Counted from the stretch's first letter, positions 1-64,000 are shown. The stretch is DNA of 64,000 bases from Candidatus Sigynarchaeum calidifontis (GCA_030587475.2 JAUQYZ020000102.1:1-64000); one strand, 5' to 3'. Notes: a model not told the origin generated them from the letters alone. A program made the numbers and translations.

Positions 1-2
1 TC

Positions 3-1367
3 TTGAAAAAAATGATATTTTCCTTCATGCTCATCTCGATAATCGCGAGCTCGGGGATCGCGTCGCTGCCGGCCGTGCAAGGTATCAGGGTCTCGGATGC
101 AGGCATGGATCTCGTGGCCAACTTCATTGGTTTGTTCCAGAACGATTACGCGATCGCCACGCCCTACGATTTCGACCTCGACGGTAGCGGTTCTGCCCCG
201 AGCACGACGATCCCGGGCAGCCCGCCCTTCATGCCATACAAGCGCGCCCCGCTGGTCGTGAACGGGGAGATGCGCATCACGCCGGTCACGTCGCCCACGC
301 AATCCGAGGACGCGATCATCGCTCTCATCGAGAGCGCAAACAGCACGCTCTACATCGAGCAGATGTACATGTACGAAACGCTGAACGATATATTGCTGGC
401 CATTATCGCAGCCAAAAATGCCGGGGTGGACGTGCGGGTCATTCAAGATGACGGCACGTACGATCACAACGACATCAGCGCCCGGATCCTCACGAAGCAT
501 GGCATTCCAGTGCGCCGCATGGTCGAGAACCCGAGCATCGGCGCCCCGTTCGACACCATGCACAACAAGGGCGTCATCGTCGATGGCAAGGTCGTCTTGA
601 TCTCGAGCACGAACTGGTCACCCACGTCGCTGCGACAAAACCGCGAAGCGGGCGTCATCATCGAATCGACGGCGGTCGCCTCGTACTACCAGGACTTGTT
701 CCTCTACGATTGGGGGAAATCGGTCACGTTCACTGGAAGTAACTATCCAGATCCCGCGCCGGTCAAGAGCCATTACTTCTCGCCGACGACGTATTCGGGA
801 AAATTCGACGTGACTTGCCTCGCCGCGCCGGATAACTGCTTCGACGCGGTCAGCGCGACGCTTGCGGGTGCCCAGACGTCGATCTGGATCAGCACCTACA
901 CGCTCTCGTCTCCCTTCATCATCGAGGTCCTCGAGGACCGGTTGGCAGCCGGCGTCGAGGTGCGGCTCCTGCTCGCGGAGAATCCCGTGTCGCCGGAGGA
1001 GCAACAATACAACCTATGGACGATGGCATGCCTCGTTTATGCCGGGGCACTCACCGAGTCGGGCGAAATTAAATACGCCAGTGGCAGGTGGGCATCAGCG
1101 ACATTCGAGTACCAGCATTGCAAGTATGCGATCGTCGACGGCAAGACACTGATCATCTCGAGCGGCAATTATGCCCAGACCTCGTGCCCGAAACCACAAC
1201 CCGATGGCGATGTCGACGGAAACCGGGACTGGTGGTTCATCGTCCGGGGATCTTCATCCGGCGTGAGCGGTGAAACGCCAGGCGCCGGGCCGGTTTTCAT
1301 CATCTTGTTCGCTTTATGCGCCCTAATTGGGGTCGTGGCTCGCGTAAGGAAGCAACTCGTTTTTTAG
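3..1367 (+). CDS. Secreted, membrane-anchored phospholipase D-family protein
   Basis: Two HKD motifs (HNKGVIVD, HCKYAIVD) followed by SSTNW/SSGNY; N-terminal signal peptide; C-terminal TPG + hydrophobic helix + basic tail. Start lies at the window edge. Confidence 0.88.
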   Translation: MKKMIFSFMLISIIASSGIASLPAVQGIRVSDAGMDLVANFIGLFQNDYAIATPYDFDLDGSGSAPSTTIPGSPPFMPYKRAPLVVNGEMRITPVTSPTQSEDAIIALIESANSTLYIEQMYMYETLNDILLAIIAAKNAGVDVRVIQDDGTYDHNDISARILTKHGIPVRRMVENPSIGAPFDTMHNKGVIVDGKVVLISSTNWSPTSLRQNREAGVIIESTAVASYYQDLFLYDWGKSVTFTGSNYPDPAPVKSHYFSPTTYSGKFDVTCLAAPDNCFDAVSATLAGAQTSIWISTYTLSSPFIIEVLEDRLAAGVEVRLLLAENPVSPEEQQYNLWTMACLVYAGALTESGEIKYASGRWASATFEYQHCKYAIVDGKTLIISSGNYAQTSCPKPQPDGDVDGNRDWWFIVRGSSSGVSGETPGAGPVFIILFALCALIGVVARVRKQLVF

Positions 1368-1453
1368 CAAGCTTTTTCCTTTTTCTTTGCTAGTACATGT
1401 ATTTATTGCGAGCTTTGAACACGTGTAGAAAAGAGGAAATTAAGAAAGCAAGA

Positions 1454-3034
1454 TTACGACCTTTTCTTGCGCTTGACAGCCACGATCACCACCACGCAAG
1501 CGATCGCGCCGCCTAGCACCGCGAGGATGATGTACAAGTCGTATTTCTTCGCCCCCCATCCTGTTCCAGGCGTGAAGAACGCGGTGAACACGGGATCGTG
1601 GACGAGCCGGCCGCCCTGGTACTCGCCGTATTTCTGATAACCAGTGGTGAAGAATGCCGCGGATTCCGAGGGATCGAACCGGTTCCATGCATCGTCGAAC
1701 TTGATACCGCCAGAGAAATGGTTGGTCTGGTTGATTGCATAGCACACGACGAGTCGCCCGAATGGACCGATAAGCTGGCTCATGCCAGACACTACCTGGA
1801 GGAAATCCTCGTTCCCGACGATGTCCATTGACCCGTACGTGACGTTCGCCGTTGTCGAGTTGGCCGGGTTGCCGATCTCGTGCTGGACATACGTGGGTTT
1901 CTGGACGAAATCGTAGTTGAAGGCGTTCGTGCCCTCGACCGTGGCGGTGACCCTGGTGAGCCCGTTTTTCGCGCACGTCGCGTTGATAGCATCGCCTGAC
2001 GTGTCGTGCAAGTGAAACGGGTCGTCGATGCCGGCCATCACGAATGCCCAGTTGCCGACGCACAAGATCCAATCGCGTGGCATGTAATTGGGCATCCCCG
2101 GGGTGATAAGGCTCCAGTTCGAGGGATCCTGGATCTCGCGGTGGTAGAGCTGCTTGATGTCCCCCGTGATGTAGTCGCTGTACAGCGTGGCTTTCTTGTC
2201 TCCGTTATCGAGGACGAGCCTGTACTTGTAACAGAGAAATTCTTGCACGCCGAAGACGAAAGAGCCGTCCATGTACGTGCCGGGGTCGGAATAATTGAAG
2301 CCCCAGTCGAACACCGACACGTTCGCGGATGCTCCCCCCGCGTGGTTGATGTGGGGGAGCCAGAAGCCGATGTCCGAGTAGTTGTAAGCCCACGTGTAGA
2401 TCACTTGGTCGCCTAAGACAGATCGCTGGAGCGGGGTGACGTGCACGCGCGTGTCCATCGACACGCCAAGCGGGTCGAAGACCGCGCGGAAGTCCTGCGT
2501 GTCTTGCGTCATATAAAAGAACGGCGTTATCTTCTCGTCCAAGGCATCGTCGTATTGCCCGTTACCGTTTTCGTCGCGGAAACCAAACCACGCGGAGAGC
2601 ATGTTCGCGATGAGCATCTCGTGGCTCAAGCCGCCAGATTCAAGGTAGTAATGCATCCACCACATCTGCGCCGGGGCGAAATACCGATTGGTTCCGCTCT
2701 GCATGTCGCCGGATTTGTTCACGAACGCGAACATCCCCATCTCGAAATTCCCCTCGGATAGCCACTTGATGTTCCACGTGTTGTTCAACCACGTCGTCAT
2801 GTTCTTGATGTGTTTCGATGGGTCCCGAACCTCCCAGTATGAGTTGTTATAAACGTTGATATCCCAATAATTCTCCGCGAACGTGTGGCCAACACCTGTA
2901 TCACGATCCCGGAACACTTGCACGGGGGTCGGTGGCCCGTCAGCCATCACGGCCACCCCGAAACTGAATGCGAGCGTGGCCAGGAACGTAATCGTGATGA
3001 TAACCCGCGTTACATGGTGTTTTGATTTGTACAT
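1454..3034 (-). CDS. Hypothetical secreted protein with C-terminal membrane anchor
   Basis: 526-aa ORF; signal peptide, aromatic/Asn-rich body with many N-x-S/T sequons, C-terminal TM helix + KRKKRS. Confidence 0.8.
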   Translation of the reverse strand: MYKSKHHVTRVIITITFLATLAFSFGVAVMADGPPTPVQVFRDRDTGVGHTFAENYWDINVYNNSYWEVRDPSKHIKNMTTWLNNTWNIKWLSEGNFEMGMFAFVNKSGDMQSGTNRYFAPAQMWWMHYYLESGGLSHEMLIANMLSAWFGFRDENGNGQYDDALDEKITPFFYMTQDTQDFRAVFDPLGVSMDTRVHVTPLQRSVLGDQVIYTWAYNYSDIGFWLPHINHAGGASANVSVFDWGFNYSDPGTYMDGSFVFGVQEFLCYKYRLVLDNGDKKATLYSDYITGDIKQLYHREIQDPSNWSLITPGMPNYMPRDWILCVGNWAFVMAGIDDPFHLHDTSGDAINATCAKNGLTRVTATVEGTNAFNYDFVQKPTYVQHEIGNPANSTTANVTYGSMDIVGNEDFLQVVSGMSQLIGPFGRLVVCYAINQTNHFSGGIKFDDAWNRFDPSESAAFFTTGYQKYGEYQGGRLVHDPVFTAFFTPGTGWGAKKYDLYIILAVLGGAIACVVVIVAVKRKKRS

Positions 3035-3342
3035 GGTCGATCATGTCTGTTTGATGTTCTCGATAGTTCCGTTGCAATGATGATCGGCTCATCTAGATAA
3101 AAGTTTTCCACCAATGAAAACGACGAAGGTGCTTGTCCGGCAAGCCAAGGCACGCACCTGGAAGGGATCAACACTAGTCGTGGTGGGTGCGTTAGATGAT
3201 CATTCCACGTTTTATTAGACCCGTTTCGGGTTACGTTTCCGTACCAAACGCTATCACTTTCGACGGACGCTGGCATATTGTTCCCCCGGGACACGATGGT
3301 GGGCGGCATGTTAATCATAACAAAAAGAGAAGGAAATGGGTA

Positions 3343-3444
3343 TGCTCCCGGTGGGATTCGATCCCACGACCTACGGTTTTCTTAATTCTTGAGTGGAACA
3401 AGGCCATATAAGACCGTCGCTCTACCAGGCTAAGCTACGGGAGC
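3343..3444 (-). tRNA. tRNA-Ile(UAU) with 28-nt intron at position 37/38 (intron 3379-3406)
   Basis: Reverse complement folds as GCTCCCG TA GCTT-AGCCTGGTA-GAGC G ACGGT CT TAT A [intron] A ACCGT AGGTC GTGGG-ATCGAAT-CCCAC CGGGAGC A; CTTA pairs with intronic TAAG flanked by 3-nt bulges (bulge-helix-bulge); CCA not encoded. Confidence 0.9.
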
Positions 3445-3608
3445 ACCCTGACAATCCTGGTGAATATCGTTAGCCACGCGGTGTTCGTTCAAGGCCAATT
3501 CACGCACCCGCCATATCCCCGGCCGGGCAATCCTTGGCACGTGGGAACGAGCCACGCATGCTCGAAAAATGCGAGGAAAAATAAAAGCCTTTGCCACGAT
3601 GCCTACGG

Positions 3609-4025
3609 TTAATTTGACGAGGCTGCTTCGACCTTTTTTATGCTTTTCTCGAGTGCCTTGACGAGCCGGGGCTCGCTGATGAGATCGTGCTCGATGGCGC
3701 ATGCCAGCCGGTGCTTCAAGTCCTTGTCGTCGAGTTCGAGCACCTTCGTGAAAAATGTTTCCAACAAGTGGTGCATCTCGAGCACCTTCATTGCCAGGTC
3801 GAGCCCCTTGGGGTTCAATCGAACGCCCAGGCGCTTCTTGTACTCGATGAGCCCTTCCTTCTGGAGTTTCACGAGAAATTCGGTCACCGATGGTGGTTTG
3901 ACCTTCATGGCCGTGGCTATCTCGATATTGCTGATGAAGGTATCCTTACCCTCTTTTTCCTTTGTGATGCGCAGGATGACTTCGAGGTATTCCTGGTAAT
4001 TTTGATTGAAAATCGTCTTGTCCAT
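3609..4025 (-). CDS. DtxR/MntR-family metal-dependent transcriptional regulator
   Basis: QEYLEVI, wHTH IATAMKVKPPSVTEFLVKL, HHLLETFF and ACAIEH metal-site motifs; no FeoA domain. Confidence 0.93.
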   Translation of the reverse strand: MDKTIFNQNYQEYLEVILRITKEKEGKDTFISNIEIATAMKVKPPSVTEFLVKLQKEGLIEYKKRLGVRLNPKGLDLAMKVLEMHHLLETFFTKVLELDDKDLKHRLACAIEHDLISEPRLVKALEKSIKKVEAASSN

Positions 4026-4047
4026 TTACAGCCCCCGAGATGTCCGA

Positions 4048-4063
4048 TTCGGAGGTATCCGAA
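4048..4063. promoter_or_regulatory. Inverted repeat, candidate autoregulatory operator of the DtxR-family gene
   Basis: TTCGGA-GGTA-TCCGAA between a minus-strand TATA-like element (AAACCTTATA, 4091-4100) and the start codon at 4025. Confidence 0.5.
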
Positions 4064-4136
4064 ACAAGTTATTCCATAGCGAGACGGAGATATAAGGTTT
4101 CGACCAGAGAAAAAGAAATGCTTCTCTCGGAGCCGA

Positions 4137-5114
4137 TCATGGTGACTTGACCCAGTCGACGTCGAACCGGCAATAGCGCATGTTCCGCCTGCGATTGTTG
4201 TAGACGAGGTGAAACAGCCCGTCCGATCCGATGATGATGGCGGGATAGGAGAAATGGCCGTCAGCATCGTCGCGCTCGATATCCTTCACGACAGGCCAGG
4301 TCTTGCCCTCGTCGGGCGAATACGCGATGTTGAGACAGCGCCGGTTTTGTGCCATGCTTCCGAGACGAGGGTTGTTGTTCCAGACGAGCACGATCTCGCC
4401 CTTGTCCGTGCGCACGAAATCGAGAGCAGAATTTGGATTTTTGAAGGGCAGCGCTTCACCGGGTGTCCAGGTCTCGCCGAGATCCTTGCTCGTTGATCGA
4501 TACACGTGGTTCATGTCAGTGCGAAGGAATGCCAGCAGCGAGCCGTCCGAGAGCCGCGTGATGGCCGGCTGCTCGTTATTTCCCTTGGGCAAGACGATAT
4601 CCCCGGACACGTGGAACGTCTCGCCGTCCACGGTGATCAAGATGTTTGAAACGCCCCGGGGGAACCGCACGTTCCCACCGGGAACGAGCAGCCGGTCACC
4701 CAGGACCAGCGGCTTCGTGCGCACGACGAACCCGCGCCGGCCAACGACGAGCCTGGCCTCCGACCACGTGCGGCCGAAGTCCGTGGATGTCTTGAGATAG
4801 AGTTTCGTGTTAAACCACGGGAACAAGGGAAAATGGATGACGTCGTAGAACATGTAAAGCTTCCCCTTGTACCAGGCCAGCACGGCGTTCCCGTCGGGCA
4901 GCTTCGGCGTTTTATGGATGAGGACGGGCTTCGTCCACGCGCCGCCCTTCATCGACTTCCACGACGCCATGAGGCCGACGGACGGGTGTGCCTCGTTCTT
5001 CCCGGCATAGTAAACGACCATGAGCTCGCCGTTCGGCAACTCCTGGATGACCGGGCAATGGCAGTGGGGATGATCGGGGTCGTACTCGAAGATGGTCTCG
5101 CGCTCGAAGAGCAT
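4137..5114 (-). CDS. BNR/Asp-box repeat sialidase-like protein
   Basis: Asp boxes STDFGRTW, SKDLGETW, SPDEGKTW; NPNS and FSYP motifs; no signal peptide. Confidence 0.88.
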   Translation of the reverse strand: MLFERETIFEYDPDHPHCHCPVIQELPNGELMVVYYAGKNEAHPSVGLMASWKSMKGGAWTKPVLIHKTPKLPDGNAVLAWYKGKLYMFYDVIHFPLFPWFNTKLYLKTSTDFGRTWSEARLVVGRRGFVVRTKPLVLGDRLLVPGGNVRFPRGVSNILITVDGETFHVSGDIVLPKGNNEQPAITRLSDGSLLAFLRTDMNHVYRSTSKDLGETWTPGEALPFKNPNSALDFVRTDKGEIVLVWNNNPRLGSMAQNRRCLNIAYSPDEGKTWPVVKDIERDDADGHFSYPAIIIGSDGLFHLVYNNRRRNMRYCRFDVDWVKSP

Positions 5115-5151
5115 TAGTCTTGCACCATGAAAGTTGTTTGGCAGATGGTAC

Positions 5152-5886
5152 TTATTTCTTCTTGCGGAGCTCGTCGATGCGGTTTCTTGGGGCGATCTTC
5201 ATGGGAATGGCGGGGCCGCGGGCGACCATCACGGCCACGAACGCCGCGTTCATGACGTAGAACGAGATGAACGAGAAAAACTCGGGGATCCCGTCGTTGA
5301 GGCCGAGGCTATCCGCGTAATCCGATGATGCGAAGATCCAGATGGCGACGTTCGACGCGAAGAACACGAGGTACGCGATGGCCCACTTGCGGGCTCCGTG
5401 GCGGTCACCCCACCATTCCCAGATGAATAAAATGCAAGCAAAGCCAGCCGCGGCAAAGAAGGTACCAGACTGGGACAAGTGATATCTAAACGTGATGTCC
5501 TCGTCCGTGAGGATGCCGGCGCCGATGAGCCCGCACGCGGCGATGATCATGAAGCAGAACGCGTTCCGCGCCTTCTTCTGCCCCGATACGTGCGAGCCGC
5601 GCGCGAAGATCGCGTACATCGGGATCAACGACGTGGCGCCGAGAACGTAGGCCGCGTTGAAGGCGGGCTGGCCGAAATATCCTTCCGAGCCACAAGCAAG
5701 GCTCTGGCGGCCGAGGCGGCTCAATGTATGCGCGACGAGGCTGAAATCCGGGTACATGCACATGGCGACGACGAGGAGCAAGAACGACAAGCAGAGGCCG
5801 GTGGTCGCGAGCAAGGCGACGAAGCGGGTGACGAATTCCTGGGTGATAAGTGGTATCATTGCTACACGAGACGTTGATTCCGACAT
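5152..5886 (-). CDS. DUF998-like multi-pass membrane protein
   Basis: YPDFS..HTLSRLG, FN and conserved His pattern; about 6 hydrophobic helices. Confidence 0.65.
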   Translation of the reverse strand: MSESTSRVAMIPLITQEFVTRFVALLATTGLCLSFLLLVVAMCMYPDFSLVAHTLSRLGRQSLACGSEGYFGQPAFNAAYVLGATSLIPMYAIFARGSHVSGQKKARNAFCFMIIAACGLIGAGILTDEDITFRYHLSQSGTFFAAAGFACILFIWEWWGDRHGARKWAIAYLVFFASNVAIWIFASSDYADSLGLNDGIPEFFSFISFYVMNAAFVAVMVARGPAIPMKIAPRNRIDELRKKK

Positions 5887-5951
5887 GATTGTACATAATT
5901 ACGACGCCGGCATAGAAAAGGCTGGTCTTGCCCCGCCTTCGCGGCGACGAT

Positions 5952-6834
5952 TCACGCTCGCACGATGTTGTATCGGGCGCGCGCGAGTATCGCAGTCAAG
6001 TGCTTGCCGTCTTCCATCTTGTGAGCTATGAGTGCGTGGAGCAAGGCCGCGTGAGCGGCCATCACGAAACCGGAGACCTTCAGATCGAGGGCGATGATCT
6101 TTCGTTCCATCGCGCGGAGCAGCTCCAACAGGTCTTGCCTCGCGGGCACGAACCCCTCGCCGCGAGCAAGACCACCCTCGCGCAGTGCCGCGATCAAGCG
6201 GTCGGCGCGGCCAAGCAGATCCTGGCACACGTCGTCGAACCCGGCCGATCCTTGCTCTGTGCCTGGTGCGAGGGTGGGTGGCACGTATTCGACACCGGTG
6301 ACAACGTGGCGAGGCTCCCGACCTTGCTGGCTTGCTTTCGGGTCGACGGTCGCCAGGTGGTCGTCGATTGCCTGGATCTTGGCCAGCAACTCCTCCTCTG
6401 CCTTGCTCGGCTTGGGAATGAGCTTGATGATGCCCTCATCGGTCTCCATACCGAGCATAATGCTCAGTTCGTGCGTGCCAGCGAAGGGATAGAGGCCCGC
6501 GTGGAGGATCATACCGAACGGGAGGAGATATTCGATGCGCTCGAAGGGCGGCAGCTATTTCTTGGTGAAAATCGTGACGGCACGCGTCGCCTTGCCAACC
6601 TTGAACGCATCCGTGCCCTGGAACAACCAGAAGCCAAAGAGCAGCACGGCGGTGGCCACGGCCGCGGGCACCTGGATGGCGATCCATGGTTCAACGTGCA
6701 ATGCAAAGACGATGGCAAGGGACACCACCACGTCGACGATCACGGGTGGCGCGACGCTGGAGAGGTTTCGCGTTCGCCTCTGGGTGAGGACGAGGAGTTC
6801 GGGGGGTGTCCGCAATGATCTCGTAATTTTTCAT
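5952..6834 (-). pseudogene. Disrupted membrane-protein gene (frameshift plus in-frame TAG)
   Basis: ATG at 6834 gives MKNYEIIADTP and joins ORF 6555-6815 if one base is removed from the G6 run at 6801-6806; TAG at 6555-6557 is followed in frame by LPPFERIEYLLPFG running into ORF 5952-6512. Confidence 0.65.
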
Positions 6835-6951
6835 GAGTAGGACCACCCGTCCAATTCGTGCTCGCGAACTTGATGTTAGCTTGAGATTAAGAAGCTATCA
6901 TTGTAATAGCCCGGTGCCAGATTACAACAGAAGCGAAGACTATTTCTATCG

Positions 6952-6981
6952 TGATTATCTATAGTAATCATGGTAACCATG
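6952..6981. promoter_or_regulatory. Two palindromes at the antitoxin start, candidate TA operator
   Basis: TGATTA-TCTATAG-TAATCA (6952-6970) and CATGGT-A-ACCATG (6969-6981). Confidence 0.45.
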
Positions 6982-7239
6982 GCAACTACAGTACAAATCC
7001 AATCCTCGACAAAGGAGGAGTTACTCGTTATCAAGGCCCGGCTTGAGGAACAGACAGGAAAAAAGTGCACGCTGGACGACGCGATACGCTGGTTGATCGA
7101 AAAGGCGAGGAGCCCGCCATTTGAAAACCGTACATCTGTTGCTGGTGAAATATTTGGATCGATCACGGATCTCGGGATCACCATCGAGGATTTAAAGGAA
7201 TTGAGGCGGCAGGAGATCTCCCGTGTTGCGAAGTTTTAA
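6970..7239 (+). CDS. vapB: VapB-type antitoxin (RHH-like)
   Basis: Small ORF MATTVQIQSSTKEELL...TLDDAIRWLI directly upstream of a PIN gene. Confidence 0.75.
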   Translation: MVTMATTVQIQSSTKEELLVIKARLEEQTGKKCTLDDAIRWLIEKARSPPFENRTSVAGEIFGSITDLGITIEDLKELRRQEISRVAKF

Positions 7240-7246
7240 CCAGGTC

Positions 7247-7714
7247 ATGGGCTCCACCGTCGTGCTCGACACAAGCTTGCTCGTGGAGTTTCTCATGGGA
7301 ACCAAGACGGGCGCCGTCTTGGACGTGATGGTTTTCAAAAACCCGTTCATCACGTCGGTCCTTCTGAACCCGTTAGCTTTGATCGAGATATATTATATTA
7401 TCCGCAGGAAAAGCACCCCGGAACGTGCTCGCGCTGAGGTAAACAAGATCCGGAAGATTGTCCAGATCGTTTCATTGGAAGACTATTTAGAGATCGTCGG
7501 GGAACTGAAAGCAACGACGAGCATCGCCCTTGCAGATGTTGCTAGCATCGCTCTCGCCGAGTATAAAGACGTGAAAGTACTCTTCAAGCATGAGGAGGAG
7601 ATCGATGAAAAACTCGAACATCATAGTTCCGACGCGTTTATCCGGCGGATCGTCTTCATCGAGGACTTCCCTTCTTACAAAGAGATCGAGAAGAAATTCG
7701 AAAAGAAGCCCTGA
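7247..7714 (+). CDS. vapC: PIN-domain VapC toxin
   Basis: VVLDTS, LIEIYY and SIALAD PIN motifs; ATG 7 nt after the antitoxin stop. Confidence 0.85.
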   Translation: MGSTVVLDTSLLVEFLMGTKTGAVLDVMVFKNPFITSVLLNPLALIEIYYIIRRKSTPERARAEVNKIRKIVQIVSLEDYLEIVGELKATTSIALADVASIALAEYKDVKVLFKHEEEIDEKLEHHSSDAFIRRIVFIEDFPSYKEIEKKFEKKP

Positions 7715-7775
7715 GAACGAAGAGCACGCATGCTATCAAGGGAGAGCATTTTTACCACAGCGGGTGTTCTGTCCA

Positions 7776-8081
7776 ATGCTCATGAAACAAAAAGAGAGAA
7801 ACGCCCCGAAGGAATCAGCACAGTTCTTCGCTTGGTTCAAGCACGAATCCGAGGCATACTGGAAGGACATCAAGTTAAAGAACGAGATCTACGGCTTCCA
7901 GATCCAAGCGGGAACCCGGTGGAATCTGGGGCCTTCCGACGACGAAATCCTCAAGTACGAGAAGGACATGGGCCCCTACGCGTCGGACTTGTAGGCGTTC
8001 CTCCTTCACGATGCCTTCCACGATGTCGCCCAGGAACCAGGGCTCCCGGAGGACATCCCCGTGAAGTTCTGGCTCGAATGA
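7776..8081 (+). pseudogene. SMI1/KNR4-like gene remnant (apparent internal deletion, in-frame TAG)
   Basis: W.LGPSDDEILKYEKDMG resembles the SMI1/KNR4 N-terminus; after TAG 7992-7994 the frame continues AFLLHDAF...IPVKFWLE to TGA 8079-8081. Confidence 0.5.
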
Positions 8082-8101
8082 TCGGCGGGTACCCGGCCCC
8101 G

Positions 8102-8425
8102 TCAATTCTCGCAATAGGAACATCGCGTGTACTTGCCGCACGCGTTGCACGCGATCTCGTAATCCCAATAGACATCGCCCGAATGGTAGGCCACGCACCA
8201 CTGCGCGGCGATCACGAGCACGTCGTCGCTGCCGCAACTGCCGCATCCCGAAAACGAGATGAAGCGCGCGAGCGGGTGGTCGTCTGGCCTGATGCCCGTG
8301 CCCGTGTACCAGTCCTGGTGGAACGAGCTGCTCAAGTCCTCGTCGATGGCACTTGGCACCTACAAGTGGGTCTTGTAATCGGCAGGAACGAAGACGGGGG
8401 ACGAGGATGTCCTGGTGTCGACCAT
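8102..8425 (-). pseudogene. Small zinc-ribbon protein with in-frame TAG near the N-terminus (or intact gene from GTG 8359)
   Basis: CGSC and CNAC pairs; in-frame ATG at 8425 is separated from the ORF by TAG at 8360-8362. Confidence 0.5.
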
Positions 8426-8596
8426 GGGTTGTCTGGCATCGATTCGAGGACAAGCTAGACAAGAAAGAAACGCAATATTAATCTGGCATTTTTAACAACG
8501 CGAGACTCATTTTTAAAACCATTTTGGAAACCCGTATCTCCTCGACCGGCATGCTTGTTGTCAAGGTATTAAAGGGGACACGTCGATTTACGATCC

Positions 8597-9454
8597 ATGA
8601 GCGCGGACCAACAAAAAACAGAGCCATCGCCAACGCCCGCCGAAAAAATCACGTACGCGACGAAGTCAGCGGGGCGGATCGCCTACATCACGCTGAACAA
8701 CCCCGCGAAGCAAAACGCGATCGATCGCGACATGATCATGCGGTTCTTGGAATTCCTTCGCGCCGCGGACAAGGACAAGAAGGTTAAAGTCGTCGTCATC
8801 AACAGCACGGGGGAGCGTGCTTTTTGCGCGGGCTGGGACAACAGCATGTTCACCAACAGGCAAGGCATGACGCTCGACGACACGAAAAAGCTCTTGCTCG
8901 TGCATGGACGTGACATCGCGAGAACCATCTTCTTCATGAAAAAACCCGTCGTCATGCAAATCCAGGGGCCAGCGATCGGGGCGGGCTGCATCATGTCGCT
9001 GGCGGCGGATTTCCGGATCGTCGCGAGAAAGGAGGGGCTGTATTTCCAGCTCCCCGAACTGCAAATCAACCTGCCGGGCGCGACGGGGCCGACCGTCAAC
9101 TCGATCGCGATCATGGGCCTTGCTGGCTCCAAGCGCATGATGCTCTGCAGCGACAAGATCGGGCTGGACGAGCTCGACAAGTGGGGCGCCATCACGAAGA
9201 TCTGCGAGCCGGCCGACCTCGAGATCGAGGTAAAAAAGTTCTGCTTGAACCTGGTCGAAAAAAACCCGCTCTTGCTCTACACGCAAAAGGCCATGTGCAA
9301 TATCATCGGCATGGCAATGACCAGGGCGTTTTACGACCTTGAAAACGAGGTCGCGGACTATGCCTTCGCCAATCTCGGTAGTGACAACCCGCCCGACGTC
9401 GACGAGTTCCTCCGCAAGATCTGGGCGAAGTACGGGCAAGGATCGCCGTTCTGA
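8597..9454 (+). CDS. Enoyl-CoA hydratase/isomerase (crotonase) family protein
   Basis: ITLNNPAKQNAI, AFCAGWD, GPAIGAG, ADFRI and LPELQI motifs. Confidence 0.92.
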   Translation: MSADQQKTEPSPTPAEKITYATKSAGRIAYITLNNPAKQNAIDRDMIMRFLEFLRAADKDKKVKVVVINSTGERAFCAGWDNSMFTNRQGMTLDDTKKLLLVHGRDIARTIFFMKKPVVMQIQGPAIGAGCIMSLAADFRIVARKEGLYFQLPELQINLPGATGPTVNSIAIMGLAGSKRMMLCSDKIGLDELDKWGAITKICEPADLEIEVKKFCLNLVEKNPLLLYTQKAMCNIIGMAMTRAFYDLENEVADYAFANLGSDNPPDVDEFLRKIWAKYGQGSPF

Positions 9455-9616
9455 TCGCGCCCGGGGAGATTCATTTCCACGAGATATGGCATTACAACAT
9501 CATCCCGGGCTGTCACGACCCGAGGATTTTTTATCGTGCCGGGCACATGTACCTCGCAAGGGAATGCGCATCGAGAAACGCGTCCTTCGCCAACAAGCGA
9601 GACACGGCCCGTCTAT

Positions 9617-9946
9617 CGTGTTCGGAAAGGGAACGGTTGTTACTAGTGCGCGTTTCCTTTTTTTTCCATTCCTCTCCTTTTTATGCTCGCTCGTGCATAT
9701 GGTCAAGTTATCCGCCGAGGTCCAAGACAAGATTAAATATGCTCTGACATTATTCCAGCTCAGTCTCGCACTTAGCGAGAAACCGTAGTGCTCCACGCGC
9801 TTAGCGTGGTGGGGTTCTTGGAGCCCGTACAGTAAGCATCGATTCGTTGTCTCGAGTACTGCGTTCTCTAAGGCGCGGGAAAGAACAAACTGTCTCTCGG
9901 GACGGTCAAAGACTCGATGGTAACCTCCGTTCCCTTTCCGAACACG
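9617..9946. mobile_element. MITE-like / internally deleted IS element, 330 bp
   Basis: Perfect 20-bp terminal inverted repeats CGTGTTCGGAAAGGGAACGG (9617-9636) and its reverse complement (9927-9946); no intact transposase; no clear target duplication. Confidence 0.6.
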
Positions 9947-10074
9947 GTATTTCTCTCTTTTCTTGTTATCGCTTGTCAATTTGCTCCGCGTTAGGCTGCC
10001 ATGGTGGTGAAGGGTACGTCGGCAGCAGTGTCGATGGATCTATACTAGACCGTTTTATAACACGACAAATTGCA

Positions 10075-10329
10075 TCATTTCTTGCGCATTTTGGTCGCCC
10101 CGATCAAGAATCCAAGTCCCTTCGCTGTCAGCGCGTATTCTACCTTCCCGCCCTTCATGCTGCCAAAAATCAGGCGCTCCTTCTTGAGTTCCCGGACGAT
10201 TGCATCCACGGACGCCGCGTCCTTTCCCAACTTGGCTGCCAGCCCTTCTTTCGTCATTGCACGGTCTTGCATAGCGGCGAGCGCGTTCCAGATCTCGACC
10301 TTGTCGATCCTCGTGCCGACAGATGACAT
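10075..10329 (-). CDS. Small winged helix-turn-helix protein
   Basis: MTKEGLAAKLGKDAASVDAIVRELKKERLI...YALTAKG wHTH pattern; ATG at 10329 chosen over the upstream extension. Confidence 0.75.
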   Translation of the reverse strand: MSSVGTRIDKVEIWNALAAMQDRAMTKEGLAAKLGKDAASVDAIVRELKKERLIFGSMKGGKVEYALTAKGLGFLIGATKMRKK

Positions 10330-10664
10330 CGATAGCTTGTCAGCCCGGGAATGCTTTAAACTTGGCCACGATAAAGTCGAGACCCGCGCGAGCCGCCCCG
10401 GCCGTCCAGGGGGTACCAACGCAAGTGATAAATCGCAAGGAGCCCGCACTGGATCAGCAGCTGGATCCCATGCTGCGAACCGGGTGCAGTGCTTGACATC
10501 GAGCTTGAAGCGGATCGCCGGCGCGCCGCCGGGCGCAACGCGAAGGGCGAACACGAGCGCGATCGTCGACTTTGTTATTACTCGTTTTTGTCGTGCAGGT
10601 AATTGGTATATATTCCCCAAAATCGACCGAACGAAACCATAACGACGTTATAGAACAAAAAGAA

Positions 10665-12995
10665 TTATTTACAAGGGAGAGGGAGAGTCTTTACTTTGAA
10701 AAAGATTAATACCTCGATGGCGATAGGACTTGCCACGGCAGCGATGATCATCACAAGAATGGGCGCTTGAAAGTATATTTCCAAGTCAAAAAAGACCAGT
10801 TGAAAGACAAGGTAGGTGGAAGCTACATTATAGATATTGCACAATAACCAGCAATAATTCTCGCCTTTTTTTTCGAGGAGAACCACTGCAATGGGAAGCA
10901 AGGGGATTAATAAAACCAGGGACGCCATCCACAGTTGCGGCTGGATAATGAAGAACAAGAGTGCACCCAGGATAAAAGACAACAGGATGCGTTGCTCGGT
11001 TACCGTCGCCTTGTGGATATACCAATATCCGGCGATAATGAATATACCGGCGATTGTCACGAACAAGATGGCGGTGTAACCGCCCACCATGAATACTAAC
11101 CAATTAATAAAGGAGAGCGAGCTAAATTGAAAAGACCCTCCCTCCCCAAGATTTCGGCGCAAGAATCCTTGAAACAAGGATGGGAATGCAATGAACAAGC
11201 AAGCGTCTATCCACAATGGCAAGACCGAGTAGAATCCGCGCTTGATAGCTTGTTTGATAGACCGGCTAGTTAATACCGTGAATATGATGATCCCGTACAT
11301 CATTGGTTTAAAGATCATCGATATACCAAGCAATATAGATGCTTGTCTTTCTTTATCGTTAAAATAATAATAAAATGACGCTGCGATGCAAAAAAGTACG
11401 AATGAAGTGGGTTGACCAGTCGCGTAATTACTCAACTGGGGGAAGGAGAGTAAAAATAGCCAAATATACTTGGCAATATTGGTACCCGGCTTGTATTTCT
11501 GGATGGTCCTCACGATGAGATAAATGGACACGACATTTAGCCCGAATGATGAGATGCAAAAGACGGCATAGGAGATTGCCAAGTCACCTATCACGGCAAA
11601 TGGCACCATGAGCACCAGGAAGGTGGGGAAATATCGGAATTGGTATGTCCCGGCCTCGATGATAAGTGAGTCATCATATATCTCCATTAACCGTCCCTGC
11701 ATTAGAAACCGGGAGAATTCGTAATACACGGCATAATCATTCTTTGTAATGTTCTCGATCTTGAACCAGTTGTTCAATAAACAACATTGCACCATAACAA
11801 AAATGGTGACAACACAAATCACGAGGTTTGCTAATATCGGGATCTTGTATTGCTTGATGAAACCCCATAATTCTGCCAGTTTTCCCCATGCTCGTGTATC
11901 GGGAGAAAACACGAAAAGCTTGTTTAAAACATAGTTACATGTAGTGGAAATGGCAGTAGAGAAAACCGTGGACATGAACACGGATATGATATTCACCAGA
12001 ATAGCGAATGCTATGAAATTAATACCCATTCCCACGATCCGTGTGGCAATGTCTAGAACAAGACGCTGCTTATCCTTGCCCGCCACTTTAAACGTGAAAT
12101 ACTTGTTGATGAAATGCTGCAATACCATCGCTGCTAGGTAAGCGACGCTGTTAGCGATTATCACCCAGACGGTGGTGAGAAACATATCAGTGACAATGGT
12201 GATGCTGCTCACGAAAAGGAACCCAAGGAATCCGACGAAGCAGAACTTGATGAATTCAATGTATTTTTTCAATTTAAGTTGGAATAAATCGATGAATAAG
12301 AATGCCATACCGAGACCATGGAGTTTTACGTCCTTAATGATGCGTGACATGCTGCTCGAGTGCTTCGCTTCCCGGCGTTCTATCCAATCGACGCCTATCT
12401 CGGCGATCTTGAAACCCTTGGCTTGTGCCATTACCATGCATTCCGTATCTAAAAACCAGCTCACGCTTCGACAAGGCAAGATAATCTCTTGGACAAATCG
12501 CTTGGTAAATAATCTAAAACCGCACTGGTGATCTTGCAGCTTCGATTGAAAGGCAAGTCTCATCATGTCATTGTACCGGCGCGAAACGAATTCGCGCATA
12601 AATGGTCTTTCGACTGTCGAGCCGCGGGTATACCGGGAACCGACGGCTGCATCATAACCCCTATTCAGCACCGCATCCATCAACCGATCAAATTGGTCGA
12701 GCGGCACGGCCATATCCACGTCGATAAACGCGTAAAAATCGCCATCCTGGAATTTTTTCCACGCTTTTCGTAAGGCCAGGCCCCGCCCGAGCTTGTTTGG
12801 ATTAGTAATAACCTCGATATGCTTGAATTTGCCTTGTAGATCATAAGCGATATCTTTAGTCCGATCCGTGGAACCATCTTCGGCAATTAGAATTGTGAAA
12901 TCCATAGGGCACTTGCGCGTTAAATAATCATACACGATGGCTACTGTTTTCGCCAGCGTCTTTTCCTCGTTATGAACGGGAAGCGTGAATATCAA
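10665..12995 (-). CDS. GT2 (dolichol-phosphate glycosyltransferase-like) - GtrA - GT87-like fusion protein
   Basis: LPVHNEE, EDGSTD, FIDVD, DHQCGFR (GT2); FIKFCFVG...NKYFTF...NKLFVF (GtrA); DYAVYY, FRYFPTF, GQ, KP (GT87/DUF2029 GT-C). Confidence 0.85.
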   Translation of the reverse strand: MIFTLPVHNEEKTLAKTVAIVYDYLTRKCPMDFTILIAEDGSTDRTKDIAYDLQGKFKHIEVITNPNKLGRGLALRKAWKKFQDGDFYAFIDVDMAVPLDQFDRLMDAVLNRGYDAAVGSRYTRGSTVERPFMREFVSRRYNDMMRLAFQSKLQDHQCGFRLFTKRFVQEIILPCRSVSWFLDTECMVMAQAKGFKIAEIGVDWIERREAKHSSSMSRIIKDVKLHGLGMAFLFIDLFQLKLKKYIEFIKFCFVGFLGFLFVSSITIVTDMFLTTVWVIIANSVAYLAAMVLQHFINKYFTFKVAGKDKQRLVLDIATRIVGMGINFIAFAILVNIISVFMSTVFSTAISTTCNYVLNKLFVFSPDTRAWGKLAELWGFIKQYKIPILANLVICVVTIFVMVQCCLLNNWFKIENITKNDYAVYYEFSRFLMQGRLMEIYDDSLIIEAGTYQFRYFPTFLVLMVPFAVIGDLAISYAVFCISSFGLNVVSIYLIVRTIQKYKPGTNIAKYIWLFLLSFPQLSNYATGQPTSFVLFCIAASFYYYFNDKERQASILLGISMIFKPMMYGIIIFTVLTSRSIKQAIKRGFYSVLPLWIDACLFIAFPSLFQGFLRRNLGEGGSFQFSSLSFINWLVFMVGGYTAILFVTIAGIFIIAGYWYIHKATVTEQRILLSFILGALLFFIIQPQLWMASLVLLIPLLPIAVVLLEKKGENYCWLLCNIYNVASTYLVFQLVFFDLEIYFQAPILVMIIAAVASPIAIEVLIFFKVKTLPLPCK

Positions 12996-13337
12996 TTTTA
13001 TAAATACTCACCTTCAACGATGGAAAAAATGGCTTTTACTTGAATGTCGTAATGGATTAAATTTAGTTCGGGAGGTTCTTAATTCTACCTATTCCAAGTC
13101 GTAAAGACGAATGTTAAAGTATTTCATAGCGCCTTGAATGGTTTATAAAATCATGGATATATCTCCGTGTGTTAAATAAAAACAAAGAAATATTATCACA
13201 CGCGACTATTGATATCGAGTTAATAAAAGCAACATCGTAACTTCACCTCTTCGTTCGAAACTTTCAACACTTTCAAGAACGCGCGCAGATCCTCCAGCAA
13301 ACCATCGAACGTCAGTTGAAACTTGATGTGTAACCCG

Positions 13338-14855
13338 ATGTCAGCCACCCGACCCGAACGCGTCTCGTGGAAAGAAACGATTGGATACGGCCTCTCGAAC
13401 GTTCCGGGTGGGATCTTCGGGTCAATCATGGGTTTTCTTCAGGCCATGTATTATGGATGGATGGGCTTGGATCCCGGCTGGATCGCCCTGGCGCAAGTTA
13501 TATATGCTATCTGGAATGTTTTCAACGATCCTATCTTTGGGATGCTCATAGATCGCACGCGCACGAAGCATGGACGTTATATGCCGTGGATCAAGGCATG
13601 CGCTCCATTTTTTTCCGCATCGTTCATATTTATTTTCCTCCCGCCCATGAACTGGAGTAGCTCGACCGGTGGGTTGGATTTCCAGGGTCCTCTTTTTTTG
13701 TGGTATCTCGTTTCGCAGTTATGCTATGACACGTGTTTCACGATCTGTTACCTCGCTTGCTCCGCCTTGTTCCCGCAAATCACGATCGACGGGCGCGAGC
13801 GGACGAAGATATCGCTCGTGTCAGCGGGTTTCTCGATCCTTGGTGCTGTTGCGGGCCTCGTGCCCATGGCACTCCTGTCGAACCCGTCCCCCGAATCAGT
13901 GGTGGCATTCCAGGCTTGCGTTGTCGTGTTTGGTGTCGTTTCCGTCATCCCGTGGGTGTTTCTCACGAGGTGGGTCAAGGAACGACAAGAATACATCCCG
14001 CCGGCACAGGTGCCATTCAGGCAATCTGCGAGGATCGTGCTCGCCAACCGGGCGGGGCAAGTTTTCATCGTCTACGAGGGCCTCGCCACGGGAACCATGT
14101 ATTTCGTCCAGACAGGCTTCGCGTTCGTCATCGCGTGGATCTTCGGCTTCAACAATTACAATGCGGGCTCGACTTTCTGGAGCACCGTGCCGTACCTCCT
14201 CGGCCCCGCGATTGGGATAGGGGCCGGCACGATCATCATGCTCTACATTCCCCGGTACCGAGATCTCAAGGCAGCAATCACGTTTTCGCTCGCCATCCAG
14301 TGCATCGGATATACCCTGGCCTTTCTCGCGGCGTATGTCCCGCCGGGCGTGATGGTCGGCTCGTACTCGCTGCCCCCGGGAGCGTGGCTCGTGTCGGCTG
14401 GCTTTAGCATCGGGGCGCTGGGGATGCCCGCGTTCCTGATCTACCTCGCTCCCGCGCGTGGCATGGTCGTCGACTACGACGAATCGATCACGGGCGAGCG
14501 ACGGGAGGCCGTGTACGCGGGGCTGGGTTGCATTGCATCGAAACCGATGACGAGCGTTGCATTGGCAGCGGTACCACTCGTCCTTGCTGCTTTCTCGCTC
14601 GTGCCGGCCAATGCTGTTGACTTCACCAACGGCCTCATCGTCAAGGGAAACGATTTTGGGACTGCCATCACGGGCGTCGCCGTCGCATCATTTCTCATCC
14701 CGGCTATCCTCTCGGCGATCGGGCTTCTCGCTTGGCAATTCTTCCCCATTGACCGGAACAACTATCCGGCCATGAAAGCAAAGCTGGACCATCTGCACGA
14801 TAGCAAGCGCGCCGAGCGGCTCGACGAGGACGGCCGATCGAGGTTCGTCGCGTGA
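13338..14855 (+). CDS. MFS transporter, glycoside-pentoside-hexuronide (MFS_2) family
   Basis: WNVFNDPIFGMLIDRTRTKHGRYMPW and VDYDESITGERREAVY motifs; about 12 TM helices. Confidence 0.9.
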   Translation: MSATRPERVSWKETIGYGLSNVPGGIFGSIMGFLQAMYYGWMGLDPGWIALAQVIYAIWNVFNDPIFGMLIDRTRTKHGRYMPWIKACAPFFSASFIFIFLPPMNWSSSTGGLDFQGPLFLWYLVSQLCYDTCFTICYLACSALFPQITIDGRERTKISLVSAGFSILGAVAGLVPMALLSNPSPESVVAFQACVVVFGVVSVIPWVFLTRWVKERQEYIPPAQVPFRQSARIVLANRAGQVFIVYEGLATGTMYFVQTGFAFVIAWIFGFNNYNAGSTFWSTVPYLLGPAIGIGAGTIIMLYIPRYRDLKAAITFSLAIQCIGYTLAFLAAYVPPGVMVGSYSLPPGAWLVSAGFSIGALGMPAFLIYLAPARGMVVDYDESITGERREAVYAGLGCIASKPMTSVALAAVPLVLAAFSLVPANAVDFTNGLIVKGNDFGTAITGVAVASFLIPAILSAIGLLAWQFFPIDRNNYPAMKAKLDHLHDSKRAERLDEDGRSRFVA

Positions 14856-14956
14856 ACGCCGGAATACACGCGCATAAAAGGGGACAAAACTGAAAAAATG
14901 GCTGCTCACAAGGGATCCTTCATGCCACTCGCCTTGACAATGATCCTGGCAGCCGT

Positions 14957-16372
14957 TCACACTTGCCTCATGACTCGGTAGGTGAAATCGACGGCGAGCA
15001 TGAGGTTCGTAACCGAGATTCGCTCGTCCACGTTATGCGCCATGGCGAGGAGCTGTTCGTAGGTAACATCGTCATCCTTGATCGCCGGGCAGAAGCCGTA
15101 TGCCACCATGCCTTTCTCCCTGAAAAACTTGCTATCCGTGGAGCCTTGGCTCAGCAGCGGGACGAGCGTGGCACCCGGGTATATCTCCCCAGTGACACGT
15201 GCGATCGTGCCGTAGTATGGGCTGTCGATGGCCGAAGTCGTGCAGGGCTGGTTTGCGATGGGCTCGATCTCCACCTGGGCGTAGAGATCATCGCCGATCG
15301 CCTTCCGTATCGTCTCGTTCACTTGTTCCCGGCCGACGCCGGTCAGCGTCCGGATGTCGAGGACCACCTCGGCATCCGGGCTGATCGAGTTCTCCTTGAC
15401 GCCGGAATGGAAGTTCGTGACCGCTATCGAGTTCGAAACGAGGGGGAGCACGACCTGCCGCAGTTTGATGCCCGTGAACTTCTCTGCCAGGGAAAGCAAG
15501 AAGCGTAAGAGACGTTTCGCCCGGAGAAGGCCCTTGAGGACGACCGGGATCGACATCGCGCCGAACGTGGCAAGGTATTCCTTGCCGATGACGAGTTCTG
15601 GCTTGAAGCGCTTGAGCTTGTCGAGGATCCTGGCGGCCTTGTAGATGGCGGTCGCATCGTGTTCCGGGGGCATGCTGCCGTGGCCGCCCCTTCCATGGAC
15701 CCGGAGGCGCGTCCAGAACACGCCTTTCTCGCCGACCTGGATGACGAAATCGTTCTTGAACGGCAGCTTGAAACCGCCGCCCTCGTTGAGACAGCAATCG
15801 ACCTTGATCGCATCGAGGCGGTTCTCGGCAAGCCACCCGAGGCCCTTGAGCCCACCGTTCTCTTCATCAGCGCAGAGCAAGATCTTGATATTTCCTTTGG
15901 GCCGGAAGCCTTCGTGGAGCAGCGTGAACGCCGCGACGAGGTTCGCCGCGCCAAGGTACTTGATGTCCATCGCGCCACGTCCCCAGATAAATGCATCGTG
16001 CTCGGCTTGAACCAAGTCGCCCGAGAAGGGGGGATGTTCCCACTTGCCCTCGGCTGGCACCACATCCAAGTGACTCATGAAGCCCCATGACGGGTGGTGT
16101 TCCGGCTCCGTGCCAAGGATGTCGACGATCAAGCTGGCGCGGCCTGGCTCGCTCTCGATGATGCGGGTCTTGACGAAATCGTACCCGTGAGATCGCACCC
16201 AGGCATCAAGTTCTCGTGCCAGGGCGATTTCATTGCCTGGTGGATTCGTGGTATCGATGCGGATCATCTTTTGAAGCAATTCTATGGCCGTTGCAGCCGC
16301 GGGAGTTCCGGGCTTGAATTTGTCCAGTAACCGCAGCCGCTCCCGTTGCGAGATTGCCTTCCTTGCACGCAT
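14957..16372 (-). CDS. M20/M25/M40 family metallopeptidase
   Basis: SHLDVVP, GRGAMDIK, DEENGG, GGHGSMP and AHNVDER motifs. Confidence 0.93.
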   Translation of the reverse strand: MRARKAISQRERLRLLDKFKPGTPAAATAIELLQKMIRIDTTNPPGNEIALARELDAWVRSHGYDFVKTRIIESEPGRASLIVDILGTEPEHHPSWGFMSHLDVVPAEGKWEHPPFSGDLVQAEHDAFIWGRGAMDIKYLGAANLVAAFTLLHEGFRPKGNIKILLCADEENGGLKGLGWLAENRLDAIKVDCCLNEGGGFKLPFKNDFVIQVGEKGVFWTRLRVHGRGGHGSMPPEHDATAIYKAARILDKLKRFKPELVIGKEYLATFGAMSIPVVLKGLLRAKRLLRFLLSLAEKFTGIKLRQVVLPLVSNSIAVTNFHSGVKENSISPDAEVVLDIRTLTGVGREQVNETIRKAIGDDLYAQVEIEPIANQPCTTSAIDSPYYGTIARVTGEIYPGATLVPLLSQGSTDSKFFREKGMVAYGFCPAIKDDDVTYEQLLAMAHNVDERISVTNLMLAVDFTYRVMRQV

Positions 16373-16378
16373 GTTTCA

Positions 16379-17089
16379 TCAATTCTCGTCCATGATGTCC
16401 ATGAGCCTTTGGATCTTTGCATCGACCGCGGCCCGCGGCAGCCGGCCCTCGATCACCTCGAATTCCAGGTTCACCATGATCTTGCGCAGCCTCTCGTAAT
16501 GGATCAGGTGCAGGTTGGCATACTCGGTTTCGCTCTTCGCTTCGTTATCCTTGAGCACGAGCGCGTCCCAATCGAGATGTGGCTTGTCGATGATGAGCTT
16601 GTTGATGCTCTGCAATTTCTTGAGCAGCCGGTTCGCGAATTCTTTCTCGTCGATCTCGTGTGCAAATCTTCGCAAGCTATCGATGATCGATGCCGCCTTC
16701 TTGACGTCCCCGTGGATCAAGGCGTTTTCCATCTCGTCGATCTTTTTCTGTGCACCGATGGCATTGATGAACGCCTCGTCTTGCACGTTCATCTTGATGA
16801 TCTCGGTGGCATACTTGAGCAAGAGTTCCGATGCTTGATACTTGTCATCTTGCACCGTTATGCCAATCGTGCCGCCCGGATTCAGCTCGTAATCAGGGCA
16901 ATGGCCACCCCGCATCTTGAAATCCTTGTCGATGAACACGAAGCACTTGTGACCACATTCGCTTTTCAAGAGCACGGTGACGAGTCCTTTCTCCAGTTGT
17001 GCGTCACTGAAGCGAGAAAATGGCATTTCCACGTCGAACGTCAGGTTGCATGCCGGGCACGTGATCCGTACCTTGCGGGTTTCGCTCAT
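16379..17089 (-). CDS. Hypothetical protein with N-terminal CPxC...CGH zinc-binding module
   Basis: ITCPAC...GLVTVLL..ECGHKCFVFIDKDFKMRG followed by a helical region; ATG 17089 chosen because the longer ORF overlaps the GDPD gene. Confidence 0.75.
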   Translation of the reverse strand: MSETRKVRITCPACNLTFDVEMPFSRFSDAQLEKGLVTVLLKSECGHKCFVFIDKDFKMRGGHCPDYELNPGGTIGITVQDDKYQASELLLKYATEIIKMNVQDEAFINAIGAQKKIDEMENALIHGDVKKAASIIDSLRRFAHEIDEKEFANRLLKKLQSINKLIIDKPHLDWDALVLKDNEAKSETEYANLHLIHYERLRKIMVNLEFEVIEGRLPRAAVDAKIQRLMDIMDEN

Positions 17090-17236
17090 GGAAAAAACAC
17101 CGATGCTTGCTGGTGTATCCATCCTTGAAAGTTTTAATGGTTGCGTGATTAGGAAAAAGGGATGCTTGAACGACAGCAGCATTCCATGCCGCCATTGCCA
17201 CGTCATGTTTATCTGGGATCGGGGGCTTGATAGCGC

Positions 17237-17971
17237 GTGGTCATCATTTTCGCGCACCGGGGTGCCTCGGGATACGCACCCGAAAACACGATCGAGAGCT
17301 TCGACCGCGCCATCGAGATGGGAACCAAGGCCATCGAAACCGACGTCAAAATAACGCTGGACAGGCAGCTCGTGTTCTTCCACGATCGCGGCGTCGGCAA
17401 GTTTCCCCGGTACCGGCCGCTGCTCACCATGACCGCGAGCCAGCTGCAGCAGCGGGTCATCTCCGCCGCTGTTCCCAGGGTCATCGATGCGTTCCAGTAC
17501 TACCAGCACAAGAACATGTTGAACGAGATCACGTGGAGCATCGACGTGCCGTCCCGGCTCGTGATCGGCCGCTTGATCGAAATCGCCAAGGCCTTCCGGA
17601 ACCTTGAAACGATCTATTTCTGTGGCGAGCAAGCCGCCACCCTCGCCCGTTGGGCCAGGCAAGGCGCACCACGCGAGCGGCTCGTCTGGTCAATTCGCCA
17701 GCGACCGATCATGCGTCTCGGGCCGAGCGGCGTGGTTGCCGCGTGCAAGTGCCACGGCATCCCCACTATCAACGTGAAAGAGGGGTGGCTCACTACACCC
17801 CTTGCTTCCGCGATTCACGAGGCTGGAATCCACCTTTTCATCTGGGATTGCCACGACGAGCCCCGCATCACGAGAGCTCTCAGCTTTGATCCCGACGCGA
17901 TTTACTCGAACTACCCGGATCTCGCTGTACGATTGCTGGAACAAAAAAAGAAAGAAATCACTAGATCTTGA
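17237..17971 (+). CDS. Glycerophosphodiester phosphodiesterase
   Basis: FAHRGASGYAPENT, IETDV, FHD and DAIYSNYPD motifs. Confidence 0.9.
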   Translation: MVIIFAHRGASGYAPENTIESFDRAIEMGTKAIETDVKITLDRQLVFFHDRGVGKFPRYRPLLTMTASQLQQRVISAAVPRVIDAFQYYQHKNMLNEITWSIDVPSRLVIGRLIEIAKAFRNLETIYFCGEQAATLARWARQGAPRERLVWSIRQRPIMRLGPSGVVAACKCHGIPTINVKEGWLTTPLASAIHEAGIHLFIWDCHDEPRITRALSFDPDAIYSNYPDLAVRLLEQKKKEITRS

Positions 17972-20798
17972 GAACCTTCTTCTCTATTTCGAGCTCGTGC
18001 GCCTCGCGCATGGCGTCCGTGAACACGTCGACGGGATGCTTGTCCTTGAACGGGCACAGCTTGTACCCGGCACGCGACGCGTGGTAGAGCGTGCGGGCGA
18101 GGATGCCGACGACCTTGACCATGCGCGTCGCCTTGTCCAGCTCGGCGATCGTGTTCTTGTCCCAGTGGCCGAGGATGCCCGCGATGAACGCGTAGAGGTA
18201 GAGGCCGCCGAAGAGCGCGATCAGGAACAAGAGGGCCGTGCTGACCAGGTCGCCTTGCCACACGGCTGGGGCTATGGCGTACTCGAAGAGGAAATACACG
18301 AGAAGCGAGCTGATGGCGGGTGATATCCACACGACGAGCCAGTATGCTTTCGGTTTTGTCACGTAGCGATAGATGAAGAGCCAGAGCGAGATGTTCTTGG
18401 CCACGAGGGCAGGGATGTACGCGTAGAGCACGCCGAGCATCTGGAAACCTGGGATGAATGCGAGCAAGAGCAGCGCCCGAGACACCTGCTCGATGACCCA
18501 GCATATCGCGAGCTTGCCCGTCAGCCCCGCGCCTGTGAGCATCTTGTCCCCGCTCCAAGAGTACGGCCCGAGAAGCTGGAAGATGAGTACCCACGGCACG
18601 AACTTGATGGCGGGGAGCCAGTCCTTGCCCGAAAAGCCGATGATGAACCGGGGACCAAGCATGTAGAGCAGCGCCACGATGAAGAACGCGATGTAATTTG
18701 CCCACTTGAGCGATTGCACCGTGTGGAGCTCGAGCAGCTTTTTCTTGCCATGGGAATGGGCTTCTGACACGCCGGAGAGGAGCCCTTCCATGAACAAGCC
18801 GACGACGGAGACGATGCCACCGACCGTGTAGACCAGGTTGAAATAGCCGTTTTCCGTGGCGTAACCCTTGATGTAGATAGATTGGAGAAACATTTGCCAT
18901 AACCAGACCCCTGGTACCCAAACGGATCCCATCATGAACTTCAAGCCGAACTTCATGGTCTCCTTGAATTCCGCCCACGTGAAGTCCACGCGGAAGATCG
19001 TCGACAATGAAAACTTTAATTTCTTGAATAGCCCGACAGTGAAGAAGAACGTTCCCCATTCGGCGAAGTATTGGCCAATTGCGAATCCAATGCCCGCCCC
19101 GAATGCTTCACCATAGATAGGCATCGGCGCGAATATCCACCGGAAGAGTAAAATGCATGCGATTTGACAGAGCACGTTGAAGATGATCGTGTACAGTAAC
19201 TGGCTCACGAGCTGATAATCTGTCCGCTGCATCCCTTGAAAGACGAACTGAAGAACCAGGAAAAAACCCGGGTATTGTATGAGAGAATGGGTTATGAACA
19301 TCCAAGACATGTGCGCCAGGTAAGTCTGCGGGAAGATAATGGAACCTATCAAGGCGACGATGAAGATCTGGACAACGCCGCTCAACATCTGCCACCACAC
19401 GAAGATCTGGACGTAATGCACCGCTTTCTGGGGCTGCTTGACCCGGTATTGCGCGAAATACTTGGCCAATGCCACGCTCGTCCCGACATCGAAGGCAACC
19501 CAGACGGCACCGAAGAAGTTCTTGGTCATGTCCATCCAGCCGTTCACTTGGGGGAAAGGCAAGATGATCTGGGGGAATAAATAGCCGAAGATCACGAGCT
19601 GGGGGACGATCACGAGGATTCCCGTGAACAGGCCGAAAAGGAACCCGCCTATCTGCCGGTGGCTACCAACTTGTTCCCACTTGTCCCGCAAGTCCACCTC
19701 GGCCAATTTCGCTAGCTCCGCATAAATGGCCTCCGGGTCCACGCCCGAATCCATGAGCTCCTTCACCCGCCGCTTTTTCTCCTCGTCGATGTCGATGGCC
19801 GCCTCTTCTTCCGTCTTCACCACCACTTGCGCGGCGGCGAGCGTCCTTTCATCGATCTTGACGTGCTTTGACCTGTGGCGCACGACGAAAAAGAGCATGA
19901 AGGCAAACACCGCCATGATGGTCACGTAGATGGCGATCGTTGCTTGCTCCGCAGCATGCGGCACGGGACTGTATGCCCAGCTTCCAAACGTGGGAATGCT
20001 GCCCTCCTTTCCCGACACGTACAAGACCGACCCGTATATCATGAAGTTGAAGTAAGGCCAGAGCCGCACTTGCTTGTTGATCGCTCGATCGCCCGATCCG
20101 AAGTATCCGGTGAAAAATAAGACACGACCGGAGCCGAGCGGGGTCTCGACGAGTAGTGGGTCCCTGTTCTGGCCGGCCTCCTCGATCAGCAAGAATCGAT
20201 CGAGCAGCACGGTCACGCTATTGTGCAAGTTACTGGTCTGGATGACCGTGTAATTCACGATCTCGGGGATCGAGTTCCACTCGATCTTGCCCGCGAATGG
20301 ATGGGTCAAGGTCGCCGCGGGAATGTCGACATTGCTCTGCTTTTGGCTTTCCGTGGCCGTTGGATTGTTCAAGATGCCGAGGCTAACCAGGAAACTGGAA
20401 TTCGTGGCAAACGACGAGCTCCCGATGACCAGCAACCCGCCACCATTCTGGACGAACGTCACGAGGGCGCTCGCTTCCGTCGCGTTCAGCGGCCGTGCCG
20501 AGTCCCAGACAACACAGTCGTAGCCAGTGAAGCTACCGTTGAAGCTCGTGCTCACGGAGATGGAGGGATCGAGCCGCAGCGCGTCCAGCACGTCCGATTC
20601 GGCGAGTTCTTGGGGGGTGGCGAGGTACAAGGCTTTCGAGACGGGAACGGATGGCCCCTGCCCGCGGGCACCCGTCATAAGCGCGGGAAACAGCATCGCC
20701 GCGCCGAAAACGATTACCATGCACGCGATGAATCCCGCGGCGAAAAACTGCTTGTTGCTCGCCGCGATGAGGCTATTTTTCATTGTTCCGGCATTCAT
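17961..20798 (-). CDS. Extracellular domain + MOP/flippase-like multi-pass membrane protein (paralog A)
   Basis: Signal helix, ~250-aa extracellular domain (FVQNGGGLLVIG), TM, charged linker, then ~14 TM helices; clearly similar to 30698-33628. Confidence 0.7.
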   Translation of the reverse strand: MNAGTMKNSLIAASNKQFFAAGFIACMVIVFGAAMLFPALMTGARGQGPSVPVSKALYLATPQELAESDVLDALRLDPSISVSTSFNGSFTGYDCVVWDSARPLNATEASALVTFVQNGGGLLVIGSSSFATNSSFLVSLGILNNPTATESQKQSNVDIPAATLTHPFAGKIEWNSIPEIVNYTVIQTSNLHNSVTVLLDRFLLIEEAGQNRDPLLVETPLGSGRVLFFTGYFGSGDRAINKQVRLWPYFNFMIYGSVLYVSGKEGSIPTFGSWAYSPVPHAAEQATIAIYVTIMAVFAFMLFFVVRHRSKHVKIDERTLAAAQVVVKTEEEAAIDIDEEKKRRVKELMDSGVDPEAIYAELAKLAEVDLRDKWEQVGSHRQIGGFLFGLFTGILVIVPQLVIFGYLFPQIILPFPQVNGWMDMTKNFFGAVWVAFDVGTSVALAKYFAQYRVKQPQKAVHYVQIFVWWQMLSGVVQIFIVALIGSIIFPQTYLAHMSWMFITHSLIQYPGFFLVLQFVFQGMQRTDYQLVSQLLYTIIFNVLCQIACILLFRWIFAPMPIYGEAFGAGIGFAIGQYFAEWGTFFFTVGLFKKLKFSLSTIFRVDFTWAEFKETMKFGLKFMMGSVWVPGVWLWQMFLQSIYIKGYATENGYFNLVYTVGGIVSVVGLFMEGLLSGVSEAHSHGKKKLLELHTVQSLKWANYIAFFIVALLYMLGPRFIIGFSGKDWLPAIKFVPWVLIFQLLGPYSWSGDKMLTGAGLTGKLAICWVIEQVSRALLLLAFIPGFQMLGVLYAYIPALVAKNISLWLFIYRYVTKPKAYWLVVWISPAISSLLVYFLFEYAIAPAVWQGDLVSTALLFLIALFGGLYLYAFIAGILGHWDKNTIAELDKATRMVKVVGILARTLYHASRAGYKLCPFKDKHPVDVFTDAMREAHELEIEKKVLKI

Positions 20799-20994
20799 TG
20801 TCGAATCGCTCCGATCCCACCCGCTATGAGGAAAAAGGATGGGTTGGTTCTATCTTGCCCCCGGCCTTAGAATAGCTACCCATAGCTAAACATGCGTCCG
20901 TTGCATGAAGTTGAAGGAACAGCCCCTCACTATATAGAATATTGGAAGCATATCGTCAAGGTTTATTACCGCCGAAAAAAATCATTCCTCAATC

Positions 20995-21147
20995 ATGGAG
21001 CTGCCGGGTCGCGCGCAACAAGCCAAGGAATTTACTCGAAAGATCGTCACCTTCATCAAGCGGTGGTGGCTGTACATCGTGGTGGGCCTGGCGCTCGGCT
21101 TCTTGCTCGGTTACGTCAACGGGCTCATATCCGCGCTCGTGATCTGA
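20995..21147 (+). CDS. Small single-pass membrane protein (50 aa, below the ORF track cutoff)
   Basis: MELPGRAQQAKEFTRKIVTFIKRWWLYIVVGLALGFLLGYVNGLISALVI; ends 30 nt before the SBP gene. Confidence 0.6.
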   Translation: MELPGRAQQAKEFTRKIVTFIKRWWLYIVVGLALGFLLGYVNGLISALVI

Positions 21148-21177
21148 TCCGGCAAGACGTGCTCGGGAGGTCGTAGG

Positions 21178-22326
21178 ATGGAACAGAGAAGCGTGATGGC
21201 CAGCATCAAGGCGAAAAAGCAAAAACAAGCCGGGGCCATCGTGCTGGCTTGCAGCTTCCTCGTCGGGTTTGGTATCGGTACCATCGCGAGTAACACCGCC
21301 GTTCAAGGCAAGATCTTGTTTACGATCGCGTATTCGAGCGAGAAAGAAGGCTGGATGGAGGAGATCAAGCCGTTATTCGAACAATGGCTTTCCATGCATT
21401 ACCCGAACCAGCCGATAAAGCTCAACTTTTTTCCCGTCGGCTCCAGGGAATCGATCATCGCGATCATCAACGGCCAGTACAAGCCAGCCATCTGGAGCCC
21501 CGCTGCTTCGACGTGGATCCCCATGCTCAACTATTACTGGCAGCAGCAAGCAGGCTCCGGAAAGCCGATCACGACCCATAACGCGACGGCCGTGTACACT
21601 CCCATCGTCATCGCCATATGGGAATCGATCAAGTCTGGCCACAACATCACGAGCATGCAGGACGTGTACGCTTTAACGGCAGTGAACCCTTCACCGATCA
21701 AGCTGGCACACACGGATCCCCGCCTCTCGAACTCGGGCTTCTGCACGATCATCATGGAGGTGGCTGCCGCCGCGGGCAAGAATTCCTCGATGCTCACGTT
21801 GAGCGACCTCACGTCGCAGCCGGTCAGGGCGTGGGTGAAGCAGTTCGAGTCCGTGGCCGTCCAGTACGGCAAGAGCACGGGATACCTTGTCCAGGCCATG
21901 CTCCAATCGGGGCCATCGGGAATAACGACGGCGTTCCTCTACGAGAGTCTCGTCATGGAGAGCGCCGCCGAGGCGCGGGCGCAATGGGGCGATAGCATCG
22001 TGGCCATCTATCCCGACGAAGGGTGCATACACAGCGACCACCCGTTCTGCGTGCTAGACAAGGCGCCCTGGATGACCCCGCTGCTCGAAAACATTTCGAG
22101 GAGCTTCACCGATGATTTCCTCGCCGAGAGGGCAGTTCTCGAGCTGGCCACGCGGCATGGTTTCCGGGTGTACAATAACAATATCACGCTTCCACTTGAA
22201 ACGTTTAGCATCGAGAACGGGGTGCGGTACGACATCACGGGCGTTCCGAAAATGGACGTCCCAGGCGATCCGGCGTTCATTGCACGTGTTGCAGACTTCT
22301 GGCTCATGAATCGGCCAGTGTTTTGA
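21178..22326 (+). CDS. ABC transporter substrate-binding protein
   Basis: N-terminal anchor; YSSEK, WSPAAS, TPIVIA, HTDPRLSNSG, YES and DHPF motifs. Confidence 0.85.
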   Translation: MEQRSVMASIKAKKQKQAGAIVLACSFLVGFGIGTIASNTAVQGKILFTIAYSSEKEGWMEEIKPLFEQWLSMHYPNQPIKLNFFPVGSRESIIAIINGQYKPAIWSPAASTWIPMLNYYWQQQAGSGKPITTHNATAVYTPIVIAIWESIKSGHNITSMQDVYALTAVNPSPIKLAHTDPRLSNSGFCTIIMEVAAAAGKNSSMLTLSDLTSQPVRAWVKQFESVAVQYGKSTGYLVQAMLQSGPSGITTAFLYESLVMESAAEARAQWGDSIVAIYPDEGCIHSDHPFCVLDKAPWMTPLLENISRSFTDDFLAERAVLELATRHGFRVYNNNITLPLETFSIENGVRYDITGVPKMDVPGDPAFIARVADFWLMNRPVF

Positions 22327-22336
22327 GGCGAGGATC

Positions 22337-24082
22337 ATGGAAGCCACATCACCCGACAAGCCAACCACGTCCTATCTCTCGAAGCAGGACATCAAGCCAC
22401 CGCGGCCGGGACTGCAACTCCGGTTGGAGAAATTTTTCTCCAAGGACAGGTTCCGGGTAGCACTTGACACGGGCACCATCGGGTTCTTCTTGTTCCTCAT
22501 CATCGGCCCCCTCGTCTCGCTCGTTGGCATCGTGATATTGAACTGGGGAAGCATTTACACGACAGTTTTTGACGATCCGATCACTGGCGGGGTTCAATGG
22601 CAGATCATGGGCACCGTGCTCGGCCGGAGCTTCGAGATCGCGGCCATCGCCACCGGCATCGATCTGGTGCTTGGCCTCCCCATGTCGTTCATCTTGACGA
22701 GGTACGAGTTCCGGGGCAAGAGAGTGCTCGACACGCTCGTCGACTTGCCCATGGCCGTGCCCACGTCAGCGCTGGGCTTTAGTTTGTATTTATTTTGGGG
22801 ATCAACCATGGGGATCTCTGGTTTGCTTGGCCTGGATCAAGGGCTCGTCTCGCCTGGACCCATGCTGATCACGCTCACCCACGTGGCGTTTACCTACCCA
22901 TTCATCGTTCGTAATTTGAAGGTCATCTTTCAGGAGCAGAGCAAGCTCTACGAGGATGCCGCCAAGACACTCGGTGCCCCCGGGTTCACGATTTTCAGGA
23001 CGATAACCGCGCCCCTGGCGAAAGAAGGCATCATCGCCGGCACCATCCTCGCGTTCACCCGCTCCCTCGGCGAAACGGGCGCGACGATCATCGTGGCGGG
23101 CGTGTTCGAAACCGCGCCCATGTACGTCGTTGCCTTGAAAGAATCGTTGAACTTCCCGTCTGCGGCGTTCCTGTCCATGATCCTCATCTCGATCTCCATC
23201 GTGGCGTTGATGTTCCTCCGCATCTTCTCCAGGCGCGTCGGGTTCCCCGTGTCGAAGGTGGTTCCCAAGGTGGAACGCGCGCTGAGTACCAGGCCCGTGC
23301 GGGTGGCGCGGAACAGCATCGGTCTCTTGCTCTTCATCGTCATCGTTCTCGTGCCCGCCATGTACACGATCCCGTACGTTGCGATCTGGTTCGCCAAGAA
23401 TCCTTTCACGGGGACGACGAGCAACACGGTACTTACCTCACTTTTTGCACCAGATAACAAATGGGCTTGGTTGTGGGTATCGACGGGGAATTCCCTCGCG
23501 ATCGCCGCGATATCGACCGTTATTTGCTTGGCATTTGGCCTGCCCATGGCCATGATACTCGTGAAGCGAAAGTGGGGCAAGATAAAGGAACTACTCGATG
23601 CCCTCATCGACGTGCCACTTATCGCGCCGACCGCTGCGCTCGGATTCGCCATGTACCTGTTCTGGGGGCCATTCGGGCTGAACGTGTTCCAACCGGGGTT
23701 CTGGCTCATCATCATGGTCCACGTGGCCATGTGCTTCCCGTATATCGTCCGCCCCATCATTGCCATCATCGAGAAGACCGATCCAGAACTCGAGAGCGCC
23801 GCGAGGACGCTTGGCGCGAGCGCACTCACGACGTTCAGGACCATCACGCTACCCAAGATGAAGCCGGGCATCATTGCCGGCATGATCATGAGCTTCACGC
23901 GCTCGATGGGGGAAACCGGGGCCACGATCGTCGTTTCCGGGCTCATCAGGACGGTGCCGATCTTGATCGTGGATTGGGTGGAGACGCGCGACCTCGCGGC
24001 AGCGGGTTTCGCGAGCGTGCTGCTCATCATCTTCTCGTTCGTCGTGTTACTCTTGCTCCGGAAGACCATGGAGCACACGTGA
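22337..24082 (+). CDS. ABC transporter permease with duplicated BPD domain (Fe3+/molybdate/thiamine-type)
   Basis: Two EAA loops (YEDAAKTLGA, LESAARTLGA) and two FTRS.GETGAT motifs. Confidence 0.92.
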   Translation: MEATSPDKPTTSYLSKQDIKPPRPGLQLRLEKFFSKDRFRVALDTGTIGFFLFLIIGPLVSLVGIVILNWGSIYTTVFDDPITGGVQWQIMGTVLGRSFEIAAIATGIDLVLGLPMSFILTRYEFRGKRVLDTLVDLPMAVPTSALGFSLYLFWGSTMGISGLLGLDQGLVSPGPMLITLTHVAFTYPFIVRNLKVIFQEQSKLYEDAAKTLGAPGFTIFRTITAPLAKEGIIAGTILAFTRSLGETGATIIVAGVFETAPMYVVALKESLNFPSAAFLSMILISISIVALMFLRIFSRRVGFPVSKVVPKVERALSTRPVRVARNSIGLLLFIVIVLVPAMYTIPYVAIWFAKNPFTGTTSNTVLTSLFAPDNKWAWLWVSTGNSLAIAAISTVICLAFGLPMAMILVKRKWGKIKELLDALIDVPLIAPTAALGFAMYLFWGPFGLNVFQPGFWLIIMVHVAMCFPYIVRPIIAIIEKTDPELESAARTLGASALTTFRTITLPKMKPGIIAGMIMSFTRSMGETGATIVVSGLIRTVPILIVDWVETRDLAAAGFASVLLIIFSFVVLLLLRKTMEHT

Positions 24083-24096
24083 GGTGACAGGAAAAA

Positions 24097-25254
24097 ATGC
24101 CGAAGATCGAGCTCGTTCACGTCTCGAAAACGTTCGATGACGGGAATGTCGTGGCCACCGACGACGTGACGCTCACCATCGAGGACGGGAGCTTCGTGTT
24201 CTTGCTCGGGCCCAGCGGATGCGGCAAGACCACGCTCCTCAAGCTCATCTCAGGCCTGGAGACCCCGACAAGCGGGAAAATACTCGTCGGGGGAATAGAC
24301 CTTGCGAAGTTGAACCCGGAGGATCGCAGCATCGGCTTCGTGTTCCAGCATTTCGAAGTATTCCCGGCGATGACCGTTTTCGAAAATGTCGCGTACGGGT
24401 TAACCGTCCGCGGTTATGATGACGAGACCATCGAGAAGGTCACCCGAGAGACATTGCACCTCGTGAACCTCGATGGCCGGATGCTTGCATACCCTAGGGA
24501 GTTAAACACGCCGGAACTCCAGAAAGTTGGACTTGCTCGTGCCATCGCCACGCGCAGCAAGATATTGTTTCTCGACGAGCCGCTCGGCAAGCTTGACCCG
24601 AAGATACGAAAGAGCTTCCGCCACGAGCTGCGGCGCCTCATCAAGACCCTCGGGTTGACCGCCATCCAGGTCACCCACGACCAGGAGGAAGCCATGGCCA
24701 TCGGGGACCAGATCATCGTCATGCGCAAGGGAAGGATCCTCCAGCACGGCAGCCCTGAGGACCTCTACTACCGTCCCAGCTCGATCTTCGTCGCCAATTT
24801 TTTCGGCGAGACGAATTTCCTCGAGGGCTTCGTGAGCGAGGTAACGTGTGATTCGTGCACCTTCCACCTGCACCTCGGCGGGCCGAAATTCCAGATCAAG
24901 CTGCAACATGGCCACCAGCTCAAGAATCACGTGCAGGCCATCATCGGGTACCGCGTCGAAGACGTCGAACTCATTCCGACCACGCGCCACGATGGATCGG
25001 CTGCCGAGGAGCTGGATCTCGAGGAAAAACCCATGCTCAACACGGTCAAGGGCCACGTGAAGGATGCGATCTTCATCGGCCCCATGAAACGGTTCATCGT
25101 CGATCTGGAGAACGGGGACGAGATCCAAGCGAAGCACTCGAGCAAGTTCATGGTTGACATTCGGAAGGGAGACGAGATCCTCGTCGGTTTCCATGAATAT
25201 CCCATGGTCTTCGAATATCCGAAGGATATTCGTGCAGAATTGTCGAAAGCGTGA
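24097..25254 (+). CDS. ABC transporter ATP-binding protein 1 (degenerate signature motif)
   Basis: GPSGCGKT, LFLDEP and VTHDQ intact; signature reads LNTPE; C-terminal TOBE-like region. Confidence 0.92.
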   Translation: MPKIELVHVSKTFDDGNVVATDDVTLTIEDGSFVFLLGPSGCGKTTLLKLISGLETPTSGKILVGGIDLAKLNPEDRSIGFVFQHFEVFPAMTVFENVAYGLTVRGYDDETIEKVTRETLHLVNLDGRMLAYPRELNTPELQKVGLARAIATRSKILFLDEPLGKLDPKIRKSFRHELRRLIKTLGLTAIQVTHDQEEAMAIGDQIIVMRKGRILQHGSPEDLYYRPSSIFVANFFGETNFLEGFVSEVTCDSCTFHLHLGGPKFQIKLQHGHQLKNHVQAIIGYRVEDVELIPTTRHDGSAAEELDLEEKPMLNTVKGHVKDAIFIGPMKRFIVDLENGDEIQAKHSSKFMVDIRKGDEILVGFHEYPMVFEYPKDIRAELSKA

Positions 25255-26408
25255 TCGTCATGCCAAGAATCGTCCTGGAGCACGTCACTGTTGTCCGTGG
25301 AGGAAGGAGGATCCTGCATGATTTCAACCTGGATATCCGGGATGGTGAATACTTCGCACTGGTCGGGGAAACGGGCGCCGGGAAGACGACGATCTTGAAT
25401 CTCATCAACGGGTTGTTAATACCAGATGAGGGACGTGTTATTATCGACGGGAAAGACGTCACGAGATCACCCGCGGAAACACGTGACGTGGGCATGGTTT
25501 TCGAGAATTATGCCCTGTTCCCGCACTATAACGTGTACAAGAACGTGACATACAGCCATCGCGTCAAGGACCGGGATATCATCGAGACGAAAAAAACTGC
25601 CCGGGAAGTCTTGAGCCTGGTGCTCATCCCGAACCGCGACAGGGCCCTCCCGAAGGAATTATCGGGAGGGATGCAGCAGCGGGTCGCGCTCGCGAGGGCG
25701 CTCATGTGCGAATCAGGCATCTTGCTTTTCGATGACCCGTTTTCCGCCTTGGACGCGGGTCTCCGCATGAGCTTGCGCATCGAACTGAAAAACCTCGCCC
25801 GCGAGCTGGGCACGACGGTCGTGCATTGTACCAACGACGTCGAGGAGGCCATGATGGTGTGCGACCGAATGGCGATAATGAGAAACGGGCAGATAATCCA
25901 ACTGGGAACACCAGACGATATTTACTACCGGCCATGCGACATGTACGTCGCATCGTTCATTGGTGACGTGAACCTCTTCAAGTGCAAGGTGATCGAGCGG
26001 GAGCCGGCACAAGGCTTGTACGTCCTAAAATACCAGCGCGGGAAAGAAGCGGAGAGTCGGGAGTTCCGCGTGATTCCTCAAGAAGGTGCCCCCGTTTTCA
26101 AGGAAGGTGAGGACGTGCTCTTGTGCGTGCGTGCCGAGCATTTTTACATCAACCACGGGTACCGGAAGAAACCCAACCGCGTGCACGGCACGATCGACGA
26201 GATCAGCTTTCTCGGGCACGTTATCCGTTACGAGGTGAAAGACGAGTACGGGAGGCGATATCGCATCCAGCGGTTCGTCAACGCCAAGACGAAGTACATG
26301 AAGTTCCAGAAGGGGGAAACAGTGACTCTCGGGTTCCATCACAAGCTTGGCTTGCTATTCAAGTGCCAGGGCGAGGAGGAGCAACTGTGCCGATTGGAAA
26401 ACATTTAA
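25251..26408 (+). CDS. ABC transporter ATP-binding protein 2 (degenerate Walker B and H-loop)
   Basis: GETGAGKT and LSGGM intact; Walker B LLFDDP; H-loop CTNDV. Confidence 0.92.
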   Translation: MIVMPRIVLEHVTVVRGGRRILHDFNLDIRDGEYFALVGETGAGKTTILNLINGLLIPDEGRVIIDGKDVTRSPAETRDVGMVFENYALFPHYNVYKNVTYSHRVKDRDIIETKKTAREVLSLVLIPNRDRALPKELSGGMQQRVALARALMCESGILLFDDPFSALDAGLRMSLRIELKNLARELGTTVVHCTNDVEEAMMVCDRMAIMRNGQIIQLGTPDDIYYRPCDMYVASFIGDVNLFKCKVIEREPAQGLYVLKYQRGKEAESREFRVIPQEGAPVFKEGEDVLLCVRAEHFYINHGYRKKPNRVHGTIDEISFLGHVIRYEVKDEYGRRYRIQRFVNAKTKYMKFQKGETVTLGFHHKLGLLFKCQGEEEQLCRLENI

Positions 26409-26451
26409 AATGCGATTCGTATCGTAATAGACTAGCAACGAGGGATAAACA

Positions 26452-27129
26452 TTGAGCAAGATCCTATCCGGGCTGAAGAAAGCCACTACTAGCAACACGA
26501 TCAAGGCAGCCAAAGCTCATGTCTTGAAGAGCGCGGAAGTCGTCATGACCTTGCGGGCTGCCTTCGAGAAAGTGAAAGCGCGGTCATACGATGCTGCTCT
26601 CGAAAAATGGAATGCCGTGAGCGAGCTCGAGCACCAGGCGGACCAGATACGACGGTCGATCATCCTGGAGATCGCAAGTAGCGAGATCGAAGAAAATGTC
26701 AAGGAGGCATTGATGCACCTCATCAAGAACGTTGACAAGATCGCCAACACGGCAAACGCATCGGCACGGATCTTTGCCCAGGTGCCGGCCAAGTACTTCG
26801 ACATGCTCGTGAGGGATGACGACTCGATCTTGCTGATGCTCGAAAAATCGGTCGAGGTGACGAAACTCCTCGTGAAGATGATAGATGACTTGCTTGGCAC
26901 AGGGAGGGAAATCGACAAGCTAAACCAGTCTATCCAGGCGATCGAGCACGAGTGTGACGTGTACCTCTCTAACATCTATCGACGGCTGTTGAATATAGAG
27001 AATCCCCAAGTTCCCGCGTTCGTCGCGATCCAGATATCGGCTGGCTTAAACTACATGGAAGCCATCTCTGACTCGGTGGAGGACACCGCCGACTACCTGA
27101 AGGAAATAGCGACCATCCGCAAGACGTGA
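26452..27129 (+). CDS. DUF47 / PhoU-like phosphate transport regulator
   Basis: LEHQADQIRR, DKIAN, IEHECD and EAISDSVEDTAD repeats. Confidence 0.87.
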   Translation: MSKILSGLKKATTSNTIKAAKAHVLKSAEVVMTLRAAFEKVKARSYDAALEKWNAVSELEHQADQIRRSIILEIASSEIEENVKEALMHLIKNVDKIANTANASARIFAQVPAKYFDMLVRDDDSILLMLEKSVEVTKLLVKMIDDLLGTGREIDKLNQSIQAIEHECDVYLSNIYRRLLNIENPQVPAFVAIQISAGLNYMEAISDSVEDTADYLKEIATIRKT

Positions 27130-27176
27130 GCGGCAAACGGGGGGTTTTTTTCCTTTCCATCCTCTCCCGCAAGTAG

Positions 27177-28598
27177 ATGATCCCCATGCTTTCCAGGGAC
27201 CTGGACTTGTTACTTGTCAATCCCGCGACCGAGCTCGCCAACCGTGGAACGTGGAACCGCGAACCGCCAGTGGGTTTACTCTACATCGCATCGGTGCTCG
27301 AGCGCGACGGGTTTTCCTGCCAGGTCATAGATCTCTCGGTCGATGACCGCCCCATCGAGGAAATCCTCGCCTGTTTGCCCGTGCCGCGCGTGATCGGCTT
27401 CACGTGCCTGACCAACACGTCGAAGGCCGCGCTGCGGCTTGCCAGCAAAACCCGGACATGGTACAAGACAGCAGAGCCGCCCGTTCCTATCGTGGTCATA
27501 GGCGGCCCGCATGCCACGTTCGCGTACAAGGAAATCCTTCCCACGGGAATCGTCGATTTTTGCTTCACGGGGGAGGTTGAAGGTTTTATCTCTCGGTTCG
27601 TCGGGATCGCCACCGAAGAGCAAGATCTCGCCGTAATAAAAAAGCGCGTGGCCATGGAAGGGGAGCAAACGATCAACATCGCCTTCCTGGACAACATGGG
27701 CTCAATTTCGGGTTTCACAGAAAACGAATCATTCCCGAGGGAACTCGATGCCTTGCCGTTCCCCGCGAGGCACTTGTGCCCGATCAACGCCAGCGATGGA
27801 GCCTACCGGACAGCTACCATCATTGTGAACCGGGGCTGCCCCAACCAGTGCATCTTCTGCAGCCGCCAGGCATTATTCCGAGAGTGCCGGCGAAGGTCAC
27901 CTGAGAACGTGCTCGCGGAGATCCGGGCAATCCACGATGCCGGACACTATGATTACTATAACTTGTACGATAACGTGACGGTCTCCCGCGAGTTCATGAA
28001 GCAGCTACTCCGGCTGATCGTCGCGGACCGGGACTTGCGGCTCCCGTGGGGCGCGGAGCTCCGGGCGGACATGATCGATGATGAAGCGGCTGGTCTCCTC
28101 AAGCAAGCGAATTGCAAGTGCGTTGCCACTGGGATCGAGTCGGCAGACGAGGGAATCTTAAAAATCGCGGGTAAATTCCAATCTATCGATAATGTAAAAA
28201 AAGGTCTGGCCGTTTTGAAGGCGAAGAAAATATCCATTCAAGCATACTTCGTTATCGGCCTTCCTGGCGAGACACGCACCACGTTCGAGAAGACCGTGGC
28301 CTTTCTCAATGCAAGTCCACTCGAGCCTGGCGTCGACAAGGTCGACTTCTTCGCGGCGACGCCATACCCGGGCTCGGCGCTCCACGAGCGCCGGGATGAG
28401 CTCGGGGTCGAGATCCTCGACCACGACACCGACCACTACGATTGCCAGCACCTCGTCTGCAAGCCCTCGTCCATCACCATGGCCGAGCTCGAGGCCATCT
28501 GGCAAGAGGCGAAAGCAATCGAAAAGGCCTTCAACAGCGGCAACTTGAAGAAAGCAACGCTACTAGGTTCAAAAGACGCACGCCATTCCACCACGTGA
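27177..28598 (+). CDS. B12-binding domain radical SAM protein
   Basis: PPVGLLYIASVL, GGPHAT, RGCPNQCIFC, GIES, IGLPGET and TPYPGS motifs. Confidence 0.93.
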   Translation: MIPMLSRDLDLLLVNPATELANRGTWNREPPVGLLYIASVLERDGFSCQVIDLSVDDRPIEEILACLPVPRVIGFTCLTNTSKAALRLASKTRTWYKTAEPPVPIVVIGGPHATFAYKEILPTGIVDFCFTGEVEGFISRFVGIATEEQDLAVIKKRVAMEGEQTINIAFLDNMGSISGFTENESFPRELDALPFPARHLCPINASDGAYRTATIIVNRGCPNQCIFCSRQALFRECRRRSPENVLAEIRAIHDAGHYDYYNLYDNVTVSREFMKQLLRLIVADRDLRLPWGAELRADMIDDEAAGLLKQANCKCVATGIESADEGILKIAGKFQSIDNVKKGLAVLKAKKISIQAYFVIGLPGETRTTFEKTVAFLNASPLEPGVDKVDFFAATPYPGSALHERRDELGVEILDHDTDHYDCQHLVCKPSSITMAELEAIWQEAKAIEKAFNSGNLKKATLLGSKDARHSTT

Positions 28599-28604
28599 AC
28601 CATA

Positions 28605-29222
28605 ATGGTCTCGCTCACGACGTCGCTGCGAAGGGGAATCAAGTACGACTGCATCGCCCCGGATAACTGCGACGGGCACTGCTGCTGGGGGGCCGGTTCG
28701 ATCTATATCTTCGCTGATGACATAGCACGCGCTGCCAAGTTCTTGAACATGGATCTCGACGATTTCTTGGACAAGCACGTGGATGTCATAGAAGCACCAC
28801 CCGTCCACGTTAAGTACGACGGCAAGATCCCCCAACTCGTGTTCAAGGAAACGGGGGAAAAGGCCGCGTGCCATTTCCAGGACGGGAAGGGCCTCTGCAC
28901 CATCCACCCGGCACGGCCGTTCCAGTGCAGCGGGTACCCGTTCTGGAAGATGAACGTGAAGAACAAGGAGGCGTGGGCGAAACTCGCCGCTGCTTGCCCC
29001 GCCGTGAAGGCATCGCGAAAGAAAAAAGGGGCCAAGTGGTACACGGCCGCCGAGATCAAGCGCCTCGTGCACGACGAGATCCAGCTGGACGTGGAATGGG
29101 AGAAATTGATGGTAGAATGGAAGGGCGATTACAGGAGCTATCTACACCAATTCGTTGCAAAACAAAATGCCCGACAAGATTACCAACGGAAGGGGAAGGA
29201 AACAAGCCCGCCCCCTTCATGA
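28605..29222 (+). CDS. YkgJ-family cysteine cluster protein
   Basis: C..C.G.CC and CHF...CTIHPARPFQCSGYPFW motifs. Confidence 0.9.
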   Translation: MVSLTTSLRRGIKYDCIAPDNCDGHCCWGAGSIYIFADDIARAAKFLNMDLDDFLDKHVDVIEAPPVHVKYDGKIPQLVFKETGEKAACHFQDGKGLCTIHPARPFQCSGYPFWKMNVKNKEAWAKLAAACPAVKASRKKKGAKWYTAAEIKRLVHDEIQLDVEWEKLMVEWKGDYRSYLHQFVAKQNARQDYQRKGKETSPPPS

Positions 29223-29229
29223 CATGCAA

Positions 29230-30582
29230 TCAGCATGCCGTGGTTTTCACGGGGCCATCGATGATGGCAACGCCAGCCAAAGCGCTTCCACCAATCACCA
29301 GCCCGACAACATAGGTGCCCGCGACGAAAACCACGCTCTCTGGGAGCGGGACGTCCGGCACAATCGTGGTCATGAAGCCGATGGCCACGAGGATCCCCTG
29401 GATCACGATGGCTTGCACGAGGGGTTGCCCGAACCATCGCTTACCCCGGTACTCGGCCTTGTACAAGAAGATGACGGATAAAATGAAGAACCCCCACATG
29501 GCCGTTACCATGGCGTACGTGATCCCCATCACCATCGTTGTAGCCCCGACATCACCGGCAAAGAAATTTCCTGCAAATCCATCTTCCGGCTTCATGCCAT
29601 TGTAGAGGGCAAGGGACACGCCGAGCACGAGCGGGAGATTGTGCCCGAACACGATCGATCGCTCGGTCGGCGGCTGGAACATACGCTCGGTCACTGCGAA
29701 TACGCCAGGAGCAAGGCCTTGCTCTTGCTTCGACACGGGCCGGTTCGTGGCGAAGTGCGCGACACCGATCGATGCCCCGCCAATGGCACCTATGCTCATC
29801 TCCCAAGCTTTCCAGGAGCTTGGCAGAGACATGAAGAACCAGCCCGAAGAGATCACGAACCCCGTGCCGAAACCCGCGGCCATGATGATCGAGGTCGCCA
29901 AGCCCCGCCAGTTCTTGTTCACGATCTCCGCGGCGAAAAAACCCCCGAACATCCCGAACTGGATCGCCGATGATGCTGCTGTCTCGACAGCACGGGCACA
30001 TTGCGCGCAAGTGGCAAGGTTCGCGTAATAGACCGAGCCATACAGCGGCAGCAGCAAACCGGGAAACGCGAGGAACGTGATGAGGCCGATGCCGGCACCG
30101 ATGCTGCCAAGGATCGCGCGGCGCATCCACGCCAGCTTCGCTGCCCGGCTATCGCCAGTTCCGGGGATCGCCCAGCCGAGCACGGCCCCCGCCGTTCCGC
30201 CCCATGAGAGACCACACTGCAGCAAGCCAAGAAAACCCCAAGCGGGATCCACGTCCACGGGCGTTCCCGATTGGATCATCCAGCTTCCCTTGATCCACGA
30301 GATGAATTGCCCGTACCCGTGGAACCCGCCGACCATGATGCCCGCGGCGAGGGCAAGGAACGCCCATCTCGATGCTATTGGCCTTGCAAAGCTGCTTCTA
30401 CCCGCCTTGCCGTCATTATTGGAAAGGAAATACCAGAGCACCGCCCAGCCCGTGCCCGCGAATAAGCCGCCCATCGAGCCGCCATAGCCGCCCGTGCCCC
30501 TGATACCCCAGAAGAAAGTGCCGAAACCCGCCATCATGGCTACTGGAAAGATCAGCTCCCGGAAGATCACCTTTGATTGCAT
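29230..30582 (-). CDS. Glycine-rich multi-pass membrane protein of unknown function
   Basis: 450-aa ORF with about 12 hydrophobic segments; WGIRG..GYGG..G motif. Confidence 0.75.
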   Translation of the reverse strand: MQSKVIFRELIFPVAMMAGFGTFFWGIRGTGGYGGSMGGLFAGTGWAVLWYFLSNNDGKAGRSSFARPIASRWAFLALAAGIMVGGFHGYGQFISWIKGSWMIQSGTPVDVDPAWGFLGLLQCGLSWGGTAGAVLGWAIPGTGDSRAAKLAWMRRAILGSIGAGIGLITFLAFPGLLLPLYGSVYYANLATCAQCARAVETAASSAIQFGMFGGFFAAEIVNKNWRGLATSIIMAAGFGTGFVISSGWFFMSLPSSWKAWEMSIGAIGGASIGVAHFATNRPVSKQEQGLAPGVFAVTERMFQPPTERSIVFGHNLPLVLGVSLALYNGMKPEDGFAGNFFAGDVGATTMVMGITYAMVTAMWGFFILSVIFLYKAEYRGKRWFGQPLVQAIVIQGILVAIGFMTTIVPDVPLPESVVFVAGTYVVGLVIGGSALAGVAIIDGPVKTTAC

Positions 30583-30697
30583 ACGCGGGCGAGGGAAGGA
30601 GATTAAAAAAACGCATCGTTAGAACCGATAATACTCATGCCTTGTTATATGCAAGGGAGAGAGGATGAACTAAAACGAAGGTGGCATCGACGATGCT

Positions 30698-33589
30698 TCA
30701 CGAACGCCCTGTTACAAGGGAAAAAAGCTCGCTAGCCTCCTTTGCAGCCTCGTCGTACGGGATCGGGTGCTTGCCGTGGAATGGGGAGAGCCGTGAACCC
30801 AGGGCAGTGATGCGGTAGAAGACGAGGGCGAATGGCTTCGATGGCCCGGCGTGGCGGGCCGCGAACTCGATCTGCGCCAGGGACTCCGTGTCGTGCCCGC
30901 CGAACAACCCGATGAGGAACGGGTAGAGAAAATTGCCGAACCCGAAGAAGAACACGACCATGTAGACCATCGCCCCGCCCACGGGTGTCAAAGCCGCGAG
31001 TACCGAATCGTAGGACAAGCTCAGTAGCCAACTCAGGCCCGCGATGGCCAGACAAGAGAAGCCCGGCGCGACGATGGTCTGCCACCAGTTCACCCGCACC
31101 TTGATGATGCGCTTGTCCGTGAGGATCCACGTGAAGATCACCTTGAAAATGACCCCGGGGATTTCTGCAAATACGAACGCGAAGAATTGCAGCGAGCCGA
31201 TGGTCGATAGCAGGAACGTGATGCGGATCACTTGCTCGATGGCGACTGCCACGACGTATGTTCCAGCCCGGTCGATGGCGATGAGGAAAAACTTGGCGAA
31301 GTCACCGAGCGCTATGAAAAGTTTAGTGATCGAGTAAAGCATGATGACCATGCCCATGGGCTTGTAGAGCTCGGGCACCACGCTCGTGACGATGCGGTTG
31401 ACAGAGAAAGGCATTACGAACAGCGTGAAAAGAAGCAATGCAAACGTGCCGAAGTACTTGAACCCGTAAGAGACGAAAGCTTCCGCGAGCTTGACTTTCT
31501 TGTTGTTGTATGCCTCGCTTGTCGTGGGAAGCGCATTTTCATAAAGGACGGTCATGAACAAGATGGGATACGTGAGATACGTGGCGATGCCGATGAAAGA
31601 ACCGAGATATGTATAGTTATTGAGAAATAGCGTGATGATCAATACGGACGCAAAGTTGCCGAACAAGTATATCACGTTGGATAGCATGGACTTGAGGCCA
31701 AATACCAATGTCTCGCGAACGAGCCGCCAATCGAAGTCAAGGCGGAACATCTGCTTGACCGTGAACCGCGCGTCGATTTTTTTCAAGAACGCTGCGGATA
31801 GCAGCATTTGTGCAAGAGACCCAGCATACGATGCAATCGAGAGGCCGAGGCTGGAACCGATGACCTCCCCGATGAGCGGGTTTCGCGCGCCGATATTACG
31901 AAAGATTTCCGGGAGCACGGCCATTAGGCCGATTTGGAAAAATAGCAGACTTAAAAAATTAACAAGTGCTTCGAGATCTGTCCTTTGAGCGGACTTCAAT
32001 AAATGCGTAAATACATAGACGATTCCAGGGAACTGAACGAGGGAATTGACGACGAAAAAATAGGACATGAAGCCAATTGATGCGACACGCGGTACCAGGT
32101 ACACGCCAATCAAGGAAATCGCAGTTGTTTGCACCAGGCCACTGATCATTTGATACCAGATAAATAGCTGCACGTATCTGAGTGCACGGGCGGGATCCGT
32201 CGTCCAGTACTGTCCCACGAAACGATCATATGCCTGGGCAAGTCCAAAGTCCAGCGTGATGAACACGGCTGAAAAGATCGAGGAAATGATGAACTGGATG
32301 CCGAAGGAGCCGGGATCTTGAATGATGAATGTGGGCAAGATGTAGATGATGATCACGAACAGCGGGGCGACGACTACGAGCGTGATGAAAAACATCACGA
32401 AAAATCCGGCAAGGGGTTTATGGTAACCGGGCAGTTCCCATGATTTTTCGGACCCGATCGTCTCCAGAACGGGTGTTTCTTTCGCAGGCAAGGCCGGTTT
32501 TTTTCCCCGATTCACGAGCCTCTCGAAGAGTTTTTTTTTGGTTGCTTCCTTGGCCTTGCGCTCGGCCACGCGCTGCAAGTAAATCTCGACCGGCACGAGC
32601 TCCAGCGGCGTGGATCGCGTATATTTTCGGAAATACAGGAACATGACCACCGTGATGGCAGCAAAAGAACCGAGCAAGAGTAAGATGAATGCCTTGCTCG
32701 ACGCTTGTGGGATCGGCGCAAATGGCCAATCGGCAAATTGCACGACATCGCCCGGCACCTTGCCGGCGAGTTTCATGGTCGACACGTACACGAAATACGT
32801 CCAGTACGGCCAGTTTCCAAGGTTCTTGTTTGAACCAGCCCGGACAGGGGCAGCGAGTTCCACCACGCGCACGGACGGATCGGACAGCGTGGCGAGCATC
32901 GGGAACCGCTGGCTGCCAACCGTGAGCCCCCGGCTCCCTTCCACCAGCATCTTCGCACTTGGATGGGATGCCACGGTCTCGGTGAGGTTCAACAGCTGGG
33001 GGAGCGAGATGAAACCTATCCGGTCTTGAAGGATATCGTTCCCCGGGCTCACGATGGTGCCGATCGTGTCCGTCACGTTCTGGCGGATTTCTTTTGGGAA
33101 GCCTGAACCGTCGAGCACCGGTCGCAATGGCAAGACATCGTCGATGATGCTAAGCAAGGTCTGGTTGTACACCATGCTCGCGCTGTTCGCCTGGAAGAAC
33201 AAGCCGGCCGTGCCATTTTCAACCGCCCAGGTCAAGTTTTGCACCTGGCCGATCGTCAAGGTGGTGTTCCAGGGCAGATCAAGCATGTATACCACGTCGA
33301 AGGGCTGCGAATGGCTTGCCGGGTCTTGGATCGCAAATGCGGACATGTTCACGTCCGTGAAATAGGTGATGTTGAACGCCGGGTCGAGATCCAGGGCAAC
33401 CGGCCACGTTAACAAGTATTTCGAGCTGGACCTGGACGTGATGACGGCGATATCGATGGTATTCGATTGTGCGGGCGTGGCCGTGCCGGATTCATGCGCT
33501 TGTAACGATCGCGTGGTCATTGAAATCAAGATGGAAGCCACAATGCAGCATGTTACCACCAACGCCAGTTTCTTGCCGCGGGGAGCCAT
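30698..33589 (-). CDS. Extracellular domain + MOP/flippase-like multi-pass membrane protein (paralog B)
   Basis: Shares WPY, F.DW.F.P.P, YVQ.F.W.QM.SG.VQ, SL.Q.PG, QRTD and SEA motifs with 17961-20798; start approximate. Confidence 0.7.
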   Translation of the reverse strand: MAPRGKKLALVVTCCIVASILISMTTRSLQAHESGTATPAQSNTIDIAVITSRSSSKYLLTWPVALDLDPAFNITYFTDVNMSAFAIQDPASHSQPFDVVYMLDLPWNTTLTIGQVQNLTWAVENGTAGLFFQANSASMVYNQTLLSIIDDVLPLRPVLDGSGFPKEIRQNVTDTIGTIVSPGNDILQDRIGFISLPQLLNLTETVASHPSAKMLVEGSRGLTVGSQRFPMLATLSDPSVRVVELAAPVRAGSNKNLGNWPYWTYFVYVSTMKLAGKVPGDVVQFADWPFAPIPQASSKAFILLLLGSFAAITVVMFLYFRKYTRSTPLELVPVEIYLQRVAERKAKEATKKKLFERLVNRGKKPALPAKETPVLETIGSEKSWELPGYHKPLAGFFVMFFITLVVVAPLFVIIIYILPTFIIQDPGSFGIQFIISSIFSAVFITLDFGLAQAYDRFVGQYWTTDPARALRYVQLFIWYQMISGLVQTTAISLIGVYLVPRVASIGFMSYFFVVNSLVQFPGIVYVFTHLLKSAQRTDLEALVNFLSLLFFQIGLMAVLPEIFRNIGARNPLIGEVIGSSLGLSIASYAGSLAQMLLSAAFLKKIDARFTVKQMFRLDFDWRLVRETLVFGLKSMLSNVIYLFGNFASVLIITLFLNNYTYLGSFIGIATYLTYPILFMTVLYENALPTTSEAYNNKKVKLAEAFVSYGFKYFGTFALLLFTLFVMPFSVNRIVTSVVPELYKPMGMVIMLYSITKLFIALGDFAKFFLIAIDRAGTYVVAVAIEQVIRITFLLSTIGSLQFFAFVFAEIPGVIFKVIFTWILTDKRIIKVRVNWWQTIVAPGFSCLAIAGLSWLLSLSYDSVLAALTPVGGAMVYMVVFFFGFGNFLYPFLIGLFGGHDTESLAQIEFAARHAGPSKPFALVFYRITALGSRLSPFHGKHPIPYDEAAKEASELFSLVTGRS

Positions 33590-33673
33590 GTGCTTTGCTC
33601 GACGAGTGTCGATAAAAACATACCGCAAAAAAGCGGAATATGCATCATGAACTGGAGGGCACGCGGCGCAAGA

Positions 33674-33952
33674 TTACCCGCAGCACGAACCGCCCGTGCC
33701 TTTTTTCGTGCCGATCCGGCGACGGCTCACGTCCCACAAGCACCCGCAGCCTTTCTGCTCTTGCATGACAACCGCCTTCTCGGGACAGTTCTTTTGACAC
33801 GCGGAACATTCGGTGCACAAGTCTGGCCGTAGTATCGTGTATTTTCCGCTTTCTGAGCGAGCTGGAAGGCCGAACGGGCACACCTCCGCGCACGTGCCGC
33901 ACCCCGTGCAAGCATTCTGGTTGATGCGGATGCGCGGGGCCTCGATCTTCAT
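33674..33952 (-). CDS. hgcB: HgcB-type 2x[4Fe-4S] ferredoxin
   Basis: CTGCGTCAEVCP and CTECSACQKNCP, then GCGC and C-terminal vicinal cysteines (GSCCG); immediately downstream of the hgcA-like gene. Confidence 0.85.
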   Translation of the reverse strand: MKIEAPRIRINQNACTGCGTCAEVCPFGLPARSESGKYTILRPDLCTECSACQKNCPEKAVVMQEQKGCGCLWDVSRRRIGTKKGTGGSCCG

Positions 33953-34010
33953 ATCGACAACGACCGGCCCTTGAAGCCGTGCACTATTCGATGGTCTCTG
34001 CAACATGGGT

Positions 34011-35693
34011 CTATGTCACCAACATGCCGATGGCTGATAAGGTTATCCCAAGGCCCAGGAACGCCACGTTCAGCACCTGGAAGCGCACGAATTCCCCGGC
34101 GATCTCCCTGGGGCTCGTGTCCATTGTGTACCCCGAAAAGGACATCGTCGTGAAGAATCCGGTCCAGAACTGGAATGGCAAGTTCCACGTGTATGTCGCA
34201 ACGGGAAGCTGTAGCATCCACGCCGCCAGGCCCATGATCGTCACGTTCAACACGGCCACGACGAGTCCTTTCTGCACGAACCAGCGCGTGAAGCGGGTGA
34301 TCGGGTATAAAATCCCCAGCAAAAGGAAATTGGTGGTGAAAAGCGATGCCCACAACTCACCCGTGAAGGCAAGGAGCCAACCAGCGCCGCGCCACGTCGT
34401 TAACAGACCGATGATGGCCACAGCGACCAGGCTTATTGTTGGAAGCAAAAATATCTTGCGCGCCTGAAACGTGAAATGCGTGATCCCCGCTTGCATCCGG
34501 TGGCCGATCGTGAATTTCGCGACTTTCCATGCCTCCGGCTTCCGCGCGGGGCGGGTTTTCAGGTACGCGGGAAGGTCTCTCGACCAGACGGGGCCGTACT
34601 TCACCACGAAAGGGAACTTGTCCGTGTTCTTGGGCAAGTCGGGCGCTTCGATTCCCCCCGCGGCGAGCTGCGGGAGGATCAAGGTGCGGCTCGACGTTAT
34701 CGACGCGATCCCCGTGGCTTCGACCGCCTCGAGCAGCTGCCGGTTGCCGAAGTGACCGCCGCGTGCCCCGCACCAGACGTTGATGCCGTCCGAGTCGACG
34801 ACCAAAACCCACGCATCGACCTTGCCGCGTCGCAAGTCGCGCATCACGCGGAAGTACGTGTACTCGTAGTTGGCGGTCACCAGCACGGGCGCGTCGGGGC
34901 CGGGGTTGCCGGACGCGTAGATCCCGGGCTCGATGGACACGTGATCCACCTGCCCGGTGAGCAAGCAACGCCACGCGCGTAGCCGCGCCCTGGCGCCAGT
35001 GAACGCGCGCTTCTGGGGGCGATAATAGCCGGGCGCACTCGAATGATCCACCACGACCTTCTCGAACGCCAAAACTTTGATGGCACCGTGTGCCCAGGAC
35101 TGCTCGCCAGCAAGCTTGAAGCCGATAACGGCCGGATAACGGGAAAACCACTCGAGCGGGTGCGTTAGCCCCGTGCGGAGCCTTTTCGCCTTGCGCTTGT
35201 ACCACCAGCGCTTCAACGCAAAACCTACTTTCCAGAAGCCGCGGGGAATGAACTCGTCCGCGACCAAGAGCTTGCCGCCCGGCTTGAGAGCGAGCCACGC
35301 CTTTCGCAAGAAGACTTGTTGCTCCAATGGCCGCAGCTCGGAGAGAACGAACGTGCTCACGACCGCGTCATACTCGCTTGTTTTCGGCTCGTACATCATC
35401 ACGTTGCCCCATTCGAACTTCACGGGAAGATCCTTGATCTTGTCCCTATTCGCCCGGGCTTGCTTGAGCATTCCGAGATTTTGTTCTATCGCTGTAACGA
35501 TGTGGCCTTGCTGGCCCATCAAGATGGAAAGCGTACCGGGACCAGGGCCTATCTCGAGCACGCTGCTCGACGGGCGGAGTTGCCGGAGGATCCAGTCTTG
35601 CACACGCTTGTTAACCCCGCCGGTTAGAGCCGTGAAACCTTGCTCGTACGTGGCCGGTTCTTGCTCGAGCTTTTTCATGAAAACAACGGACAT
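34011..35693 (-). CDS. hgcA: Class I SAM methyltransferase fused to HgcA-type corrinoid protein with C-terminal TM domain
   Basis: N-terminal VLEIGPGPG, YDAVVSTFVLSEL, LKPGGKLLVADE; then EPGIY..GNP...APVLVTANYEYT, DSDGINVWCGARGGHF, LILPQLAAGGI, VKYGPV; 4-5 TM helices with FSGYT. Confidence 0.85.
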   Translation of the reverse strand: MSVVFMKKLEQEPATYEQGFTALTGGVNKRVQDWILRQLRPSSSVLEIGPGPGTLSILMGQQGHIVTAIEQNLGMLKQARANRDKIKDLPVKFEWGNVMMYEPKTSEYDAVVSTFVLSELRPLEQQVFLRKAWLALKPGGKLLVADEFIPRGFWKVGFALKRWWYKRKAKRLRTGLTHPLEWFSRYPAVIGFKLAGEQSWAHGAIKVLAFEKVVVDHSSAPGYYRPQKRAFTGARARLRAWRCLLTGQVDHVSIEPGIYASGNPGPDAPVLVTANYEYTYFRVMRDLRRGKVDAWVLVVDSDGINVWCGARGGHFGNRQLLEAVEATGIASITSSRTLILPQLAAGGIEAPDLPKNTDKFPFVVKYGPVWSRDLPAYLKTRPARKPEAWKVAKFTIGHRMQAGITHFTFQARKIFLLPTISLVAVAIIGLLTTWRGAGWLLAFTGELWASLFTTNFLLLGILYPITRFTRWFVQKGLVVAVLNVTIMGLAAWMLQLPVATYTWNLPFQFWTGFFTTMSFSGYTMDTSPREIAGEFVRFQVLNVAFLGLGITLSAIGMLVT

Positions 35694-35699
35694 GAGGGT

Positions 35700-35963
35700 T
35701 CACTTTAAAAGGGGTTCCATGAACTCCTTGATGGGCCCGGACAGCGTGTCAACCTTTATCAGGGAAACGCAGCAAGGGTTTCCTCCTCTTGATAAGGTGA
35801 TGACCGCGATCTTGTCCCCCGCGTTCCAGCCAAGCTTGTTCCGGATATCTTTCGACAAAACTAGCTGGCCGCGGGCGTCTATCGACGTGATGGCATCTAT
35901 CTTGCAGATCGATCGTAGTTCCTGCTTGCACCCGCAAGTGCTATCGGTGTCGGGCATTGTCAT
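35700..35963 (-). CDS. hgcC: HgcC-like AbrB/MazE/SpoVT-family protein
   Basis: CKIDAITSIDARGQLVLSKDIRNKLGWNAGDKIAVI....PCCVSLIK; Cys-rich; 6 nt upstream of the hgcA fusion. Confidence 0.8.
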   Translation of the reverse strand: MTMPDTDSTCGCKQELRSICKIDAITSIDARGQLVLSKDIRNKLGWNAGDKIAVITLSRGGNPCCVSLIKVDTLSGPIKEFMEPLLK

Positions 35964-35975
35964 ATATCAAGTGCA

Positions 35976-36009
35976 ATCAGAATATATAAGGTTATTCTGA
36001 TATATCAGA
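35976..36009. promoter_or_regulatory. Promoter/operator of the hgc operon
   Basis: ATCAGAATA-n8-TATTCTGAT (35976-36001) straddles a minus-strand TATA (CCTTATATA) and overlaps the perfect palindrome TCTGATATATCAGA (35996-36009). Confidence 0.6.
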
Positions 36010-36147
36010 TCATCAAGCATATAAAGGCATCCTATGGCGCAAATGACGTGATCCGGCAATCGCTTGGTAAGAACCACCTGAAATTAACACGGGATGGTTT
36101 GATCCAGGGCTATCGCTTTTTAACCGCGAATTGGGAAGCCGATCACC

Positions 36148-37380
36148 ATGGCAACCGAAACCAGAAGAGGACTCTCGGAACGCGTGGCAAGAATGGCCCA
36201 TGCACTGGAGCGCCGCATGGACTATCTTAAGGCTCTCCAGGGAAGTGGTTTTACCATTGCCACGATCCTTTTCATAGCGATCTCCACGCATTTCTTCGTC
36301 CAGACCTTGAGGTCGGTCATCATTGCCCCGGCTATATTCGATGAGCTCCTGCCCGTTTTCATTGCGTTGATCGCCACCCCTTTCGCCGTGGCTGCCCTCA
36401 CGCTCGTGTGCAATGATCCATTTCTCGGCCTGGTAGGCGCGTTCGTGCAAGCACTAGGGAGGGGATTCTTGCTCATGCCCTCCGATGCGGAGAACCTGGG
36501 CTATTACGCCGGCATGATCTGTGGCATTTTCGGCTATTCGTTGGCCTTTCTCGGGGTGCTCGGGGCGGTTCTCACGCGTTCCCCGCTCAATGTTTCACAA
36601 GACCAGGAAAAAACACGGCCATCTGCGATTGCCGGGGGAACGCTGCTCGGCATGGCGATGAACATCGTTCTCCGTTTGCCAAGTCCTGTTGGAGCCAGCA
36701 TCGCGGAGAACATCTTGTGCAATTGCATGTTATTCCTCGTTTTTTCTTCCGTCGCGCTATATTGGTACAAGGGACATCATCAGGAGCACAACATTCTCAA
36801 GAACGTCCTGCCGGCTGATACCAAGCGCGGCAAGGCAAAAAAATTCCGAAAGACCCTGCATATCTTCATGCTTGGACCATGTTTCGCTGTCCTGGGGTTT
36901 TATTTCAACCGGCCCGAGTGGATCGCGGCTGCAGCCGGAATGCCCTACACGGCGACCGCCTACGTGCTCGTCTTGTCTATCTTGGTAGCCCCGCTCGTGC
37001 GGGCGCTCGGCGTATTCAGAAAACAGGCACGGGATGTCGTAACGCTGGCTTGCATCGCCGCTTCATTCGTTGGCATCGGTTTCATGCATTTCTTGCCTGC
37101 CGGCCCATATCTCTTGATCCTCATCGTGCCAACCCCGTTCGGGCTGGGACTCATCATTGATAGAGCCATCTCACAAACGGCCCTGGAACGCGCCGACAAC
37201 GTGGATATCACGATCATCCTCGCCTGGATGGTCTCCCTTGCGAGTATTCTCGGGTCAAACGTGCTTTCTCTACTCATTTTCATTCCTTACGCGGGGATTA
37301 TCGTCATGGCCCCGCTTGTCCTATACACAGCAATTGATGCCATCAATACTATAAAGCGCGGGAGCGAGGTAGGAGAATAG
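36148..37380 (+). CDS. Multi-pass membrane protein of unknown function
   Basis: 410 aa with about 12 hydrophobic helices in a 6+6 arrangement. Confidence 0.75.
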   Translation: MATETRRGLSERVARMAHALERRMDYLKALQGSGFTIATILFIAISTHFFVQTLRSVIIAPAIFDELLPVFIALIATPFAVAALTLVCNDPFLGLVGAFVQALGRGFLLMPSDAENLGYYAGMICGIFGYSLAFLGVLGAVLTRSPLNVSQDQEKTRPSAIAGGTLLGMAMNIVLRLPSPVGASIAENILCNCMLFLVFSSVALYWYKGHHQEHNILKNVLPADTKRGKAKKFRKTLHIFMLGPCFAVLGFYFNRPEWIAAAAGMPYTATAYVLVLSILVAPLVRALGVFRKQARDVVTLACIAASFVGIGFMHFLPAGPYLLILIVPTPFGLGLIIDRAISQTALERADNVDITIILAWMVSLASILGSNVLSLLIFIPYAGIIVMAPLVLYTAIDAINTIKRGSEVGE

Positions 37381-39114
37381 ATGGCAAAACAAGTTAAAAA
37401 TCGTGCACTGATGGTCTTCTGGATCGCCGTGCTCGTGATCCCTGCAATGTTGATTCCGGTATTGGATACCAGCTCGAAAACACCGCCGGTAGTCGAGAAG
37501 CACGTCATGGCGAATTTATATACCTGGTACGGCACGCCGACGGGGCCGGCGGGTCAATGGTTCTTCAAGAGCTTCCAGCGCAACGGGTCGGCAACGGACT
37601 GGGACATCTCGAAATCGAACATGACCCGCGTGGCCAACACGACCGGGCAAGGGGCATACGTCGCCACGGGCGAAGCGACGGGTATAAACACCAACGGTCT
37701 CGTTCTGTCGATACCGGCTAGCTCTTTCCCCCTTCGTGCCGGGTTTCGCACCTATTTCGCGCTCAACGTGTCGGTTAACGACACGGACGCGACCATGACG
37801 TTCAACATCAAGAAAAAAGGCACGCGTTATAGCTCGCCCGTGCCCGTCTCCATGCAGTTCAACATGGTCTACCTCGTGTTCCCGTTCAACTTCACGGGCT
37901 CGCCGTGGGCGGGACCGGACGAGTTGACCATCGAGCTCGTGGCAACGGCGCCGGGAAATTATTCTCTCTCGGTGTCGAGCATGTCGATCGGCGAGTGGCA
38001 GCACTACCATGAGGACTACCACGCTTATTATAATGAAGGGCTCGGTGCATGGATGAATGATCCACCATTTTCGAAGGCGACCGACAAGAACGTGTACTTC
38101 CCGGGCAACATCAGTGATGCCCTCGGGCCGATCCCCTCGTACGGCAACTACACGCACCACTGGGCCGAAAAAGCCGGGCCGAATATGGACCAGGTGATAC
38201 CGCCAAGATCCTACCTCGGCATCTACGACTCGCTCGACCCGGTCGCCATTGAAGCGCAGCTGCGGCTCATGTGGTGGGCCGGCATCGACGTGGTCATGCT
38301 CATGCATCCGTGGGACTTCGAGGTGGCCAGGATCATCATGGACATCGCCTGGGACGTCCGAGGGCGGTTCGACGCGCTGGGTAACGGCAGCACGTTCGGT
38401 ATCAAGTTCGTCTACTACGACGGCTGGAACCGGATGAGCAACTTGCTCTACCAGATCAAGTCGTACAAGCATTACAACGAGCTCTATCTCAAGGCAAATG
38501 GAGGCCCCGCGTTCTATGTCGGATTCACGGGGTTGCTGGAAGAGCCATACGCCAATTATGCAGTCGAGTTCGGCGCCATCAAGAAAGCGCACCCGGGGGT
38601 TTTCATGGTCGGCGACGGGTACCTCCCGCCGAAGGAGGAGATGCTCGACTTGCTCGACGGGTTCTACTTTTACGACACGAGCGGGCTCATGCGGATGGGT
38701 TATGGTGACTCCCGGATCAAGGTCTACCAGCCAGACGGCAGCCCGAGCCGGGGTCATGGCAAGCTGGACAGGATCTTCTCTGCGAGCTCGATTATCATCC
38801 ACGCTCACGGCGGCATCTACGCTGCGACGGTCATCCCAGGAACGGACAACACGTGTGTCCATGACTTCGAGGGCAAGCCGCTCTATGATGGCCGGCCGGG
38901 GACGATCGTGGAGCGCGTTGGCGGCTTCACGTTTAACTACACGTGGCAATGCGCCGTGGCCGCCGGTGCCGAGTGGATCACGATCACGAGCTGGAACGAG
39001 CTCCACGAGGGCACCGAGATCGAGCCCACTGTGGAGAATGGAACGTTTTATATCGCGCTCTGCAGGTCGTGGTCCTCGCAGCAAGCCCGAGGGGCTTTTC
39101 AACTAAAAACATGA
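37381..39114 (+). CDS. Secreted glycoside hydrolase, GH99/GH71-like
   Basis: VMANLYTWYG, P..G.YDS.DP..I..Q...M..AGID, ATVIPG.D and ITITSWNELHEGTEIEP motifs; signal anchor. Confidence 0.8.
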   Translation: MAKQVKNRALMVFWIAVLVIPAMLIPVLDTSSKTPPVVEKHVMANLYTWYGTPTGPAGQWFFKSFQRNGSATDWDISKSNMTRVANTTGQGAYVATGEATGINTNGLVLSIPASSFPLRAGFRTYFALNVSVNDTDATMTFNIKKKGTRYSSPVPVSMQFNMVYLVFPFNFTGSPWAGPDELTIELVATAPGNYSLSVSSMSIGEWQHYHEDYHAYYNEGLGAWMNDPPFSKATDKNVYFPGNISDALGPIPSYGNYTHHWAEKAGPNMDQVIPPRSYLGIYDSLDPVAIEAQLRLMWWAGIDVVMLMHPWDFEVARIIMDIAWDVRGRFDALGNGSTFGIKFVYYDGWNRMSNLLYQIKSYKHYNELYLKANGGPAFYVGFTGLLEEPYANYAVEFGAIKKAHPGVFMVGDGYLPPKEEMLDLLDGFYFYDTSGLMRMGYGDSRIKVYQPDGSPSRGHGKLDRIFSASSIIIHAHGGIYAATVIPGTDNTCVHDFEGKPLYDGRPGTIVERVGGFTFNYTWQCAVAAGAEWITITSWNELHEGTEIEPTVENGTFYIALCRSWSSQQARGAFQLKT

Positions 39115-39185
39115 GCCTCCTTGCTCAATTAACCATTTTTTTCCTTTTCACGGTTCACTGTTCTAAAATTTGTCGCCCAACAAGG

Positions 39186-39950
39186 TCATTCGATGATTTT
39201 TTTGAAGCTGAGCGTGGCGATGGCGAACATGAGCGCGTCGAACAAGATCAGCACGCCGATGTCGGGCAAGAGGTTGCTGAAATCGCCCGTGACGAGCAAG
39301 CATCGAACCGCATCGACTATGTAGCTCATTGGATTGAGGATCGCGATTTGCTGCAAGATCACGGGCATCACGTGAAGAGGATACAAGGCGCTGGAGAGGA
39401 AATACAAGGGGAAGATCACTGCTTGCCCGATGCCCATGAACCGTTCCCTCGACTTCATGAACGAGGCGACGAGAATCGATATGCCCGCAAAACCCCCCGA
39501 AGAGAAGAAAATGATCGCGAGGGCACCGGTGAAACCGAGAACGTCCATTCGGAACCGCACGCCGATCAAGAGCGCGAAAGGGACGATTAAAATGACCTGG
39601 AATAGCGACCGGACCCCTGATGCCATGGCACGGCCGATCACGATGGCATACCTTGCAGAGGGCGTGACCAAGAGCCGCTTCAAGATGCCCGATTCCCGTT
39701 CCCAGACGATCTGCAAGCCATAGAAGATCGAGACAAACGTCGTGGAGTGGATGAGGACACCTGGCGTTATGTAGTCCGTGTACGGGATCCCACCGGTCGG
39801 AACCGCACGTGCCGCGCCCATGATGGGCCCGTACACGACGAGCCAGAGAATCGGCTGCACCGCCCGGATGTAGAGCTCGGTCTTGTCGTGCCGGAGGCGG
39901 CGCAGCTCGAGCTCTATCATGGTACCGATGTTCTTCAGCCACGTCAGCAT
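39186..39950 (-). CDS. ABC-2 type transporter permease
   Basis: YITPG, WERESGILKRLLVTP, FLSSALYP and NPMSYIVDAVR motifs. Confidence 0.92.
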   Translation of the reverse strand: MLTWLKNIGTMIELELRRLRHDKTELYIRAVQPILWLVVYGPIMGAARAVPTGGIPYTDYITPGVLIHSTTFVSIFYGLQIVWERESGILKRLLVTPSARYAIVIGRAMASGVRSLFQVILIVPFALLIGVRFRMDVLGFTGALAIIFFSSGGFAGISILVASFMKSRERFMGIGQAVIFPLYFLSSALYPLHVMPVILQQIAILNPMSYIVDAVRCLLVTGDFSNLLPDIGVLILFDALMFAIATLSFKKIIE

Positions 39951-39953
39951 GTT

Positions 39954-40958
39954 TTAACCACCTCCGCCGATGCGCTTGCGCGTCTGCTTGATGTCCTTAA
40001 TGCTCGTGGTGGATTCGAGCCTTGTCCCGGCGTATTTCAGGAAAACGTCGTCCAATGAAGGCTTGTTGGTTGATATCTTGTTGATTACCACGTCATTAGA
40101 ACGTAATATTTCAATTACACCAGGAATCGCGCGATCCGCGGCCTTAACGTGAATGTTGATTGTTCCCTCATTCACCACGACGTCGCTCACCCCGTCCAGG
40201 CCCTTCAACGAACCGACAACCCTTGCACCAGGCTCCGGGCAAGCGATGGTGACCGTGATGATCTCGGCGCCCACGCTGGCCTTCAATGCGTCGGGCTCCC
40301 CGTTGGCGACCTCCTTGCCCTTGCTGATGATCGTGATCTGGTCAGCGTAGGCATCGGCCTCGTCCATGTAGTGCGTGTTGAAGAAGACGGTCATCCCCAC
40401 TTCCTTCTTGAAAGCGAGCACCTTGTCCCAGACGGCCTTGCGTGCTGCTGGGTCGAGGCCGATGGTCGGCTCGTCCAGGAACAAGAGACGAGGCTTGATG
40501 AGCAATGCGGAGGCGATCTCGAGCCGGCGAATCATCCCGCCCGAGTAGATCTTGACGACCTTGTTGGCGAATTCGGTCAAGTTCATCTCTTCCAGCGCGT
40601 CGTCGATCATCTTCTTCCGCTGGGACGAGGGAATCCCGTAGATCTTCGAAAAGACAAGCATGTTCTCGTAACCCGTTATGTCCGTCCAAACGCTCATCTC
40701 TTGCGGGACGTAACTGATCATCTCTCGTATCCTTTTTCCCTCGCGAATGACATCCAAGCCGAACACGTACGCCCGGCCACTTGTGGCCTTGAACTGCGTG
40801 GTCAAGATGCGCATGAGCGTCGTCTTGCCGGAGCCGTTCGGGCCGAGCATGGCAAATATTTTGCCCGCCTCTACCTGGATCGAGAGGCCGTCGAGCGCCC
40901 GGACGTTCCCCTTGAAGACCTTGCTGATGTTGCTTGCCTCGACTGCCAGCTCGACCAT
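39954..40958 (-). CDS. DrrA-type ABC exporter ATP-binding protein
   Basis: GPNGSGKTT, YSGGM, LFLDEPTIGLDP, THYMDEAD and PSLDDVFL motifs. Confidence 0.93.
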   Translation of the reverse strand: MVELAVEASNISKVFKGNVRALDGLSIQVEAGKIFAMLGPNGSGKTTLMRILTTQFKATSGRAYVFGLDVIREGKRIREMISYVPQEMSVWTDITGYENMLVFSKIYGIPSSQRKKMIDDALEEMNLTEFANKVVKIYSGGMIRRLEIASALLIKPRLLFLDEPTIGLDPAARKAVWDKVLAFKKEVGMTVFFNTHYMDEADAYADQITIISKGKEVANGEPDALKASVGAEIITVTIACPEPGARVVGSLKGLDGVSDVVVNEGTINIHVKAADRAIPGVIEILRSNDVVINKISTNKPSLDDVFLKYAGTRLESTTSIKDIKQTRKRIGGGG

Positions 40959-41044
40959 GAATTGACATCCGCGCGGGGCGGAAAAAAGCCTTTCGCGGCC
41001 GAACCTTGGTGTTTTTGTACGCGTTATTCCTCTGTTGATTTGCC

Positions 41045-42568
41045 ATGACATTCCCGTTTCAGCACGTGCTACCATGCATGAACATCGCCTCGGACGTGCT
41101 CCCTCCCGAGAAGCTCGAACGCATCGCCAGCGCGAAGAGCAACGTGCTGGAACGGATCAAGCCCACGCCGGCGGAGATATCGAGGATCAACGGGACCACT
41201 AGGCGCGTTGCACGAGTGGTAATGGAAATCTTGCAAGGCCGGGGCCTTAGCATCGATTACATAGAGCCACAAGGATCGACCGGCTTGAAGCAGACCCAGC
41301 TCGCTGGTGACAGCGACGTGGACTTGTTCATCGGCATGAACCCGTCCGTGATAGCCGCTTACAAGGACTTACCGAAGAAGGAGCTCAAGGAACGGCTCAA
41401 GGAGCTCTTCACGACCACGATCAACGATGCTCTCGTGCCCGGGTTGACGAAAGCATTGAATCCGCAGAATATCATGTTTTCGTACGCGGAACACCCGTAT
41501 CTCACCATCGTGGTGGACGAGGTCAAGTTCGATATCGTCTTTTGCCTTAATCTCACGAGCGCCTACATCGAGCGGGAAGACATCATCACGGCAATGGATC
41601 GTACGCCGCTGCACAGCAAGTTCGTGAAGGAGAAGTTGACCGATGCGCAAAAAGACGAGGTCCGGCTGCTCAAGACGTTCCTCAAGGCACATCATGTATA
41701 TGGCGACAAAGCCGCCCCTGGCCAGATGGGCTTCATCGGCTATGGCGTCGAGATCTTGATCCACTTTTTCGGCAACATGGAGAACGTGATGGTCAACTTT
41801 GACCGCCTTCCCACGTACGCCATCGACGTGTTCGGCCGCGACACTGCGGAGCTCCGAAAAGTCCAGCGGTTCGTCAATGATTTCTTGATCATCATCGACC
41901 CCACCGACCGAAATCGCAACGTCGGCTCGAGCACCGACCAGCGATGCTACCGGCACGCGCTCCATGAGATCCAATCTTTTCTCGATCACCCGGGTCCAGA
42001 ACATTTCGAGATATCCCCGATTCCTGGACCAACAAACGATGACCCGCACATCGTCGCGATCGTGTTTGATAACGAGAAGCAAGTGCACTACACGATCGTT
42101 CGGGATAAGCTCTACCGGCTCGGCAACCTTGCTCGCAAAGAACTGGAATACGAACCCACGGGCGAACCGCGCTTCGGTAGGATGACATTCTCCGTGCTAC
42201 TTGCCAAGGATGAATCCCAAGCTGCCCTCGCCTTCCACGTGGAGCACCCGTCCATTCCTGCCAAGTTTAAAATATTCGGGCCCAACTCGCACGACGACAA
42301 GGCCCGTGTCAAGGTGTATCTCGAAAAGCACCCGGACGCCCGCCTTGATGAAAGGGGAATCTACTTCACGGAGAAGAATCGAAACATCACGAACTTCTCC
42401 GATGCCCTCGCCAAGCTCGTAAAGGCTCGCTTCGACATCAAGGGAGTGACCCCGGTCAAAAATGCACATCGCAAGATCGACGTTTCCATCAATCCAGAAC
42501 GCGTGATAGGGAGGCAAGCGATCCACGTGCTCAAGAACATGGTTCTACCTTACATTCAATCGGGATGA
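41045..42568 (+). CDS. cca: Archaeal class I CCA-adding tRNA nucleotidyltransferase
   Basis: QGS...T.L.GDSDVDLF, YAEHPY, DRTPLH, EVRLLKTFLK and DPTDRNRNV motifs; start may be 41078. Confidence 0.92.
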   Translation: MTFPFQHVLPCMNIASDVLPPEKLERIASAKSNVLERIKPTPAEISRINGTTRRVARVVMEILQGRGLSIDYIEPQGSTGLKQTQLAGDSDVDLFIGMNPSVIAAYKDLPKKELKERLKELFTTTINDALVPGLTKALNPQNIMFSYAEHPYLTIVVDEVKFDIVFCLNLTSAYIEREDIITAMDRTPLHSKFVKEKLTDAQKDEVRLLKTFLKAHHVYGDKAAPGQMGFIGYGVEILIHFFGNMENVMVNFDRLPTYAIDVFGRDTAELRKVQRFVNDFLIIIDPTDRNRNVGSSTDQRCYRHALHEIQSFLDHPGPEHFEISPIPGPTNDDPHIVAIVFDNEKQVHYTIVRDKLYRLGNLARKELEYEPTGEPRFGRMTFSVLLAKDESQAALAFHVEHPSIPAKFKIFGPNSHDDKARVKVYLEKHPDARLDERGIYFTEKNRNITNFSDALAKLVKARFDIKGVTPVKNAHRKIDVSINPERVIGRQAIHVLKNMVLPYIQSG

Positions 42569-42762
42569 AAAAAATCCCCTCGATATGGAAGAATTCAACC
42601 AACACGCCAGCGAAATACCATGATTATACCCCTTATCAATGCTATTCTTGCATCATCAACGCCATAGCTGCATTGCGGCCAACCCGCGACATCTATGTGC
42701 CCGAACGTAAAGTTCCGTCTCGGCTAGCGGGGAGACGTGGCTTGATAAAAAGAAAAGGAAAA

Positions 42763-44982
42763 TTATTTCCGTGTGTAGATGAACCGGTCCCACGAGGACG
42801 GGTTCGGGAGTTCCAGGGGCATTTTCTTGCGCTTCCGGATCTCCATAATAACCTTGTTCGAATCCGGCACGGGTTCGAAGCCGAGGAACTCGTACCCGAA
42901 CAGCGCTTTTCCCGACGTGACGGAGCGGAACTCGTCCGCGAGGCCGATGGTCTCCACCGCGGGAAGCTTGCCCGTGATGTGCATGAGGTTCTCCTCCTGG
43001 ACCATGTTTAACACCTGGCCGCGATGGGCTGTGAGAACGCCTATGATATTGCCTTCCATACCCATCGGGGTCTTGATGTCGACGCGCTGGACGGGCTCGT
43101 AGAGCTTGGGCTTGGCCGACAAGAAACACAGCGACAGGTTGCTTATAGTCATGCCGGCGATTTCGTTGAAGCCCGTGTGCGCGGAATCCTCGTGCACCGT
43201 GGCATCCGTGAAGACCGCCTTGATGGCCGAGACGGGCTCCTTGGCAAGCGGGCCACCCTCGAGCCACTCGCGCCATGCAGCGATCAGGTACGACTTAATC
43301 TTGTCGAGGCGTTGTAGCCCGTGGGTGTCATTGACAAGGATATTTCCCTCGTACACGTCCCAGATGTTGCGAGCCTCTTTTGCGTCCCAGCCGGCCTCGT
43401 CTCGCAGTACTTGAGCACGAATTTTCTCCTTTTGATCCGCGGTGACCTTGCCGTCCATGACAAGCTGGAGGGTCTTCTCATCCAGGGGCTCGAAGTGCAT
43501 CAGCAAGCGGTTGTGGCCGTTGGCGCTCTTCGTGTGGTACTCGCTAGATTTTTGCGTGATGCGCTCGCGGTACACGATGATCGGGTCGCTCACGATGATC
43601 GGGACTTGCATGTTCACCCGCTTCGTGATGATCTCAATCTGGAGCGGGTCAATCCCCGAGAGGATGTACTCGCCCGACTCTTTATCCTTCACGAACTTGG
43701 CCGTGTTGTCGGCCATGAGCCACTTCGACACCACGTCACCGAGCTTGGCAATGTCCTTCGAATCCTTGGCCTTGATGGACTGGGACACGACCGGTTCGCA
43801 GACATACTTGATCTGCTCGAAGGGGATCATTTCCTCGATCTGTTCGTCCGGGATGTCGCCCGAAACGAATGTCTCGCCGGCGGGGCAAATGAACCCGAAC
43901 ACCGCGAATAGATTCCCCGCGGGCACGTGATCCATGTCCAAAATATCGGTGATCTCCATGACACCAAGTCGTTTAATTTTTTGGCGTTCCTTGCGACCCA
44001 TCAAGTAAATGCTATCTCCGGCGTGCAGCGTACCCGAGAACACGCGGCCAATGAGCGTGGGACGGAAACTCTTGGGATCGATGAAGATCTTGAGGATGAG
44101 GCCGAGTAGTGGGCCGTTCGGATCCGACGTGAGAAGGGCCTTTCCGAGGGTTGAATCGAGATCGCCAGGCCAAATCTTTGGGATACGGAACTTCGCCGCT
44201 TCGAGCGGATTAGGTAAATGTTCGATGACCATCTGGAGCACGACGTCATCGAGGGGGAGGTTCTTCCGAAGCCAGAGAACATCGTTTTCCGAGTATTTCT
44301 TAAAGAAAATGTCGGGCTTGAGGCCCTTGTCCTGGAGCACCTTGAAGTTGAAGCCCCAGCCGTCCTTTGCACTGCCGATCGCGACCGAATTGTTTTTAAA
44401 GTCGACTTTCCAGCCGGAGTCCTTTGGGGCCACCTCCTTTATGAGACGGTTGACATCGTTGATGATCTTATCGAGGCGCAGGTAGAAGTCCTTTTGCGTG
44501 AGGCGCAGCTCCGAAATGAGCCGGTCGGCCTTGTTCAAGAAGAGGACGGGCTTGCACTTCTCCTCGCCTACGGCCAGGCGGATGTTCGTCTCGGTCTGGG
44601 TCATCATGCCCTCGAGGGCATCGACCAGGATGAGCGCACCATCGGAACCCCGCAATGCCCTGCTCACCTCGCCCGTGAAGCTGATATGGCCTGGCGTGTC
44701 GTTTATTTGGGCAATGTATTCTTTCCCGCCATATTCATACGCGAGGAGCACGACGCTCGTGAAGATCGTGATTCCACGAGCTTGCTCCTCCTCGTCGCTA
44801 TCCATCATACCGAGATGGCCGGCATCTTGCTCTCGCATCAAACCAGCTCGCCGGAGTAGGTAATCTGCCATCGTTGTCTTTCCGTGGTCGATATGAGCAG
44901 TGATAGTAAAGATGCGGCGGTATTCAAAAGCGGATTTCGTCACCATTTCGATGATTTCTTGATCATTTTTTACTCGAACCAT
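42763..44982 (-). CDS. fusA: Archaeal translation elongation factor EF-2 (non-canonical diphthamide loop)
   Basis: AHIDHGKTT, RGITI, DTPGH and NKAD GTPase motifs; domain IV loop VHEDSAHTG. Confidence 0.93.
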   Translation of the reverse strand: MVRVKNDQEIIEMVTKSAFEYRRIFTITAHIDHGKTTMADYLLRRAGLMREQDAGHLGMMDSDEEEQARGITIFTSVVLLAYEYGGKEYIAQINDTPGHISFTGEVSRALRGSDGALILVDALEGMMTQTETNIRLAVGEEKCKPVLFLNKADRLISELRLTQKDFYLRLDKIINDVNRLIKEVAPKDSGWKVDFKNNSVAIGSAKDGWGFNFKVLQDKGLKPDIFFKKYSENDVLWLRKNLPLDDVVLQMVIEHLPNPLEAAKFRIPKIWPGDLDSTLGKALLTSDPNGPLLGLILKIFIDPKSFRPTLIGRVFSGTLHAGDSIYLMGRKERQKIKRLGVMEITDILDMDHVPAGNLFAVFGFICPAGETFVSGDIPDEQIEEMIPFEQIKYVCEPVVSQSIKAKDSKDIAKLGDVVSKWLMADNTAKFVKDKESGEYILSGIDPLQIEIITKRVNMQVPIIVSDPIIVYRERITQKSSEYHTKSANGHNRLLMHFEPLDEKTLQLVMDGKVTADQKEKIRAQVLRDEAGWDAKEARNIWDVYEGNILVNDTHGLQRLDKIKSYLIAAWREWLEGGPLAKEPVSAIKAVFTDATVHEDSAHTGFNEIAGMTISNLSLCFLSAKPKLYEPVQRVDIKTPMGMEGNIIGVLTAHRGQVLNMVQEENLMHITGKLPAVETIGLADEFRSVTSGKALFGYEFLGFEPVPDSNKVIMEIRKRKKMPLELPNPSSWDRFIYTRK

Positions 44983-45278
44983 ACGATTTCACGCGAGTCG
45001 TCATTATAATCCGATCAAGTGCCTTCCTTGCACGATAAGAGGGCCTGGTGTATTCCGGTGTATAATAGGCCAACACTCGTCGGTATGTGCAACTTAATGA
45101 TGCCGCCCTAATAACCACGACAACCACGCGTAAGAATTGAGAAATACACGAGATTGTATTCACCATAGAGACCGCAAAGTCAGTAGCATTTTAACACTTC
45201 TTTTTCACCCGTCCCGTGCGTGGCAAGGACAATAATAACACGTGCAGCGCCGATTTCTACTTCAACCTCGGCACGACG

Positions 45279-45320
45279 ATACGATAGTCGATTATGTCAA
45301 TACGATAGTCGATCATGGCC
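45279..45320. repeat. Two-copy 21-nt imperfect tandem repeat
   Basis: ATACGATAGTCGATTATGTCA followed by ATACGATAGTCGATCATGGCC. Confidence 0.6.
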
Positions 45321-45560
45321 ATGAAGAACGAAAGATTTTCGATGAGATCGACAAGATCCATCCTTGGTTGCAACGAATTCGCGATGCGATTAATGACGCA
45401 AATAAAGTGGAATTTTTGAGCCTCGAAAAGTAAGCGGTACCGATCTTCACGATCTCGCGTTCCATGTCCCTTTCTTTTTCCCTCCTCGACTCGTACCTTC
45501 TTCATACATAAAAAGCCAGGAATCAATGATTTAGCAACAATCATCACGTGCCAGGTCAGT

Positions 45561-48500
45561 ATGCCGAGATTCTTCTTCAAGATTCCTTTCATTGCCCTCC
45601 TTGGCGAGGGTGATGCGTCTGTTCTCAATGAAGCATGGGATGTCTTGAACGCCGTTGAGGACACGACGAATATCGTGCCAGGTGTCTCGATCCGGAACGC
45701 GGAAATTGACCTGGACAAGGACTCGCAAGTCAGCGCGGAGTTCTGGCTCGTGAAGGATGTCACCAAGATCGACTTCGAAGATGCAATGAAGGGGAGCGAT
45801 GGGATCCTCATACTCGTGGACCCGGCTGCGGATCCAAGCGCTGCGATGGCGCATGAATATGTCGGGATCATCGAAAAATCCGTCCGGTTTCTCCCGACCA
45901 TAATCGTGCTCGTCGATGTTGCTAGTCAAGCCACGTTCTTCGACGACTCGTTTATAAAGCAGATCTGGGAACGCAGGGTGGTCGAATGCATGGCCTTTAA
46001 CCGGTCGGCACCAGGCCATTTCCTCGCCATTGTGAAAACCTTGTTCCGAGGCATCATCGAGCATCCCGAGGCAGGACCATTGGATCTAGACACTGCGTGG
46101 TTGCGGGAGGGCATCATCTGGGGAATAATGGCCCGCAAGATCGAGACGGAAGTCACACGTGAAGACCAGGTCTTCCTCGGGCGGAACTTCCACGTGCTCT
46201 CCCTCGTCGCCAAGGCCAAGAAGAAGATCGAGGCGCTCGTGCTCGGATCTGTAGGTGCCCGCTGGTTGGAAATGGCCGCGGAGTATATGCTCGCGGCAAG
46301 GGTCTGCGAACAGCTCGGCGAGAAGGCTCGGGCTCAGTTCTTGAAGAAAAAGCACTTGCAGTACCAGATGAATCAGGCCGCCGCGCTGCTTGCCCAGCAC
46401 AAGTTCGGGAAAGCCGCTGCAAAGTATCAAGAAATAGCATACTGGAACCGCAATGAATACGTCGAACCCTCTCTCATCGAGGAGCTGTTCATCAAAGCTA
46501 TCGATGCTTGGGTGTCTATCTTCGAATTCGACAAGATCCCCGACTTGCTCCGGCAGATCAAGGCACCAGCAATGCAACTGGCAACCCTCAAGGACAAGAT
46601 CACGAGAGGCATCGATTACCTCGCGTCGCAGCAGCTCCTCGAAAAGGCTAACTTCCAGCTCGATGCCATCACGAACCTCTACTTGAAATACGACTTGCGG
46701 GACAGCGCGACAGAGCTCGCTAAAAAACACGCGAAGGTCAAGCTTGACTTGCTCAAGGAGAAAGTCGACCAGAAATTCATCGGGGACTCGTTGATTCTGC
46801 TCGACGAGATCGTATCGCTCCGGGAGCGAATGGGCATCACCATCCTTGTCCCGGACCAGCAGTTAGCGTGGATCTGCGTGTACCTCATCGAGAACTTGAA
46901 TTTCCACGAGTTCGAGAACGTCATTTCTCTTGTCCAGGACCCGCTGATCGTCAAGCAACTCAGCGCCCGCCGCGTTGCAAAGGAAAAAGAAGCAGAAATC
47001 GAGGCACAACAAAAGGCGGAGATATTAAAGAAGAGTGCCTACCAACGTCTACTCGTCTATAGCAAGGAAGAGAAGGACGACGCACTCCAATATGCAAAGT
47101 CGCGCAGGAAGTTGCTGATCGACATGGCAAGCCAGGGACAGCCCGACCGCGCTGCCAGCTTCATGATCATCAACGCGCAATGGCTCCGTGACCTCGATCA
47201 GCCAGACCTCGCTGCGGACCTGGTTTTTTCGGTATCGGAGCACCTCGTGAGATGCAATAGTACCATTGATCTCAAATCGGTCCTCAATTTCTTGCCGCCG
47301 GCGCGACAGGAGAAGCTCGTGACCGCCATCGTGCATCACATCAAGTCCAGGCCAGCTGAAGAGGGAGACGCTGATTTCAGCAAGTTCATCGAGTATTACC
47401 AGGCGCAAGCACGGAACAACCATTTCCATGCCCAAGCAAGCGAGCTGGCATCCCGGCTGGCAGAAGCGTACTTGAACGAGGCGCGCATGGCCAGCAAGGA
47501 ACGCAACTTGAATTCGATCCGCCTCGCGCTCGCGAAGCTGGAAAAGTACCGGATCCTCCTTGCCACCCTCGGAAATAAGGACTTGCAACCCGCCAACACT
47601 GACGACATCATCGAAACGATCATTGATTTCTATTTCGCGACAAACGATCTGAAGCCGATCGATGATCTCCTCAACCAGCTCAAGGATCTCGATAAGAAGC
47701 GACGCGTTTCCGCTCGGCTCGAGCGAATATCGCAAGAGGAGAAACTGAAACACGATAGCGAAATGAGGAAACAAGAAGCCGAGCGCAACCTCATGGAGGA
47801 CTTGCAGGAAGCAAAACGGCTCTTGTTGCTCGAGCAAGACCGGTTGAAAGCACTCCGAGCCGAGCGTGAGGAACATTTGCTCGCGTGGAAGGCGGAGAAG
47901 AAGATCGCCGACATCTTGCCGTGCTTCATGACCAGGCCAGACCAAATACTCGCTGCGATCGACCAGCTCGATAAAAATGAACGCCAGGCAACCCAGTTTT
48001 TCATCAATGACAAGAATCACGTGGAATTCGCCATCTCCATCGTGGTATCCCAGTTGTTGGCCTTGAAGCGCAATGACCTGGAAGGTGCAGCCAAGCTGAT
48101 CGGTTCGGCGGATGTCCTCTGGCCAGAATTTAAACAGAAGGTCATTCGCTTGCACGCGTGGAAGCTCGCCAGCTTGCTCGTGAGGGCCATCGAGCTGGAA
48201 GCAGGAAGCGGCATCGTGGAAGCGGTGCTCTTGACCGAGCTATTACCCTTAGTTCTCGGCGAGAGGGCACTCGCGTTTATGGTGTTGAATAAGCCAGTCC
48301 CGCCCAGCATCCTCGTGAAGAAGGAAAAAGCAGTTTCCGACGACTTCGAGAAGAAATTAGACGAGGCTCTCCCGGTCATAGTAGAAGTCGTCGGCATGGA
48401 GATGGAACCTGGCCTTGAAAGTGCCCGGATGCGCCGGCAGTTGCTCTCGCGCGAGGGAAAATTGCAAGGCTTGCCGCTGCTCAAGAGCGGGAAACAGCTG

Positions 48501-48839
48501 GACAAGGCCGCGATGCTCTACCAGGACGAGGCATTCGCCTTCCTCGACGCGGGCGACTTGCCGATGGGCTGGGCGTCGATATGGACCGCCATCATGATCC
48601 TCGTGAAAGGACGTGCCGACGTGAAAGATATCAACGCCGTCGTCAAGAACGTGGCGCGTTTGTACAAGGACAAGAAGACCATCGCCGACAACCTCATGAT
48701 GAACGGCCTCAGCTTGTTCTTGAAATGCATCGAGCGCAAAGCCTTCGACCGGCTGCGCGCGTTCACGGCCATCTTCGACATCTTACCGCTACTCGATGAT
48801 GAGCGGCAGATATTCGACTTCAAGAATCTACAACAGTGA
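45561..48839 (+). CDS. Large protein: degenerate small-GTPase-like N-terminal domain + alpha-solenoid/coiled coil
   Basis: FKIPFIALLGEG, AEFWLV, AMKGSDGILILVD and PTIIVLVD follow Ras-like strand order without GK[ST]; remainder helical with AA..Y repeats and charged coiled coils. Confidence 0.65.
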   Translation: MPRFFFKIPFIALLGEGDASVLNEAWDVLNAVEDTTNIVPGVSIRNAEIDLDKDSQVSAEFWLVKDVTKIDFEDAMKGSDGILILVDPAADPSAAMAHEYVGIIEKSVRFLPTIIVLVDVASQATFFDDSFIKQIWERRVVECMAFNRSAPGHFLAIVKTLFRGIIEHPEAGPLDLDTAWLREGIIWGIMARKIETEVTREDQVFLGRNFHVLSLVAKAKKKIEALVLGSVGARWLEMAAEYMLAARVCEQLGEKARAQFLKKKHLQYQMNQAAALLAQHKFGKAAAKYQEIAYWNRNEYVEPSLIEELFIKAIDAWVSIFEFDKIPDLLRQIKAPAMQLATLKDKITRGIDYLASQQLLEKANFQLDAITNLYLKYDLRDSATELAKKHAKVKLDLLKEKVDQKFIGDSLILLDEIVSLRERMGITILVPDQQLAWICVYLIENLNFHEFENVISLVQDPLIVKQLSARRVAKEKEAEIEAQQKAEILKKSAYQRLLVYSKEEKDDALQYAKSRRKLLIDMASQGQPDRAASFMIINAQWLRDLDQPDLAADLVFSVSEHLVRCNSTIDLKSVLNFLPPARQEKLVTAIVHHIKSRPAEEGDADFSKFIEYYQAQARNNHFHAQASELASRLAEAYLNEARMASKERNLNSIRLALAKLEKYRILLATLGNKDLQPANTDDIIETIIDFYFATNDLKPIDDLLNQLKDLDKKRRVSARLERISQEEKLKHDSEMRKQEAERNLMEDLQEAKRLLLLEQDRLKALRAEREEHLLAWKAEKKIADILPCFMTRPDQILAAIDQLDKNERQATQFFINDKNHVEFAISIVVSQLLALKRNDLEGAAKLIGSADVLWPEFKQKVIRLHAWKLASLLVRAIELEAGSGIVEAVLLTELLPLVLGERALAFMVLNKPVPPSILVKKEKAVSDDFEKKLDEALPVIVEVVGMEMEPGLESARMRRQLLSREGKLQGLPLLKSGKQLDKAAMLYQDEAFAFLDAGDLPMGWASIWTAIMILVKGRADVKDINAVVKNVARLYKDKKTIADNLMMNGLSLFLKCIERKAFDRLRAFTAIFDILPLLDDERQIFDFKNLQQ

Positions 48840-48855
48840 AACGAGAGGAGCAATT

Positions 48856-49722
48856 ATGACCATCAAGATAGGATTCCACAACCTGTTCCGTTCCAAACCG
48901 CTAGAAGAGATCGCCGCGTGGGCGCATCAAGTCGGCTTCGAGACTTTCGAGCTGGCAGCTGGGCCTGGTGCCATCATCAATGTCGACGAGGTGCTGTCAG
49001 GCAAGGCAAGCGCCGTTCGCGATCCTTGCAAGAAGAATTCGATCGAGATCACGAGCCTCGCGTACTGCGTGAACCATCTCGAGCCCGGCAGCAGGGAGAA
49101 GCACAACGCGCACATGCGAAAAGTCATCGAAGCCGCGCACCAGCTCGACGTGAACATCGTTGCATGCTTTGTTGGCGGTACCGGCGGGGCATTTTACCAG
49201 GAGATGGGTTTGTTCGAGGAACATTTCATGCCCCTGGTCGACCACGCGAAAATGAACGACGTGAAGCTCGCCATCGAGAATTGTCCTGCCGGGGGCATGA
49301 ACATCGGCCGTTCGCCGTATTTTTGGCGCGAGATTTTCACTGCCAGCGAGGACTCGCCGTATCTCGGTCTAGAGTTCGACCCGTCCCATCTCGTCTGGCT
49401 CCAGATCGACTGGAAAAAAGCTCTCGACGAGTTCACCGCGAAGAAGAAGGTTTTCACATTGCATGCGAAGGACACGGTTGTCGACAGCGCAAAGCTCGCG
49501 GATCGCGGTTTCTACGAGCCAGGCTGGTGGGAGTATAAGATTCCAGGCCTTGGCATCGTCGATTGGAAGGTGTTATTCAAGATTCTCAAGAAACACGCCT
49601 TTTCAGGGGCCATCAACATCGAACACGAGGACGGCGCTTATCTGGCAAGCGAAGAAAAGATCAAGGAGGGCTTACTGCTCGGTTTAAAGACGCTCAAGGA
49701 TGCTCTCGCCTCGGGTGAATGA
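48856..49722 (+). CDS. Sugar phosphate isomerase/epimerase (xylose isomerase-like TIM barrel)
   Basis: LAIENCP, GLEFDPSHLVW, HAKDT, PGLGIVDW and IEHED motifs. Confidence 0.9.
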   Translation: MTIKIGFHNLFRSKPLEEIAAWAHQVGFETFELAAGPGAIINVDEVLSGKASAVRDPCKKNSIEITSLAYCVNHLEPGSREKHNAHMRKVIEAAHQLDVNIVACFVGGTGGAFYQEMGLFEEHFMPLVDHAKMNDVKLAIENCPAGGMNIGRSPYFWREIFTASEDSPYLGLEFDPSHLVWLQIDWKKALDEFTAKKKVFTLHAKDTVVDSAKLADRGFYEPGWWEYKIPGLGIVDWKVLFKILKKHAFSGAINIEHEDGAYLASEEKIKEGLLLGLKTLKDALASGE

Positions 49723-49739
49723 TTGGATTAATTCGTTCA

Positions 49740-50531
49740 TCACCGCGGGTATTCGACCAGTTTCACTTGTTTATCGAGGAATTCTTGCATGCACCTGGCG
49801 GTTTCCTCGTAGAAATCAGTGACAAAATTGTGGCCAGCAAGGGGAATCACGCTTACATGCACCTGGCCGAAATCACGGACGGTCTTGAACGATAACTCGA
49901 GGGGGACTACCTCGTCAAGTTCCCCGCAAATTATTCCTACGGGAATACGGCAAGCCTCGTGCTTTTTCTTGGCCGATCTGGCCAGCGCCACTAACTCCTC
50001 GGCCATAGAATGCAAGTCAGCATATAATTCCTCCCTCGACGCCGACGTTCCTTGCACGTTGAAGAGATCAACCGCCTTCTGCACCATGGAATCGAGCACG
50101 CCGGACGGTACATCGAGGATCTTGGCCCGGGTCTCGGCCGGAAGCATATTCCAAAAAGCCTCCCGGGCAGGCGTGTCGATACAACAAGGTCCCGGGGCCA
50201 GCAGCAAAACAAAGGCCAATCTCCAGTAACCGAGCTCGCGAATGATGTGCCGCACGATGGATCCCCCGAACATACCGAACGCGACGACACCAAAACGTTC
50301 GATGCGTAGCTCGTCGATCAAGTCAAGAGCGGTTTGCACCGATGGGCGGGAAGCGTGATCGCAATCGGACAAGGCATCGGTCGCGAGACGGGGAAGGATG
50401 CAGTGGATGCCGCCGTGATCCAAGCACGCGACGAGGTCGTGGAACATTGCCGGAGAGGAGCGCCAGCCATGGATGAATAGAACGGGCATCCCCGTGCCAT
50501 CATTGCGCGGCTTATAGACCTCGTAAGACAT
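49740..50531 (-). CDS. Alpha/beta-hydrolase fold protein lacking the nucleophile serine
   Basis: VLFIHGW, IPVGIICGELDEVVP and AGHN; nucleophile elbow reads AFGMFGG. Confidence 0.78.
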   Translation of the reverse strand: MSYEVYKPRNDGTGMPVLFIHGWRSSPAMFHDLVACLDHGGIHCILPRLATDALSDCDHASRPSVQTALDLIDELRIERFGVVAFGMFGGSIVRHIIRELGYWRLAFVLLLAPGPCCIDTPAREAFWNMLPAETRAKILDVPSGVLDSMVQKAVDLFNVQGTSASREELYADLHSMAEELVALARSAKKKHEACRIPVGIICGELDEVVPLELSFKTVRDFGQVHVSVIPLAGHNFVTDFYEETARCMQEFLDKQVKLVEYPR

Positions 50532-50735
50532 GGTGCGACCACATCTCGTCTCAAAATCGCGGCATGCAACCATTGGTTCCCCCTACGAACAGTCCGGCCG
50601 GCGTCATCGTGCCTTTCAAGGCTTGGAGGCCACGAGGTTAGAATGATGCGTTGCTTAAATACGCGGGTCTTGGCATCACGCGAAAAAGCAATGCCAGGAA
50701 TGGATGTTGATGAGATGCAGTAAAAGATAAGGAAA

Positions 50736-51227
50736 TCAAGCCTTTCCGAGCTTGATATTCATGATCCACTGCAATGCGAGGAAAGCAATTATACTCAAGA
50801 TGAATCCGACTACCAATAACTTGATCGCATAGCTCCTGTTCATTTTTTGCAAGCTTCCTTGGTACATAAGCACCAACCCGATGCCGGAAGTGAATAACAA
50901 GATGGCAGCGATGATGCCTTCGATGATAAAACTTTCATTAGTGCTCGGATAGAAAAATACCGCCCTGGCGTTTTCACCAGACCCAGAGGAACCCACGGCG
51001 ATGGGGTTGCGCACGATGAAATATATACCCCCCGCCATGAGCCAAAAGAGCAAGATATACGATGCCATGAGCATCAACATTCGTGGTGGCGAAGGAAGCG
51101 CGATTCCCGAGCCGATACCGGACAGCCGAACCCGCGGGATGCGTATCCCGAGCAATGGCAGCAGCTTGTCGCGGGAGCTGCCCTTGTAGACGCGCCTGGC
51201 TGCGCCACTTTGTTCCTCATCTGACAT
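50736..51227 (-). CDS. OSTC/DC2-like (OST3/OST6 family) oligosaccharyltransferase accessory subunit
   Basis: SY..LF.LMAGGIYFIVRNP.AVGS...AVFFYPSTNESFIIEG.IAA.LLF.SGIGL matches the three-TM OSTC/OST3 signature. Confidence 0.82.
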   Translation of the reverse strand: MSDEEQSGAARRVYKGSSRDKLLPLLGIRIPRVRLSGIGSGIALPSPPRMLMLMASYILLFWLMAGGIYFIVRNPIAVGSSGSGENARAVFFYPSTNESFIIEGIIAAILLFTSGIGLVLMYQGSLQKMNRSYAIKLLVVGFILSIIAFLALQWIMNIKLGKA

Positions 51228-51326
51228 GCAATATCACGAGCAATGATTTACCGAGAAAAATAAACCCTTTGTAGTACAATTCCAGCGCCTCAAGAGTGAA
51301 ATACCGCCGGTTGATTATGTCATTTC

Positions 51327-52463
51327 ATGGACACATCTGTCGAGAACCGCTTGAACCTAATCAAACGAAACACGGAAGAAGTTCTAGGAGAGGATGATCT
51401 GGTCAAGCTGCTCGAAACGGGGGAACCGATCAACCATTACATAGGCTTCGAAATCAGCGGTCGCATTCACATCGGCACGGGGCTCATGTGCATGTCAAAA
51501 GTAAAGGATTTCATGGAGGCGGGCGTGAATTGCTCCATATTCCTCGCTGATTGGCACTCGTGGATCAATGACAAGCTTGGTGGCGACCGGGAAATCATCA
51601 AGGAGGCAAGCAATTATTTCAAGGAGGGTCTCAAGGCAAGCCTCGTCGCCGTTGGTGGTAATCCGGATAAGGTGAAGTTCGTACTCGGAACCGAGCTGTA
51701 TCACGATGCTGATGATTACTGGGCGACCGTCATCGAGGTTTCCAAGAACACGACCCTCAATCGCATCATCCGTAGCACGACCATCATGGGCCGCAAGGAG
51801 GGCGAGAACATCGACTTTGCCAAGCTCATCTATCCCCCCATGCAAGTCGCGGACATCTTTTACCAGGGGATTCACCTCGCCCACGCGGGCATCGACCAGC
51901 GCAAGGCACACGTGATCGCCATCGATGTCGCAAAACATCTCAAGATCAAGCCACTCAAGAACGCGAAGGGCGATGTCATCAAGCCCATCGCGGTCCACCA
52001 CCACCTCTTGCTCGGCCTCCAGAAACCACGGCAGTGGCCAGTGCCCAAGGAGAACCTGCAAGAGCTCTGGAGCAGCATGAAGATGTCGAAGTCGATACCG
52101 GACTCTGCCATCTTCGTGACCGATGAACCTGACCTCATCAAGAAGAAGATGCAGAAAGCATTCTGTCCCGAGAAGGAGATCGATTTCAATCCCGTCCTGG
52201 ACTATGCAAAAAGCCTTATCTTCCGCGATGAGAAATCTGTGCTCGAGATCATCCGGCCGGAGAAGTATGGAGGAAACAAGACCTACGAGTCGTACCAAGC
52301 GCTCGCGAACGACTTCGCCGAGGGGAAACTGCACCCCGCGGACTTGAAAGCCGGGGTCGCGGCCTCGATAACGAAGATGCTCGAGCCGGTTCGCCGGCAC
52401 TTTGAAAAGCCAGCCGTGAAGAAAATCAAGGATAGGATGGACGGCATCTCGACGACGCGCTGA
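51327..52463 (+). CDS. tyrS: Tyrosine--tRNA ligase (archaeal type)
   Basis: YIGFEISGRIHIGT, ADWHS, YPPMQVADI, GIDQRKAH, KMSKS and LHPADLK motifs. Confidence 0.96.
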   Translation: MDTSVENRLNLIKRNTEEVLGEDDLVKLLETGEPINHYIGFEISGRIHIGTGLMCMSKVKDFMEAGVNCSIFLADWHSWINDKLGGDREIIKEASNYFKEGLKASLVAVGGNPDKVKFVLGTELYHDADDYWATVIEVSKNTTLNRIIRSTTIMGRKEGENIDFAKLIYPPMQVADIFYQGIHLAHAGIDQRKAHVIAIDVAKHLKIKPLKNAKGDVIKPIAVHHHLLLGLQKPRQWPVPKENLQELWSSMKMSKSIPDSAIFVTDEPDLIKKKMQKAFCPEKEIDFNPVLDYAKSLIFRDEKSVLEIIRPEKYGGNKTYESYQALANDFAEGKLHPADLKAGVAASITKMLEPVRRHFEKPAVKKIKDRMDGISTTR

Positions 52464-52957
52464 TCACGTGCTCGTAATTCCGCGTTTTTTTTCCTTACGC
52501 TGCTACAAGAAGAATTGTACCAAGCGAATAAAACTTCCAATATCCCGGAAGCGTGTTTGGGCCTTGATTAGAGCCCATTGTCTTGAAAGAATGCCTCGAT
52601 TTTCCGATGCAACCATCACCATAGCAGACGGTCGGGCGTTCCCGTGATCGATGCACCATCACATACCTTCGTTCGCGGTTTTGTGTTCCAAGAAATCCCC
52701 CTTCTCACCAGGCGGCATCCTGCAAGCTGGTTCCGCCCGTGCGAGTGCCTATTTCACGAGCCCGTTGAAATGGCCGGCGATGCTTGCTGCTTTTTTCTAT
52801 AGGCGGGATGGCCAGGGCGCGGTATAAAGCCGTGGCGCTGCCGCTTCTGTTTATTTTGCCGTATAAACCTTTAAATTTAGTTTGAAGAACGTAAAAATGT
52901 TTCCTCGTTGTACTAATGCGAGCGGGAAACAAATCCATAACAAAAGGGATGATATGC

Positions 52958-53245
52958 ATGGGCAAAGGCGGAAAAATCGCGATGATTGTCATCGGCGCAA
53001 TATTGGCCGGAGTAGGTGTTGTCATCATGATGCTATACTTCACGAATTCGGCGGCCCTTCAAGCTGCATTGGCCGCATGTGAGGTTACCTACGCAGGAAA
53101 TCCTACATTAATTGAACAATGTAAAAACCAGGTCAACGCGATAGCGGCGGGAGTATTGCAGGTCCAGTTGATCGGCTTCATCATTTTCCTTGCCGTAGGT
53201 GCTCTATTGCTGATCATTGGTCTCGTGAAGTTAAAGAAAGCTTGA
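52958..53245 (+). CDS. Small two-TM membrane protein with a cysteine pair in the loop
   Basis: Two hydrophobic helices flanking AACEVTY...IEQCK; TATA-like TTTAAAT upstream. Confidence 0.65.
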   Translation: MGKGGKIAMIVIGAILAGVGVVIMMLYFTNSAALQAALAACEVTYAGNPTLIEQCKNQVNAIAAGVLQVQLIGFIIFLAVGALLLIIGLVKLKKA

Positions 53246-53406
53246 AATCTGCAGCTGTGCAAAAATTCCAGGTAAAGCCTTGGCAATCTTATTTGTCCAT
53301 CTTTTCCATATTTTTTTAAGATTTCGCTTTATGTTCCATTTTTTTCCAAGTTTCTTTTTGAATGATTTTAAATCATTCTTCAGATGCATTATGATCTTGT
53401 CGCCGT

Positions 53407-54270
53407 TTAATGACGCTGCAAGAAGAATTTTGCAACGGGATGCATGACCTCGCCTTGCATGCTGATGATGATCTCCTTGACGGGCACCTTCTTGCCGGAT
53501 CGCTTGATCGCGTCGTCCACGACTTTCGTCATGCCGAAACAGCACGGCACTTGCATGTGAACGATGGTGATCGACGTGATCGAGTGGTTCTTGATGATGT
53601 CGGCTAGCTTGTCGACGTAATCCTCGATCCCCTCGTCGAGCTTTGGGCAAAAAATGATCGTGACCTTGTCCTTGATGAAATCCTGGTGGAAATTGCCATA
53701 TGCATAAGCAGTACAGTCCGCCGCGACGAGAAGATCGGCGTTGTCGAAATACTCCGCTGCCACGTTGACCAGCTTGAGCTGGACAGGCCATGTCTGCAGC
53801 TGGGAGGGTACCGCAACTGATTTTCCAACCACCCCCATCGCAGCCGGTTCCCGTCTAGCTATCGTTCGCGCGGCAGAGCTCGGGCACCCGCAAGCTGCCG
53901 CTTCCTTCTGCTTGTAGTCGGGAATCGCGATGCCTTTTTCCTTGAGATAATCGAGGGCCTGGCTCAGGTACTTGACTTGCTTGTGCTCGTCGAGGTGCTT
54001 GAGGTGTGCCTTGATCGTGTTTGGCCCTTGCTCGACGATGTTGGCGATCACCTTGCGCTCGTCGTAGGGCTCCGCCTCGCGCTTTTCAACCGAGATCGCG
54101 CCCTCCGGGCACGTGCCGATGCATGCACCGAGACCATCGCAGAGGATTGCACTCACGAGCCGGGCCTTGCCGTCGATAACTTGGATGGCCCCTTCCGGGC
54201 ATCCGTCAGCGCACGAGCCGCAACCCGTGCATCTTGCCTCGTCGATCTTGATGATATCTCGATTTACCAA
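53407..54270 (-). CDS. 4Fe-4S ferredoxin-domain iron-sulfur protein (CooS/Hcp-associated type)
   Basis: CTGCGSCADGCP, CDGLGACIGTCP, GCPSS, SQLQTWPVQL, AADC, CPKLD and MQVPCC motifs. Confidence 0.9.
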   Translation of the reverse strand: MVNRDIIKIDEARCTGCGSCADGCPEGAIQVIDGKARLVSAILCDGLGACIGTCPEGAISVEKREAEPYDERKVIANIVEQGPNTIKAHLKHLDEHKQVKYLSQALDYLKEKGIAIPDYKQKEAAACGCPSSAARTIARREPAAMGVVGKSVAVPSQLQTWPVQLKLVNVAAEYFDNADLLVAADCTAYAYGNFHQDFIKDKVTIIFCPKLDEGIEDYVDKLADIIKNHSITSITIVHMQVPCCFGMTKVVDDAIKRSGKKVPVKEIIISMQGEVMHPVAKFFLQRH

Positions 54271-54329
54271 TAGTTTTCACCTCGCTTAGGAAAGTAAAAA
54301 AAGTACAGTCGCCGGCCGGGCAGAGATGC

Positions 54330-56246
54330 TCAGATGCCCAGCTTCTTGCGATTGGCCTCGATGTGGGCGAGCAAGTTCTGCGCCGCCTCGGCAGGATCCT
54401 TCTCCAGGTGGAGTATACCTCCCGTGACGCCCTTAAGATCTTGCGTGAGCAGCTTCACGAGGTTAGGGCCGCCCGTGACCGTGGGGACGGGATTCACGTA
54501 GGTGTACAACCCAAACGCCAGGGCGAATATGGCATCGATCGTTGCCTTCTGTTCCATGTACTCGGGTGCAGCGGCCGCCACGGGCAGGTCTGTCACGGGC
54601 ACGCCGCCGAGGGCTACTGAAACCGCGTGGATGAGATCCGCCACGCGACCCGTGTCGGTGCAAGTGCCATAGCTGAGCACGGGCGGGATACCGAGCTTCC
54701 CGCACAGTGCCTTGAGGCCGGGGCCGGCCATGTCCTTCGCTTCTGGGGTGCACAAGCCCGCGACTTGCACGGCGCCGTTCCCGCACCCCATGGACAAGAC
54801 GAGCAGATCGCGCTTGATCAGCTCTTTCACGACCGCGACCGTGTGGACATCTTGTCCCGAGTCGCGGAGCGTCGTACACGATACCATGCCAACGACGCCT
54901 CGGATCGTGCCGTCCTTGATCGCGCCGAGGAGCGGATCCAGCGTGCCGCCGAGCGCGGCCACGATGCTCTCGGTCGAGAAGCCAACGATCGCCTTGCCAA
55001 TCCGGAGGCCCGTGATGGGTTCCACCGAAGCCCGGCGCGCCTTGAAGTTGTCGATGGCCATCTGGAGCAGCGACGCGGCTTGCTTTTCGGCGAGCTCAGG
55101 CTGGTAATCGACCCGATCCGACACGCCCTCGAACACGACGAGGTCGCTCACGGGCACCAGCTTGAACTTGTACTTCTCAGCGTACTTGGGATCGATGGGC
55201 ATCGAGCAATTCATGTCGCACGCGAACAAGTCGACGCACCCGCTAGCTAGCACCGCTTCTTGCATTATCCAATTACCCGTGAACCCGAAGAACACGTCAT
55301 CCATCGGCCATCGCTGGATCATCTCTTGACCGGTCTCGATATTGGCAATGATCCGCAGGCCCTTGGCACCGACAGCCTTGGCCTTCTCTTGCCATTCAGG
55401 CTTGCGGGCGAGCTGTACCATGGCGAAGCCAAGGAACGGCTCGTGGCCGTTGGGCAGCACGTTGACGTAATCCGGGTCGAGCACGCCGAGATCGACGCGC
55501 ATCTCGTGGGGCCGCGGGATGTTGAACAAGATATCCTGACAAAACTCGTTCACGATCTGGCTCTGGTAGGCCATAGCGATCCCGAGGCGCATTGCCTTGA
55601 GAGCCAGGCTCTGGTAATAGCCGTCCACGTTCGTGAGGCACGACGAGGTGGAGAACATCATCTCGCCGTAGATCCCGCCGGGGAGGATGCCCAGCTTTTT
55701 CCAGGTCGCCACCCGCTCGGGCGGTGCCAGTGCGGTAACGATCTTGCTGGGAACGTCGTGGTGCTGGTTGAAATCGGATGTTGCAAAGTCGCAAAGCTTG
55801 TTCGCAATGTCGGCGTCGTTGCCCGACGTGTCGACCCCGAGCCGCTTGGCGAAAGAGCGCAGCTTCTCGGGTTCCGAGATCCTGTAGGGGGTTTTTCCCG
55901 CCGCGGTCGCGCGCAGGGTCTTGAGGGTCTGCTCCGTGTGGTAATGGTACGTGGACGCGCCCATGACGTTCCGCAGCAGCATCATGCGCATTGCCATGCC
56001 ATCCGCCGTGATGCCGCAAACGCCCCGCTTGTCTTTCGCCGCGTCCGCTCGACAAGGGCCGTTGGAGCAGAGGTCGCACCGAACACCTGCTTGGCAGAAG
56101 GGACAGCGGCTGTCAGGATTGTTTCCCAGTCCTTGAGCCTCGAATCGGTCCCAGATGTTCGTCATGCCATCCTTCTTGATGCGCTCGTACACCTTCCGGA
56201 CGGATTCATGCTCCGAAATACGTTTTCCTTCCATATCCATCAACAA
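54330..56246 (-). CDS. cooS: Anaerobic carbon-monoxide dehydrogenase catalytic subunit homolog (variant ligand set)
   Basis: CPFC...CDLCSNGPC...GVCG, NGHEP, DMNC, VSCTT, MGCG, GTCTD and EQKA motifs; start may be 56240 or 56234. Confidence 0.92.
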   Translation of the reverse strand: MLMDMEGKRISEHESVRKVYERIKKDGMTNIWDRFEAQGLGNNPDSRCPFCQAGVRCDLCSNGPCRADAAKDKRGVCGITADGMAMRMMLLRNVMGASTYHYHTEQTLKTLRATAAGKTPYRISEPEKLRSFAKRLGVDTSGNDADIANKLCDFATSDFNQHHDVPSKIVTALAPPERVATWKKLGILPGGIYGEMMFSTSSCLTNVDGYYQSLALKAMRLGIAMAYQSQIVNEFCQDILFNIPRPHEMRVDLGVLDPDYVNVLPNGHEPFLGFAMVQLARKPEWQEKAKAVGAKGLRIIANIETGQEMIQRWPMDDVFFGFTGNWIMQEAVLASGCVDLFACDMNCSMPIDPKYAEKYKFKLVPVSDLVVFEGVSDRVDYQPELAEKQAASLLQMAIDNFKARRASVEPITGLRIGKAIVGFSTESIVAALGGTLDPLLGAIKDGTIRGVVGMVSCTTLRDSGQDVHTVAVVKELIKRDLLVLSMGCGNGAVQVAGLCTPEAKDMAGPGLKALCGKLGIPPVLSYGTCTDTGRVADLIHAVSVALGGVPVTDLPVAAAAPEYMEQKATIDAIFALAFGLYTYVNPVPTVTGGPNLVKLLTQDLKGVTGGILHLEKDPAEAAQNLLAHIEANRKKLGI

Positions 56247-56336
56247 AAACGGATCTATCCTATTAATCTCCGGGACCTATTTCAATGCTCGTCTTCTATC
56301 TTATTGCCTTTTTACATCTCCCGCTAATACCGTTGC

Positions 56337-59300
56337 ATGCATCGACGAGCGGTACTGGCGCTTCTCGGGATTGGGCTGTGTTTCGGGATTGGATTTGCCG
56401 GCGTGACCTTCGACCAAGATGCTTCACGAGAGCGAATGCTTGATGGTGGATACACGGCTGCGGCCCAAGGTTCTTGCGACGATGCCGCCCCGGGCAACTT
56501 GATAGCCATCATTGTCGACGCGGGGGTTGCCGCCGACAAGGGCCTCAACGCGTCGATATCGAGCTTCAAAGCGGAGTGGGAATACCAGTTCAAGAAGGCA
56601 CTCCCCTTCCGGACGATCGATGCCTCCTCGCCGCTTGGCGGCTTTCCCAACGCCACCGCGGCCGCCGCGGTGCTGAACGGTTCGCTGCTCTGGTGGAACG
56701 CGAGCTTGATCCTCGCCGAGGTGGCGGATGTGCCGGTGCCAAGCGTCAACCGGTCGGCCGGCAGCCAGGACACGCTGCTCGCCCCGTGGAAAAACGCTTC
56801 CATCGGGACGGGCTGGGTCATGGACGCGGGCTGCTTCGACACGATGCAGCGCTTCACGGCCTACTTGGCCATTGTTATGAACCGCCACGAGAACTGGACG
56901 GGCACCGGGATCCACAAGATGCGGTTCCAGATGCAGTTGGATGCCATGGGTTGGATGACGCCCATTCCATCAGCCGAGGCCGCGCTCAAGGCCTTCGTGT
57001 CCCGGCAGATCAACTGCATCGAGCTGCCCAGTTCCCCGTTGAACGAGATCGCCAATATTTCGCTGCCCGGGTTCAACAACGGCTGGATGGCCAGCGACAT
57101 CTCCCAGCGGGCGACTTTTCTCGCGTGGTTGGGCAATCTCTTTCAACTCGCATCGTCGTATCACGTGCGCGTGTTCCTTGCGACCGACGAGATGGTCATG
57201 ACGCGACCCATGTACGACTGGTTGAACGCTCGGCTCGGCTACAGCGGCGCCGAGTACGGTGCCGAGGAGACGAAGCAATTTCCCGATAGCATCTATGCTC
57301 AAGCGACGGCACCCGGCTCGCCGACGTGGACGCTGCTCGAGGCGAAGTACAACGCGACGGTCGAGGCGATCCAGTCGATCTTGAATGCAACGAACGCTGC
57401 AGGCTTCGGCGGCTTCAAGTTCCGCATCGATGACATCTCGCTCAAGAACTGGCAAGGTGCCGAGGTGTACAAGAAGGTCTCGTTCATGCACACGGTCGCC
57501 ACGCTGGGCCGGTTCATCAACATCACGACGGCCGCGGCTGCAAGGGTCGGCGCGGAGGTCATCCAGCGCATGTGGATGCTCGGCGAGGAGGAGAACCCCT
57601 TCAACAACGCCACGCTATGCAAGCAGATGCTCGACCCTATCCAGGCCACGAATCTCATCCTCCGGACCAAAGAAACGTACAATGACCACTGGCTGAACAT
57701 GCCCGCGAACCCCACCATCGGCGTGAGCCACCACCGCTGGATCATCGGCTGGGCCGTGCAGTACATCACGCCATATTACCGCAGCTTCTTGCACGACTGG
57801 TACGCGGAGAACGGCACGAGATATGACTACGGCAACGGCACGGCGGTCGGCTGGTGGGAGAACCCGAACATCGTGGGCTATGATGGCATGTTATTGACGT
57901 CGGCCGCCTGGCGCACGCTCGCGACGCACCTCGCCACGCAAGAGGCCACGATCTTCTATCTCGTCCAGCACACGTATAATTCCTCGATACGCGCCGCTGA
58001 TGGCGTGCGGGCATACCTCCGGAAGGTCGGCATCGTCGATCCCGCCGTCGTGCAGAACATCTCCCGCGTGTTCGAGCTGTCCACGGAGGCGTTCCGGCAA
58101 CTTTTTTTCATGAAAGCGTGGAGCGCGTCTGGGAAGTTCCGTGGCGACGTGGTCAACGGCGGTAGCGATCTCAAGTACGACCCGGTGCGGTTCAACATGT
58201 TTTACCGGACCTTACCGGGCTATGGTGGCATGCCGGGCGTCGACTACACGCTGCAAGAAGGTTACAACGGCAGTGCCATCGCGCGCCAGATGGCGGATCT
58301 TTGCCCGTCTTCATACCCTGGCTTCGGGACACTCGATAATTCCCCAGCTTACGTTTTTCCGGCTTGGTCAGTCGATACTTCCAACCTTACCAGCGTCCTG
58401 GGCTATTTCCGGGAGCACATGCGCGCCTACGCGGCGTTCGCTGACCTCTTCGCGGAGTGGCGGGCATGGCACGTTGCTTACTATCACTGGATCTACACGT
58501 GGGACGTGCGCTGTTTCGAGATTGCCGAGCACGCGCGAGAGGCCATCATTGCCAAGCATGCTGCCTACCAGCAAAAATATACGCCAAAAGGGTGGGGTTT
58601 CATCTACGGCGCCGCGGATCTCGAGGGCGCGTGGATGTCCCTCGTCGGGAGAACCAACGAAGCCCGGCTGGATTTGCTCGGCGTGTTGGTCTTGATCGCA
58701 TGCTTGGGCATTGCCGGATTCTTTTCGTTCAAGCGAAAGGAAGTCCCCCTCAAGGAGATAGCCAGGGCAATGCTCGGCATGTCCAGATGGAAGATGGTAG
58801 AGAACCGGCAAGTTCTCTTCGTCGAGCCCGAGGTGAACCCCCTCGCCTGGATCACGGGCGGCATCGTAGTTCCTGCAGGCGTGGCGATCAGCTGGGCGCT
58901 CGTGTTCCAGGCCTTGTTCGCGTGGCAAGAACCCAGCCTCGCAATGCCGTTCGCTGTAATTCTCGGCGGATACATCACGGGCACGAGGCTCGGCTTGGTC
59001 TTCTCGCAAGTCGCCGGGAAGAAGGATTGGCGATCGATCCACGCCACGGGGCTCGCCTTGGCCTGGCAATACATTTTACTTGTCGTTTTCGCCATCACTT
59101 TCACGATCGGCGGCTCGATTAACGTCATCCTCGGCACGAGCAGCACGGGCTTTTACACGCTCATCGTGATGCTCCTCGCTTGCTCGGCCCTGGGCATCTG
59201 GTCGTTCATGCGGAACCTCGTCTACACGGGCAAGCTGCACGCGCTCGCGACCTTCTGGATCATCATCGGGTGCGTGGTGGCGTGCATTTTCGTGGCGGGC

Positions 59301-59369
59301 TTGCTCGCCGGGGGCATCGAGAACGTGATCGACGCGTTCTTGTACCGGCTCGAGCACTTGAATGGCTAA
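56337..59369 (+). CDS. Large secreted protein, putative glycoside hydrolase-like barrel, with multi-TM C-terminus
   Basis: Signal peptide; many sequons; FKFRIDD, VIQRMW and RTKETYNDHWLNMPANPTIG reminiscent of GH67-like barrels; about 6 C-terminal TM helices. Confidence 0.6.
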   Translation: MHRRAVLALLGIGLCFGIGFAGVTFDQDASRERMLDGGYTAAAQGSCDDAAPGNLIAIIVDAGVAADKGLNASISSFKAEWEYQFKKALPFRTIDASSPLGGFPNATAAAAVLNGSLLWWNASLILAEVADVPVPSVNRSAGSQDTLLAPWKNASIGTGWVMDAGCFDTMQRFTAYLAIVMNRHENWTGTGIHKMRFQMQLDAMGWMTPIPSAEAALKAFVSRQINCIELPSSPLNEIANISLPGFNNGWMASDISQRATFLAWLGNLFQLASSYHVRVFLATDEMVMTRPMYDWLNARLGYSGAEYGAEETKQFPDSIYAQATAPGSPTWTLLEAKYNATVEAIQSILNATNAAGFGGFKFRIDDISLKNWQGAEVYKKVSFMHTVATLGRFINITTAAAARVGAEVIQRMWMLGEEENPFNNATLCKQMLDPIQATNLILRTKETYNDHWLNMPANPTIGVSHHRWIIGWAVQYITPYYRSFLHDWYAENGTRYDYGNGTAVGWWENPNIVGYDGMLLTSAAWRTLATHLATQEATIFYLVQHTYNSSIRAADGVRAYLRKVGIVDPAVVQNISRVFELSTEAFRQLFFMKAWSASGKFRGDVVNGGSDLKYDPVRFNMFYRTLPGYGGMPGVDYTLQEGYNGSAIARQMADLCPSSYPGFGTLDNSPAYVFPAWSVDTSNLTSVLGYFREHMRAYAAFADLFAEWRAWHVAYYHWIYTWDVRCFEIAEHAREAIIAKHAAYQQKYTPKGWGFIYGAADLEGAWMSLVGRTNEARLDLLGVLVLIACLGIAGFFSFKRKEVPLKEIARAMLGMSRWKMVENRQVLFVEPEVNPLAWITGGIVVPAGVAISWALVFQALFAWQEPSLAMPFAVILGGYITGTRLGLVFSQVAGKKDWRSIHATGLALAWQYILLVVFAITFTIGGSINVILGTSSTGFYTLIVMLLACSALGIWSFMRNLVYTGKLHALATFWIIIGCVVACIFVAGLLAGGIENVIDAFLYRLEHLNG

Positions 59370-59409
59370 TTCGCCGTGTTTTTATGCATTGAATGCCCAC
59401 GGTCTAACC

Positions 59410-60186
59410 ATGATAGGCGCCATCGCGGGCGACATCGCCGGTTCGACGTGGGAATACACGCCTGTGAAGTCGATCGACGGATTCGCCCTCTTCAGCCCGC
59501 GCTCGTTCTTCACGGACGACACGGTCTTGACCGTGGCGCTCGCGGACAGCATCCTGACGGGCGAGCCGTACGTGAACAAGATGAAAGAATATTTCCGGCG
59601 ATATCCGGATGCAGGATATGGTGGAACGTTCGCGCACTGGGCGGCAAGCAAGGACGATGCCCCGTACAACAGCTGGGGGAACGGGTCGGCGATGCGCGTG
59701 AGCCCGGTTGGTTTCGCCTACGACACCCTCGAGGAGGTACTCGATCAAGCCAAGCAAAGCGCTGCCGTCACGCACAACCATCCCGAGGGGATCAAGGGCG
59801 CGCAGGCCACGGCGGCTTGCATCTTCCTGGCGAGGCGTGGCAAATCCAAGAAACAGATCCAGGAATACGTTGAAACCACGTTCGGCTATGACCTCCACCG
59901 GTCGCTCGACGTGATACGACCGACGTACAGGTACGACATTTCATGCCAGGGTTCCGTGCCGGAGTCGATCACGTGCGTGCTGGAATCCAACGACTTCGAG
60001 CACGCCATCCGCCTCGCCATCTCGCTGGGTGGAGACGCAGACACCATGGCTTGCATCGCCGGCGGCATCGCGCAAGCTGTTTATGGCGGCGTGCCAGAGA
60101 AGATCAAGGAAGAAGCGCTGCGCCGCCTCGATGATCCGCTGAGGAACGTCGTGGAACGGTTCTCGCAAAAATTCAAGTGTGCTTGA
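59410..60186 (+). CDS. ADP-ribosylglycohydrolase family protein
   Basis: GAIAGDIAGS, FTDDT, SWGNGSAMRVSP, THNHPEG and GGDADT motifs. Confidence 0.94.
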   Translation: MIGAIAGDIAGSTWEYTPVKSIDGFALFSPRSFFTDDTVLTVALADSILTGEPYVNKMKEYFRRYPDAGYGGTFAHWAASKDDAPYNSWGNGSAMRVSPVGFAYDTLEEVLDQAKQSAAVTHNHPEGIKGAQATAACIFLARRGKSKKQIQEYVETTFGYDLHRSLDVIRPTYRYDISCQGSVPESITCVLESNDFEHAIRLAISLGGDADTMACIAGGIAQAVYGGVPEKIKEEALRRLDDPLRNVVERFSQKFKCA

Positions 60187-60297
60187 AGCCGGCGATCCAT
60201 GTACGATACGTTCCGACCGTGCTCGAGCAGATTCAAACGCAGAAGCTTCATAACATTTCATTAGGTTTAGTCATTCAAATCGTCGTGCGTGGAACCC

Positions 60298-61563
60298 ATG
60301 TCTGAAAAAGACCTATACAGCGAAGTTAAAAAGAGAAAGATGGAGGCCCTCGGCAAGGCGAGCATTGTAAAAGCCGTGGAGCAAAAAGGGAAGGTCTTGA
60401 GTATCAAGGGGCAGTATGACCAGCCGGACAAGGTCATGAACCATTGCTACGCGGCCGTGAAGGACACGATCAACCCGAACCAGTTCAACAAGGTAAATTT
60501 ATCGAACTACGATCTTGTCGTCATTGGTTGCCCCGGAAACGAGATTCCCTCGGATTTACATCTCCGGTTCAGGGATTACGTGCTCAATGGCGGCTGGATC
60601 CTGAGCACGGATTGGGTGCTGCGCACGATCATCGAACCCATTTTTCCTGGTTACATAAGCTGGAATGGTGAAAAAACTGCGGACACGGTTGTCGACTGCC
60701 AGATAGTGGAACCCAACCACCCGTTCATGCACGGGGTCATCGAGGGCCTGAAGGGCTTCAAGGGCGGCGACGACTCGAAGCTGGGACCGAAATCCTTGAA
60801 GGCATCGCAAGGCCCGGGGCTGCAGCCCACTTTCAAATGGTGGCTGGAGGATAAATCCTTCCCGATCTCCGTCCTCAATCCTCAAGAGGTCAGGGTACTG
60901 GTACGGTCCTACGAGATCGGCAAGAAGTGGCGCGCCGACCCGGTCTTCGTCTACTTCAACTATGGCAAGGGTGTCGTCGCGCATTTCATCAGCCACACGC
61001 ATCTCCAAAAGGGTGCGAGCAAGGGCAAGTTCGCGAGCGCCATCATCGTCACTAACTTGCTCGACGAGTGCATCAAGCACAAGTACGGCATCGAGGCGGG
61101 CCGTCAGCGCAGCGGATACCAAGACATAAGTGCCCCGGCTGGCGGCATCAGCAGCAGCCCGTCGTGGGAGCAATCTTTCGTCCCTGTCGGCGGATCCGCG
61201 GCATTTACACCCCCGCCGACCGAGGGCGCGTACGACCCGTACGGGAGCCCGAAAGCATCGAAGGGCGCGCCCGCCACGGGCTATAGTCCCTATGCCTTGC
61301 CGACCGAGGGGCCGGCATCCTACGCGCCCGACCCTGCACAAGGCATCGTGCCGGACTTCGGCGGCATCGCGCAAGCCGTGGAGATCCAGATGGTCGACGA
61401 CTCGACGAAGATGTGCGCCGTGTGCGGCCAAGACTTCTCGTCATCGTCGGGTAAAATATACGAGTGCAACGCTTGCAAGGCAGTCTACCACGAGGACTGC
61501 GTGCAGCAACAAATCAATTCCGAGGGCACGTGCAAGTCGTGCTTCAAGGTACTTCTTTTCTGA
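60298..61563 (+). CDS. GATase-like domain + Pro/Ser/Tyr-rich linker + C-terminal C4HC3 (RING-variant/PHD-like) zinc finger
   Basis: YDLVVIGCPG and YVLNGGWILSTDW; C-x2-C-x13-C-x2-C-x4-H-x2-C-x10-C-x2-C at the C-terminus. Confidence 0.72.
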   Translation: MSEKDLYSEVKKRKMEALGKASIVKAVEQKGKVLSIKGQYDQPDKVMNHCYAAVKDTINPNQFNKVNLSNYDLVVIGCPGNEIPSDLHLRFRDYVLNGGWILSTDWVLRTIIEPIFPGYISWNGEKTADTVVDCQIVEPNHPFMHGVIEGLKGFKGGDDSKLGPKSLKASQGPGLQPTFKWWLEDKSFPISVLNPQEVRVLVRSYEIGKKWRADPVFVYFNYGKGVVAHFISHTHLQKGASKGKFASAIIVTNLLDECIKHKYGIEAGRQRSGYQDISAPAGGISSSPSWEQSFVPVGGSAAFTPPPTEGAYDPYGSPKASKGAPATGYSPYALPTEGPASYAPDPAQGIVPDFGGIAQAVEIQMVDDSTKMCAVCGQDFSSSSGKIYECNACKAVYHEDCVQQQINSEGTCKSCFKVLLF

Positions 61564-61604
61564 CCCCTTCCATTATTCTTTCCGCGGTTTTCCAGATGTC
61601 ATGA

Positions 61605-62759
61605 TCAATCTTGTTCCACGCCGGCAAACAAGCTTCCCGCCTCGCACTCCTGGCAACCAACGATGACCGTGCGACCGCCGGGGAGGCGATACGCGGCGAT
61701 GTGGTTGACCATGTGCGGCACCTTGAGCCGCTGCGCGATGGCACCAGATGCGATCTCCATGACGATGACATCACCGCTTGTCGTGCCGAGGAGCAAGTAC
61801 CGTTCAGTCCCGGTGCCGATCGTTGACCACGCGCTCACGTTCACGCCGTCCTCGGGCTTGGTGCTCCAGAGTAGTTTTCCGGTCCCGAGCTCGTGGCAAG
61901 TTACCACGCCGGGATTGCCCATCTTCTGGCCAGATTCGTCGACGGCAAGAGGTAGCTGGTATGAAGTGGAAATGACCTTGCCAGAATCCTGCAGCAACTT
62001 GCATTTCCACGCGAACGAGTTGTGCTCGTGCCGCCACAAAATGGACCCGTCCTTGATTGCCAGTACCTTCAAGAACCCGTCATCTGCCACGGCCGCGACT
62101 TGGCCGCCCGGAGATGCGGACACGTCGCGCACGTACGACTCGAATTTGTGGAACCAGGCCATCTTGTACGCACCAAGCTTTTCGCTTTTCTTGCGCTTGT
62201 AACACCGGAGCGTGCAATCGTTTCCCCCCGCGAAAATGACATGTGTTTCCCCGTCATCGAGCAAGCAATGGTCGACCACGTTCACGCCGGACTGGAAAGT
62301 ATCCCCCCAAACGAGCCGCCCGTCCGACGCCGTGAGAAGGCGCAGCGTCTTGTCAAGGCTCGGGATGACGAGCACGCGCTCGCCCGTGAACGGATCCGCG
62401 TAGAGCTTGAATTCCGAAACCGTTGCCGAGAAGTCATGTGACCAGCAAGGGTTGCCATCCACCGTGTACGCGTGGAAGTGCCCGTCCTCCCGCGCGGTGA
62501 AGAACGCAGGTCCCGATGCGGCGACGGCGGGGGCATCTGCGACCACGTGCCACGACCGTGATCTTGCCTCCCGGTGCCATTCATCACTTGCCGTGAGCCT
62601 TGAACCTTTGACCCGCATCACGATGCTGACCAGCGCCATCGTGCTCGTGGTGCAAGCGACGTGGAACTCGCCCGGCTCATCGCTCGACAAGGAATAGCAA
62701 TCGAAGGCGTCCACCATTCCTTTCGGGCCAGCGACTTCCATCAAGGTAACCGGTCTCAT
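61605..62759 (-). CDS. WD40/PQQ-like beta-propeller protein
   Basis: Repeated blades: DG.F.AY..DG...W, DKTLRLL...G..VW, DCTLRCY...W, DGFLKVL...G.ILW. Confidence 0.78.
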   Translation of the reverse strand: MRPVTLMEVAGPKGMVDAFDCYSLSSDEPGEFHVACTTSTMALVSIVMRVKGSRLTASDEWHREARSRSWHVVADAPAVAASGPAFFTAREDGHFHAYTVDGNPCWSHDFSATVSEFKLYADPFTGERVLVIPSLDKTLRLLTASDGRLVWGDTFQSGVNVVDHCLLDDGETHVIFAGGNDCTLRCYKRKKSEKLGAYKMAWFHKFESYVRDVSASPGGQVAAVADDGFLKVLAIKDGSILWRHEHNSFAWKCKLLQDSGKVISTSYQLPLAVDESGQKMGNPGVVTCHELGTGKLLWSTKPEDGVNVSAWSTIGTGTERYLLLGTTSGDVIVMEIASGAIAQRLKVPHMVNHIAAYRLPGGRTVIVGCQECEAGSLFAGVEQD

Positions 62760-63595
62760 TGGCGTGCCTCGCGAGGTTCGGTTCTATCCGGGTCGATCGT
62801 AGCAGCGATCATTTCCGTGATCACTTCGAGCTGTATTTTAATCATGAGTAGCAATGACATGGAAAAGGCATCCTTGGACAAGATAGCCTTGTCGAGGTGA
62901 ACATGCAGTGTGTGGCCCATGCATGCCGCGTCGCGTGCCACGCAGCCGCGCAACCCGTTCAAGATTGCCCAGGAGAAAACGGGCGCCTTGAATGGCCCGC
63001 CGTGGATCAGGGCTGTCCGAAGTGCCGGTGATGCAGCAGCGCGATTGACTTGCCCGGCGAGTTCCGCAAGCCTCCGAGGCACGATGTCCCTTGTTTCCAC
63101 TGCGAGGCAAAACGAGGGCGAGCGAATCTTCGCCGGATCCCGGTCGACAATGGGATCGTCGACGACAAGAGCCGCCTTGATCCGTTCGACGATAGAGGGA
63201 TCCTTGATGACGTGCAGCATCATCTCCATGGATGTCTCGACGAACAAGAGTAAAAGCTTGAAATCGACCACCTTTACAACCACCGGCGAGAAGAACCACT
63301 TGATATCCTTGCCGAATTCTGGATCATCGAGCAGTACCATCACGACGTCCAATCCTTGAACGATATCCCACGATATTGCTGCCACTGCACTGCCCAGGAT
63401 GGCCCTCCACTCATCCGTGACGTCGCGCTGGGCGACGAAGATCACCGACCCGGACTCCATAAGGGCTCGGATTTCATCGAAGGCGGGGAGATATTTGCCG
63501 AGCAAACGACGCTCCGCGTGGTGGGACTTGTCAAGGGAGGAAAAGGTGGAATATTTGGAAAGATCCATCACGTGATCACGTATTTCAAGCTTCAT
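62756..63595 (-). CDS. Hypothetical protein
   Basis: Long ORF with ATGA overlap onto the propeller gene and an 11-nt overlap with the upstream membrane gene. Confidence 0.7.
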   Translation of the reverse strand: MKLEIRDHVMDLSKYSTFSSLDKSHHAERRLLGKYLPAFDEIRALMESGSVIFVAQRDVTDEWRAILGSAVAAISWDIVQGLDVVMVLLDDPEFGKDIKWFFSPVVVKVVDFKLLLLFVETSMEMMLHVIKDPSIVERIKAALVVDDPIVDRDPAKIRSPSFCLAVETRDIVPRRLAELAGQVNRAAASPALRTALIHGGPFKAPVFSWAILNGLRGCVARDAACMGHTLHVHLDKAILSKDAFSMSLLLMIKIQLEVITEMIAATIDPDRTEPREARQ

Positions 63596-63986
63596 GCTTC
63601 CGGGCCAAGATACGGTTGAAATACCGCATCGATAGGATGTACCACGCGCCAAGGCCCAACATAGCCAGCACGCCGGCGACGAGCCAGTTGAAAAAACCTA
63701 ATCCGATAACGAACTGGTCGATGAATGCGAGGAGGCCCATGAATGCTGCGTATACGATACCAAATATAGCGTTTAAACCTCGGATTGCGGGGAAGTATAT
63801 CGATACAACAACGAAAATGCCCACTGCAATGGCGAGGCAAGTTATCAGAACGGGGTTGAACCAGTCATTACTGATGGTTGCAGCGATGAGGGCGGACGAA
63901 AGCACGGACAAGGCAGCGGGCGTGATGTTCAAGACGATAATGTTCTTGACGAGGTCAGGCTCTGACAGCGGTTTTCGCGCCGTCAC
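63585..63986 (-). CDS. Small four-TM membrane protein
   Basis: Four hydrophobic helices; start uncertain near the window edge. Confidence 0.65.
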   Translation of the reverse strand: MTARKPLSEPDLVKNIIVLNITPAALSVLSSALIAATISNDWFNPVLITCLAIAVGIFVVVSIYFPAIRGLNAIFGIVYAAFMGLLAFIDQFVIGLGFFNWLVAGVLAMLGLGAWYILSMRYFNRILARKHEA

Positions 63987-64000
63987 GATTCGAGGTATCG

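Follow-up and report, generated by a model that had tools for sequence, protein, structure and literature searches.

The window analysed here, a 64,000-nucleotide stretch of Candidatus Sigynarchaeum calidifontis DNA, contains a compact operon in which a CpaM-like SAM methyltransferase domain is joined to a membrane-bound, HgcA-like corrinoid protein and followed by a separate HgcB-like ferredoxin. We hold it to be evenly balanced whether this is a membrane-bound corrinoid methyltransferase that loads itself and acts on a thiol-bound metal(loid), with arsenic (or antimony) likelier than mercury. The system resembles HgcAB in design and should be filed neither as HgcA/HgcB nor as an HgcAB-like fusion. 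Its component families are all catalogued already; the literature searched yielded no account of the combination, the separate clade or the cysteine and ars signature. Searches on the fusion, CpaM and Asgard hgcA, with subscription journals thinly covered, returned no paper on a CpaM::HgcA-like fusion. Lin et al. 2023 placed Asgard sequences in the fused-HgcAB subtree, and a term search of that paper finds no mention of a methyltransferase fusion (PMC10083202).

Architecture of the operon

The three ORFs lie on the minus strand with intergenic gaps of 6 and 4 nt (Table 1). The gene anatomy proposed in the earlier note (three tightly packed genes, a stop-free fusion of 560 aa in the middle and a ferredoxin with its motifs) was recovered in full. 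LEIGPGPG starts at aa 46 and NVWCGARG at aa 305. A promoter and terminator scan gave no signal over chance level. The first gene had been called hgcC, a call sustained by a score above the NCBIfam cut-off (NF040962) and by its location adjoining the hgcA-like gene. Its product contains five cysteines (CGC and CC), scores 27.9/28.3 bits with the AbrB model TIGR01439 and is probably a regulator or a metal(loid)-binding accessory. The gene was found at the same position in the close relatives L135-L137, and was not found upstream of the fusion in G280 and G281, which belong to the same family.

In the fusion, Pfam detected class I methyltransferase domains at aa ~45-145 and CdhD (PF03599) at aa 243-345, while NCBIfam assigned CpaM to aa 2-209 and both HgcA (NF040863) and HgcAB-like (NF043039) to aa 235-555. 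An AlphaFold2 model built with 91 homologues (pLDDT 91.5, pTM 0.89) consists of a Rossmann methyltransferase, the corrinoid domain and five terminal helices (396-431, 436-468, 472-493, 498-519 and 528-559), in agreement with the four to five transmembrane helices claimed before. In Foldseek this model matched the HgcAB model 9a0b best, with class I methyltransferases next. The ferredoxin contains two CxxCxxCxxxC motifs, GCGC and a C-terminal SCCG; an alternative start is possible at the ATG of aa 19.

When the two halves of the fusion were folded as separate chains with SAM, the complex score was 0.73 against 0.00 for the best control. Of solved complexes, 58 of 80 attain this mark, and of mismatched pairs 2 of 110. 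The runs agreed in at least 93% of the contacts, with a partner pLDDT of at least 82. The predicted interface, formed by residues 121-134 and 181-191 of the methyltransferase and 221-227, 253-257, 299-302 and 319-327 of the partner, forms a tether beside the corrinoid domain and shows higher conservation than the remaining soluble residues (0.77 vs 0.68, p=0.005). The modelling supports, short of showing, a docking of the methyltransferase on the corrinoid half, in a test that halves of one protein tend to pass.

Table 1 Features of the operon, in positions of the window
Feature	Position	Strand	Description and support
hgcC	35700..35963	-	87 aa; AbrB/MazE-fold HgcAB-associated protein; NF040962 93.8 bits, cut-off 70
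CpaM::HgcA-like fusion gene	34011..35693	-	560 aa in one uninterrupted frame
CpaM-like class I SAM methyltransferase domain, aa 1-212	35058..35693	-	NF043040 144.8 bits, invariant residues, Foldseek
SAM-binding motif I LEIGPGPG, aa 46-53	35535..35558	-	All 91 homologues keep G49/G51/G53
Linker and helix, aa 213-250, with docking strand PGYYRP and conserved Cys243	34944..35057	-	Residues 221-227 in predicted interface
Corrinoid-binding domain, aa 251-395	34509..34943	-	PF03599; homology to 2h9a; Foldseek 9a0b
Cap helix NVWCGARG, aa 305-312; Cys308 predicted cobalt ligand	34758..34781	-	Cys308 invariant
Membrane domain, aa 396-559, five helices	34014..34508	-	Sequence and AlphaFold model
HgcB-like 2x[4Fe-4S] ferredoxin	33674..34006	-	110 aa; NF040864 55.7 bits, cut-off 99
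Ferredoxin GCGC, aa 86-89, equivalent of GVGC/Cys73 of ND132 HgcB	33740..33751	-	Aligns with GVGC of canonical HgcB L011
Ferredoxin terminal vicinal Cys-Cys, aa 108-109, equivalent of Cys94/Cys95	33680..33685	-	Sequence

Position among the HgcA, HgcB and CpaM families

The names hgcA and hgcB given to the second and third genes in the earlier note were too strong. Against the canonical HgcA profile NF040863 (cut-off 275 bits) the whole protein scored 158.2 bits and the domain alone 159.6, compared with 436 for the positive control L011; the control proteins pass their own models. The ferredoxin, 35% identical to a canonical HgcB, stayed below the NF040864 cut-off. The recommended motifs are N[V/I]WC[A/S][A/G/S]GK for the HgcA cap and C(M/I)ECGA for HgcB (PMC10087281), and the window proteins have NVWCGARG and CTECSA. 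The departure from the canonical cap described earlier is real, but it is not peculiar to this copy: NVWC(A/G)ARG was found in all the best 120 homologues, and (A/G)ARG is the family signature. A survey relying on the short motif N(V/I)WCA(A/G), e.g. PMC12484752, would score most of the clade, but not the window copy, as mercury methylators without evidence.

The likeness to canonical HgcA/HgcB (Cooper 2020, PMC7305189; Zheng 2024, PMC11588087) is in the design. Both have a corrinoid domain with a cap cysteine (here Cys308, invariant in 91 homologues and the putative cobalt ligand), five transmembrane helices, a separate 2x[4Fe-4S] ferredoxin directly downstream with Cys73-type and terminal CC cysteines, an hgcC neighbour and a frequent ArsR/ars context. 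The fusion differs by its N-terminal CpaM domain, by a cap with (A/G)ARG in place of (A/G)GK, by the CTECSA of the ferredoxin, by scores far under the cut-offs and by its separate clade. With the HgcAB-like fusion proteins (NF043039, the "fused HgcAB" of Podar 2015) it shares the methyltransferase family, the order methyltransferase-corrinoid/TM-ferredoxin and a non-AAGK cap. However, the joint is on the other side, with the methyltransferase joined and the ferredoxin encoded separately, and the score was 173 bits for a cut-off of 285. In addition, the Loki/Thor-type architecture keeps the metal-binding ferredoxin cysteines that are missing in HgcAB-like proteins, half of its loci adjoin ars genes and its corrinoid domain forms a separate clade.

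A corrinoid-domain tree rooted on CdhE (147 columns, and also a larger set) contained three supported clades, all starred: canonical HgcA (97/97), the HgcAB-like group (97/81) and the Loki+Thor fusions (99/91). The window protein falls within the last one, and the canonical HgcA clade excludes it. In the best tree the Loki/Thor clade is sister to canonical HgcA (97/78, not starred), but its grouping with the HgcAB-like group fits equally well (p-AU 0.53), so that these 147 columns allow either branching order of the three clades. Since hodarchaeal and Chloroflexota fusions are placed within the HgcAB-like group, the methyltransferase has been fused more than once; at least three changes of fusion state are forced by the starred branches. 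A similar methyltransferase fusion is present in Anaerolineae (Chloroflexota), and Chloroflexota Atlas clusters share the overall fold (TM 0.73 over 523 residues); this fusion probably arose independently. Triple fusions also exist.

That the gene is a paralogue of CdhE, the large subunit of CFeSP (CdhE/AcsC, NF003195; 2h9a), or an assembly chimera, is exceedingly improbable. The corrinoid-binding domains are homologous, and forcing the window protein with CdhE over the 147 columns lowered lnL by 18.5 with p 0.157, no formal rejection by the AU test. However, the HgcA-family branch has 100/100 support, and the HgcA-family models give 160-173 bits against about 81-82 for CdhE (cut-off 306). CdhE is soluble with an N-terminal Fe-S domain, has Thr/Ala-Trp-Ala where the cap cysteine would be, lacks the transmembrane and SAM domains and receives its methyl from a folate/pterin TIM-barrel enzyme. 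Furthermore, the same genome has a separate CdhE-like gene. A CdhE paralogue is thus ruled out by architecture, HMM scores and tree, the AU test alone being not significant, and a chimera is opposed by the 276 homologues from independent sources described below.

That the system truly methylates mercury in spite of its divergent cap helix, perhaps with mercury as only a side substrate, is quite unlikely. Cys308, the five helices, the free ferredoxin with Cys73-type and terminal CC ligands, the hgcC above its cut-off and the sister position to canonical HgcA in the best tree all speak in its favour. Against it are the failure of both recommended motifs (PMC10087281) and of the profiles (160/275 and 56/99 bits), the equally good grouping with the HgcAB-like clade, the fact that the fused-HgcAB organisms tested made no MeHg (PMC4646819, PMC10087281), and the finding that no mer genes were recognised among the annotated recurring neighbours. 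If it were true, Asgard archaea would be an unrecognised source of methylmercury.

CpaM (NF043040) was by far the best family for the N-terminal domain, with a match over model positions 1-213 of 216, yet its score (144.8 bits) is below the cut-off of 180; the CpaM control L041 reached 282. Among the proposed HMM checks, then, HgcC passes, HgcA and HgcB do not and CpaM is best without reaching its threshold. The domain shares with the CpaM family the invariant residues M6, L9, E10, P13, G49/51/53 and E119 and, like CpaM, goes with an HgcA-like corrinoid protein, to which it is fused. As judged from its sequence, it is a divergent CpaM relative, which bears out the guess that it belongs to a family of stand-alone corrinoid-associated methyltransferases. 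CpaM is found as a stand-alone protein in Bathyarchaeia, Dehalococcoidia and Anaerolineae, among others, and some Hodarchaeales fusions carry the NCBI name CpaM.

Among 50 strong CpaM loci in metagenomes, an HgcA-like gene was fused or adjacent in all 43 with downstream sequence, while none of 30 weaker methyltransferases had an HgcA-like neighbour. No canonical partner of the AAGK type was found among the caps read at CpaM loci. CpaM is a dedicated partner of non-canonical HgcA relatives. This weakens the proposal that the fusion is a Rosetta stone for mercury methylators: purified canonical HgcAB was methylated by SAM without any further protein (PMC11588087), and therefore the fusion is not their missing component. 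The Rosetta-stone reading holds only for the CpaM-associated branches, and the fusion marks a requirement specific to those.

The domain was also compared with ArsM (NF008823), which has the same class I SAM fold and occurs in ars operons. It gave 30.3 bits for a cut-off of 263, has no cysteine in aa 1-212 and so lacks the arsenic-binding catalytic cysteines, and is coupled to a corrinoid protein; an ArsM-like methyltransferase is ruled out. Without such cysteines, the domain is unlikely to bind a metalloid itself.

Distribution and gene neighbourhood

The 276 homologues of the fusion come from NCBI, JGI, ENA and Logan, mostly from Asgard archaea (Loki/Thor/Hod). The best 120 have 46-81% identity at 95-100% coverage, with names including Loki-, Sigyn-, Hod-, Heimdall-, Thor- and Hermodarchaeota. 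Their origin and relatedness indicate a host among the Asgard archaea (Lokiarchaeia). Homologues nearly full-length and from independent sources rule out an assembly chimera, a possibility that had been raised earlier. In the proposed survey of Asgard genomes the architecture proved widespread: 202 of 400 genomes had an HgcA-like match (only one passing the HgcA cut-off), 115 of the 150 matches listed were frames of 550-611 aa, and the fusion was present at 28 of the 30 best loci, with a ferredoxin directly downstream in 27 of these 28.

We examined about 65 loci, picked by score and contig size and not by their neighbours. Recurrent neighbours were ArsR with a C-V-C-E box, Acr3 (over its cut-off), an ArsC-like protein, a small CxC protein, DUF166 and a cysteine-rich MarR. 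Of 51 Loki/Thor loci, 25 have ArsR, Acr3 or ArsC (23, 11 and 4 loci, respectively) no more than 3.2 kb away, compared with 0 of 29 from other architectures or clade. These counts come from related genomes, whose loci cannot be treated as independent, and from profiles made with the very neighbours that were counted. The ars-linked loci span families f3, f4 and f31. In f3 and f4 the order is divergent arsR, acr3, fusion and ferredoxin, also in the complete genomes G143 and G138, while in the Thor-type loci (f31) arsR is often directly upstream. The cysteine-rich MarR lies beside the fusion in 12 relatives. An Atlas search with the small CxC protein, which lies downstream at loci of the ars type, gave only unnamed clusters and a thioredoxin-like lead below 0.9. 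Arsenic as a candidate substrate, already suggested in the earlier note, fits this context, although regulators of the ArsR type respond to other metals too. No ars gene lies in the window's own operon, which is led by hgcC, as in its close relatives; a homologous arsR-acr3 pair of this genome is on contig C158.

Conventional ArsM was found in 214 of the 400 Asgard genomes, often alongside the fusion, and was absent from this genome (89% complete). A replacement of ArsM by the fusion is not supported as a rule, since both co-occur in many carriers, and therefore simple arsenite methylation would often be redundant. Canonical hgcAB is itself arsenic-induced and ArsR-linked, and ND132 lacking it showed no significant loss of arsenic resistance (10.1101/2022.10.17.512643).

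Candidate reaction and substrate

HgcB requires Cys73 and loses 95% of its activity when both terminal cysteines are gone; the cysteines have been proposed as metal carriers (PMC7305189). Among loci that combine a fused methyltransferase with a separate ferredoxin, 72 of 74 have the ferredoxin GxGC and 62 of 74 the terminal CC, against 0 and 1 of 27 among ferredoxin-fused forms. A cysteine in the Cys243 region followed the same division (55 of 74 vs 0 of 27), and Cys243 is conserved in 97% of alignment A3. The HgcB-type cysteines, the split in Cys243 and the cysteine-free methyltransferase suggest that the ferredoxin tail handles a metal(loid) bound through thiols.

That the acceptor is organic (a lipid, a cofactor or a peptide), a suspicion also attached to other CpaM/HgcAB-like modules, with the ars context due to hitch-hiking in stress regulons, seems unlikely. 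CpaM is indeed common to the HgcAB-like clade, which has no ars link (0/29), the methyltransferase resembles membrane-associated small-molecule methyltransferases (PmtA, Coq5) in fold, and 26 of the 51 relatives, like the window copy, have no ars neighbour. However, the extra ferredoxin cysteines are kept specifically where the methyltransferase is fused and the ferredoxin free, the adjoining regulators are consistently cysteine-rich (ArsR, MarR, HgcC), and in two families the fusion is co-oriented directly behind acr3.

For a metal(loid) methyltransferase, the mechanism would be as follows. The 2x[4Fe-4S] ferredoxin would reduce the cobamide to Co(I), as in HgcAB, and the CpaM domain, docked on the corrinoid domain, would bind SAM and methylate Co(I), giving a Cys308-ligated methyl-Co(III). 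The GCGC and terminal CC of the ferredoxin, perhaps with Cys243, would take up the metal(loid) and bring it to the methyl-cobalt. The product would then leave, in many relatives together with Acr3 efflux that ArsR controls. We infer the methyl loading of cobalamin by the N-terminal domain, and regard SAM-to-cobalt loading by CpaM as fairly probable. A metal(loid) substrate has slightly better than an even chance, and arsenic or antimony as the substrate under selection falls somewhat short of one; arsenic is favoured over mercury because of the gene context. The self-contained methylator of Hg or another substrate such as As, proposed in the earlier note, keeps its own methyltransferase and its arsenic side, but in cap helix, ferredoxin motif and HMM scores the system departs from canonical mercury methylators.

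CpaM could also only reactivate or prime the cobamide, much as the SAM domain does in methionine synthase. The cycle itself would then be reductive or reversed, as in demethylation or reduction of methyl-arsenicals, or dehalogenation. We judge this very unlikely, although canonical HgcAB loads without an extra methyltransferase (PMC11588087) and is reported to dehalogenate CCl4 (10.64898/2026.04.26.720869), the co-occurrence with ArsM suggests a different chemistry, and anaerobic arsenic demethylation is described as unresolved (10.64898/2026.08.27.747368). Nevertheless, the loci have no conserved downstream methyl acceptor or carrier, and an obligatory, repeatedly fused SAM enzyme would fit a stoichiometric use more simply.

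Returning to methylation of a metal(loid), a wider proposal, which we advance tentatively and put clearly below an even chance, is that the Loki/Thor fusions are enzymes distinct from ArsM that depend on cobalamin and transfer methyl groups to arsenic (or antimony). They would make up a third HgcA branch keeping the native function, and mercury methylation by canonical HgcAB would be a derived side reaction. The window copy is less informative here than the ars-linked members of its clade. The native function of HgcAB is a long-standing question, in which a link to arsenic has been suspected, not shown. The Loki/Thor clade unites a SAM-loading module, the metal-binding cysteines of HgcB and a frequent ars context in one compact unit, and makes the question of the native function testable.

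Surroundings of the operon

The three large membrane proteins encoded on either side of the operon have no Pfam family. Their counterparts were found in equivalent positions around the fusion in another Asgard genome, G280 (locus L210), with 65%, 50% and 39% identity; hgcC is missing from that locus.

Genes near the operon in the window
Feature	Position	Strand	Remarks
B12-binding radical SAM gene and CxxCxxCC protein	27177-29222	+	4.5-6.5 kb downstream
Large membrane protein	29230-30582	-	flanks operon
Large membrane protein	30698-33628	-	flanks operon
Large membrane protein	36148-37380	+	flanks operon
EF-2 homologue	42763-44982	-	649, below the aEF-2 cut-off of 738; HEDSAHTG at diphthamide loop

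The EF-2 homologue resembles the Asgard EF-2 paralogue aEF-2p. A close relative (locus L135) has the radical SAM gene and CxxCxxCC protein at a similar distance (16324-17707). There, an 846-aa reverse-transcriptase-domain gene (3316-5856) lies between the genes for EF-2 and the CCA-adding enzyme, and the window has none at the matching position.

Arsenic genes and canonical hgcA-hgcB

The window's own genome contains a divergent acr3-arsR pair on contig C158 (L214:5329-6968), unlinked from the fusion and with 62% and 51% identity to the pair flanking the fusion in other Lokiarchaeia. At 12 ars-type loci (L167:8490-8801 and 11 others) a small CxC protein of ~95 aa (PLxxCxCxW), without a Pfam family, is encoded immediately 3' of the ferredoxin; a weak lead suggests that it could be thioredoxin-like. 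Only one canonical hgcA-hgcB pair was found among the 400 Asgard genomes searched (L011:732-2092, 436 and 108 bits), in an assembly with 9% contamination (G397).

Other arrangements of the modules

Triple fusions joining CpaM, corrinoid/TM unit and ferredoxin in a single chain of 580-640 aa were found in metagenome contigs and in Asgard family f19 (L087, L093, L095, L096, L098, L100 and L190-L192). Some Lokiarchaeia carry alongside the fusion a second module of split CpaM and HgcAB-like genes (L215:6435-8254 in the complete genome G143, L195 and L196), with no ars neighbours at these three loci. Such a split module beside the fusion provides an in-genome control for function.
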